A DNA stretch of 64,000 bases from Cyanophora paradoxa CCMP329 (taxonomy: Eukaryota; Plantae; Glaucophyta). How positions within the stretch are numbered: position 1 is the stretch's first letter; every line of letters begins with the position of its first letter. The notes under the pieces were generated by a model. It saw nothing but the letters and a program-made list of their open reading frames with translations, was not told the origin of the DNA and made no database searches. Shown piece after piece: positions 1 to 64,000 of this stretch. The position numbers and the translations under genes are program-made. Location of the stretch: assembly GCA_004431415.1 (NCBI GenBank), contig QPMI01000395.1:558001-622000 (forward strand), given 5' to 3'.

Positions 1-3000
1 GCCTGAAGACCTCTCCAGAGTGGAGAAAGCGGGTCTTCGGAGTAGTCGAGGCGTCGCTCGTTACATTCAATCACCGCTAGTTTGTACTCGTCGAGTAATA
101 CACCGTGGAGCTCGAAGGGCTTCCGGGGAACGTCCAAGGTCCCCTGTTCCGGGGGCGTCTGTGTCCGGTCAAGGTACCGGTCGACGGTAGCCAGCCAGCT
201 GTTGGGGCTATTCGCGAAGTGGCCTCCGAAGGGCAGGTTGAGCACGCGCGTGATGTACTCCACCATTTCGACTCCCATTGTGAAGTAGAAGTCTGGGCTT
301 GTCGGCCACAGCAGCCTATTTGGCTTTGCCGAGAACGGATCCGAACAGCGAAGCCAAGGGCTGCGCCATGAGTGATGCCGTTCCAACTCCCGAGGCTTCG
401 AGTGGAAGTAGATGCGTGCTCCAGCCGCTGCAATGTGAATTGCGTTGGCCAGGGCTGTCACCCGCATCTCGAGGGCGATGTCTCGATCGAGCGCTGGAGG
501 TGTCGCCGTGGGGTAAGGCGCGAATTCGTCGTCGAAGGGCGGCGGCAGGTGCGACTCGAGGGTTAAGCGTTCCAGTGCCGTCATGCGGACCGTCAGCGCG
601 TCGGCGAGAGTGGGGAAAGGCGCATAGTAGTCCCCGTGCGGTTCGAAGTAAGTAGGGAATTGTGCCCGCATGCTTCGGCCGTACGAGATCATGACGTCGA
701 AGAGCCAAGGCAATATTCCTTGCCGTGAAGTCGTCAGGGTTATTGCTTGTTGTGCATCAAGGCCCAGCAGCTCGAGGACAGATGCGTGACGCAGCGTCTC
801 TTCCAAGCTATCCGTAGTGTCGGCTGTGCCCGCAATTCTCATGATCGCATAAGCGACAGCGCGGAGATGGGCGGTATGTTTGAGCAAAATCGCTGATTGC
901 TCCTCGACATCGACGTACGTGACGAGTCTGTCGAGGACGTGCCGGTTAGCCGGGTTCAGCTCCGTGAGTCCGTCAGGCAGCGTGGAAATGTTTGTGAGGT
1001 AGAGGCCGGTCTTGGACGGGTCCGTACTTGCATTCCATGGCGTGTACTTGCGATAGGTTGCAAACAGGTTGGGATTGTCGACCGCAGCCGCTGCCTCTGC
1101 GTAGCCGGGCATTGTGCTTGGTATGACCCCACAGTCTCCGAGGCGCTGTGAAACTGCAGCAGTGACCTCGCCCAAGTGTGTGGTTCTCACGATTGCGCCG
1201 GTCTCCGGCGGGACTGGAAGTGGCGGTTCAGGTTCCGGAATCGGGACGGGAATGGCGCCGACTTGGATGTAACGCTGGGGATCCTCAGTGACAGTAGGGT
1301 AAGTCCGGGAAATGTGAATTGGTCCCGAGCCATCTTCCTCTGCCGTTGGCTCCTCCTCGTTCCAGGATCGCCAGTATTCACGTGCATATATCCACGCGCG
1401 CGAGTGTGGGCGAGCCCACAGTCGGGGACGGCAATCCCCTGGGCATTCAATCCAGTCGGGTCCTGGAGGGCTTTCGGACTCAACGATGAAGTCATCCGGC
1501 CTTGCCGTAGGGCTGTGATCGGCGGGGTTTGTCATGCTGGGCGTGTCCGTGGGCTCAACGTTCGACCTGTCTACCTCGCCGGCCGTGGCCGGGGCGGTAG
1601 TTGCGGGGTCGTGGTCGATTCGTTGTCAGTTGGCAGTGTCAAAGTCTGCTCCCTGACAGTTATGGTCATGTCCGGAGTCGCTTGCTCTGAAGCTATAACG
1701 CCGGGTTGAGCCACGCCAGCCGTGGCCGGGGCGGCTTCCAGGGGCGTCGTAAGGGTCGGAGATGCAGGGCTCGGGTTGATTGTTACGTTGGTAGCATTCG
1801 TCTCAGTTTGCGGCGCGCCGGCCGTGGCCGGGGCGACGGTAATGAGACTGGAGGGATTCGTAGTGCCATAACCAAGGGCCACGCTGTCGCTGGGGCTGAG
1901 GACACCACTCCCGGGATCGTCCAGGCTTGGGGGTCGGCCGAGGTCGCCCTGAACGGGGGTGAAGGTGTCCGTTCCGGGGTCTCAGATGACGACGTCGGTG
2001 GTGTATCTTCCATCTTGTTCGCGATGGTCTGTACCCGGACTTGTCGTGGCTTGTATTTCCGCGTAGCGCTCGAGGCGGTCCTGTTCGCTTCGCGTCCCCG
2101 TGCTCGAGCGTAACCAGTAAGCGCCGCCGCCATGTAAGGACCTTTGCCCTCACCCAAGGCGTAATCGGCGTCGTACGCCGTGTTCACGCTCGCCGTCAGA
2201 TCCACGCATCCAGGCGCCGTTCGGGTTTGGTTCCAGCTGGTCGTTGAGGCGCTCGGCTCGGGCGTCGTTCCCGCTCGTACATAAGATCGATAAAGTTACG
2301 CTTGTCGTCGTCAGTCGGGTATGTCCATGAGGGGGCCAGGTTGTACTGGTCTCCAGCTGGGCTGCAATGAAGTCATATGACTCAGGGATGATCTTCATGG
2401 CTTCCTTATACTTCCGCTGCTCGTCCGGGTCGTAAATTCGGCGCAAGATGGCTGTGACTCGGATTGGATTGAAATACTCGTAGGCGGATCCGTGCTCGCC
2501 GATGCCGAAGTAAGGAATGGTGCAGCCACGGCTGTCTACCACTCCGGCCTCGTGAGACTGGTACGAGATGATCGTCGTTGGCTTCAACAGCCGCGGGGAT
2601 TGCGAGCTTCCTCAGGCCAGTGCTGCTGTGGTTGCGTCGTGAGGCTGACCAATGGGCCGTGAGCCGGTGTCGGGGTGCGCTGCGCGTGTCCCCGGTCCTG
2701 GTTGGAGTTCGAGTTGCCGTGCGTAGGGTCCCGTAGTTGAACCGCTGGTTGGGTCGCGTGCTGGACCATTCTGTGTTGGCGTGGACTCTGTACGCACGTA
2801 CGTCGAACGGCTCCATGTTAAGGTTGATGAAGCGGTCGTAAACATTGGCATAGCCATGCTTGCAGGCGAGCTGGCTCTCGGGCCACCAAGCGAGCGCTTC
2901 CATGATGATTGCATTGAACGTCTCCTCGGCTCGAGTTGTTACTCTCCGGTCCAAGGGGCCGTCCGGGCCCACAGGCGTCGGATGGGGTACAAGCCTGTCA

Positions 3001-6000
3001 CCTCGGCGTCTGGGTAGTTGCAATAAGACACGAGTGGGTACTTGCCACACGTCCCACAGTTCATAGTCATCTCGACGCGAGTGCTGGTGAACTGTCCGTC
3101 GGGGTTGTAAAGGTGCCGTCGGTAAAATAACATGTTCAGCTGTTGGCAGTGGTGGTGACATGTGGCTGCGTGCCCTTGTGATGGCGCCGTTCGGGCGACT
3201 GGCGTTGCCGGGCATGGTCCGGGAAAGCCAACCGCCTCGCAGCGGATGTAGATTTGCTGGGCGCCAGGGCTCACAAAGACGCTGTTCACCGTCTGTTTGG
3301 TAAAGAAGCTATCGCCTCCAAACATGTTATAGTCACCATTGCTTCCGGCCCGGAATCGCTGCCGCAGGATGCTGACAGCGTCCGTGGTCAGGCATTTAGC
3401 TTGGCTTCGCATGTAGCTCATGGAAGGTTTCGCGTTGCGACTCCGGTTCCGAGTTGCGAGCATCCATTTGACAGAGGAGTTCGTCGGCTCTGGCACGAGC
3501 GAGTTCCGTGGGTACGTTTCCAGATAAGCGTCAAGAACTGCTTGAGCTATCGTGGGGTACGTCGTGGGGGGCATCATGGTGACGATCCATGTGAGTGCCG
3601 CCGTTGGGCTGCAGTTGTAGAGTTCCCAAAGATCAACGTTTTCTCGCCGTGTGCGATTATGTACTGATTCGGCCCATCCTCGTATCAGTGATACTTGTTC
3701 TGAAGTCCATTGGGTACCGCGGTCCAATGGCATTTCAAGTGATGTCGGAGGAGGCTGGGCTACCCCGTCAGCTATTGCTGGTGTGGGTGTCGAGTGTGGT
3801 GGAGGCGGGACATGTACTGCGCCGGCCGTGGTCGGGGCAGGTACTGAGTCTCGCGCAGTAGGGACGGTGATCGCGCCGGCCGTGGCCGGGCGGGTGTAAT
3901 ATCTCGTGTCGTAGGAACTGGTACTGCGCCGGCCGTGGCCGGGCAAGTGTTCGTTCCAAGTTGTAGTTGTCGGATGGTCGGTCCCGCCGTGTCCAATTCA
4001 CGGCCTGCTGCCATGCACCAGTGTTGATTGCATTGGCCGTCCGCTTCGCCCACTCATTGAGCAGTATGAGGTCAGCGGAGGTTGTGCGCCTGAGGATTGT
4101 AGCCCGGATAGCTGTCGTCAAATTAAGTCGATCTGTCAAGTCTGGGGGTTGCTGGACTGGATGTTCAGCTAACGTATCCCAGTGTTCGTGATCACGGTCA
4201 CCACTGAGGGGTCGAGCGTCCGGTACGCAAGGTCGATCCATGTCAGTTCCCGCAACTGGGTTGCCGTTCCAGAATGCTTGCACTGCCGTGCGTTTAAGTA
4301 GTGTGATGTACTGAGGTCGGCCCGCGGCTGCGTTGGCTGGGTGGGCCTGGCCCAAGCTGCGAAGTGAATCCACAAGCGTCGTGAGATGCAAGTGGAGTGC
4401 ACGGTCCGCCGGTCCGTTCGAAGGCTGCCGACTCTGACCGTGAATCTCGCGCGGTTCCAGTGCTCCGGCTGCCGACTGCTGGATTGTTATCGGCTTGCAC
4501 CGGTCACAGCACTCGTGAATGAAAGTTGTCTCGCCGCCAACGTCACCGTGAGGCTCGTACTGAACCACGTCTGGGAATGTGGAAAGGTCGCTCTCCCCAG
4601 CCGTTTCCGCTAACGGTGGTGTTGGCGTTGAGGTGCAGCTAATTTGTTGACGTTGTAGTCAAGAGCGTGGTGAAAGATGGGCCGTACATGTTCGTGAGGG
4701 ATAGGGTACCGATGAAGCATCGTTACGTCATCGACGTCGGTACTGCCGTTCTGCAGTGCCTGCTCTCTTGCACCCGCTGCTGTCGCACACAGTCCCGCAC
4801 CCTTGTGTCCGAAGAGTATGGTAATGTGCTTCAGTTGGGGGCAATAGAGGACAGCGTCGATGAACGCCTGTCGGAAGTCGCAGCCAGGGAAGCCATGTGT
4901 GAACCATGCACTTCCGGGCACTTCGCGAAAGTAGACGGGGTTTGCGAGGCGTCGTCTGTGCATGTAGCCCAGTACTTCTCGTAGGTACGTCGTGAGCGGC
5001 CCTACGTACTCAGCGATACATTCGGCCGGCTCCACGATCGGGTTCACCGTAGGCGAGATGACCGGTGTTGCGTGCTCCACTACCGGCTTCTGCGCCGTCG
5101 AGGCAACGGGTGGCTGGCCGTCATGAGCCTTTGCCGTCGAGACGTTTGTGGTCTTGCCCCCTTTGCTGGTAAGTGCCGCCTTCGTTGCCGCGATCTCGAG
5201 ACCGAGGTTGGCGGCCCGCGCCGTAACGTCCTGCAGCGTCTTTACCAGAGGCCCTTGGAGGTGTTCAGCGCACGTGTCCGTGTTCCAGCAGGTCTTTGTC
5301 GCGTTCTTGTCGACTTCGATCCGCCGTACTGGGATTGCCGCGGCTTGTGTAATTGCAGAGATACGTTCCCGAATGAAGCCAAATTTGGTTGTATACTTGT
5401 TGCTCTTGGGGCGGGTTGGGTGGCAGCTCGCGCTCCAAGGTTGGCCATTTTAGCCAGTGCTCTGTTGACCTTGTCGAGGACGGTCGATGTCACTGCCGAC
5501 ACTCGTACTTCTTCTCGCTGCAAGTCGTATAGAGCTTGTGTTACGTTAACAGGTCTGGGCTGGAAGTGTGGTTTAGTAGCCCGCGTTCTAGCTTCTTGCA
5601 CCAGTTCTGCGATTTGCTGTTCCGTAGGCGTGGAGGTAGGTGCTGGCGCCGACGTCGTGGTCGGGGCTGGCACTTCTCCCATTGGAACTGGCTGTGCGAC
5701 GTGTACCGGCACAGTTTGCAAGACTGGTGTCTCCACTGGGTTCGTCGGCGCCGGCATCGTGGCCGGGGCCTGCGTTGCAGTGGTTGGCACTGTCGGCGTG
5801 TGTAATGAAGCCGTAGTTCCAGGTGGGCCCACGGGCGCCGGCGTCGTGGCCGGGGTCTGTGGTACACCTGTTGTGAGGGGCGTAGTGGTGTCAGACGGGC
5901 ACGTAGGCGCCGGCGTCGTGGCCGGGGTCTTTGGTGCGTCCGTCGTCGTTGTAGGATTGTCATTGGCAGTGATGCCGAGGGGGGGCGCGATGAAGGTCCT

Positions 6001-7878
6001 CCACCACCGCCGCGACCGCCGCCTCGTCCGCCGCCTCGTCCGCCACCTCGTCCACCGCGGCCACCACGGTCACCGCGACCCAGGGGTAGGTGTCCTTATT
6101 ACCGCCTCCTGCGCCGCCACCGCCGTCACGGTTGCCGTTCCGGGGGCAGTTTGCTTGGAGGTGTTCAGTTGAGTTACAAAGTCGGCACTTCTTGGGTTGA
6201 GTGCATTCCGATTGGCGATGTCCGTAACCTTGACAGTTAAAGCATTGGAGGTTCGACGTCGGGTTAGCCGCTGCATTTTGCGTGGGCTGCGTCGGCGCCG
6301 TCTGTCCGTTTGAGCCAGTGGGAATCTTGCAGGTTTCTGCCGCCATTCGTACAATTGGGTTGTTGTCGCCGCTCTGGATCATCTCCAGTAGCTTATACCG
6401 GTAGTCATGCCGTGGGCATTCCAGGTAATCGTCAGCGTAATGGTGGCGTTCGGCCGGCGGTAAATTGTCAGGGCACCGCCAGCAGTAGAAGTCGTGGTTG
6501 GTACCGCGGTGTTTAGGCTTCTCTGCTCGGTGGTAACCTTCCCGTTGTTTAATTGCAGTAATCTTCTCAACGCGCGGGTAATTGTAATTGGGTTTCCCCG
6601 TCTGCTTCTTGTCGTTGGCCGGTGCAGGTATAGCTGCCGTGTATGCCGAGTTCGGGTTCGGTTGTCCGGAGCTTGGATGAGTGTAAACCGCGGACGCCCC
6701 GAGGGGTGCCCGGCTTGAACTCTTCCTACGCTTCGAATGTCCCGAGCTGGAGTCAGAGCCGTCAGAGTCGTCTGAGCTCTGCGATTGCCGTCGTGCACGT
6801 TGCTCCCGTCGTTGTTCCCGGCGCTGTTCCCGCTCGACTCGAGAGATCTTCTTGGAAGACTTAGCCTCCCCAGTCGATGCCGAGCGGACCTCGACGAAGA
6901 GGCCAGGTGGTATAGCGGCGAAGGCGTCGGTCATGAAAGAAGCAAGCTTCATTTCCCTGAAGTCTGCTGAAGCGTCGTCCTCGGTTCGTGTTCGAGGGCG
7001 ATCCGCTTCAATTCAGGTATCTTGTCGCGGGCGTTCAGGAAGTTACGGTACCGGTTGTGACCCTCCTGGGTGTTCATGTTGGTGTAAGATCCCCACTGTG
7101 CCCAGCGCGTCGGTTGATCTGGCTCTCCAGCGTCTTCACAATGTCGATGGGCTTCATCTTCTGTCCGTCTGGGAGGAGGGTCGAGGATGGGAGTAAGTCG
7201 TGTACGGCCTTCAGCGCGTCGGGTAAAGGACTGCCGTCGTAAGGTGACTTGAGGCGCGTGTCCAAGGCCTCACTCTCCTCGGGGCTAATCTTGCTGATGA
7301 GGAATCGCATGTATGAGGGGAGGCCCTTGATCGTGCCGGGTTGATCGAGCGCGGCTTCAGCGCTCTCAAGTTCGGCGTTGGCCTTCTTAAGGCGTTCCAG
7401 TAACCGCTGCCCGTTGAAGCTCTGCCTCTCCGTCTTGCTCATGGCCAAGATGCGCTTGCCGAGCTCCTGGCATCTCTCGTCGGCCGCCTCCTTGGCGTTG
7501 ACCTTGACAGCGGTGCCTTGCACAAGGGTCGATACGATGGACCTGAGGCCTGCCGACAGGGCTTGCAGTAGAACAAGGAGGAGGGCGAGGCTCTTCTGAG
7601 AGCCGTCGTTCTCGGTCGAGTACTTCTTGGGGTCCGATGCAGCAATGGCGCGGCCGTCGTTGATATGAGTAATGACGCCCTCAGGTTTGAGGGCTGGCCG
7701 GGGCTGGTGGCGATGAGCCCTCCGCAATCTTCACGCGCGTCGGGGGCTCTGCGTCGACTCCGCCGCGTAGCTGCGAGGACTCCGCACGGTTGGTCGCCGC
7801 AATCTCAGCCGAGTCGCCGTACGCGTGCGTCGGCACCGGGTTCCGGATGCGGGAGCCGCCATGCTCGTCGCGGTTCAT
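1..7878 (-). CDS. Gag-like polyprotein, apparently one long ORF (~2,600 codons, open to the window edge) broken by many 1-nt frameshifts
   Basis: CFNCQGYGHRQSEC-x5-CRLCNSTEHLQANC at 6146-6244, then an RGG-rich tract and PATTPAP/APATAG repeats. ORF-track fragments (7074-7727, 5960-6952, 5242-5832, 4610-5080, 3768-4568, 2939-3946 and others) can be joined; several joins need one extra G in a G run (e.g. gccgtggccggg at ~3880 and ~3935 versus gccgtggccgggg elsewhere). An unlisted minus-strand frame is open from ~900 to base 1. Confidence 0.6.
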
Positions 7879-7930
7879 GTTGACGTTGATGGTCTCTGAG
7901 TGATTTCGAAGACCGTCGGTGAACGGAGCG

Positions 7931-8586
7931 CAGCCGCTGCGTGAGCGGGTGTGATCTGAAGTAAGATGTACGGTGGTGATGGTCCTGAGAGCTGAGGTGC
8001 TCCGTAGACCGGCGACGAAGTCGAGGATGATCTTCTGAGCGGGTGCTCTGAAGATCGACGACGCACAGATCTCAGCCGCTACGTGAGCGGGTGTGATCTG
8101 TAAAAATAGATGACGGGTGGATGATCTTCTGAGCTGAGGTGCTCTGAAGATCGACGACGCACAGATCTCAGCCGCTACGTGAGCGGGTGTGATCTGTAAA
8201 AATAGATGACGGGGTTGATGATCTTCTGAGCTGAGGTGCTCTGAAGATCGACGACGCACAGATCTCAGCCGCTACGTGAGCGGGTGCGATCCGTACAAGT
8301 TGACGAGGGGGTTGACGGTGGCCTTCTGAGCGGGGTGCTCGGAAGATCGACGTACAGATTTCAGCCGCTACGTGAGCGGGTGCGATCCGTACAAGTTGAC
8401 GACGGGGTTGACGGTGATCTTCTGAGCGGGGTGCTCTGAAGATCGACGTACAGATTTCAGCCGCTACGTGAGCGGGTGCGATCCGTACAAGTTGACGACG
8501 GGGTTGACGGTGACCTTCTGAGCGGGGTGCTCTGAAGATCGACGTACAGATTTCAGCCGCTACGTGAGCGGGTGCGATCCGTACAG
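7931..8586. repeat. ~96-bp tandem repeat array (6 units plus a diverged partial unit) upstream of gag
   Basis: The core gccgctacgtgagcggg recurs at 8075, 8171, 8268, 8364, 8460 and 8556 (spacing 96-97), with a variant at ~7934. Confidence 0.92.
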
Positions 8587-9521
8587 GTTGCTCGTTTACG
8601 TCCTGCGTGTCACGTACGCGGCGTATGCCGGTGTGTCCGTAACGTACTGCGTCGCGATCGCGGCCGCCGTGTGGCCGACTACGAGGGCGAGGGCAGTCGA
8701 GCAGTCACTGCGTGTCGTTGGCCGAGCTGCTGACAGTGTTGTCAACAGCTGCGGAGCTCTCAGCGCGCGTGCACGAGCACGACGATCGCGACGAGAGTAC
8801 GACACGACAGCGACAGCAACGTGCAGTGCAGATCGCGCACCGATACACGTTGCCCTTTAGGCGTAACGAGCCGCAAGTCACGGGTCGCTACACGTAAAGG
8901 TCGAGTGATTTCGCCTCACTCTCTCCTGCACTGGGGCAGCGAGCCGCAAGACACGGGTCACTGCCTGCAGCGAGTGTTCGTTCCCGCACGTGTCCTGCGT
9001 AGAGCAAGGCACGCCGCGCGACAAGTTTGGCGAAGGACAAGGAAGTCAGCTCCGTCAGTTAGGTCGTGCTCCGGCCGGTCGGCGCGTCCAGCGGGCACGC
9101 GGTCGTGTAGTCTAGCACGTCCGTCGAGGATGACGCACTCTCCTCCCGCGGGTTCACGCCAGGTGGCGGCGGGTCGTTGTCGAACCGCCGTCAGGCCAGC
9201 GATCGTCCCGGCGAGGGTCAAATAGGCTTAGTTAGTGTCCCAATGTGATCCCAGCCCCATGCCTAGGCAGCAGGCGCGCAGGCGTAGCACGAACGGGTCG
9301 CAGCTGGGCTTCTTACAGGACTGAGGGGGTATCGAACAACGTAGGGGGGGGGTACAGAATCTGTCTACGAACCGGCAACGCCGGAGGAGTCCTAGGTACT
9401 GCGGAGGTACCGGCAAGTCTATGAGCTATTGAGAAGTGCTACAGCCTCAGCCCGCGCACTAGCACTATACTACAGAGTGGCTCGAAGGCCTGAATGCAAG
9501 CTAAACTACAGTGGCAACACA

Positions 9522-12500
9522 CTCTATATATATATGTAATTATCTTATAAGCGGGCACTACATCTCATTACCTTGCAAGCGGTCGCTATATACATCTCAT
9601 TAGATTATCATAAGCTTAAGGGGGCGCACAGGAGGTCCAGGTGGTCGAGGGCGGCCTTCATGAGGTCCATTGACTCGCTTAAGCTTCGAAGCTATATTAT
9701 ATCACTATGTCATTATCTTATAAGCGGGCACTACATCGATTATCTTATATATAAGGGGGCGCACAGGAGGTCCAGGAGGTCGAGGGAGGTTCTCATGAAC
9801 CGCCACGTGCACACGCGCCTCGACCGCGAGCTCGAGGCTTCGACGTCGACGAGGAGGAGGCGCGCCGCGCGGAACAGGTGGCAGCCGACGTCCAGGCCCG
9901 CCACCGCCCCGCCCGACCGCGTCTGACCCGTAATTAACAGCGAGTTAAGTTCATCGAAGCGAGAACATCGAGGCGACATCGATCGCGAGTACACGGGCCG
10001 GGGGCCGGCGGCGATCGCGAGGTATTAAACCAAATTATCGAGCAAATTAAAGGTACCGCGAGTTATGCCATATAAAGACGCAGCCCGCGCCTAATATTGA
10101 TACATTAAACAAACGTCGCGTCTCTCGATTTTTAAATGATAGACGGTAATTAAGGAGGTCGCGGCCGTGGACTCACAGTGAATGATCTGCGGTACGCCGC
10201 CTGATCCCCGTTGAAGAATTCAGCGACGGCGTAGCACTCGATGTAATAGGTCGATTTCCCTTTCTGCGTTTGCGCGCGGGGCCCGGCCCACACCGGCCAC
10301 GGGTCAGTCGGGGTTTTATATAGTTCGAGAAATCAGAGAGGTAGTTCCGAAGTTCTAGTGCGGAGAGTGTAAGCTGTAAGCTTAAGCTGTAAGTGCGCAC
10401 CCGCTCTGCCAGCACTTCCCCCGCGGCCGCACGGGCGGGGACCGTACATGTGCGCTCTGATCCCGAGCTGCGCTTCGATGTGAGGCGAGCGGAGAGCCGC
10501 CCACGCGGGAGAAGCGGGCGCACCGCTGCTGCCCGCAACTGGCGCCGGTCGAGGCTGCGCCGCTGACCGCCGGGGCCGCTCCGGGTGCGGGGGCCGCGCT
10601 CGGGCCCGAGCTCGAAGCGGGCCCGGCCGGTCCGAGCGGCTGGCGTGCCGAATCCGGGGGACTGGCCGCGGCCCCGGCCCCGGCAGCTGCTGCCGGCGCC
10701 TCGCCCCTCTGAGGCGGTAGCGAGGTCCCCGCCTCCCTAAACAAGTTCAGATCAGATCAGATCTGAGGCGACGAAGCGAAAGGCTTGGAGATCGCGGTCC
10801 GCGGGCGCACCCGTTCGAAGCCCGCGCGCCGCCCTCCGCGGCCGCCGCGACGCTCGTGCGCATGCTGAGGACGCTCTGCCGGGCTTGAGATCGTGCGGCT
10901 GCCTGCGCCTGCCTTCGCGCCGCGTTCTTCTCCACCGCACTGCACAAGGAGAACATTCGTGATCAGCGAAATTCCTCAGAAACGTTTGCGGTGCAGGCGT
11001 CCGATGGGGCTGGGGCGAGGAGTGCACGCACTCTGCGATCTTCTCGCGGTTCCTCTCGTACAAGGCCTTGAGATCGGCCAGGCCGCCGGGGTGGTAGGTC
11101 CGGAGGCGCGGGACGACGAACTGGTTCACGTACATAATGTACAGCGACTCGATCGCTGAAGAAGTCGGTTTGCTCAGCAGGCTGACGGCCAGATCGGGGT
11201 CTGTCGCGAGGTTGTATCTGCAAGCGGAGGAAGCGTGGTAAAGGGAGGGCCGACGGCGGGATGATTTAGTTCGCTTCGAAAAGAATGCGAGATTTAGATC
11301 TTGAGACGTCGACGGCCAGTAGCTGGTGCCGGGCCGGGGCGCGCGCACATCAGATCCGTCTTCTCGATGATGGATTTTCCGTAATGGGACAAATGCTTTG
11401 TCTTGAGTTCCTCGACCAACGGGCGCACAGCACGGAACACGGTGCGGGGAATTTGCACGGTCACTACCCCCTGTTCCCGATTCGAACAATCAGCGATGAT
11501 CTCACGACAGATTGGCGACGTCGACGATTATCTCCAATTCGATGAAAATTAAATGTTAGAGTGCACATTATTTCGAACCGAATGCGTGGGCGCTGCAATG
11601 AATGCGACAGAGGCGGCCATTGCATTGTAGGCAAGCGCCACATGCATGAACTAGATCTAGAGCCTATCCGTGTCTCATTATGCATGATCTAGATCTAGAT
11701 CAATCATTGTAAGCAAGCGCTATATGCATCATCTAGATCTAGATCTAGATCTAGATCAATACTCGTGCGCCTCGTGTCCCGTCATCAAGAATCAAAATCG
11801 TTGTGTGGAGGCTAGCTAGAAGCTTTAGGTGATGAAGATCACACTTCAAATGATCATGAATACATATATGTGAAGGTATAAATTGAAAGGCTCGGCCGAA
11901 TATCGCATCACATCATATCACATGCACCGCACTCACCTCGTACGATGCGCGGAACGCCGCCTCATCCCCGTTGAAGAACAAAGCGGTGCCATAAAGGTAG
12001 ATCTGATCGTGCTTTGGTGGCTGCGCGCTGGGCCCGTCACGGCGTGCCCGTCAAGGCGTGCCCATATATATGCCGTGCAGGGCCCGTCATGGCAGGGCTA
12101 TGTGCAACGTGGTCTTAAGCTCGCAATCGACGAGTCCAAGAGCACTAGGGCGGATTCCTATACCCGGAAGGGCGGAGGATGCACGATTGAGCGCGCCTTT
12201 TTGAGGGGGCCGTCCGGCCTCGCCAAATTCGAAGGCGCCGATCCGGCCGCGGGGCCTACGCCTGCGACAGGGCTCGCGGTTGATCGCGAGCTTGACGCGG
12301 CGTCGGCCCGACGGTAATTATAACGGATCCAAGTTCGCGATTGCCAAAAAAAGCGATTCGGACCTTGGACGTCGTCGGCGCCACCCGAGCCCGCCCCCGT
12401 ATCCGTCCCGCGGCCGCCCTCGTTGTCCGAGCCCGACGACGAATTCTCCGCAGCCGTCTCCCTAGAGGCAACGCAAGCAGAGATCGGATCAGAGGTGATA

Positions 12501-15500
12501 AATTCGAAGCGAGGCCTGAAGAGCGAGGTCCGCGGGCGCACTCGTTCGGATCGGGCGCGGCTGCCTCCGCGCCCGTCGCCGCGCTCGTGCTGGCGCTGTT
12601 CTTCTGGGCTCGCCTGGCGGCCAGCTCCTGCCTCCGCGCCTCGTTCTTCCCCACCGCGCTGCACGGAACGAACAAATCAAATTCAGAACCAGCCCGATGA
12701 TTCGATTTCGTATCGTCCGATCGGACTGGGGTGGCGAGTGAACGCACGCTGCGATCTTCTCGCGGTTCCTCTCGTAGACGGCCTTGAGCTCGGCCAGGCC
12801 CCCGGGGTGGAAGGTCCGGAGGCGCGGGACGACGAAGTCTTCCGCATACTTAATGTACGATGAGAGACGCTTCTCGGTTTCCTTGTCCATAGAGCTGAGG
12901 GTCGATTCGCGGTCTGTCGCCAGGTTGTATCTGCGATAAAAGCAAGGAAGGGCCGACATCGATGCGACGAGATGATTGGATTCAAAAAGAAATCGATCGC
13001 GAGAGACGACGGCGGCGGCGGGTTGCGGGGCGCACAGCAGATCCATCATCTCGAGGGAGGATGTCCCGTACTGGGCGATGTGCACCGGCCTGACTTCCTC
13101 GAGCAGCGGCCGCACTGTGATAAAGATGACCCGCGGTATATTCCCGGGAACTTTGCGCTGTCCCCGATACCATAAAATCAGAGAGAACAATATGATATAA
13201 CGTGAGAACCTTAAAGTTTATGGGCACTAGATGTGTATGGGAACTTCGGCAATGATCAAAAGACACATGTACAATTATAATATATAAATATATAAAGAAT
13301 AATAATGCGATGGATCTCGCACGTGATATCATAGGCACTCTTAGATACTCTTAGGAGAAACTCTTAGCAAGCACATGCTCATGCATGTGTCAAGGTATAG
13401 AGGCTCGGCCGAATATTACATCACATCACGTCACATATATAAATCGCACTCACCTCGTACGATGCGCGGAACGCCGCCTCATCCCCGTTGAAGAATAAAT
13501 CGATACCCCGTCCCTGAGATTCGACTTGCTTGCGATGGGTGAGCTTCGGCGCTTTCGGGGCCGGGGCATCCGAAGAGCCGCTCGAGCTCGAGCTCGACGA
13601 GGAGCTCCCGGCGGCTGTATCCCTTGAGATCGCGCAGAAGAACCAGTCAGAGGAGCGAGGCTTGCAATTGCAATTGATCATAAAGAGCGGGGTCTTTGGG
13701 CGCACTCGTTTGAAGCCTGCGCGCCCCTTTCCTTCGCCGCACTCTTGAGAGCTCGCTTGGCAGCCAGCTCCTGCTGGCGCGCAGCGTTTCTTTCCACCAC
13801 GCTGCACGGAAAGAATGACATCATATCAGCCCGATGCTTCAGATTTGAAAAAGAATTCTATAACTGATCGCCGGCCGGGACGTACGCTGCAACCTTCTCG
13901 CGGTTCTTTTCGTAGACGGCCTTGAGCTCGGCGGGGCCGCCGGGCGCGGGGTAGCGCGACTGGAGGCGTGGGATGATGTGCTTGTCTGTGTACATCATGT
14001 ACACTGCGAGGCGCGTTGCAGTCGCCTCGTCCATCGAGCTCAGGGTCGATTCCCGGTCTGTAGCAAGGTTGTATCTGCGAGGAATTTACTTCAAAGCATG
14101 CGCAGTGGAAGGCCATCATGATCAAATGGATTGCCAAGTTGCTTCGAAATTTAAAGGATTCGAGGGACGACCGCGGGGCTCACATCAGATCCATCATCTC
14201 GAGCGTGGCTTTTCCGAAACTAGTAAGACTCTGTGACTTGACTTCCTCGAGCAGCGGGCGCGCTGCGGCAAAAAGGGTCCGAGGGATGCGTGTGCTCACT
14301 ACGCCCTGTCCCCGATCCGATAAATCAGAGAAAACCTCCTGACAAGTTGCAAGAGCACGAGCGCTGGTTATAGCTCTGGATGCACAATGCATTTGTAAAT
14401 GAAGATTGCGATGGACTTCGCACGTTGAATTAATTCATATTAAAGGAGATACTCTTAGCATGCACCTTGCTCATGCACGTGTCACTTAATTAATTAGAAA
14501 TCTTTCGGTTACAGACTAGAAATCACTTAATTAGAATGCACAAGTACTAGTGCCATTATTCACCAACAATAGAGATAATTAATATTGCACTCACTTCATA
14601 TGATCTGAGGTACGCCGCCTCATCCCCGTCGAAGAATAAGGCAGTGCCGTAAGAATCGACGTAGTCGCGCGAGACACCTTTCTGCGTTTGCGCGTGGGCA
14701 CGGGCACCGGGCCGGGAGCCCATGCGGGGCGGGTGTATCAGGAGAGTCGAAGAACAAGATTTATAGGGGCCGCGCGCAGGCTGCAGCAGCACGCCGTGTG
14801 ACGCGCACCTTAGGCTTCTCGCGGGGAGTCTTCCGCTCCCCATCGCAACGTCGACGCTTCGAAGGCTTGGGGGCTGATACTGCTGCTGATGCTGATGCTG
14901 CTGCTGACGACGATGCCGCTGCCGCTGCCGGCCGCTCCGCGTCCGGGGCGACGACGGAAGCAGCTGCCGCCTGCGCCGTCTGCTCGTCCTGCAGCTCCTC
15001 GCGCATCAAGCCGATGATGGGCGCGAAGCGTGGGTCGGCCTCCAGCCGCTCGCGCCTGGGGACCCTCTCCCCGCGCTCCAGCGCCAGGAAGAACAGTGCG
15101 TCGCAGACGAGCGCGTGCCCGCGGCTCTCCAGCCGCAGGTGCTCCTCCAGCGCGCCCTTCACCGCCTGCGCACGACGCCGCGCGCGCCGGCGTGAGCGGA
15201 CTCGCGAGGCTGCGCGTGAGGGAGCTCGGGCGAGCGCGCCTCGTCCGTGGCGAGCTGTTTGAAGACGCCGGGCGCCCGCAGCTGGAGGATCGCAAGATCC
15301 TCCGCCGGCACCGACCCCGGAGCTCCCGCCTTCTGCAGGATCTCTCGCGCTAGGAAGCTGCGAATGCCGGAAGTCGCCACGGCGCCATATGCATATGCAT
15401 GGCCAGCTGCAGCTGCAGCCGGCGCAGCGGCCGCGGCCGCGCCCGGAAACTTGCTCGCGCCGGACACGAGCCGGTCGAGGGCCGTGACCGCAGCTGGACT

Positions 15501-15602
15501 CTGGTTCGAGCTCTCCTCAGCCTCGGCGCGGGCGGCGAGAATCCGGAGCCGCAGCGCCTCAGTTACCCCAAAGCGGTAACTGACGGTCACTGCGGCGGCC
15601 AT
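9522..15602 (-). pseudogene. Paralogue B of the repeated-domain gene; interrupted by the retroelement in an intron within the 4th domain repeat
   Basis: Starts MAAAVTVSYRFGVTEALRLRIL at 15602 and has the same exon series as 16.7-24.8 kb (ATG offset 9190). The series stops after the ...RTSLDLLDLL exon (~9760). The rest of the gene may lie beyond the element, so inactivation is not proven. Confidence 0.6.
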
Positions 15603-16699
15603 GGATACGGGGGCGAGGCGCTCAGCTGCCGCTGCAGTTCTCTGTCATCGCTAGTCGGTGTCGACGGCCCCTAACTGCCGCTGGTGCTAGCGAACCCGAA
15701 TTGTCGTACCCCAGGCGGGCGTCTGGTTTGAGGCCGCTGCGCATGCGCATGCTTCGAATTCGTTGCGGCGCCCTGCGCCGCGCCACCGCTCGGCCACGCG
15801 AGCGGCCGGGCCGCCTCCGCTCGGCCACGCGAGCCCGCGCCTATAGCTAGGCCTGCGCATGCATCCGGCCGCGGCCGCAGCGGCGCGCCGGCGCCGCGCG
15901 CTCGGCCAGCCCTGCAGCCTAGGTCTAAATCTAGATCTAGCTATATATAGATCTGCGCGCGCGCACGCAGGCGCGCCGCTCCAGGTCTAGATCTGGGCGC
16001 GCGCCGGCGCCCGCGGCGCCGGCCGGCCCTAGCCTGCAGCAGCTGAGTCAAGTCCCGGCCCGCAGGTCTATGGCTAGCCCTAGTAAATCTTAATCTGTTC
16101 CATCGGACGTATGCATCAATATCCGCCCAGAAAGCTGCAGCCAATAAGCTAAGCCCGAGCCCGAGGGGAAGGCCTATAGCTAGCCGTGCACGTAGGGGCA
16201 TCGCCGCGGCGCCAGGGGAGGGGGGGGGGAAGGCCGAGGCTGGGTAAGCCGCAGCTGCAGCGGCGGCGGATCGGAGGCGGGCGGGCGGGCCCGGGATGCC
16301 GCCTGGCAGGTGCTGGGCCCGGCGGTCCCGGCCTCGATCGGGGCGCCGCGCCGGCCTCAAGCTCGGGGCGCCGCCCCGGCGGGCGCACGGGCCAGGCGGC
16401 GCCTCCACCCGCCCGCCCCGCGCCAGCCCCTCTTAAGCAGGCCTTGAGGCTGCGGATGAACCCGGGAGGGGGGGAGGGGTGGGGAGTCGGGGAGTTGCGG
16501 ATCGATGGAGGTGGGTGGGGAGGGTGGGTGGGGAGGGGGGGGGGGGGGGGGAAGGGGGGGGAGGTGGGAGGGCGGGGAGGGGGGGCCGGCAGGGGGGGGG
16601 AAGGGGGGGGGAAGGGGAGGGGGGGAAGGACGTGTCGGGGCGGGGGGGGGCGGGACAGGGGGGTACATGGTTGGGGGTGGAGGGGTAGGGATCTGGGTT

Positions 16700-19600
16700 C
16701 GGGAAGTACGCGTGCCGGCCCTGCCGAAATGCTGCCCTCGAAATTCAGGTGCGGCCACTCGAGATCGCGGCGAGCGCCGGCGCCGGGGAGCCCACTCCGA
16801 GGCTCGGCGATGCGGCGAAGGCGGGTGGTCGCACCCGGCTCGCTCGCCCGCGAGCGTTCAGAAGCCGGGTCCGGGCCCGCGGCCGGGGTACGGGATCGAA
16901 GCAACGGCGTTCCACGGCTTGAGACCCCCCGAGGACTCGTCCCAGAACTCGGCCCCCTGCGCCCCGCATCGGACCGGAGGCTAGGTTGCTGTGCGGCGTA
17001 TGCGTCGATATTAAAAGCTCGGCTCACGTAGGTGGTGAGGACGAATTCGCGGATCAGGTGCTTCACCAAGCCCAGGTCGACCTTCCCCGCCTGGATCCTG
17101 CGCGAGTTGAATTAAAACTTGACATGGATCCTGCGCGAGGAAGGGCGGCGCTGACATTGCGGTGGTGAGGGCGAGGCGCTGCTCGGCGACCTTGGCCGTC
17201 ACCTCCTGGTACCGCTCCCACACCGACGGCCCGCTCACCACGGGCGGGGGCGGGGGCGGCAGGGCCCGCACGGCCGCGGCCCCCGGCCCCGCAGCGACTC
17301 CGGCCGTGCCCGCGCGATTCGAGCTGCGCTTTGCTGTGAGGCGGGCGAGCTTGGGGGCGGGCGGGCGCGCGTGCGTGAGGGGCGGGCGCACTGCTGCTGC
17401 GCGTGATGCCTGTGGCCGGGGCCGGTCGCGGCGTTCAGGTTGGCCAACGGGACCGCTCCGGAGACCGCTCCGGTCGCGGCGTAGACCGCTGGGACCGCTC
17501 CGGAAGCCATTCCGGGAATTCCTCCGGAAATTGCGCCCATGCTCGAGCTCGCGACTGCAGCCGGCGCGCACCCGGCTGCGAAGACTGCTCCGGGGAACGC
17601 TCCGGGCACGGCGCTCGCGCTCGAGCTGTAGCTCGCGATCGGCGCCCCCCCGAACGGTTCGGGGGCCCTGGGGGCGCCCGGGGGAGACGGCCAGGGCGGG
17701 GCGGAGCTCCGGGGGGCGAGCCCTGCGCCGCGGCCCGCGCCGCCCTCGTCGCTCGAGCTCGACGACGAGCTCGAGATCCACGAGTGCATTTCCCTGAGAA
17801 TGATAATAATATTACCGATCAGGTCCAGAAGAATGAAAGAACCGGAGGGCGCGGCGCACTCGTACGCGTTCGACCACGGGAGGAGGTCGGGCCCCGGGGC
17901 CCCCGGCGCCGGCCCGCCCTGCAGGGGCACGGGCCCGGCGGCGCCCCCCGCGCCGATGTTCTTCTGGCGCGCCCGCTCGGCCAGGAACACCTGCCGAGAG
18001 ATAGCGCAAGCTTAAGGTGCCACGTGTACGGTGGCTTATAATTACGCGTGCCCTGTCATTAAGGACTTTCATCGTGAGAATCTTAAATTGATAGCAGGTA
18101 CAAGGCCTGGCCATAGGGCTGGTCATCAAATTGAATCCCGTCACACCTAAGGTACCTTCTATAATTGAGCTATACGCCGCCGCCGCTTCTAGAACGGGAG
18201 CACGCCTAGCGCATCCGCTAAACCCGCAAGGGATCTAAATTCCTCGCTTGTGCGCGGTGTGGTCATCAAATTGCTCGGGCAAGAGCACCTGCCTGCGCCC
18301 CTCGTTCTTCGCCACCGCCCTGCGCGCGAGAGCGGAAAGAATATTAATGAATGAATGAATTCGCATCCACGGCGGCCGTCGGTCCGACGCTTCGCTTGAG
18401 ATCTAAAGCTCCCATATATATGCATGGCAGCCGTCCAAACAGGCAGCGGCGACGCGTGGGGTACGCGCACTCTACAACCTTCTCGCGGTTCCTCTCGTAC
18501 ACGGCCTTGAGCTCGGCCAGGCCGCCGGGGTAGCGGGTCTGGAGGCGCGGCACGATGTGCTTCTCTGCGTACTGGATGTACTTGGGGTCCAGCATCTGCT
18601 CCAGGCGCATCGCGGTAACCCCGTCGACCACGCAGAGCGCCGGCTCGTGCCTAACCGCCAGGTGGTACCTGCGCATGCAGCGACCAAGTGAGGCGCGGCG
18701 CGGGAGGCTTGGATCGGGCTGGCGACGCGGCTGCATTTTCTCACTAAAGCCTCGGCGCGGTCGATATATATACATAAATACGACGCGACAGCTGGCGCTA
18801 GCGCTAAAGTTGGAGCTTAATATTAATATGGACCGGAGGTGGAGGGGGCCGGGCGCACAGGAGGTCCAGAAGGCCGAGGGCGGCCCTCATGAGGTCCATT
18901 ATATAATTAACTCGCTTAAGCTATTTTTTGAAGCTATATATATATATAGATTATCTAACTATCTCATTATCTTATAAGCGGGCACTACAACTCATTATCC
19001 TATAAGCGGTCGCTGTATCTCATTGAATTATCGTTAGGGGGCGCACATGAGGTCCAGGTGGTCGAGGGAGGGCTTCGCGAGCCGGCAGACGTGCTTCCGC
19101 GAGGCTTCGACGTCGACGAGGAGGAGGCGCGCCGCGCGGAAAAGGTGGCACGCGGTGCCCAGGCCGGCCTCCCACGGCGGCCGCTTCTGGCCCGGCGGAA
19201 CGAACCGGCCCTGCCAAACGGTCGATCCCGATCCGCCCACGGTGCAGCGCGGTCGGAGATCGATATCGAGAGAACTATCGCGGCGATTACCGTAGTACTA
19301 GTGCACGGGCGGCGCCGGCAACAGGTACCACACGCAATGCCGTACAACGAAGGCTAGCTCGCTTCTAAGCAAACTCGCTATACATTAAATATTGGAAGGG
19401 GCGCCCAATACATTAATCAAAGGTCGCGTCGCTCGATTTTAAATCATAGAGTGAAATCGAGGAGGCCGCGGCCGTGCACTAGTACTCACATTGAATGAAT
19501 TGCGGAAGGCCGTCTCATCCCCGTTGAAGAATTCGGCGACGGCGTAAGCCTGGGTGTGATAATCCCCGGACCCTTTCTGCGTTTGCGCGCGGGGCCCGGC

Positions 19601-22600
19601 CCACACCGGATCAGCCGGGTTATCAGTTCGAGGAATCAAAGATAACATAGTCAAGGCTAGTTAAGTAAAGGCCGACGCCAGGGCTGGTGCAGAGACTGCA
19701 TCTAGATCTAGATCTGCACGTGCGGCTGCAAACTTTTGATCATGAAGAGACGCACCCTCTCTGCTAGTGTTTGCCCCACAGGCCCAGGGGGGAGGCGTCG
19801 ACGCGATCCCGAACTGCGCTTCGATCCCGATCGGGAACTGCGCATGCGCTCCGATGTGAGGCGAGCGGAGAGCCGCCCACGCGGGAGGAACGGGCGCACC
19901 GCTGCTGCCCGTGAACGGTGCCGGCCGAGGCTGCGCCGCTGACCGCCGGGGCCGCTCGGGGGATCACGCTTGCGCTCGCGACCGCTGTCAAAGCAGGCCC
20001 GGCCGGTCCGGAGGTCCGGAGGGCGTCCGGCGGAGGCGGCCAAAGCTGCTGGCTGTAGTAGGGGCCGGCCGCGCCGCTGACCGCCGGGGCCGCTCCGTGT
20101 GCGGGGGCCGCGCTCGGGCCCGAGCTCGAAGCGGGCCCGGCCGGTCCGAGCGGCTGGCGTGCCGAATCCGGGGGACTGGCCGCGGCCGCGGCCCCGGCAG
20201 CTGCTGCCGGCGCCTCGCCCCTCTGAGGCGGTAGCGAGGTCCCCGCCTCCCTAAACAAGTTCAGATCAGATCAGATCTGAGGCGACGAAGCGAAAGGCTT
20301 GGAGATCGCGGTCCGCGGGCGCACCCGTTGGAAGCCTGCGCGCCGCCCTCCGCGGCCACCGCGACGCTCGTGCGCATGCTGAGGACGCTCTGCCGGGCTT
20401 GAGATCGTGCGGCCGCCTGCACTTGCCTTCGCGCCGCGTTCTTCTCCACCGCACTGCACAAGGAGAACATTCGTGATCAGCCCGATGCTTCAGAATCGTT
20501 AACGGTGCAGGCATCCATGGCCATCTACTAGCTAGTACTAGGCGAGATCGGTATGGCGCGTTGCACGCACGCTGCGATCTTCTCGCGGTTCCTCTCGTAC
20601 AAAGCCTTGAGATCGGCCAGGCCGCCGGGGTGGTAGGCCCGGAGGCGCGGGACGACGAACTGGTTCGCGTACATTGTGTACAGTGACTCGTTCACCGAAG
20701 TCGGCTTGCTCAGCAGGCTGGAGGCCAGATCGGGGTCTGTCGTCAGGTTGTATCTGCAAGCGAAGGAAGCTTGGTCAAGGGAGGGCCGACGGCGGGATGA
20801 TTTCCTTTGCTTCGAAAAGTATGCAAGATCGAGAGACGCTGACAGCCGACCGCGGGGGCCGGGCCGGGGCGCACGCACATCAGATCCGTCTTTTCAAGGA
20901 GGGATTTCCCGTAGTGGGCCAAGTGCGGTGTCCTGACTTCCTCGACCAACGGGCGCACGGCGCGGAACACTTGGCGGGGGATGTCCACGGTCACCACCCC
21001 CTGTTCCCGATTAGAGCAATTAATCAGCGATAATCTCGTGACGGATGGCGACGATAATATCCAATTCGATGAAAATTAAATGTTAGAGTGCACATTATTT
21101 CGAAGCGAGTGCGTGGGCGCTGCAATGAATGCGACAGAGGCGGCCATTGCATTGTAGGCAAGCGCCATATGCATGCTCTAGATCTAGATCTAGAATCTAC
21201 CCGTCTCACAATATTTTAATGAGCCGCGCGCCGTGTGCCTCGTCTTTGAAAATCGAAATCGTCGCGTCGAGCTCTAGACTAGCTTTAGCTAGGAGGCCGC
21301 GGCCGTGCACTCACCTCAAATGATTTGCGGAAAGCCGCCTCATCCCCGTTGAAGAATAAAGCGGTGCCGTAAGCGTAGGTCGGCCGGTCCGACTTGTGTT
21401 TTGGCTGCGCGCAGGGCTCGTCACGGCGTCCCTATCGGCAAATTCGAGAGCACTAGGAGGCCTAGGGGCGGAGAGTGCCTTTATTATTATTTATTACGGA
21501 TTTATTACGGGACGCGCCTTTTTGAGGGGACCGTCCGGCCCCGCCGAATTCGAAGGAACCGATCCGGCCGTGGGGCCTACGCCTGCGACAGGGCTCGCGG
21601 TTGATCGCGAGCTCGACGCGACCCGACAGTAAAGGATCTGCAGCTGGATTCGCGATCGCGTTTCGGACCTTGGACGTCGGCGGCGCCACCCGAGCCCGCG
21701 GGCGCGCCCCCCGCACCCGCCCGGGCCCCGCGGCCGCCCTCGTCGTCGCCCGAGCCCGACGACGAGCCCCCCGCAGCCGTCTCCCTAGAGGCAACGCAAG
21801 CAGAGATCGCATCAGAGGCAACGAAGCGAGGCCTGAGCATGAAGAGCGAGGTCCGCGGGCGCACTCGTTCGGATCGGGCGCGCCTGCCTCCGCGCCCGTT
21901 GCCACGCTCGTGCTGGCGCTGTTCTTCTGGGCTCGCCTGGCGGCCAGCTCCTGCCTGCGCGCCTCGTTCTTCCCCACCGCGCTGCACGGAACGGAAAATA
22001 TTAACTAAAGTGCAGGACCAGCCCAATATTCATGCTTCAATTTTGCATCGTCCGATCGGGGTGGGGCGACGTGTGCACGCACGCTGCGATCTTCTCGCGG
22101 TTCTTCTCGAACACGGCCTTCAGCTCGGCCAGGCCGCCGGGGTGGTAGGTCTGGAGACGCGGGACGACAAAATCGTCCGCATACTTAATGTACTGTGAGA
22201 GGCGCTTCTCGGTTTCCTTGTCCATCGAGCTGAGGGCCGATTCGCGGTTTGTCGCCAAGTTGTATCTGCGAGAGACGAAATCAAAAAGAATTTGAGAGAC
22301 AGCAGCGGGCGCACAGCAGATCCATCATCTCGAGGGAGGATGTCCCGTACTGAGCGATGTGCACCGGCCTCACTTCCTCGAGCAGCGGCCGCACTGTGAT
22401 GAAGACCGCCCGCGGGATGTTCCCGGGGATCTTGTGCTGTCCTCGATGCCATATATAGAATCAGCGAGAATTCGAATATCGTGAAAACCTTAAAAGTTTA
22501 TGATCATAGGCACTAGATGTGAATGGGAATGGGAAGAATATTAATGCGATCGATCTCGCACGTGATAACGATATCGAAGGAGAAACTCTAAGCAAGCACA

Positions 22601-24792
22601 TGCTCATCAATGTGTCAAGGTATAAAGGCACTCGGCCGAATATCACATGCACCGCGCTCACCTCGTACGATGCGCGGAACGCCGCCTCATCCCCGCCGAA
22701 GAATAAATCGATACCCTGAGATTCGACTTGCTTGCGATGGGTGAGCTTCGGCGCTTTCGGGGCCGGGGCATCCGAAGAGCCGCTCGAGCTCGACGAGGAG
22801 CTCCCGGCGGCTGTATCCCTTGAGATCGCGCAGAAGAATCAATCAGAGAAGCGAGGCTTGCAATTGCAATTGATCATAAAGAGCGGGGTCTTTGGGCGCA
22901 CTCGTTTGAAGCCTGCGCGCCCCTTTCCTTCACCGCACTCTTGAGAGCTCGCTTGGCAGCCAGCTCCTGGCGGCGCGCAGCGTTTCTCTCCACCGCGCTG
23001 TAGGGAAAGAATGACATCTTCATCAGCCCGATATCGATGCTGCAGATTTAAAAATACTTGATCGGTATCCAAACGGGCAGGGACTTACGCTGCAAGTTTC
23101 TCTCGGTTCTTTTCGTAGACGGCCTTGAACTCGGCGGGGCCGCCGGGCCCGGAGTAGCGCGACTGGAGGCGTGGGATGATGTGCTTGTCTATGTACATCA
23201 TGTACACTGCGAGGCGTGTCGCAGTCGCCTTGTCCATCGCGCTCAGGACCGATTCCCGGTCTGTAGCAAGGTTGTATCTGCGAGGAATTTACTTCAAAGC
23301 ATGCGCAGTGGAAGGCCATCATGATCAAATGGATTGCCAAGTTGCTTCGAAATTTAATTTAAAGGATTCGCGGGACGACCACGGGACGCACATCAGATCC
23401 ATCATCTCGAGAGAGGCTTTTCCAAAACAAGTAAGACTCTTTGACTTGACTTCCTCGAGCAACGGACGCGCCGCGACGAAAATGGCCCGAGGGATTTGTA
23501 CGCTCACTACGCCCTGTCCCCGATCCCATCCATCAGAGAGAATCTCGTGACATGATAGCGGAGCGCAAGCGCCAGCTTAGCCTGTTATCGATAGCTCTAG
23601 ATGCACGTATATATGCATTTGTACGGGAAATGATCATTTTCGCATGAAACAAATTAAAGAAGATACTTTAAACAAGCACCGCGCTCATGCACGTGTCACT
23701 TAATTAATTAGAAATCTTTCGGTTACAGACTAGAAATCACTTAATTAGAATGCACAAGTACTAGTGCCATTATACACCAAAAATAGAGATAATTAATATT
23801 ACACTCACTTCATATGATCTGAGGTACGCCGCCTCATCCCCGTCGAAGAATAAGGCAGTGCCGTAAGAATCGACGTAATCGCGCGAGACACCTTTCTGCG
23901 TTTGCGCGTGGGCAAGGGCGCGGGGCCCATGCGGGGCGGGTGTATCAGGAGAGTCAAAGAAACTAGCTTTGGAGGGGCCGCGCGCAGGCTGCAGCTGCAC
24001 GCCGTGTGACGCGCACCTTCTCGCGGGGAGGCTTCCGCTCCCGGTCGCGACGTTGACGCTTCGAAGGCTTGGGGGCTGATACTGCTGCTGATGCTGATGC
24101 TGCTGCTGACGACGATGCCGCTGCCGCTGCCGGCCGCTCCGCGTCCGGGGCGACGACGGAAGCAGCGGCCGCCTGCGCCGTCTGCTCGTCCTGCAGCTCC
24201 TCGCGCATCAAGCCGATGATGGGCGCGAAGCGCGGGTCGGCCTCCAGCCGCTCGCGCCTGGGGACCCTCTCCCCGCGCTCCAGCGCCAGGAAGAACAGTG
24301 CGTCGCAGACGAGCGCGTGCCCGCGGCTCTCCAGCCGCAGGTGCTCCTCCAGCGCGCCCTTCACCGCCTGCGCACGTCGGCGCGCGCGCCGGCGTCAGCA
24401 GACTCGCGACGCTGCGCGTGAGGGAGCTCGGGCGGGCGCGCCTCGTCCGTGGCGAGCTGTTTGAAGACGCCGGGCGCCCGCAGCTGGAGGATCGCAAGAT
24501 CCTCCGCCGGCACCGACCCCGGAGCTCCCGCCTTCTGCAGGATCTCTCGCGCTAGGAAGCTGCGAATGCCGGCGGTCGCCACGGCGCCATGGCCATGGCC
24601 AGCCGGCGCCGCGGCGCCGGCCGCGGCCGCGCCCGGAAACTTGCTCGCGCCGGACACGAGCCGGTCGAGAGCCGTGACCGCAGCTGGAATCTGGTTCGAG
24701 CTCTCCTCTGCCTCGGCGCGGGCGGCGAGAATCCGGAGCCGCAGCGCCTCAGTTACCCCAAAGCGGTAGCTGACGGTCACTGCAGCAGCCAT
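16700..24792 (-). CDS. Paralogue A: multi-exon hypothetical protein with four copies of an unrecognised ~130-aa helical domain separated by low-complexity linkers (3' end approximate)
   Basis: ATG at 24792. The recurring exon set FF(N/D/G)GDE(A/T)A(F/Y)xxS(Y/F)x | P/CxxxFxA/TxRPLLxEV...LExxDL | YNLATD...Y..Y....VPRL...PGGLAELKAVYERNREK | AVxKNxARR occurs at ~23.8-22.9, 22.7-21.8, 21.3-20.3 and 19.5-18.3 kb, with GTGAG/GTGCG donors at equivalent positions. Confidence 0.7.
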
Positions 24793-26099
24793 GGATACGT
24801 GGGCGAGGCGCTCAGCTGCCGCTACAGTTCCCTGTCATCGCTAGTCGGTGTCGACCGCCCCTAACTGCCGCCGGTGCTGGCGGACCCGAGCTGTCGTACC
24901 CCTGGCCGCTTGACGCGGCAATGACGCCGCTGCGACGGTGACGTCGACGCCGCTGCGCCGTCTCCGGCGCCCTGCGCCGCGCCACGGCTCGGCCACGCGA
25001 GCGGCCGGGCCGCCTCCGCGCCTGCGGATGCAGCGCTAGCTAATTTTATAAAGCCGGCGACGGCCGCGGCCGCCGCCGCGCGCGCGCCAGATCTAGAGCC
25101 CTCCAGCCAAGATCATCGGATCTATAGCTAAATCTAGCCGCGCAGCGCGCGGCGGCGCCCGCATGCAGCCGCGCGTGCGCCAGCCTAGCCAGCTGTAGTA
25201 TAAGTAGCAGCTGAGTCATGATCAAGTCTCGCAGGTCTATAGCTAACCCTAGTAGATCTAGATCTGGAAAGGAGAGGCCCTTAGGTCTGTGCCTATCTTG
25301 TGGCAAACTTCAAATTGATTTTATAGACAAATTTTTTGGACCTAGGTACCCATTTTCGACCCATATAGCTAACCCTAGTAGATCTAGATCTGGACAATCG
25401 TACGTATGGCATCAATATCGGCCCGATAAGCTGCAGCCTCTCCAACTCAGTCACCCCGGGCCGGGGCCGGCCCTGAAGCCTCGTGTGTGTGGGAGGAGAC
25501 CGCCGAGGGGGGTGGGACCGCCGGGCGGTCCGGACCCGATCCGTCGGCCCCGGAACGCCCGCCGGTCCCGCCGCGGGAGGAGGGGGGTGGGGGAGGAGAT
25601 CGATCAGGGACGAGGCGACGGGGCGGCGCCGGCCCGCCGGCCCCCCGCCTCCAGCCGGAAGCAAGCGCACGGGGGCCGGTCGCCGCCTGGCGAGGCGCGA
25701 GGCCGTTTCTGCGAACGAAGCGTCAGGGGGTACCGAAGCGCCGGGGGCGGCCCGGGAGCGCGCGGGGCACCCGAACCGGTCTTCGGGGTACCCAAATCGG
25801 ACGTCGGGTACCCGCCGGCGTTCCAGCGGAGGAAGTGCTCGAGGCACGGTACCCCCGGGCGCATTGAGCCAGGGGGGTACTCCGTCGGCCGATCTCGCGC
25901 GAAGCCCGATCAGTCCGCCCGCGCCAGGGCTCTCGCCCGTGCTGCTGTACCCATCAGCGAGCAGGTGCAGCGCAGTGGGGTGAGGGGGGATGGGGGAGGG
26001 AGGGGAGGGCGGGAGAGGAGGGGGAGGAGGGGGGGGGGGCGAGGGGCGGGGGCGGGCGGGGGCGGGGGGCGGGGGGGGGGGGGGGGGGAAGGTTGAGAG

Positions 26100-26694
26100 G
26101 GAGGGAACGAGCGCGGGGGAGAGCGCACCGCGGTATGGGTTCTGAAGTCGACTCGTGAAGCCGTCGGGGCGAAAGGAGAGGTGAGGCCGCGCCGCCCGCC
26201 CTGCTCCCCGTCGACCGAAGGCGGCTTGGCAGCGACGCGAAAGGCCTGCGCGTCGCGGGGGCGTCAGCTGCGGGCGCGGAGGCCGCGGGGGCCGGGCGCC
26301 GGGCGGCGTGCCTCCTCTTCCTCCTCCTCCTCCGATTCGGGCCCCGCCTCCGATCCGGCGGGCCGCCGCGCAGCGAGGGCGCACGATCACCGCCGAGGAC
26401 GGCCGACGGGGCGGCGGGGCGACGGGGCGACGGGCGCGCCGCGCCGGGGCGGGCTTGAGGCGGCGGGCGGCGGGCGGGCTCGGCGGGCTAGAGCTCGCCC
26501 GCGCCTCGCGTGAAGCGGTGCAGGAGCCGGGGGGCGGAGGCGGCGGCGGCGGGCGTGTGCGAGCAGACTGCAGCTGCGCTGCGCAGAAGCGGACATAGTC
26601 GGTCCCGGTGCCGAGTGGGAGGGCCGGGGCTCGGCGGCTAGAGCCTCGCGTGAAGCGGTGCAGGAGCCGGAGGGCGGAGGGGCGCCGGTCGGCT

Positions 26695-26729
<35 letters not shown>

Positions 26730-27430
26730 TGCGCGGGCGGACTGCGGCCGCGCTGCCGGGAGGCGGACACCCTCGGGCCGGGAGAAGAATGGGAGGGCCG
26801 GGGCCCTGGGCGGGGCGGCCTGGAGCCCGGGCGGCGCCGCCTTCGAACCAGCGCCCGGCCCCGAGCCCTGGCGCAGGCCCGCCCGACCTCGCAGCGGCCA
26901 GCGCGGAGATCGAAGCCTACGCCCAGGGCCGCTAAGACGCTGAGATGCGCGCGGGCGGGGGCGGGCGGAGGGTCGGGGCTGCGCACGCGTCGCACCGGCG
27001 CAGAGGGCCCCGCCGCGGTTAGCCGGGGACGATGCAAAGGCGTTCCAGGCCCGCATGCGCAGCGCTAGCCCGGCGCTGAGCGGCTTCCGGGTCGACGCAG
27101 GACGGCTCGACGTCCCGCTGCACATTCTCCACCAGCCCAGCCACATCGCTGCTGCGCGACTTCTGTTAGCTCTCAGAGCGCTCGGGAATTCGGTCTGCGC
27201 CCCTCCGGCTCGCGTACCTCGGGGACGAGAACGCTAACTCGGCGGGCCGCGACCGGCCTCCCGCCACTTGCGGACACCACGCCGGCGACCAGACCGGCGG
27301 CGCATCTCCAGGACCGAGAAGCGATGCGCGAGGACGTCGGCCGGGAGCTGCGCCGCTGCCGGCTGCCTGGAGCCCGCTTGCTGCATCCCACCCCTGCGCA
27401 TCTTCTGCTCCAACTCGCCGGCCTCGCTCA
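26100..27430 (-). pseudogene. Possible degenerate F-box(-LRR) gene remnant
   Basis: QLPADVLAHRFSVLEM...GVRKWREA (ORF 27234-27506) resembles an F-box. Downstream frames contain stops, and an internal segment is duplicated (~26480-26530 versus ~26630-26670). Confidence 0.25.
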
Positions 27431-27627
27431 TTCGATTCTCTTGCACCGCCGGGCTGGTCGATTTCAGGGCTTTGAGATGCGGTGGTCGCATGCCAGAGGG
27501 GTACATTGGTCAACAGGGTCCCACAGTTCATTCATGTGAAGCGCCTGAGCTTGAGCCCTCGCACGATTCTTTAAGTAGGCCGCCGCGCGAAGGATTTCGG
27601 TTTTGCGTTCCATCAGCATCAACGAAG

Positions 27628-28890
27628 ATGTCGTCTGCCGCAGCCCGCCACGTGACATTCGCGCCCGAGCTCGACCCGGCGACCCCGGACACCACGGATT
27701 CGGAGGAGAGCGACGTAGACATCCTCGACGTGCTCAACGACAGCCTCGACGCGGTCTTCGTGGAGAAGCTGCAGGCCAGCCTCGCGTTCTCGCAGCAGCA
27801 GGCGAACGCGCATCCGGGCACGCGCCCGGCGTCGCCGACCTCGACGGACGTGGGCGACGACTCTGACGACGATTCCGAGGACGCGGCGACGGCACCGAGC
27901 TCAGGGTCGTTTGCAGCCGGTGTGCAGATGGTTGCGGCCCCGCGCCTATCCTATGCACCAGGCACAAAGACCCAAGGCTCGGGCCTGGCCCCGTCGGCCG
28001 TGGCCGCACCCGTGGTGCTCCGCATCGCCTGCGGGTGGGCCGAGGTGAGCCCCGCGCGCGCCGCGTTGTTCACCTGACGCAGCGTTCGCCCGTGCAGAAT
28101 GGGCCGGTCGTGCAGAACCACATCCAGGAGCTCGCGGTCACCGCCGAGTGCGGCGGCGCCAGGATCGGCCTGGGGCGGGCCTTCCCCGGCTGGGGCCGGC
28201 CCGGCGCGTACGCGCTGGAGCTGATCCCGGAGATGTGCGTCGGCAAGGACGCCTTCGTGCCCGTGCCGGGGCGCGAGCTCCTGGGCGACAAGTTCTGCCC
28301 CGAGCTCATCGCGCCCTCCCTCGCCACCGGCGACATCGCCTACGACGAGGACGGGGTGCGCGCCCCGCGCCCCGCGCCCCGCGCCCCGCGCCGCGTTCGC
28401 CTGGCGCCCTCTGATGGAGCGCGTGCGGCAGGCGATGCGCGTGAGCGCGCGGCTCTGGCTGAAGGCGAAGGACCTCGCGGCGTACAAGCCGCACAAGGAG
28501 CTGCTCCGCTGCCGCCTCGTCGTCACCCGCTGCGCCACGCCGCGCGCCCCCGCCGCCGTCGTCGCGGAGGGCACCACGCCCGCCTACCGTGCGCCGCCCG
28601 CCGCCCGCCCCCGCCCCGCCCCGCGCTGACGTCGACGGGCGCGCGCAGGCTGCTACTGCAAGGCGAACACGGCGGACCGCAACGCCGGCGGCCACGGCTC
28701 CACGATGCGAAAGGCGGCCCCGGCGCCGCGCCAGGACCGCCCGAAGCGCAAGCGCGCGCCCCGCGCCCGCGACGAGAGCGACGAGAGCGACTCGGAGGCG
28801 GCGGCGCCGGCGCCCCGCGAGGGCCGCCCCAAGCGCCGCTGCGCCCGCCGCAGCTTCGCGGAGAGCGACGAGAGCGACTTCGAGCCGTAG
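27628..28890 (+). CDS. Hypothetical 4-exon protein with an acidic N-terminus, a globular middle domain and a basic NLS-like C-terminus
   Basis: ATG at 27628. Exons ...CGWAE | NGPVVQNHIQ...YDEDG | AMRVSARLWLKAK... | ...CYCKANT...PKRKR...PKRR...DFEP* are bounded by GT..CAG introns. Confidence 0.7.
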
Positions 28891-29459
28891 ACGAGGCCGC
28901 CCCGTGCCCCGCTTTGTAGGGCTCTCGCTGTAGCCCGCCCAGTGACTTGGCTTTCCGATCCCTTTGATCAAAAGACCAAAACGCATTCGTTTCCTTTTCA
29001 AGTTTTGCACTTAGTTTCAAGCTTCATCATGTAGCACAACTCATTCAGTTATTCAGTAAAGATCATCATGTACAGTGACGTAGTATTTATTCATAGCTAT
29101 AGCTATAGCCTTGCAAATGTGATGTTCGCCGCATCATGTGCCCTCCTTTTCTTCCTTCAATTTTCGGGTTTATCATGAAGTTAGACTCGGACTCGCCGTC
29201 GAAATACATAGATCACGAAGTGAAATTGTAAATTAGAAACAGGCATAGGCCTCTTTCAGACTCGCTATCTATCCCATTCCCGCTGGCGACTCGCCGCGCA
29301 ACTTGCTTGCCTCTTCATTTCGCATCCGATGATCCCCCAATGATCATTGAATTCGAAATTCACACAAAGAACTACCTAGCTGGCCCTGGAATTCAGGATC
29401 TAAAAACGGTAGGACGGGTCTTCTAACAACTCCAGCTGTCCACTCTCTCGAGTCTAGAA

Positions 29460-30974
29460 CTCGCGTGCGGCGCGGGGGGGGGGGGGGGGGGGGGGGGGGT
29501 GTGGCCGCCCTTATAAGTAGCTTAAATTTTAGAATTAAGGGGCGCGGGGGAGGCCTTGCAAGCGCATGCCGGCCTCGAGGCGGATCTGCACGCGCGGGGT
29601 GGGCGGGATGGGCGGGGCTCGCGAGTTGGGGAGAAGGAGAAAGTGGGCGGGAAGCGCGAGGGTCGGGGTTGGGGTTGGGTTGGGGGGGGGGGGGGGGGTA
29701 CCCGACCCTGACGGCGGCGCGGGTGGAACCTGAAGGCGCGCTCGCGGTCCTTCTGAGGAGCGCGGAGAGGAGGGGCGGGAGGAGGAGGGGGGGCGAGGAA
29801 AGGGGGAGGGGGGGAGGGGGAAGGGCGGCAAGTTGGGAAGGGGGTACGCGGCATCATGATCAGGCCGGGGGAGGGGGAGAGAGGAGTGGGACGCCGGTGG
29901 GGGGGATGGGCGGGGAAGGGGGGGGTACGCGGTAGGGAGCGGAAGGGGGCGGTGCATGCACGACGGAGCGGCTACGCGCGGCGCTGTGCGGACCTCGAGT
30001 AGTGACGCTGCGCCGCTCCTCCACCCGCCGCTCCAGCGCGCCTGCGCCCCGCCCCGCGCCGCTCAGCGGGCCCGAAAAACGTTGGGATCAAATCTCCTTT
30101 CGGACCTTTGTCGCGGGTGAGGCGGGCGGCGAGGTCGTCCTTCTCGCGGGCGAGGTCGCCGTTCTCGCGCCTCAGCCGCACCACGAGCTCCCGCAGGCAG
30201 CGCTCTGCCCCGGGCCGCGCCGGGTCAGGGGAGGCAGGGTGGGAGAGGGGGCGCGAGGAAGCGGCGCGCCGAGGTGCGCCGGGAGCTCCGAGCGGGGGAG
30301 CCGGGAGGAGCAGCCGAGCTCGGCGTTGGGGCACGGCGGCCGGCACGCCGCCTCTGTGCGCCTGCCGGCGGGGCGGGTGAGGCACGAGGCGGAAGGGAAT
30401 CCGAAGGTGCGCACCGGCAGCTCGTCGAGAAGGACGCGGGCCCCGCAGCCGCCACACGCACCCCAGCCCGCCGCGCAGCCCGCTACGTGTGCCGCGAAGG
30501 AGCCCACGTCGCCCCGCCACTCGCAGCCCAGCCCCTGGAACCGGCAGCTGCGCGGGCAGCTGCGCACTGCACTCGCAACTCGTTGATGCGCCGAGCAACG
30601 AACCAGGCGGACCGAGAGCGGTCGCGGTCGATGACATCGCGGTCGATTGGGCACTTGAGCTGCGCTCTTCGGCGCTCGTGCTGGAAGGGGTAGCCAGCCT
30701 CCCTCGCCAGCCGCTCGCCGCATGCCCGACACAGCTTGTGCTCGTTCGAGCACCCCAGCAGCGTCTGCGGGCGGCGGTCGCATCAGTCGTACGCGCCGGC
30801 GCCGTGGTAAGGGCTGCTATTGAAGCGGACAAGCGGAGAAGTGCGCACCGGCTCTCGCATGACGAGGCAGCAGATGGCGCATGTGAGCTCGAGCCGCTGA
30901 GCCTGCGCCTCCTCACCGGGCTCGAAGATCTCCGACGGCCAGCCGCCTTTCCCATCGATCGGGCTGGCGGCCAT
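29460..30974 (-). CDS. RING finger plus TRAF-type zinc finger protein with coiled coil (3' end uncertain)
   Basis: ELTCAICCLVMREP | ..LLGCSNEHKLCRAC...KCPIDR (C3HC4-like RING), then CRFQGLGCEWRGDVGSFAAHVAGC and CPNAELGCSSRLPRSELPAHL, then LRRENGDLAREKDDLAARL. Confidence 0.75.
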
Positions 30975-31366
30975 TCTCACACAGCTATCTTCGCTGAAGC
31001 CGGTACATCCGCGCAGAGAGCCCTCAAGCTGCTGCGCGCTGGCGGGGATGAGCTTCGCGCAAGATCCTCCAAAAGCCCAGATCTAGATCCTCCACATACC
31101 AGATCGCGGCGCTCCTGCAGTCGCGGCGCTCCTGCAGTCCGCGCTCCGACTTTTGGTCCGTTCGGCTCCGCCGAACCGCCGGAACCATTGCGCGCTCGGC
31201 AGCCGAGCTCGAGGTCCCGCCGCGCGTCGCGAGCGGGCTGTAGCTGCAGCTGCTGGTCCAGTGCTGGACTGGGCTAGGGTACGATGTACGAGGTACTGAG
31301 CGGGGTACGCGAGCTTGGCAAGCCGAAGCGCCGCGTGTTTGCAATTGTCATCGACGTCTCGCTTTC

Positions 31367-31653
31367 GGCGCGGCACACTCCGGCGCGCAGCTCAGCAACT
31401 GCATCTTAGCATCGGCACAGCGAGCTCGAGGGCCGGCCGCGGCCGCGCGCGGGCGCGTGCAGCTGCAGCTAAGCGGTCCGGTCAAGTCTGCAAGCGGCAC
31501 CGGCGCCGGCGTATCGCATCGGCGCGGCGCGGCACACTCCGGCGCGCAGCTCAGCAACTGCATCTTAGCATCGGCACGGGGATCTCGAGGGCCGGCCCCG
31601 GCCGCGCGCGGGCCGGGCGCGTGCACCTGAGCGGTCCGGTCAAGTCTGCAAGC
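31367..31653. repeat. Two-copy direct repeat, period 159 bp
   Basis: ggcgcggcacactccggcgcgcagctcagcaactgcatcttagcatcggcac occurs at 31367 and 31526. Confidence 0.85.
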
Positions 31654-32297
31654 TGCACCCGCGATTAAGGTGAGAGCACTTATAGGTAGAGGAGAGCAAT
31701 AAGAAGCTTATGTTAAGAGCATTGCGCGCGCTGCGCATGCAGCGCCGCGGCCGCTGCCGACGCGAGCGCGACCGGCCGCGGCCGCGGCCGCGGCCTATAG
31801 CTAGGCCTGACGCGCGCGGTCATGATCAATTGCAAGCCTTAGAGAACGTTAACTGCAGCTGGTCATGACCGGGGCTCGCTAGTTATATCGTGACTTCGGC
31901 CCGGGACGGCGCCGGCCGCGGTGCGGGGACCCCGCGCGCTGCGGTCCGACGGTCGTTAATCTGTGCATGATTTCGAATTCTACCCGATCATGCATGAGCT
32001 GAGAATCGATCGTACGCGTGCAGCACTACTCGGATCTCAAGCCGCTAGGCCGTACGTGTGTACGTATACGTACCTCTAGATCTTCAAGATCTTCAAATGG
32101 GCAATCGAACCTCACTTGCAAGTGCGCGCGATATCGATCGAGTTTAATTTATCGATACTTTTTGCGCCCGAGTCTCGGAGTATACGTATTCAACGTTATA
32201 ATTAACTGACATGTACACGCTATATATCCTCGCATCATGATCAGACTTGTCCAAGCGCGCGTTCGCGGAAGAACTAGCTTCGAATCCGAGTAATCCG

Positions 32298-37193
<4,896 letters not shown>

Positions 37194-37849
37194 CGCTTGC
37201 CGTACTAGAATCGGCTTGACCAAGTCCGTGTGTTGCACGCAAGTACACGTAAGCGTGCACAATCATGATCAGGAGCCACTGGGCCATGATCATGAGGTCC
37301 ATGATTGATATCATGATCATGATCATGTGATCATGAAGCGTTTCATGTTTGCTAAGTTACGAGCCCCCCGGGCCGGGGCCGCGGGCCCGACTGAGCCAGG
37401 CCCACCCCGGATCCGAGACCGGAACCGGTACCAGGCCGAGGGCCGGGTCCGACCCAGCTGCAGGGTCAGCGAGGACTTCTTACATGTGATAGTTTGCGGC
37501 CGGTAGCAGTCGCCCTGGCGGCCGCGGCCCGCCAGCTCATGATCAGCGGCTGCAGGCCCCGGCCAAGCTGTACATGTACCGTAATAAGGTATACGTACAA
37601 ATTAAATGCATGTACTACGGTACAACATAATACGCACGTGTACGCAGATTCCTTAGCAATTATAGCTAACTAGTAATCTTTACAACGATAAATTGTATGT
37701 TGGGGCCCGGGGGGGCCGTGCCTGCCTAGGTCTGAAGCTGCAGTTGAAAGTTGAGACGACTCCGAATCGTTGGAAGGCGGAGGGAGGACGACATCAAGTT
37801 GAAAGTTAAGACGACATCAAGGCGACAAGGGAGGATGGTGGTCAGCAAG

Positions 37850-40800
37850 GGAGGTGGAAGCAAGTTTGAGATCTAGAGGGCGGATGGGGCAGTGGGGGCG
37901 TTGGAGGTGAGGGGGGTGGGAATAAAGGCGCGGGGAGGGGGGGAGAGGGAGGGGGAGGATGAGCGAGGAAGGGTGGTGAGGGCGGGGGGAGGGGGTGGGG
38001 AGGGAGGACGCCGGCCCGGGCGAAAGAGGTCAAGAAATGGGCAGAGAAGGAGATCGGCGTGACGGAGGGGGGGGGGGGGGGGGGAAATGGGGCCGGCCCG
38101 GGGCGGCCAGTCGAGGAGGTCGAGAAATGGGCGGAAGAGATTGACATCGCGCGGCACGGGGGCGCGGCGCGCCGGGCCGCAGCTAGCTAGCGCTGCTCGG
38201 AGTGGATCATCGCTGCCGAAGGCGGCATCGACGTCGACGCCCGCGACATCGAAGTCGCCGTCGGGGTCGGGGCGGCGTCGGGGGCGGCGGCGACCTGGGT
38301 CGGGGCGACCTGGGTCGGGGTGGTCAGCAAAAGGGAGCTGGAAGCGAATTTGAGGGGGCGGATGGGGCCGGGCGGGGTAGGGGGCGACCTGGGCTTTCTT
38401 TTGGTCGGGGCGGAGGAGGAGCGGCAGGCGGAGGAGGCCGCGCCAGGAGAGCGGGGGCGGCCGCTCGGGCGCCCCCGCCCGCAGCTCCGCCAGCAGCGCC
38501 TCCACCCGCTGGCCCCCCGCGCCCGGTCACGGGGGGGAGAGGGGGAGGGGGAGGGGGGGGTAGAGAGAGGGGGGGAGAGCGGTCCTCAATTAGCTCTAGA
38601 GGGCGTACGGCGGCCCTGGATCAGATCTGATCTGATCTAGCTCCAGAGCGGGACCTGATCTAGAGAGGCCGCCGGCCCCCGCGAGGCCCGGGTACCGGGT
38701 GCCGGCCCCGGAGCCCCCGTGTACCTAGCCAGGATCTGTAGCCAGGTTCATCTAGGACCGGCATCGCTTGCTTTCCACCTGTATACCGCTGGCGCGCGTT
38801 CGCGCGAATCGAGCGCACCCGGATGCGGGGGTCGCCCTCGGGGAAGACGTGGGGGAACCCCGTGCGGTAGGCGCGCAGGGCCGCCACCAGGCGCTCCCCC
38901 GCCGCCCCCGGCTTGCCTGCCGGTCGCAGCCGCGGTGGGTCGGGCAGCCGATCGCACGGGGAGGGGAGGCGGTGGGCTAGGGGTACGTCCGATACAGCGG
39001 GGGATCTAGGGGTAGGGGGGCGCCGCCTGTTTAGATCTCCGGCCCGCCTCTGATTAGCTCCGCTGAACCATAAATAGCGGACCGTCGTCGCGGAGGGCGA
39101 GGGCGCGGCGGAGGAGCAGGTGCGCCAGCATCGGCGTCCGCTCCCCGGGGTCCACCACCTGAGGGGGGCCCGCCCCGCCCCGCCCCGCCCCGTCAAGATC
39201 AAGTCGGGGGGAGACTCAGATGCCCGCGGCCGCCGGGCGGGCGCCGCATGCGCACCTTGACCACGCGGATGGCCCCCGAGTGGATGCGCGCCCGCAGCGC
39301 CGGCCGCATCGTCTGCACCATCGTCCCCGTCTGCGCTCCGGGGCGTCCGTCAGTCCATCTCTCTCGACCGAACCACGCCGCGATCCCTCCGTCGCTGCAG
39401 CGCCGGGGCGACTCGCCTCTTGGTGGGCCATCCTGCGGGCGAGGACTCGATTTGGGGGGGGGGGGGGGGCAGGGGGGGGAAAGGGAGGGGGGTACGGGCA
39501 CCAGTCGAGGTCGGGGAGGGCGGGGTCGTCGAGGGCCGCGAGGAGCCGCAGCGCCTCCAGCCGCAGCTGCGCGCAGCGCGCCCGGCGCCCCGTAAGAAAA
39601 ACGAAGAATGGCAGGAAAAAAGCTTCAAGAGCGGATTCTTTGGCGCACCCGGCGCCCCGCGAACAGCCGGCCTGCACACACGCGCGCGGGGGACGGAGGG
39701 CGAACATCAAGACGCGGGGGCGGCTTTGGGGGGGGGAGGCGGCGGGGGGTACCGGTGACCAGGAGGTCGGTAGCGTGGACGTGGAGGATTCGGGCCAGGA
39801 AGGGGCCTGCGAGCGAAAGGATATCAATGGGGCTGGCTGGAAAGCTGGAAAGTTGATGGGGGGGGGGGTACGCGAACGAACTCGTGGCCGGGGCCGAGGC
39901 CGCGGACGACCTCGAGGGCGCGGGCGGAGAGGGAGGAGGAGCCGGCCACGTCCATCACGACCCGGCACGCCGTCACTGCGCGCCGCGCGGTGACTCAGCG
40001 AGGACGCTGCGCTGCGAGGTGCTGGGCGTCGTCGAAGCCGGGCGCCGAGCTAGGTAACTAGCCAGCAAGTTAGAGCTAGCCAGCTAGCCAGCTAGCGAAC
40101 TAATTATAAGAGGGGCCCGAGATAACCAAGAACGAACTAAGAACGGAAGGGAGGGCGCGGGGGCGCGTACCCTGGGAGTGGAGGGCGAGGAACTGCGAGA
40201 CGGCCGCCTCTGTACCCCCGCCCTGCAGCACGTAGCACTTGCCCGTGATGTGCAGCGCAGATTTTATCCGCCGCGTCCCGTCTGCGCCCAGTTGGGAAGA
40301 AGGGGGTGGGTGGTGGAAGAGGGGGAGGGGGGTACACTGGAGTTCGGCGAGGGCGGGTATGAGGGCGGCCTCCAGGGGGGACGGCGTCATGTGGCGCCTC
40401 TGGAGCTCTGACCACGCCTGGGGGGGTACAACTTCAGCCGGGCGAGCCGGGGGGGGGGGGGGGGGGGGGGTACGGCCCGACCTCGAAGTAGTGGCCGATC
40501 GCCTCCTCTTTCCTCTCGAACTGCCGTCGCGATCAGGGATGGGGGGTACGAGCGGCGCGCCCATCCGATGGCGCGCGGGGCGCACCCTGTCCAACGCCAG
40601 CCCGTGGAACAGGGACGCTTTGGGCCGAAGCGGCCCCGGCGACTCCGCGTGCTCGTTGGCGAGCTGCTGTACCCTCCCGAGGAGCTGGGCGAGGAGACGG
40701 GGACGGGAACGGGGATCGGCGCGGGTACGGCCCGCCCGGCCGGGAGGGGTACACGGTGCGCGCACGCGGGAGGTTAGTTCCCAGTCCAGCGCGAAGAGGT

Positions 40801-41789
40801 CCTCGCTGGCCCGCGGCATCTCCACTGTACCCGCCTTGGAAGGGGGGGGGTACGGCGTCGGCGAGGAAGCGGGGTGGGGTAGGGGTGGGGGGAGGTGGGT
40901 GGGGGTAGGGGTACCAGGAGGAGAGCGGTCGCGTGGTCGGTGAGGACCTCGGCCTCGCCGGCCGAGAGCGGCGCCTGCCCCGCGCGCTGCAGGGCCGCCA
41001 CTAGCGCCTGCAGCACGCCGCGCGCCTGCGGAGGGGGGCGGGGTGGGGGTGATGGGGAGAGGGAAGGGGGGTGCGCGTACCAGGCGGGGGTCGTGGGAGG
41101 CGCGGAGGGCGGCGAGGGCGCGCCGGATCGCCATGCGGCCCCTTATGGTGCGGAAGAGGTGCGAGTCCAGGAGCCGGGCGTCCGAAAGGGCCTGGGCGCA
41201 GGGGCGCGCGAGCGGATGAGAGCCTGCAGCCTGGCAGCTCCAGGGCGCGCGCGGGGGCACCAGCGCGAGGTTGTTCGCGAGGGTGACGCGCCCCGGGGTC
41301 GCCGTGCGAAGCGCGTTTACGCTTCGGAGGGCCTCTGTCACGCTCAAAACACCCGCGACCAGCTCTTCTCCAGGCGGGCCCGGCGGCAACAAGTAGGGAG
41401 GGTCGCACTGCGCAGAGAGTCAACTGCAGCGGCCGCAGCTACACTGCGCGGGGCAGCGGCAACGGACCGGCTGCCGGAGGAAGGGGCCAACCGCCGGGGG
41501 CGAGCTGGGGAGCTCGAGCGCGGCTTGCGCGTGGGGCGGCGCGGGGCCCCAAGCGAGCGCAGGCGGCGGCGCATCCGAGTCGGCTTCGGCCTCGCCGTTC
41601 TCGAGCTCGACCTCGCGAATCGCTTCAATGGCGCGCTGCGCGGAGCCCGTGTAGAACGCGGGCTCCGCGCCCCGCTCCCAATCCGCTATCAACGTTCTCT
41701 TCTCCGCTTCATCGTCGAGCCAGCTGCCGATCGCCGGTTGCGGGGTCGCGGCGGCCCACGCTTGCATTTGCGGCGCTGGCGCCTCCATG
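37850..41789 (-). CDS. Hypothetical multi-exon helical protein (boundaries approximate)
   Basis: A series of short protein-like exons (MEAPAPQMQAW...; VTEALRSVNALRTATPGRVTLANNLAL; ALSDARLLDSHLFRTIRGR; AGTVEMPRASEDLFALDWELTSR; IKSALHITGKCYVLQGGG; LRLEALRLLAALDDP) separated by C-rich GT..CAG introns. No domain recognised. Confidence 0.5.
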
Positions 41790-42943
41790 CATATGCGAGC
41801 ACGTTCTGGCGCCGGCAGTTGCGGCGCAGCTGCGCCCGCGGGTCTGTTTGAACAAGTTGAACTCCGCTGGCATATGCATGCAGCCTGCTGCGCGCGGGCA
41901 ATTTGACTCGAAGCGGCCGTGGCCGGCGTCTGCGGCCGGGTACAGCCTCGCGATCCGGAATCCGGAAATTGGACCGGAATTCGAATCCGGATCCGCGCTA
42001 CTAGGCTAGTCGATGCCGGCGCGGGCCGTCGATGTTGATCGCGATGTCGTCCCGGCCGGCCCGGCGGGCGCGCTGCTGCCACTGCGGCCCGCCGGGCCGG
42101 AAGTGCAGCGGCACCGGGTACGTATACCCGCGTACAATTGTGCATGCAGCGCGCGCGCAACGCTAACGCTGCATGCGCGCGTATGCAGCGCTAGCCGCGC
42201 ATCATCTCGAACTTCGCCAGCGCTAGCGCGTCCGACGGTCAGAAATTAAATATAAATTCAGCTGCGCGCCGCCACGTTTGGCCGGAGCTTTGCCGGCCCA
42301 CTGACACATGTATCGATATCTATACCGTACGCTCAGCGGCTATCATAGTATGGAACAGAAACATCCGTGCCCACCCCGAATCCCTAACTCGAGTACGAAA
42401 CAAATTCAATGATGCCATGATGTGGATGAAAGAACACGAGGCGCCCCCAGATCTAGACAGCTACAGGCACACTCATGATCACGTGCACTGCACACGAAGA
42501 TTTATATATTTGCAAATGATCTGAAGACAAATGATTATGTACGAGCTTGAGCTGGTTCGTGCTAGATTTCCTACCAGGCTTTTCCAGCCACCAGGCTAAA
42601 CGAAAGTCCCCTCTAATTGACCATATGTCCCCTTGAAACAAATCAACGAGAAAAGCCTAGTGCGCGAATTCGAAATAGAGAAAGTATTAAGCGCTACCGA
42701 CTGTACACCTGCAGTTACTACGTATACGTATACGAATTTAAATTCCAAATTATCGAATATATAGGCCTAGGCCTCAGCCCAAAAGCCATGCAAGTACATA
42801 CAGTCAAATCAAGCTCAAGGTGAAGAGCGTGAACTCGTAATATCGATACGAAATGTCTAGATAGGCCTCGAGTCTCAGGCAGGGTCCGCCCGCGGCCGGG
42901 GGCCGGGGCCGCGGCCGGGGCGCGATTTCGATCGCCCCTGCGC

Positions 42944-45900
42944 CTACTCGACCATGGCGGAGGAGAGGGGGGTGAGGGATCCGAGCGAGGGCGCCGCGTC
43001 GGGCGAGGGCCGCGCCGACGCGGACGCGTGCGCTGCGATGTGCACCGCGTTGAAGCACGGCAGCCATTTCTGCGAGCGGAACCGTCAGAAGAGCTTAAAA
43101 GGAAGGAAGGGAGCTTCGCGGACCTTGACGAGCTCGTAGAGGACGGACTGGGAGAGGGCGCGGGCGGCGAGGGCGTCCCCCTCGAGCCCCGCGGCGGCGG
43201 CGGCGGCGGCGGGCTCGACGGGGTGCAGCACGGCGAGGGCGCCCACGACGGCGCCGTCGGCGTCGCGGCGGGGCGCGGCGTAGATCGCCACCTCGAGGCC
43301 CGGGCTGTGGCCGGCCCGCGTGCGCACGAAGCCGGCGAGCTCCAGGCCGGCGGGGGCCTCCGACGCCACGGAGAAGGCGGTGGGCGCCGGCGAGGCCGGC
43401 GCGAAGGTCGCCGGCGGCGTCGCGGCGCCGCTGGACTCCAGCGCCGAGTCGGGGCGCGCCGGCGTCCCCATCCCCGCCGGGCCCGACGAGGAGGAGGAGG
43501 CCGGCGCGTCGCGCACGAGCCGCTCGAAGAGGTCGCGGACGGCGGGCTGGCCCTGGAAGGCCCGGGCCAGCAGCGGGGCGCCCAGCATCTCGGAGCGGGG
43601 CAGGCCCGTCAGCTTGGAGGCCGCCAGGTTCCACTCGCTGATGAGGAGATCGCGGTCGACGGCGAGCAGCGGGAGGGGCATCGTCTCCACGAGGGCGTCC
43701 ACCTCCTGTTGGAACACGCCCAGCAGTTCCGCCCCCGCCTGCTCCACCTTGTCGTGCAGGCGCCGCAGCACGCCCTCGCGCCCCACCGCGCTGGGCGCCG
43801 GCGAGCCGGGCTCCGACCCCGAGGCCCCGAAGCCGCAGGCGGCGGCGTCGAGGACGGTCATGCGGAGGGCGCGGGCGCAGGTGAGGTCCCGCTGCGAGAA
43901 GGGCGCCGCCTTGCCCTTGACGAGCTGCGAGAACCGCTGGAACGAGGCGCGCGGGTTCAGGCTCCCGTTCTCCCCGTGCAAGATCGCGTCCTGGGGAGAG
44001 GGGCGTCAGGAGGGCGCGGGGCGGGGCGGCGGGGGGGCAGCCGGCGGCCGCCGCTGACCTGGAGGGGCCCGCCCCAGTTCTCCTCCTGGACCACCTCCGG
44101 CCGGAACCACAGCGCGTACTGCGGGCAGGGGGTGAGCGAGTGAGGGGCGGAGGGCGGAGGGAGGCTCGGGAGAGCCGCGGAGGGGGCGGATCGGATCGGG
44201 GCGCACGTCGCCCGGGGCGGAGGAGAGGGAGACGGCGAGGAGGCCGGAGGCGACGGTCCGAAGGTGGACCGCCCCCTCGAAGTGCTCCGAGAGGCAGTCC
44301 GTCACCCACACCTGCCGCGGTTCCCGTCAGGGCCCGATCTAATCTCAGATAAATCTAATCTCGGGCGCCCACCTCGTCGGTCATGTTGGTGTTGAGCCAC
44401 TCGACGAGGTCCTTGACGTCGACGGCAGAGGGCGTCCGTCCGAAGGCCGCGAGGCCGCGCGCCCGCGTGTAGACCGCCGCGCCCCCGCAGTCCAGCACGT
44501 CGAAGACCGTCGGCCGCCCCGCGTACAGCGCCTGGCGGAGGCGCAAAGAGAGTCAAGGTTGAGCTTGGGTCGGCTTGGATGATGACGGGCCCCTGGCACC
44601 TCGGGGAAGCAGGCGTGGGCGAGGAGCTGGTCGAGGAACTGGCCCTGGACCTCCTTGGCCCGCGCCACGTGCTGCCGCGCCTCCTGCTGCTCCTGCGCGG
44701 CGCAGGCGGGCGTTCCCCCGCATCAGATGGCCAGCTTTGGAGAGGAAGAGGGGCCAGCCGGGGCGGACCTTGCGGGCGAGGAGGGCGGAGAGGACGCGGG
44801 AGAGGAGGGCGCAGGCCTCGCGGTGCTCGAAGGAGAGGCGCTTGGGGGAGTAGGAGTAGCAGATGAAGAGGCCCCACAGCTTCTTGTCCTTGACGATCGC
44901 GTTCGAGATCGAGGCCGCCACGCCCATGTTCTTCAGGTACTGCGGGCGCACGTCAGACGAGAAGGGAGCCGGCGCGCTGCTGTTCTGCTTCGGCCGGAGC
45001 GGACCTGGGTGTGGCAGCGGGAGACGCAGCGGAGGACCGAGCGGCTCATGTCCAGCGGCCGCTCCGTGACGGGGCTCACCCCGGGATACACCTCCGCCGG
45101 CTCTGCGCGGGCCGGCGATCAGAGCCGAGCTCGGAGGACGGGCGAGCGGGTCCGTGCAGGGGCGCACTGGCGTAGGCGTCGGCGATGACGCGGACGCGGT
45201 TGAGGACGAAGAGGTTTCTCGCCACCGTCGGGATGTCCGTCGACGCTGCGCAGGGGGCAGAGAGGAGGGGTTGGCTGGGGCTGGGGCTGGGGCTGGGGCT
45301 GGGGCGGGGGCGGGGGCGGGCGGACGGAAGTTGAGGCCGAGGTAGGGCTCGAGGCCCTCGCGCCGCAGCACCTCCGCCAGCACCTTCCCGTGCCCTGCGG
45401 GGGGGGCTCAGGGGGAGGGGGGGGGTGAAGGGAGGGGGGGGGGGTTGGGGCGCGCGCCCTCCGGGCCGAAGCGGTAGACCATCACGCGGTCGTACCCCGT
45501 GATCTGCGCGCGTGGGGGGCGTGAGGGGGAGGGGGGAGGGAGCCGCGGGGGGTACGGGGCGGGGCGCACGTCGGAGACCTCCTGGGCGAGGATCTGGCAG
45601 AGCTCCTGCGCGGGGGAGGCGGGCGCGCGCTCGAAGCTTAAGCGAGCTTCCAAGCCGAGAGCTAAGCTAAGAGCTAGCTTAAATAAGCTAATAAGCTTAT
45701 AAGCTTATATAAGCTCCTAAGCTGGCGGGCGGGGCGGGCGGACCTCGACGCCGGAGGCGTTCTCGAGGTTCTCGAGGGCGGCGCGGATGCGCCCCGAGTC
45801 GGAGAAGGCCAGCGTCACGTCCCGGCTGCGAGGCGCGCGTCCCCGAGCCGAGTCAGGCCAAGCAGAGCTGGAGCTGGAGCTAGGAGGCGGCTGCCTCTTC

Positions 45901-47596
45901 TTCGGTGGCGCGTCTTAGAGATTACGGCTGAGCCAAAGCCAAAGCTCGAGCGCTCACGGCCGGGCGGCGGCGGGGGGGGGGGGGGGGGGGGGGGCACCTG
46001 AAGGGCTCGAGCTCGAGGACGAGGCAGGAGGAGGCGCGGTGGAGGGCGGCGTCCCACAGGAGCCGCACGCCCGTGTCCCGCCGCACCGTCGAGAGGAGGA
46101 CCGGCCCGGGCGTCCTCACCTCCCCGCCCTCCCCCACCGCCTGCAGCAGGGGACGTGAGCGAAGAAGAGGGGCGGCTCGAGGAGGGGGGCTTGCTTGCCT
46201 GCTGGACGGCGCGGCAGGACTCCTCGTCGAGGACGGCGGAGAGGGGCTGGTTGAGGAGCTGGTCGGCGGGGATGGCGAGCAGCGCCTCCACGTTGTTCGA
46301 CACCTGCGCGCGCGCCGCGGCCCTCAGGCTCTCCGCTTCGTGGTTTACGCGTGGAGCCAGGCACGGAGCGCGAGCGGAGCAGAGCCGGCGGCGCGGGCGG
46401 ACCTGGGCGATTGTCCAGTCCGTGTCGCGCACGGCAAAGAGGAGCCCGTAGTTCTGCACGGCTCCGATTGTCGCGATCGCCTCGTAGTGAACCTGCCGTC
46501 CGGTACCCGTCGGATCGAATTTGAGCCCGAATTTGATCCGGCCCGAGAATTTGATCTGCGCGCACCTGCCGCGCCGTGACGGCGTCGATGAAGGCGTCGG
46601 GGCGGCCGCCGTCCTCCGCAGCCTGCGGGCGGCCCCGGGCGCGTGAGCTCGAGCCGGGCGGCCGCCGGCAAGCGCTTTGGATTCCGCTCTGCGACGGGCC
46701 GCACCCGGCGCTTGCGCTTCGCGATGGCCGCATCCGTGTGGACGTGCTGCGCGAGGAAAGCGAGGCGATGCGTCAGCCGGGGCTGCGGGGCGAGCGTGCG
46801 AGCGAGCTGGGCGGGGAGAAGGGCGCACGGGATCCGTGAGGCTGGAGACGCGGAAGCGCTCGAGCTCGGCCATCATGGCGTCCTTCTCGCGCTGCAGGCG
46901 CGCGTTCTGCGGAGCGAATTCGAATCGGGGGTCAGCGCGGCGTCGTCGTCGCGGGGCGGCGGGGCGGGCCGCGCCTCGCCCTGGAGGTTGTTCTGCGAGA
47001 ACGATTGCGTTAGAACGACGTCTGTCCTGTACGAAGCTCAAGACGAGGCGCGTACGCACCACGTGCTCGATCGCATCGCCGAGGATGGAGGCCTTGTTGC
47101 CCTTCGAGGAGGCTGCTTCCGGCACGATGCGCCGCAGCTCCTCGATGCGCTCATTGATCAGGTCACGCCGGCGGCGCTCGATCTCGCTGTGCGAGCCCTT
47201 CTTCTTGCCCTCCTTGGGCGCGTCGCCTGCTGACGACGGCGTTCCGGAGCTGTCCGGCGAGCCCATGCTCATCGTCATTCCAAACGGTGAGGTCTGCATG
47301 TTCGGGAGGCCCAGCTGCTGAAGTCCCGCCTGGGCGAGCTTCTGGGCCGCGGCATTCGCGACCTGCGCGTACGAACGTCTCAATCCCCGGACGCGGCTGG
47401 TGTGCGGTCAGCTCGCCTGCTGGATGAGCGCTGCACTCTGATCCGACCCTAGAAAAGACTCCAACTGCGATGATCGATCAGCGACAGAGAGGGGAGCGAA
47501 GGACGCCGCAGGCCGCACAGCGAATTCGGGCTGTTGAGGCTGCGGTTGCCCTGCACGTCCTCCGCGCGCTCCCGAACCACGATCGTTACGCGGCAT
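42944..47596 (-). CDS. bHLH-zipper/phytochrome fusion protein: bHLH-ZIP, NLS, PAS-GAF-PHY, PAS; ~983 aa, 23 exons, no histidine kinase
   Basis: Manual exons: 47596-47519, 47464-47417, 47362-47060, 46992-46975, 46906-46829, 46746-46705, 46622-46566, 46492-46403, 46303-46199, 46140-45998, 45825-45744, 45605-45570, 45503-45458, 45394-45326, 45245-45168, 45102-45005, 44939-44769, 44692-44600, 44531-44373, 44311-44207, 44118-44059, 43990-43124, 43069-42944 (2952 nt, no internal stop). Motifs: SHSEIERRRRDLINERIEELRRIVP...NKASILGDAIEHV (bHLH); IGAVQNYG, HR..LVLELEP (PAS); TGYDRVMVYRF, EPYLGLNFPSTDIP, LRCVSRCHTQYLKNMGV, LWGL (GAF); WFRPE, WGG, PRASF (PHY); LVETMPLPLLAVD...WNLAASKLTG (PAS). Confidence 0.9.
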
Positions 47597-48052
47597 GCTG
47601 GATGTTTCAGCTGGTGACCTAAGAGCTTGACGTACGCGACGGAGGAGGTCCGGGTGTTCGCCTGGAACTTCGGTGACCTTATCCGCAGCGTCGCCCTCGA
47701 GATCGCTGGCGCTCCTACGATGGATGGCCTTCTCAGCTCTCCGGCTTCGCTCGCTGCCGCCCGGATGACTGCCTCTGGGTCGGGACGAGATCCTGCTTTT
47801 TCGATGGGGGTACCGTGGAGCGAAGCTGTCCGGCGGCGGCGCGTCCGGCTCTTGTTGAGCGCGAGCAGCTAGCTACAAGGCCTACGCGCACTTTAGGAGG
47901 ACGGCCCCGTTGCCCCGGCGCCCCGGTGAGCGGGATCGGCCCGGCCTTGACCTGAGCTGGACCAGCGCGTACGCGCGCCGCAGACGCTGATCGTGAGACG
48001 AGCAGTTCATGTCCTCCGCTTCTCACTGGCGCAGTGAGGACGGCGCTCCGCC

Positions 48053-49542
48053 ATGGCGGAGGGAGCTGGCGGGCCCGCGCTCGAGCATCCTTTGCGTCGC
48101 TATCTCCAGGGTGCGAGTTCGGGGCGTGCGGGGACTTGTATGCGTCCTTCTCGTCGATCGGTCGTGGGCGTGCGCAGGACGGACGCCGCGTCGCTGCAGG
48201 CATGCGCGGCACGTACGAGGACAGCGACGCGGAAGGGTCGGCGGACTCCGACGGCTCCCTGTGGCTCTGGGAGCTCCCCGCTGACCTCGAAGCGCTGTCC
48301 TGGTACGTTCACCTCGGCCCCGCTTCCTCTCTTCTCGTCCCCGCTTGAGCTTCAGGTCGCCCCGGCCCGGCCCAGGTCCGCCGCGGCGCCGCCGCCGGCG
48401 CCGCTGCAGGTGGAGAAGGCGCACTACGGCGAGGACGTGCGCTCGCTCTGCTTTGCGCCGGACGGCGAGCGCCTCGCGAGCGGCGGAGCCGACTGCCTCG
48501 TGCGGCTCCGCTGCGCGCGCTCGGGCCGCGAGGCCTCGGCCGTCGCCGGGCACTCCGATCCCGTCCTCTGCCTCGCCTTCTCCTTGGTCCGAATCCGCCC
48601 CGCTATATTCCTTCTTCCGCGGAGGTTTCGAGCTCCTCGCCCAGGACGGCCTGAGGCTCGCCTCGGGGGGGAACGGCGTGCGCCTCTGGGACCTCTCGAG
48701 CGGTACCCCGAGCTGCCTCGCCGTGTACCCCTCCGACGACCCCGTCCACGCCCTTGCCCTCCGACCGTCCCCCGCGGCCTCGGGGGAGGGGTACCGGCTC
48801 CTGGCGGGCGACGCTGGCGGCCGGCTACGGCTCCAGCTCTGGCTAGCCGCGGAGGGGAAGGGGGGTACGAAGCTCCTGGATGTCGCAGCCCACTCGGACA
48901 TCGTTTCGGGCGCCGCGTTCTCCGCGGTAAGCTCCGCGCTTCTTAAAGCTTCGCCTTGTACCCCTCCTCCGGATTCGATCCCGACGCCCCGGCGCGCAGG
49001 GTGGCGATCGCGTCATGTCCTCGGGTACGACGAGAGCGTCCGCGTGTGGGACGCCTCCACGGGGCGGAGGCGGCCCGGGTACAGGGGACTCCCGGAGGCG
49101 TCTGGTCCCTCGCCCTCTCGGAGGAGCGCGTACCCCCAGCCGCTTCGATTCCCCCCCGCCCCGACTCGAACCCGCGCAGGACGGGCGCCTCGCCCTGTGC
49201 GGGGGCGACGCGGCGGCTCTCGCCCTGCCCCTGGACTTGGAGGGAGACCCGGGCGGGCCTTCTTAGGGGAGGCGGTCCGGCTTCCCGGGCCGGCGCGGTG
49301 CGTGGCGCTCTCGGCGGACGGGCGGCTGGCGGCCACGGCGGGGCCGGCGGGCCCCGTAGCCCTCCACGGCCCCGGGAGGCCCGCAGCGGACCGAGCGACG
49401 CGGGAGGAGCGGGTGCGGGCGGCGCTGGCGGAGGCGGCCGGGGGCCGCCGGCCTGGAGCTCGAGGCGGCGCTGGCGACCCTCCCGAGGGCGGAGCTCGAG
49501 GCGCTCGCCGCGGCGGTCGCGCGCGAGCTCGCCCGTCGCTAG
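48053..49542 (+). CDS. WD40-repeat protein, copy 1 (frameshifted by 1-nt homopolymer deletions)
   Basis: VRSLCFAPDGERLASGGADCLVRL; GHSDPVLCLAFS|DGLRLASGGNGVRLWDL; AHSDIVSGAAFS..YDESVRVWDA. Several G runs are one base shorter than in copy 2. Confidence 0.7.
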
Positions 49543-49667
49543 GCGGCACCGTACGCGTTTGTAGGACGGCGTTACCGATTACAGAAGCCCGAGAAGCTCG
49601 CCCGGCGCTAGGTAGGCCTAGGGCGCAGTGGCTCTCGTGAGAGAGAGCGTCGCGTTACAGACGAAGG

Positions 49668-50377
49668 CTACAGCTCGGAGGGGGCGGCGGCCTCGGCGTC
49701 GCAGAGGTCGTCGGCAAACGCGTCGGCCAGGGCGGCGGCCGCGTCGGCGTCGCAGCTGGCGGCTCCCGCCGCCTCCGAAGGGAGCGCGTCCAGCGCCGCG
49801 GCGGAGAGCTCTACGCACGCCGTACCCTCCTCCTGCGCCGCGTCCGGGGGCGTCAGAGGCGGCGGGGCGGAGGGGTGTCAGAGGCGGAGGCGGCCCGGGG
49901 CCCGCACCTCCTCCGCCGCGGCCTGAATGTCGGAGTCGAGCCGCTGGGGCAGCAGAAGGTACTCTGCGCGCGCGGGGCTCGGCCGGGCGGTCGGGCGCGC
50001 GCCGGCGGGTTTGCAAAAGCGCCGGGGCGCACCGTTCGGCTGCAGCGAGCCGTCCGCGTTGCCTTCGGCGTCGATCTCTTTGAACTGCGGCGGCGTGAGC
50101 CCGCGGGCGGAGAAGGATGGGACGGGTTCGGCCGGCGCGCCGGCGTGCTCACATTCTCCATGTACTTGCTATCCTGGCCCGTGTTGGTGGTCGGGAGCCC
50201 GCGCTTGGTGCACTGGAAGTTCCGGTACTCCTCGAAAGACACGTCGCCGCTCTTGTCGACGTCCATGTGCTTGAACTCGGCATAGAACGGGCCTGCCGAC
50301 AAGACTCGTCAGAAACGGACCCAGCCGCGAAGCGCGGGTTCGGAGCGGCACTCACTGGAGCGAAGGTGGTACGACAT
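49668..50377 (-). CDS. Small EF-hand protein, copy 1 (5 exons)
   Basis: FKHMDVDKSGDVSFEEY is a canonical EF loop; a second degenerate loop reads FKEIDAEGNADGSLQPNEY. The gene splices in frame from ATG 50377 to TAG 49668. Confidence 0.8.
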
Positions 50378-50655
50378 GGCGCTCGTGGGATCCCGGCGTG
50401 CGCCGCCCGGTTGGATTTCGCTCAGCTAGCTAGAGGAGCGGGAGGGTGCCGGCGCCCGCGGCTGCTTCCACTGTCGGGTTGCCCTACGATCGGTAAACGG
50501 AAAGTCTGGTGGGAATTCGGGAGAGGCTGGCTCTCTGTAGCGGCGGTTAGCGTGCTCCGAGCACAGTACCCCCCGGGCCGGTCGACTTTGCGCGTTCTCG
50601 GCGGTGCCGCCACGCCAGGATGGTTCGTAGAGGCCATTTCCATCTATGCTAGGGT

Positions 50656-52032
50656 CTAAGAGCTCCCTCCGGCGGAGAGGGGCTGGTTGAGGAGCTGGTC
50701 GGCGGGGATGGCGAGCAGCGCCTCCACGTTGTTCGACACCTGCGCGCGCGCCGCGGCCCTCAGGCTCTCCGCTTCGTGGTTTACGCGTGGAGCCAGGCAC
50801 GGAGCGCGAGCGGAGCAGAGCCGGCGGCGCGGGCGGACCTGGGCGATTGTCCAGTCCGTGTCGCGCACGGCAAAGAGGAGCCCGTAGTTCTGCACGGCTC
50901 CGATTGTCGCGATCGCCTCGTAGTGAACCTGCCGTCCGGTACCCGTCGGATCGAATTTGAGCCCGAATTTGATCCGGCCCGAGAATTTGATCTGCGCGCA
51001 CCTGCCGCGCCGTGACGGCGTCGATGAAGGCGTCGGGGCGGCCGCCGTCCTCCGCAGCCTGCGGGCGGCCCCGGGCGCGTGAGCTCGAGCCGGGCGGCCG
51101 CCGGCAAGCGCTTTGGATTCCGCTCTGCGACGGGCCGCACCCGGCGCTTGCGCTTCGCGATGGCCGCATCCGTGTGGACGTGCTGCGCGAGGAAAGCGAG
51201 GCGATGCGTCAGCCGGGGCTGCGGGGCGAGCGTGCGAGCGAGCTGGGCGGGGAGAAGGGCGCACGGGATCCGTGAGGCTGGAGACGCGGAAGCGCTCGAG
51301 CTCGGCCATCATGGCGTCCTTCTCGCGCTGCAGGCGCGCGTTCTGCGGAGCGAATTCGAATCGGGGGTCAGCGCGGCGTCGTCGTCGCGGGGCGGCGGGG
51401 CGGGCCGCGCCTCGCCCTGGAGGTTGTTCTGCGAGAACGATTGCGTTAGAACGACGTCTGTCCTGTACGAAGCTCAAGACGAGGCGCGTACGCACCACGT
51501 GCTCGATCGCATCGCCGAGGATGGAGGCCTTGTTGCCCTTCGAGGAGGCTGCTTCCGGCACGATGCGCCGCAGCTCCTCGATGCGCTCATTGATCAGGTC
51601 ACGCCGGCGGCGCTCGATCTCGCTGTGCGAGCCCTTCTTCTTGCCCTCCTTGGGCGCGTCGCCTGCTGACGACGGCGTTCCGGAGCTGTCCGGCGAGCCC
51701 ATGCTCATCGTCATTCCAAACGGTGAGGTCTGCATGTTCGGGAGGCCCAGCTGCTGAAGTCCCGCCTGGGCGAGCTTCTGGGCCGCGGCATTCGCGACCT
51801 GCGCGTACGAACGTCTCAATCCCCGGACGCGGCTGGTGTGCGGTCAGCTCGCCTGCTGGATGAGCGCTGCACTCTGATCCGACCCTAGAAAAGACTCCAA
51901 CTGCGATGATCGATCAGCGACAGAGAGGGGAGCGAAGGACGCCGCAGGCCGCACAGCGAATTCGGGCTGTTGAGGCTGCGGTTGCCCTGCACGTCCTCCG
52001 CGCGCTCCCGAACCACGATCGTTACGCGGCAT
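50656..52032 (-). pseudogene. Truncated duplicate of the bHLH-phytochrome gene (bHLH-ZIP, NLS and half of the PAS domain, ~265 aa)
   Basis: Matches exons 1-9 (offset 4436) up to LLNQPLSA, then reads across the duplication junction as GGSS* (TAG at 50656-50658). Confidence 0.75.
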
Positions 52033-52489
52033 GCTGGATGTTTCAGCTGGTGACCTAAGAGCTTGACGTACGCGACGGAGGAGGTCCGGGTGTTCGCCTG
52101 GAACTTCGGTGACCTTATCCGCAGCGTCGCCCTCGAGATCGCTGGCGCTCCTACGATGGATGGCCTTCTCAGCTCTCCGGCTTCGCTCGCTGCCGCCCGG
52201 ATGACTGCCTCTGGGTCGGGACGAGATCCTGCTTTTTCGATGGGGGGTACCGTGGAGCGAAGCTGTCCGGCGGCGGCGCGTCCGGCTCTTGTTGAGCGCG
52301 AGCAGCTAGCTACAAGGCCTACGCGCACTTTAGGAGGACGGCCCCGTTGCCCCGGCGCCCCGGTGAGCGGGATCGGCCCGGCCTTGACCTGAGCTGGACC
52401 AGCGCGTACGCGCGCCGCAGACGCTGATCGTGAGACGAGCAGTTCATGTCCTCCGCTTCTCACTGGCGCAGTGAGGACGGCGCTCCGCC

Positions 52490-53986
52490 ATGGCGGAGGG
52501 AGCTGGCGGGCCCGCGCTCGAGCATCCTTTGCGTCGCTATCTCCAGGGTGCGAGTTCGGGGGCGTGCGGGGACTTGTATGCGTCCTTCTCGTCGATCGGT
52601 CGTGGGCGTGCGCAGGACGGACGCCGCGTCGCTGCAGGCATGCGCGGCACGTACGAGGACAGCGACGCGGAAGGGTCGGCGGACTCCGACGGCTCCCTGT
52701 GGCTCTGGGAGCTCCCCGCTGACCTCGAAGCGCTGTCCTGGTACGTTCACCTCGGCCCCGCTTCCTCTCTTCTCGTCCCCGCTTGAGCTTCAGGTCGCCC
52801 CGGCCCGGCCCAGGTCCGCCGCGGCGCCGCCGCCGGCGCCGCTGCAGGTGGAGAAGGCGCACTACGGCGAGGACGTGCGCTCGCTCTGCTTTGCGCCGGA
52901 CGGCGAGCGCCTCGCGAGCGGCGGAGCCGACTGCCTCGTGCGGCTCCGCTGCGCGCGCTCGGGCCGCGAGGCCTCGGCCGTCGCCGGGCACTCCGATCCC
53001 GTCCTCTGCCTCGCCTTCTCCTTGGTCCGAATCCGCCCCGCTATATTCCTTCTTCCGCGGAGGTTTCGAGCTCCTCGCCCAGGACGGCCTGAGGCTCGCC
53101 TCGGGGGGGAACGGCGTGCGCCTCTGGGACCTCTCGAGCGGTACCCCGAGCTGCCTCGCCGTGTACCCCTCCGACGACCCCGTCCACGCCCTTGCCCTCC
53201 GACCGTCCCCCGCGGCCTCGGGGGAGGGGTACCGGCTCCTGGCGGGCGACGCTGGCGGCCGGCTACGGCTCCAGCTCTGGCTAGCCGCGGAGGGGAAGGG
53301 GGGTACGAAGCTCCTGGATGTCGCAGCCCACTCGGACATCGTTTCGGGCGCCGCGTTCTCCGCGGTAAGCTCCGCGCTTCTTAAAGCTTCGCCTTGTACC
53401 CCTCCTCCGGATTCGATCCCGACGCCCCGGCGCGCAGGGTGGCGATCGCGTCATGTCCTCGGGGTACGACGAGAGCGTCCGCGTGTGGGACGCCTCCACG
53501 GGGGCGGAGGCGGCCCGGGTACAGGGGACTCCCGGAGGCGTCTGGTCCCTCGCCCTCTCGGAGGAGCGCGTACCCCCAGCCGCTTCGATTCCCCCCCCGC
53601 CCCGACTCGAACCCGCGCAGGACGGGCGCCTCGCCCTGTGCGGGGGCGACGCGGCGGCTCTCGCCCTGCCCCTGGACTTGGAGGGAGACCCGGGGCGGGC
53701 CTTCTTAGGGGAGGCGGTCCGGCTTCCCGGGCCGGCGCGGTGCGTGGCGCTCTCGGCGGACGGGCGGCTGGCGGCCACGGCGGGGCCGGCGGGCCCCGTA
53801 GCCCTCCACGGCCCCGGGAGGCCCGCAGCGGACCGAGCGACGCGGGAGGAGCGGGTGCGGGCGGCGCTGGCGGAGGCGGCCGGGGGGCCGCCGGGCCTGG
53901 AGCTCGAGGCGGCGCTGGCGACCCTCCCGAGGGCGGAGCTCGAGGCGCTCGCCGCGGCGGTCGCGCGCGAGCTCGCCCGTCGCTAG
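52490..53986 (+). CDS. WD40-repeat protein, copy 2 (apparently intact; start approximate)
   Basis: Same WD40 motifs as copy 1. The frame is continuous through MSSGYDESVRVWDASTGAEAARVQG...ARCVALSADGRLAATAG...ELARR*. Confidence 0.85.
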
Positions 53987-54111
53987 GCGGCACCGTACGC
54001 GTTTGTAGGACGGCGTTACCGATTACAGAAGCCCGAGAAGCTCGCCCGGCGCTAGGTAGGCCTAGGGCGCAGTGGCTCTCGTGAGAGAGAGCGTCGCGTT
54101 ACAGACGAAGG

Positions 54112-54821
54112 CTACAGCTCGGAGGGGGCGGCGGCCTCGGCGTCGCAGAGGTCGTCGGCAAACGCGTCGGCCAGGGCGGCGGCCGCGTCGGCGTCGCAGC
54201 TGGCGGCTCCCGCCGCCTCCGAAGGGAGCGCGTCCAGCGCCGCGGCGGAGAGCTCTACGCACGCCGTACCCTCCTCCTGCGCCGCGTCCGGGGGCGTCAG
54301 AGGCGGCGGGGCGGAGGGGTGTCAGAGGCGGAGGCGGCCCGGGGCCCGCACCTCCTCCGCCGCGGCCTGAATGTCGGAGTCGAGCCGCTGGGGCAGCAGA
54401 AGGTACTCTGCGCGCGCGGGGCTCGGCCGGGCGGTCGGGCGCGCGCCGGCGGGTTTGCAAAAGCGCCGGGGCGCACCGTTCGGCTGCAGCGAGCCGTCCG
54501 CGTTGCCTTCGGCGTCGATCTCTTTGAACTGCGGCGGCGTGAGCCCGCGGGCGGAGAAGGATGGGACGGGTTCGGCCGGCGCGCCGGCGTGCTCACATTC
54601 TCCATGTACTTGCTATCCTGGCCCGTGTTGGTGGTCGGGAGCCCGCGCTTGGTGCACTGGAAGTTCCGGTACTCCTCGAAAGACACGTCGCCGCTCTTGT
54701 CGACGTCCATGTGCTTGAACTCGGCATAGAACGGGCCTGCCGACAAGACTCGTCAGAAACGGACCCAGCCGCGAAGCGCGGGTTCGGAGCGGCACTCACT
54801 GGAGCGAAGGTGGTACGACAT
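54112..54821 (-). CDS. Small EF-hand protein, copy 2
   Basis: Matches 49668-50377 at offset 4444. Confidence 0.8.
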
Positions 54822-55196
54822 GGCGCTCGTGGGATCCCGGCGTGCGCCGCCCGGTTGGATTTCGCTCAGCTAGCTAGAGGAGCGGGAGGGTGCCGGCGCC
54901 CGCGGCTGCTTCCACTGTCGGGTTGCCCTACGATCGGTAAACGGAAAGTCTGGTGGGAATTCGGGAGAGGCTGGCTCTCTGTAGCGGCGGTTAGCGTGCT
55001 CCGAGCACAGTACCCCCCGGGCCGGTCGACTTTGCGCGTTCTCGGCGGTGCCGCCACGCCAGGATGGTTCGTAGAGGCCATTTCCATCTATGCTAGGGTC
55101 TAAGAGCTCCCTCCGTGTGCCGCAACCGCCGATTCCGCTGCGCAACGTACCGACGAACCCGCCCTCGCAACGAGCAGGTCGCCGTAACGGAGAGTG

Positions 55197-58100
55197 ATGC
55201 CGGCGTCGGGCCGAAAGGCAGCGAGGTGCGCAGCCGAGCAAGCCGTTAGTCGGATGCCGATGAGCCGTCGAGCCTCCGCATCCGGCCCACCCGCTTGGGC
55301 GGCTGGGCTCCCGCCCGTGCCGCTAGCTTTGCATGCTCCGTTGCGCCCGCCTGACGCCCTTCCTGCAGGCCATCGCGTTTGAGCCGGTCAACTTCCGCCC
55401 GGGCCTCATCGCCGAAGTCTACCGGTGCGCCCCGCCGCCCTGCCCGCGCCGTCGCCGCCTCTCATTCGGTTTGCAGGACGGATGCGTTCGGGTGCGAGCC
55501 GCGCTGGGTCCCCCCCACGGGTCCCGCCCCGCCGCCTCTGCTGGCAACCGAGCGCCGCCGCGCAGCGTCCTTGCGGACACGAACCTCGTCCGCATCGGGA
55601 ACTACCCGGTCGAGGGCATCTACAACGACTGGGGCGCCGGCTCCGTGAACGGGTGGGGCAAGGACTCGCTTGAAATCAAGTACACGGTGCGCCCCGCGCG
55701 ACCTCGGCACGAGCTCTGTAGATGCCGTGTAGCGTTTTAGCGACTCCCTCTAGAGCTAACCTCTAGACGCGCGCCGCTGCCTCTGCCTCCTACTCGCCCC
55801 TGCCCTCGTCGCCGCTGCGCGCGCCGCCGCCGCCGCTGAGGCGCAGGGGTACGCGCGCAGGGCTACTTCGTTCCCAAGGTCACGGGCATGTACACGTTCG
55901 GCCTCCTCGCGGACGACGGTGCGGGCGAACGTTCACTCGGAACGCTTCTGGCGCACCCGCCCGGGGGCGAAGCTGACGCGCGGTCCTCCACCCGTACCCC
56001 CCTCAGACGCGTCCCTGACCCTGGCGGGGGAGGCCCTGATCTCCTCCGACCTCCAGGAGGGTACATCGCACACGGAGACCTCCGCGGCCCTCCCCCGCCT
56101 GCTCGAGGCCGGGCGCATGTACCCCCTCAAGGTCCACTACATGGAGAGCACCGGCGGCGCTGAGGTCGCCCTGGGCTACAAGTGCGTCGTTTTCGCCGAT
56201 CGGCGTACCCCCCCCCCGGGCCTGCGTCTGAGGCGCCTGTACCCCCCTCCACCCAGGATCGGGGACCCGAGTGACGCGAAGGTCGCGGCGGCGGCCTGGC
56301 AGCCCGTGACCCCGGATCTCCTCTTCCACTACGAGCCGCCGCACCCCGGCCTCGCCACCAAGGCTCGCCTCCCGAGCCCGGTTCGCCCTCTACCCCCCTC
56401 GCTGACTTCGTTCGCAGGAGACGATCGAGCACGTGCTGGAGGGGTACGCGAAGGCGGAGGACCTGAGCCGGACGGCGGCGGACGTGGCAGCGGTCCGGAC
56501 GGACCTCTACCAGAGCTTCGCGACCAAGGTGCGCCGGCCGGGGCGGGGCGTCGAAGCAGTCTAGCTATAGGCAGCCGAGGGCGCCGCTGGAGCCGTCTTT
56601 AGTATGGTCCGTGTTGCTCTCTCCTTCCTGCTGGTTCAGGGCCTCGAAGCAGCACAGGGCGGGGTAGGGGGTGTTCCTAGAGCCAGCCGCCCCGGAGAGC
56701 TCGCGCGCCCCTCACGCTCCTCTCCCCCCGCTTCGCGCGCAGGCTTTGGCGGAGGAGTCGCAGCTGGGCTTGAAGGCGCTCATCCTCGCCACCGACGCCC
56801 GCGTCGAGGCCGCCTCCAAGGTCCGAGCGTTCGATCTAGGGGGATGAGAATCTAGGCCCGACCCTCTTAGCTGACTCTCTAGGATCCCATCATGGCATCG
56901 CCCCGAGCCCGCCCGCCCGCCCGCCCGACCCGATCTGACGCGACCTGACGCGGCTCTCGCGGCCCGCCCCGCAGGACCTGGCGGACCACGAGCAGACGAC
57001 GGCGGCGCAGCTGACGGACCTCTCGGGCCGCCTCGACCAGGCCCGCGCCGAGGCCGTCCACGTGCGCTTGCGCCTGCGCTTTGGCGGGGCGGGGCCGGGC
57101 GGGGCGGGGGGGCGCTCTGGGGCGCGCTGGGCGGCGGCCTGGGCGGCGCCGTCAGCTGGCCCTCGACCCTCGAGGCGGCCAGACCTTGCACGGCACGGCG
57201 GGCTAGCGCCTAGCTGCCAGCCCCCCTAGCCGGCCCCTCGGCTCCGCCCTCGGGCCGCGGCTCACGCCCGGGGGCGCGCGCAGGCGAAGGAGGTGCTGGA
57301 GGCGGCGGACAAGGGGCTCGCCGCCACCCTCGAGTCCAAGGTCCGATCGACATCGATTGACCGCCTCTAACTTGAAGAGCAGCCGCATCTCTGAAGCGAA
57401 TAACTAGAGAAAGAGCCGCTAGAATAGAGAATAACTAGAGGGGGCAGCCGCAATAACCTTTTGAAGCGAATAGCGTGCATTTCTCTAGCTTGAGCGCCAC
57501 CCTCGAGTCCAAGGTCCGATCGATCCAACGAGGCGGAGGCCGCCGCAGCCGCGTTTCCTAACCGAACATCTTCAAGCATTTCTCTAGCTCCAGCTCGCAG
57601 CTCTCTTCCCGCCCGCCCGCCGCGCCCAGCGCTGACGCCGGCCCCGCTCGTCCGCAGGTGGCGGAGGTGGCGGCGGCGAAGGCGGAGGTGCTGGCGGCGA
57701 CCTCGGGCCTCTCGGAGCGCGTCGCCGGCGTCAAGGCGGACCTCAACTCCGTCGAGAAGTCCGCCGCAGCCGCCGCCAAGGCCGCCGCCGACGAGGTCCG
57801 GCATTCCAAATTCAAACTTGAAAGATTCGATCGGATCGAATTCTGAGTCGAGGGGCATCAGGTGAAGGGCCTGGGCGGGCGCGTCGCGGCCATCGAGAAG
57901 GGCGCCATCCCGGCCCTCACCGACAAGCTCGGTGCGGTACCCCCCTCTCCCGAAACGAAGCGGCCCGCCCCCTAAGGCGACCCGCCCGCAGAGGCGGCCG
58001 TGCGGGGCATCACGAACGACGCCATCCCGGCGGTCCAGGCCAAGCTCCAGACGGTGAGGCTATGCCAAGGCGGACGAAGGCTTTGAATCCGACGCCCCCC

Positions 58101-59368
58101 GCAGGCGCTCCAGAACGAGGAGGCGGCGCGCACGGCCGCCGACGGCGCCATCCAGACCTCCCTCTCCGAGGTCCGCTCAGATCCGCTCAGATCTAATCCG
58201 ATCCGATCCGATCTGATCTGATCTGATCTGATCTGAGGGCAGCTCTCGGGGAGCTGGCGCTCGGCGAGCGAGGCGCTCGAGCGGTCGGACGCGGCGCTGC
58301 GGGAGGCGGTGCGGTCGGAGCAGACGGAGCGGACGGCGCAGGACGCGCTCATCCGCGGCGAGTTCGTCGCCCGCGCCGAGATGCAGAAGGCCGTCGCCGA
58401 GGTGCGGGCGGGGCGGATCAAATTCGAAGTTTGAGTTCAAGAGTCGTTGCTCGGAATTGATCCCGGTCTCTCGCGCGCGGCCAGGTCTCGAAGGCGACGG
58501 AGACGCTCCGGGCGGAGGCGGCGACGAAGTCGGCGCTGGAGGAGCTGAAGGCGGCGACGAGCGCCGGGCTCCGCACCGTGCAGGACGGCATCTCGCGCGT
58601 CGAGACGCAGACGCTCCCGCAGGCCGTCGCTGCCCTCCAGAACAAGGACGCCGAGCTCTCGCGCGGCGTCGAGGCGCAGCGCACCGCGCTCGACGAGCAG
58701 AAGGCGGCCGCCGACGCCTCGTACGCGCCCCGCGCCGCGCTCGCCGAGGCGATCACGGGCGTCGAGGCCCGCATCGGCGACACGATCGAGGTGACCGCTG
58801 AATCTTGCGTTTTTGTATGCGCAAGTGAACCCGACCCTTTCTCTCTATCCAGACGGTGACGGCGAGCACCGAGGCGCTGGCGTCGGCGGTGCGCGAGATC
58901 AACGAGGCGAAGCTGCCGGGGCTCGCGGCCGATACGGCGGCGGCGCGCACGGCGGCGGAGAAGGCCGTCTCGGACGAGGCGGCCGCCCGCGCCCGCGGCG
59001 ACGAGCTCATCGGCAACAACCTCACCGCCGTCGCCCGCGAGATCTCCTGTCCGCTCTCCTCCTCTCTAGATCTCCCCTCACCCGCCCCGCTCACGCGCCG
59101 CTGCCGCCGCAGCGATGCGCACGGGCGCGACCGACTCGTTCGACTCGCTCAAGCGCGAGGACGTGCGCCGCCGCGCCCGCCTCCTCCCCCTAATTCGATC
59201 TCCCTCGCTGACGGCCGCGGCTCGGCTCGGCTCTCCTCTCTCCTCCCGCGAGCAGGAGGCGATCAAGGCGAACGTGCGGGCGAGCATCGAGTCGCTCACG
59301 GGGCAGCAGAAGGCCCTCGCCGACGGCGTCACCGCCCGCGTCGACGGCCTCGAGGAGAAGACCGTGCG

Positions 59369-59401
<33 letters not shown>

Positions 59402-60436
59402 ACTCTCTTTCTTCCCTCTAGCTCGGCGGCTCCGGATCCCCTGAGAATTCGATCCGGCGGGTACAGGCGGCGACGAAGGCGGCGCTGGACGCGGCGGCGG
59501 CGGAGGCGGCGTCGGACATCGCGACGCTGCGCGACGCGTCGGCGGCGGCGGCGGCGGCGACCGACGCGCGGCTCGGCAAGCTCGACGCGCGCGTCGACTC
59601 GGTCGAGTACGCGGCCAAGTCGGCGGCGGCGAAGCTCGCCGACGACATGGCGGCGACCGCCGCGGCCGTCGGCACCCGCGTCGCCGACGGTCCGACCCTT
59701 TGATCTCCGCCCCGCCTCGCGTTCGCACTCTTCGCCTGACGGACGCTCCGGCGGCGCCGCAGTGGAGAACAAGCAGGCGGCGTGGTCGCAGGAGGCGCAC
59801 GCGCGGGAGGCGGCGCTGCAGTCGGCGGCGGAGCAGGAGCGCCTCGCCCTCTCGGGCCGTGTCGGCGTGCTCGAGGAGCGCGCGCAGGCGATCTCGGGCA
59901 AGGTCGAGTCGCACGAGGCCGTCCTCGAGAACACGGCAGCGTCGGTCTCGGCGGCGCACGAGGCGGCCCGCGCGGCGCGGCGGGCGGTGGACGAGAAGGC
60001 GGCGGAGGTCTCGCGGGCAATCCAGGCCTTCTCCGCCAAGGTCGCCGAGACGGAGGCGAGCGTGGACGCGGCCAAGGCGGAGCTGCACGGGGCCGACCGC
60101 GAGCTCGAGGCGCGCCTCTCGGGCCTCGAGTCGGAGACGCGCGCCAAGGCCGTCGCCCTCGAGGAGGCCGACAAGAGCCTCCTCGCGACCTCGAACGCGC
60201 TGCGCTCGGACGTGTCGAGCCTGGGCTCGGCGCTGCGCAACCAGTTCGCGTCCTTCGCGAGCAAGCTCCCGCAAGCCGAGGCCGACAGCGACGCCGACCT
60301 GGTCGACGTGGGCGACGCGTGGGGCGTGGAGGCCGGCGCGACCGGCGCCGGCGGCGCCTGCTGCTGCGCGGCGGACGTGGAGGAGGCTATGTACTCCGAG
60401 GCGGAGGGCGAGCTCTCCGAGGAGCCCGTCTTCTAG
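55197..60436 (+). CDS. PA14-domain protein with a long Ala-rich coiled coil (many exons; start uncertain)
   Basis: PGLIAEVY..., DWGAGSV...DSLEIKYT|GYFVPKVTGMYTFGLLADD|DASLTLAG...LEAGRMYPLKVHYMESTGGAEVALGY matches the PA14 pattern (55369-56360). Helical A/E/K/R-rich exons follow to TAG at 60434-60436. Confidence 0.8.
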
Positions 60437-60859
60437 CCGGGCAGGCCCCGCGCCGCCAGGCCCCGTCCTCAGGGCTGCGCATGCCGACTGGTCCCCCGCT
60501 ATGCATTAAATGCGTATTTGAGCTTGTCTCGAACAAGCGAGTCCCTGCAAGTGGCAATTTGAGGCTGCAAAGCAGAAGTGGCCTTTCCAAGTTGGGTCTT
60601 GCAATTGGGGCTTCAAGACGTGAGGGTGCACTGCGGCACGCGGCCGCTCGAGATCTAGATCATGATCGATATCCGATCTAGATTTATAGCTAGAGGCTGC
60701 AATTGCAATTGCAACCGCGCGTGCACGTTAACGTTTACCCGGGAGCACGCGTACGCGAGCTCGAGATGCATATGGGAGCTCGAGGAGACGTCGTACGTAT
60801 ACGTATACGTCGCGATCGGCTGATCGACATGCATCGGCACTATCGAATTCGAAGTACCC

Positions 60860-62066
60860 CGCAATCGGAACGGCGGACCAGGTCCGCCGTTCGGCGGGGA
60901 AGAAGAGTGGGACGGGTACAGGTTGACCGATCGCGAAAGCCCGTATACGAGTGATCACGCTTGACGCTTTTGACAAAAGTACACGTTGCTTAACGCTCCG
61001 CACACTGTGACAGCAAGCCACTTCCTCTGCCTAGGCCTGTGCCGGCGCCGGCGATCGCGAATTGACCCCGGCCCGACGCATGTTTTCGGCACAGGCGTTC
61101 CGATCCGACGGTTCGTCGATCCATGGCCACGAAAAATGCCGATCAAACTCCGCCGGCCGCGGACCGTACCACCGAACGAGGCGTGCGCAGTAGCTTATAG
61201 CGTGCTGGTCGGCACGTCAAGAAACGTCTGCTAGTGTCAGAAACGCCTTCACCTGCGGACCAGGTCCGATCAGCCTGGCAGCGTCCCAGGGACGCTGATC
61301 GTGGGGAAGAAGAGTGGGACGGGTACAGGTTGACCGCGATCAAAGGACTGATTAAAAGTCCGCTGCCGGCGCCAGGCTGATCGCGGGGAAGAAGAGTTCG
61401 AGGGTGGTGCACGTGCGCACAACCGGGAGATCGATATCATCGCGCGGCTCAGCTTCCAATTGCAATTGCAGTGATTTCAAACGAATCCATGGCCAGCCAG
61501 CTGATGCAACTTCTCGTGCAGGTGCGCATGCCCTCATGATCATGCTCGCGATGGGCCGCTCTCCCTTGCAAATTGATACTTCCGTGCAGTTAGCTCCGGT
61601 CGCTGTTGTTAGCTCCGGCCGCGGCGGCCGGCGCACGCTCGCCGTGAGCCAGCGCGAGGAGATCGGAGTGCGAGGAGAGCGCGTTTCCGTCGTCGTGATG
61701 CGGCAACAGGGGAACGTCCTCTTCATCATGCCACGTCCCTTCGCTTCGGTGCCGGCCGTCAGTGTCGAGCTCGCCGCGGCCGCAGCATCCGCGGCCGCAG
61801 CTGCAGGCGTCAATAATGCTCTAGATCTGCCCGTGCTGGAGCTGCTCAGCTTGGCCAACGACGACATCCCCAGTTACGGCCGCTGTCCAGGAAGCGCCAG
61901 CAGCGTCCTTCGGCGCCGCCCGCCCAACGCTGGCCAGCGTGTGGCCGTCCTTTGCGCCCCGAAATCCTTCCCAACCGATAGGCGGGCGCGCGTCATCTTC
62001 TCTGACAGCGGTGGTGACGTCGCCAGCTTCCACGTCAGAGTTCTAACCAAGCCTGCGGGTCCGTAA
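60860..62066 (+). other. Possible hypothetical gene fragments with a locally repeated exon-like segment
   Basis: ggggaagaagagtgggacgggtacaggttgacc occurs at ~60896 and ~61303, with a variant at ~61385 (RGEEE(W/F)(D/E)G). ORF 61404-62066 follows. Confidence 0.3.
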
Positions 62067-62922
62067 GCGCGTGCTCGAGCTCTCGTCTTCGAATTGCACA
62101 TGCGTACGCGTGATATCGATGAAAAATCGCGAGCGCAGATCGCGATTACAAGCTGATAGTACTGCCATGGTCAGCACCATCTGCATCCGTGCTTCATGAT
62201 CAGCCACCGCGGCCGTCGCCAGCTGCAGCTGCCGCAGCTGCAGCTGCGACGCAATCACAACTGCGACTGCCTGCGCCACTAGTACTGGGGCCGACAGCGG
62301 CGCCGTGGCCACTGCAGCTGCAGCTGTGCCCGGCGCCTGCACCTTTGCCGCCACTATGGCAAGTGCCGGCGCCACCATGGCTCGTGCCAGCGCCATTAAT
62401 ATTATGCCCGGCACCACCACATCTGCAGCTTCCTCTGGATCTGCAGTTCATGCAGCAGCAACCCTTGCCGTCAACGTCAGCTGCGTTCAATTCAGTGAGT
62501 TCCCGTCAATTCATACTTAAAATTGCCTTATAAGCTTTGTGGCTTTGCGCTGACCACTGCGAATTTTTTCACATTTACAGATGGCGCTTCCCGGCGACGA
62601 AATCGAATTCGAATTCGAACGTCTACTAGATGAACTGCTGCCTTATGGGGCCATGGGCGATCCACCCGACTCCGCACATGAAATTGATCTCGTGAGCCTT
62701 CAACCTTGTCTTATGCCGTTTAATTTTATATTTACTAAGTGCATTACAAGGTGCCGGATCCGGACCAGTCTTCAGAATCAACGTCGACCCCGGCACCGGC
62801 TGCGGCTGCAGCTCCTGCAGCTGCCAAGTTCCGAGATCCTGCCGATGTCCTGTCGGTTCTCGCAGTTCGGTCCTTTGGCACCTTTGATTCAGTCCAATTC
62901 TCACCAATATAAATAAATATTT

Positions 62923-64000
62923 GGGGAAGGACCCCCTTCCCCTTCCCCCACTTGGGGGTGTTCGGGTGCCCACCCTAGGCCAAAATGAAATGTCCCGACC
63001 TCCCAAAACCCAGGTTTTCTCGCCGGATCCTAGCAAGGCATGTCCCTAGGAGTCCGGAGACGTGTTCCGGGAGATCCGGGTCCCGTCGGGTCGACCAGGA
63101 ATGAGCAATAACATGTTTTTGAAAAATGCGATCTAGCGCCTCACCAAGTGGCGGTATATCTACCGGACCAAGTGCGCCTGAATGCGACTGATACGCCCGA
63201 CGATTCATGTTATACATTCCGAGACCGGAGAGGCACAGGGTGGCCCGCTAGGCCGCCTCAAGTACCTGTTGTACCGAGCGCCGAAAAAAAGCGCTCCTGA
63301 GAGTTTTCAGCCGATCGAGACTCGAGCAGGGGGGAATGGATGCCGATATCGTGTTGCAGTACCCGGCAGGCTAGCCGACCGGCTGAGCTCCGGCTAGCTG
63401 CGCATGCCTTGCAATGCGGCAACAGCTCATCAAGCACTTCGGAACGTGAAAGAGTGCAGGAAGAAGACGCCCGCTACGCCGCCGCCGCGTTCCGGTGCGC
63501 GTCGCCGATGGTTCTGACTGCCCCGCGCCTGCCGTCCGCAGATGCGAGAGTCTTGCGCCGAAAGGTGCGCTCGCGCGCCGCCCGGCAATCTCGCGCCGGG
63601 CGCGCTCAGAAGCCCACGCGTGTCGTCGAATTCGAACAGCTCCTCTTGCGCACTGCGGCAAGGTGCACAGCTAGATTCGATTTGTGCCGCGCTCCGCAGC
63701 AGACGGCAGGCGGCGGCGCGGTCGCCGGGCGGGGCGGAGGCGCTGCGGGCGCCGGCGCGGCGGCGGCGCGGCGCGCGCGCCGCACGGGGAGCAGGCGCGG
63801 CGGGCGGCTGTGCGGCGTGCCGGGCGGGGCGGAGGCGCGGCGCCGCGGCGGGCGGCGGCGGGCTCGCCGGCCGCGGGCGGGGCGGAGGCGCGGCGGCCGG
63901 CGGGCGGCGGCGCGGCTCCGAGCTCGAGGCTCGCCAGGCGGGACGGAGGCGCGGCGGCCGGCGGCGCGGCTCTCCGGCCGCGGGCGGGCGGAGGCGCGGC
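62923..64000. mobile_element. Possible left end of a DNA transposon, followed by GC-rich degenerate repeats
   Basis: Abrupt change after the AT-rich aaataaatattt to ggggaaggacccccttcccc and non-coding sequence. gcgggcggggcggaggcgcggcg-type repeats run from ~63710 to the end. No partner terminus was seen in the window. Confidence 0.25.

What the first reader, a model, noticed from the sequence alone, without database searches (positions are those of the whole stretch)
42944..47596. Phytochrome fused to an N-terminal bHLH-zipper: candidate one-component light-regulated transcription factor
Seen: 23 exons with GT/GC-AG borders splice into one stop-free frame. The bHLH exon is joined to the photosensor by four short phase-0 exons (NNLQGE | NARLQREKDAMMAELERFRVSSLTDP | HVHTDAAIAKRKRR | AAEDGGRPDAFIDAVTARQ | VHYEAIATIGAVQNYG). 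That leaves no stop, intergenic gap or suitable separate ATG directly before the PAS domain. Established: phytochrome outputs are normally C-terminal (His kinase/REC, GGDEF/EAL and others), and plant phytochromes signal by binding separate PIF bHLH factors. The basic region here has the H-E-R signature of G-box (CACGTG) binders, as PIF/Max/USF-type bHLHs do. Inference: a bilin-based analogue of aureochrome (bZIP-LOV) that couples photoconversion directly to DNA binding, and a possible Rosetta-stone parallel to phy-PIF signalling with optogenetic potential. I do not recall this architecture being described, but could not search.
Basis: partly seen in the sequence, partly recalled or inferred. 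Interest (0 to 1): 0.96.

Follow-up and report, generated by a model that had tools for sequence, protein, structure and literature searches.

The report
Phytochrome fused to DNA-binding bHLH-zipper
The alga Cyanophora paradoxa expresses one gene that joins a DNA-binding transcription-factor domain to a phytochrome light sensor, a pairing conserved in related algae and already in sequence databases, but one I found no study of, so direct light control of DNA binding remains untested.

Summary
Real. The 23-exon model gives a 983-aa bHLH-zipper–PAS–GAF(Cys)–PHY–PAS protein, identical to Cyanophora paradoxa gene model g9919. Spliced RNA contigs from two studies run unbroken from the 5'UTR through the bHLH into GAF. 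The fusion is ancient: the same architecture occurs in a paralogue (GenBank 'phytochrome sensor 2'), in Gloeochaete and in a third glaucophyte-type sequence. The DNA-contacting basic helix is as conserved as the bilin-binding GAF (73% vs 73–75%), and the ancestral kinase/receiver tail is decayed or lost. An NLS-like motif stays 20–24 residues before PAS. The bHLH is not a PIF (rejected, p=3e-5); it groups with glaucophyte bHLH-LOV-LOV proteins, so one bHLH family carries both sensor types. The pocket is canonical except His290→Tyr (Cph1 numbering), so the photocycle is uncertain. An exact 4.4-kb tandem duplication adds a truncated, sensor-less copy, transcribed in one run. Best reading: a one-component, bilin-based light-regulated G-box transcription factor; light response and DNA binding are inferred, not shown. 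The architecture is catalogued in databases; no paper I could read discusses it, but five key Rockwell/Duanmu papers were unavailable. The scan noted bHLH-LOV relatives elsewhere in this genome, not this fusion.

The parts
42944..47596 (-). Full-length gene, 23 exons, 983 aa: bHLH-ZIP, NLS-like motif, PAS-GAF-PHY, PAS, remnant receiver helix (= C. paradoxa tig00020510_g9919.t1). Transcript extends 5' to at least 47796
47060..47203 (-). bHLH (aa 96-143, exon 3) with group-B H-E-R basic region
   Evidence: Pfam HLH E=9e-15; basic region nearly invariant in four fusions
46829..46992 (-). Exons 4-5: end of helix 2 and three-heptad zipper (d: L,L,M,F; a: N,K,L); in-frame ATGs at 46876/46873
   Evidence: AF2 continuous helix 132-172; exon 4 seen between joined exons in RNA
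46705..46719 (-). KRKRR, NLS-like motif (aa 185-189, exon 6), 24 aa before PAS
   Evidence: K(K/R)x(K/R) 20-24 aa before PAS in all four fusions; function inferred
45998..46492 (-). N-terminal PAS (PAS_2), exons 8-10
44775..45746 (-). GAF domain, exons 11-17, with DIP (D402), Y370, R417, R449, Y458
45011..45016 (-). Cys454-His455, the plant/Cph1-type bilin attachment site
44856..44858 (-). Tyr485 at the position of the D-ring His (Cph1 His290); shared by all six glaucophyte phytochromes examined
43841..44653 (-). PHY domain with WGG and PRxSF tongue (PRASF at 43940-43954)
43220..43705 (-). C-terminal PAS domain with a disordered Ser/Pro/Ala-rich insert
43031..43150 (-). Terminal helix (ELVKKWLPCFNA), homologous to the last helix of the receiver domain of other glaucophyte phytochromes; kinase and rest of receiver absent
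46234..55115 (.). Exact head-to-tail duplication of a 4.44-kb unit (46234-50671 and 50670-55115), 2-bp microhomology, no substitutions
   Evidence: DNA run X14 has one 4446-nt unitig at about twice the flanking depth
50656..52032 (-). Truncated copy: bHLH-ZIP, NLS-like motif and half a PAS, 265 aa, no GAF/PHY (= g9922.t1)
   Evidence: spliced X19 contig branches at 46234 into the junction sequence

Best explanation
A one-component, bilin-based, light-regulated transcription factor of glaucophyte algae. SHOWN: one expressed gene encodes bHLH-zipper plus a complete phytochrome sensor; the fusion is conserved across genera; the ancestral kinase-receiver output is dead or deleted. INFERRED from family knowledge: Cys454 binds a phycobilin (probably PCB), and the bHLH-ZIP dimer binds CACGTG-type boxes. 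INFERRED mechanism: bilin photoisomerisation refolds the PHY tongue and shifts the sensor's N-terminal extension and dimer arrangement. This gates DNA occupancy in two ways: by exposing or hiding the NLS-like motif that is tied to the sensor's N-terminus, and by changing whether two bHLH-zippers are held in a productive dimer. Rigid allostery is unlikely because the zipper-to-sensor linker is flexible and variable. The photoproduct may not be a canonical far-red Pfr because of His290-to-Tyr.
For: Single transcript chain in two studies; annotated protein identical. Same architecture in GPS2, Gloeochaete (a 6273-nt transcript contig with one 1412-aa ORF) and P0005. Basic region/helix 1 identity across genera 73%, equal to GAF at 73-75%, against 13-25% for the linker. 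Sensor cores of the four fusions form one clade (SH-aLRT 99). Kinase His replaced by Gly in the Gloeochaete protein; kinase absent in Cyanophora. Pocket and tongue motifs kept; AF2 core matches Cph1/BphP structures, TM 0.88-0.92 by target. NLS-like motif fixed 20-24 aa before PAS while zipper-to-PAS spacing varies 76-108 aa. Precedent: a DNA-binding domain fused N-terminally to a bacteriophytochrome core is light-switched through oligomer change (iLight, PMC8222386). The same bHLH family carries LOV domains with the NCRFLQ photoadduct motif.
Against: No biochemical data. His290 equivalent is Tyr; Cph1 H290A photoisomerises but fails to form normal Pfr (PMC12420706). Linker pLDDT 46-59, so no structural path from sensor to bHLH is visible. 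A diatom aureochrome binds its DNA element light-independently (PMC4937327). RNA evidence is unitigs, not single long molecules.
Confidence: 0.52

Rival explanations
1. A light-regulated transcription factor that stays on DNA constitutively. Light acts in the usual phytochrome direction, through the PHY helix to the C-terminal PAS and the retained receiver helix, changing co-regulator recruitment or protein turnover.
For: The terminal KKWLP helix is kept although the kinase and the rest of the receiver are lost (90% identical between paralogues; also the last element of the 1411-aa Gloeochaete protein). Flexible N-terminal linker. Light-independent DNA binding by diatom aureochrome 1a.
Against: The C-terminal region is far less conserved across genera (PAS 37-39%) than the basic helix, and the whole kinase/receiver block is dispensable in Cyanophora. 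The sensor-anchored NLS-like motif points to N-terminal coupling.
Confidence: 0.25
2. The sensor binds bilin but is not a useful light switch. The protein is a bilin-responsive (plastid retrograde) or blind transcription factor.
For: His290-to-Tyr. Earlier unchecked notes report several degenerate phytochromes in this genome.
Against: Attachment Cys-His, DIP, the Y176/Y263 equivalents, WGG and PRxSF are all invariant in four proteins from distant genera. The Tyr is shared with receiver-bearing glaucophyte phytochromes, so it is a lineage trait, not decay. Y203F is benign in Cph1.
Confidence: 0.15
3. The bHLH-zipper serves only as a dimerisation or partner-sequestering module and does not bind DNA.
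For: No DNA-binding data; no CACGTG in the gene's own upstream region.
Against: H, E and the RRRR block of the basic region are invariant in all four fusions; non-DNA-binding HLH proteins lose these residues (own knowledge).
Confidence: 0.05
4. Two adjacent genes, or an assembly chimera produced by the local duplication.
For: A tandem duplication breakpoint lies inside the gene at 46234. In-frame ATGs in the zipper exon. No long reads examined.
Against: The breakpoint is inside PAS, downstream of the bHLH-PAS join, so a single-unit allele still carries the fusion. Unbroken spliced contigs. Independent full-length fusions in GenBank and in a Gloeochaete transcriptome.
Confidence: 0.02

Closest known systems
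Glaucophyte phytochrome sensors (GPS), especially C. paradoxa 'phytochrome sensor 2' (AHB62100.1 / V9PWX6)
   Same: GPS2 is a paralogue (68% identity over 90%) with the identical HLH-PAS_2-GAF-PHY-PAS string. GAF Cys and a single C-terminal PAS as described for GPS (PMC4525182).
   Different: GPS are described as PAS plus histidine kinase with an intact His (PMC4525182); this clade has a dead or deleted kinase and an N-terminal bHLH-ZIP. In the papers I could read only GPS1 proteins are characterised (blue/far-red for CparGPS1).
Aureochrome (bZIP-LOV) of stramenopiles
   Same: N-terminal dimeric DNA-binding domain, C-terminal photosensor, ACGT-core targets, homo- and heterodimers (PMC4937327).
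   Different: bHLH-ZIP instead of bZIP; 500-residue knotted bilin sensor instead of a flavin LOV; no homology.
Glaucophyte bHLH-ZIP-LOV-LOV proteins (e.g. AML78265.1, AML78285.1)
   Same: Closest relatives of this bHLH-ZIP: one clade (93/96 careful tree, 99 quick tree), same zipper register.
   Different: Two LOV/PAS domains in place of PAS-GAF-PHY; no K(K/R)x(K/R) motif at the equivalent position. I found no study of them either.
Plant phytochrome-PIF module
   Same: Couples a GAF-Cys phytochrome to a G-box-type bHLH.
   Different: Two proteins in plants, one here. This bHLH is not a PIF and has a zipper; PIFs and canonical phytochromes arose in streptophytes (PMC13167755). Convergent.
iLight (engineered LexA-DBD-IsPadC photosensory core)
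   Same: DNA-binding domain fused N-terminally to PAS-GAF-PHY; single component (PMC8222386).
   Different: Synthetic, biliverdin-based, needed directed evolution; works by a dimer-to-tetramer shift.

Membership tests
Phytochrome (knotted PAS-GAF-PHY) | PAS-GAF-PHY tridomain in order | tested here: met
   Pfam; fold match to Cph1/BphP
Phytochrome (knotted PAS-GAF-PHY) | Bilin attachment Cys (GAF, plant/Cph1 type) followed by His | tested here: met
   C454-H455, invariant in the four fusions
Phytochrome (knotted PAS-GAF-PHY) | DIP motif and PHY tongue PRxSF/WGG | tested here: met
Phytochrome (knotted PAS-GAF-PHY) | D-ring His (Cph1 His290), typical of red/far-red members | tested here: not met
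   Tyr485; shared by the other glaucophyte sequences. Bears on colour tuning rather than on family membership
Phytochrome (knotted PAS-GAF-PHY) | Covalent bilin binding and reversible photoconversion | not testable with these tools
   needs holoprotein spectroscopy
Glaucophyte phytochrome sensors (GPS) | Sensor core groups with glaucophyte phytochromes | tested here: met
   clade with P0125/P0242, SH-aLRT 100; plant, cryptophyte and GPS1 sequences were not in the tree
Glaucophyte phytochrome sensors (GPS) | Single C-terminal PAS followed by a His kinase with intact His | tested here: not met
   PAS present; kinase absent here, His-to-Gly in the Gloeochaete relative. The paralogue named GPS2 also lacks it
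Group-B bHLH-ZIP (USF/MiT/Max/SREBP-like) | HLH fold with H-E-R basic signature | tested here: met
Group-B bHLH-ZIP (USF/MiT/Max/SREBP-like) | Zipper continuous with helix 2 | tested here: met
   heptad pattern; 41-residue helix in the model
Group-B bHLH-ZIP (USF/MiT/Max/SREBP-like) | Dimer binding to CACGTG | not testable with these tools
   needs EMSA or DAP-seq
PIF (plant bHLH VIIa) | bHLH orthologous to PIFs | tested here: not met
   AU test rejects a clade with PIF3, p=3e-5; only one named PIF in the tree, 76 columns
PIF (plant bHLH VIIa) | APB phytochrome-binding motif | tested here: not met
   no ELxxxxGQ-like match in the four fusions; motif pattern from own knowledge
Aureochrome | bZIP plus LOV | tested here: not met
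   bHLH and phytochrome instead; analogue, not member
Aureochrome | Light alters the DNA-binding module | not testable with these tools
   functional assay needed

The most novel reading that the evidence does not exclude
Glaucophytes have a private family of bHLH-zipper factors with interchangeable light sensors (phytochrome or tandem LOV). Because the dimerisation surfaces are close relatives, phytochrome- and LOV-bearing subunits heterodimerise on the same G-boxes, giving a single transcription-factor dimer that integrates bilin-sensed and blue light with no kinase cascade. The truncated sensor-less copy would act as a light-blind competitor.
Probability: 0.25. Interest if true: 0.92.

Novelty: new variant of a known kind. 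Interest (0 to 1): 0.74.

Why it matters
It would be a natural phytochrome that is itself a sequence-specific transcription factor, something I found described only as an engineered tool. It offers a testable answer to how phytochrome reaches gene expression in an archaeplastid lineage without PIFs, and shows the phytochrome-to-G-box-bHLH link arising twice by different routes. It is also a ready single-chain scaffold for optogenetic transcription control, and the shared bHLH with LOV proteins makes multi-colour integration at one promoter directly testable.

Tried and rejected
Two-gene and assembly-chimera readings: rejected. PIF ancestry: rejected. Duplication as an assembly artefact: rejected, since an independent DNA run has the 4446-nt unit at about double depth and an RNA-like run carries the junction. 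Non-glaucophyte members: none among the top hits of the bHLH search, two full-length searches, a fragment search, two metagenome scans or the Atlas; these blanks do not exclude independent fusions with unlike bHLHs. Organism of P0005 not resolved. Literature: ten searches found no paper linking a glaucophyte phytochrome with an HLH. Rockwell 2014 PNAS, Duanmu 2014 PNAS, Rockwell and Lagarias 2017 and 2020, Duanmu 2017 and the 2014 Front Ecol Evol review were not held, and figures are never held, so a drawn or brief mention there cannot be excluded. Diurnal expression could not be read because gene ids did not map and files were cut. No self G-box upstream of the gene. GPS1 sequences were not retrieved, so I could not check whether the photoactive GPS1 proteins share the His-to-Tyr change. 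My first exon 15 boundary was one base off and was corrected.
Full report
Observation. Reading the minus strand and picking GT/GC-AG borders gives 23 exons from ATG 47596 to a stop ending at 42944: 983 aa, no internal stop, 18 GT and 4 GC donors, median intron 68 nt. The linker exons 4-7 are exactly those quoted, are phase 0, and have GC3 of 0.93-1.00 like the sensor exons. Pfam on single exons by reference found HLH (exon 3), PAS_2 (exons 8-10), GAF (17), PHY (19, 20, 22) and PAS (22). As the operators asked, my own spliced model was never sent to a search tool: remote searches used exon references or database-returned protein ids, and the joined model was used only in local scripts.

One transcript. 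In RNA-like runs X15 and X17 (different studies) a single contig covers 47796 (or 47786) down to 44886; their lengths, 1625 and 1615 nt, equal the model's spliced length to the base. The listed joints include introns 1-8 (3 and 4 as one joint with exon 4 in between), 13, 15, 16 and 19-21; pieces show introns 18 and 22. None of these joints is in DNA run X14. These are unitigs, not long molecules, and the runs' RNA status is a guess by the tool, but precise intron removal identifies them as spliced RNA.

Identity. An exon-3 search of 1.84 billion representatives and cluster look-up place the window in the glaucophyte Cyanophora paradoxa. Gene model tig00020510_g9919.t1 (P0120) is 100% identical to my model. 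The genome's GC content and short introns fit (PMC6704402).

The fusion is a family. The best bHLH hits are themselves HLH-PAS_2-GAF-PHY-PAS proteins: C. paradoxa 'phytochrome sensor 2' (AHB62100.1, 881 aa, 68% identical), a 1411/1412-aa Gloeochaete wittrockiana protein encoded by one ORF on a 6273-nt transcript contig, and P0005 (1279 aa, organism not given; it groups with the Gloeochaete protein). Full-length searches found no others among listed hits. The four sensor cores form one clade (SH-aLRT 99), sister to two receiver-bearing glaucophyte-type phytochromes (100) (quick tree, bacterial outgroups only). The simplest reading is one fusion before Cyanophora and Gloeochaete diverged (inference).

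The output moved to the N-terminus. The two long relatives keep a recognisable kinase-like tail (profile E about 1e-13 to 1e-15), but in the Gloeochaete protein the phospho-accepting His is Gly. The Cyanophora pair has lost the kinase altogether and keeps only a terminal KKWLP helix matching the end of the receiver domain in P0125. Meanwhile the basic region and helix 1 are 73% identical across genera, equal to GAF (73-75%) and far above the linker (13-25%); H, E and RRRR are invariant. A three-heptad zipper follows, modelled as one helix, aa 132-172. PDB relatives are MYC2, USF2, MITF, SREBP1, BMAL1 and Max, consistent with CACGTG binding (family knowledge).

Not a PIF; sister to LOV fusions. 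The other top bHLH hits are glaucophyte bHLH-LOV-LOV proteins from Glaucocystis, Gloeochaete and Cyanoptyche. In bHLH-ZIP trees the four phytochrome and six LOV fusions form one clade (SH-aLRT 99, 110 rows; 93/96, 32 rows). A clade of the phytochrome fusions with PIF3 is rejected (p-AU 3e-5); monophyly of the phytochrome-fused bHLHs is not rejected (p 0.29). The alignments are short (76-80 columns) and ten weak hits were left out of the larger tree. PIFs arose in streptophytes (PMC13167755), so the phy-PIF parallel is convergence. Earlier scan notes report bHLH-LOV genes in C. paradoxa itself (not checked here).

Sensor. C454-H455, D402-I-P, Y370, R417, R449, Y458, WGG and PRASF are present and conserved. 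The model (mean pLDDT 76.5, core mostly above 90) superposes on Cph1 and BphP cores with TM 0.88-0.92 by target. Two departures in Cph1 numbering (mapped by motif alignment): Y203F, benign in Cph1, and His290 to Tyr; Cph1 H290A still isomerises but gives a blue-shifted product instead of Pfr (PMC12420706). The Tyr is shared by all six glaucophyte-type sequences seen, so it is a lineage trait. The tongue Cys of P0125/P0242 is absent here. Colour and even photoactivity are therefore unproven.

Mechanism. The segment between zipper and PAS has low confidence (pLDDT 46-59, with a shallow alignment there) and varies by 30 residues among relatives, which argues against rigid allostery. A K(K/R)x(K/R) motif, however, stays 20-24 residues before PAS in all four fusions and is absent at that place in the LOV proteins. 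It lies next to the N-terminal extension, which contacts the PHY tongue in IsPadC (PMC8222386) and in plant phytochromes (own knowledge). I therefore favour light-gated DNA occupancy through nuclear access and dimer arrangement (0.52). The rivals are constitutive DNA binding with light-gated co-regulator recruitment or turnover via the C-terminal PAS and helix (0.25; compare PMC4937327), a bilin-sensing or blind factor (0.15), a dimerisation-only bHLH (0.05) and an artefact (0.02). The first two together put a light-regulated transcription factor at about 0.75.

Duplication. 46234-50671 is repeated at 50670-55115 with no substitutions and eight single-base homopolymer indels; at two of these the DNA run sides with the upper copy, so they are assembly errors. 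An independent DNA run holds the unit as one 4446-nt unitig at about twice the flanking depth. The upper copy encodes 265 aa ending in half a PAS (g9922.t1). In run X19 an 835-nt spliced contig ends exactly at 46234 and a branch continues into the junction sequence; X15 and X17 show no such branch (contigs drop rare variants). This very recent, possibly culture-derived copy could supply a light-blind bHLH-ZIP partner (inference).

Novelty. The domain string has been in GenBank/UniProt under the name phytochrome sensor 2, and 'Cyanophora paradoxa 2' was in a 2015 phylogeny whose text describes GPS as PAS-kinase proteins and never mentions an HLH (PMC4525182). A 2025 review of algal photoreceptors has no HLH mention either. 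The primary Rockwell/Duanmu papers were not available, so a prior cartoon or sentence is quite possible. I found no functional study. Verdict: a real, conserved, expressed and apparently uncharacterised variant of phytochrome with a transcription-factor output; interest 0.74.

Noticed in passing
window 46234-50671 / 50670-55115: Exact 4.44-kb tandem duplication with 2-bp (CG) microhomology; it also duplicates the neighbouring genes. Real in an independent DNA run.
   Followed up: yes
window 47805 and 48120: Single-G deletions in the lower copy are contradicted by DNA run X14 at full depth: homopolymer assembly errors. Six more such indels lie at 49022-49449.
   Followed up: partly
window about 48050-49640 (+): WD40-like gene by eye (GH...WD-type repeats), divergent from the phytochrome gene across a few hundred bases and inside the duplicated unit; spliced RNA pieces at 48177-48564. 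No Pfam hit on the unspliced ORF.
   Followed up: partly
window about 49850-50300 (-): Small gene with an EF-hand-like loop (DVDKSGDVSFEEY) directly downstream of the truncated copy; the X19 branch contig runs at least 255 nt towards it.
   Followed up: no
window 46876 and 46873 (-): In-frame ATG pair in the zipper exon; an internal start would give an NLS-sensor isoform without the bHLH. No evidence either way.
   Followed up: partly
window 43508-43904: Non-canonical joint (21-nt side) in two RNA-like runs; probably a paralogue or repeat mis-laid here, unexplained.
   Followed up: no
window 9525-25438: Gene-poor, lower-GC stretch with diverged repeated blocks (e.g. 12192-16097 vs 21513-25266, 83%); probably decayed mobile elements.
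   Followed up: no
window 8026-8590 and 32993-33105: A 96-bp tandem array (5.9 copies, 93% matches) and a (TA)56 microsatellite.
   Followed up: no
P0125 and P0242 (other glaucophyte-type phytochromes): PAS-GAF-PHY-PAS-REC with no kinase hit and a Cys just before the tongue PRxSF motif (LCPRSSF), a candidate second-Cys site.
   Followed up: partly
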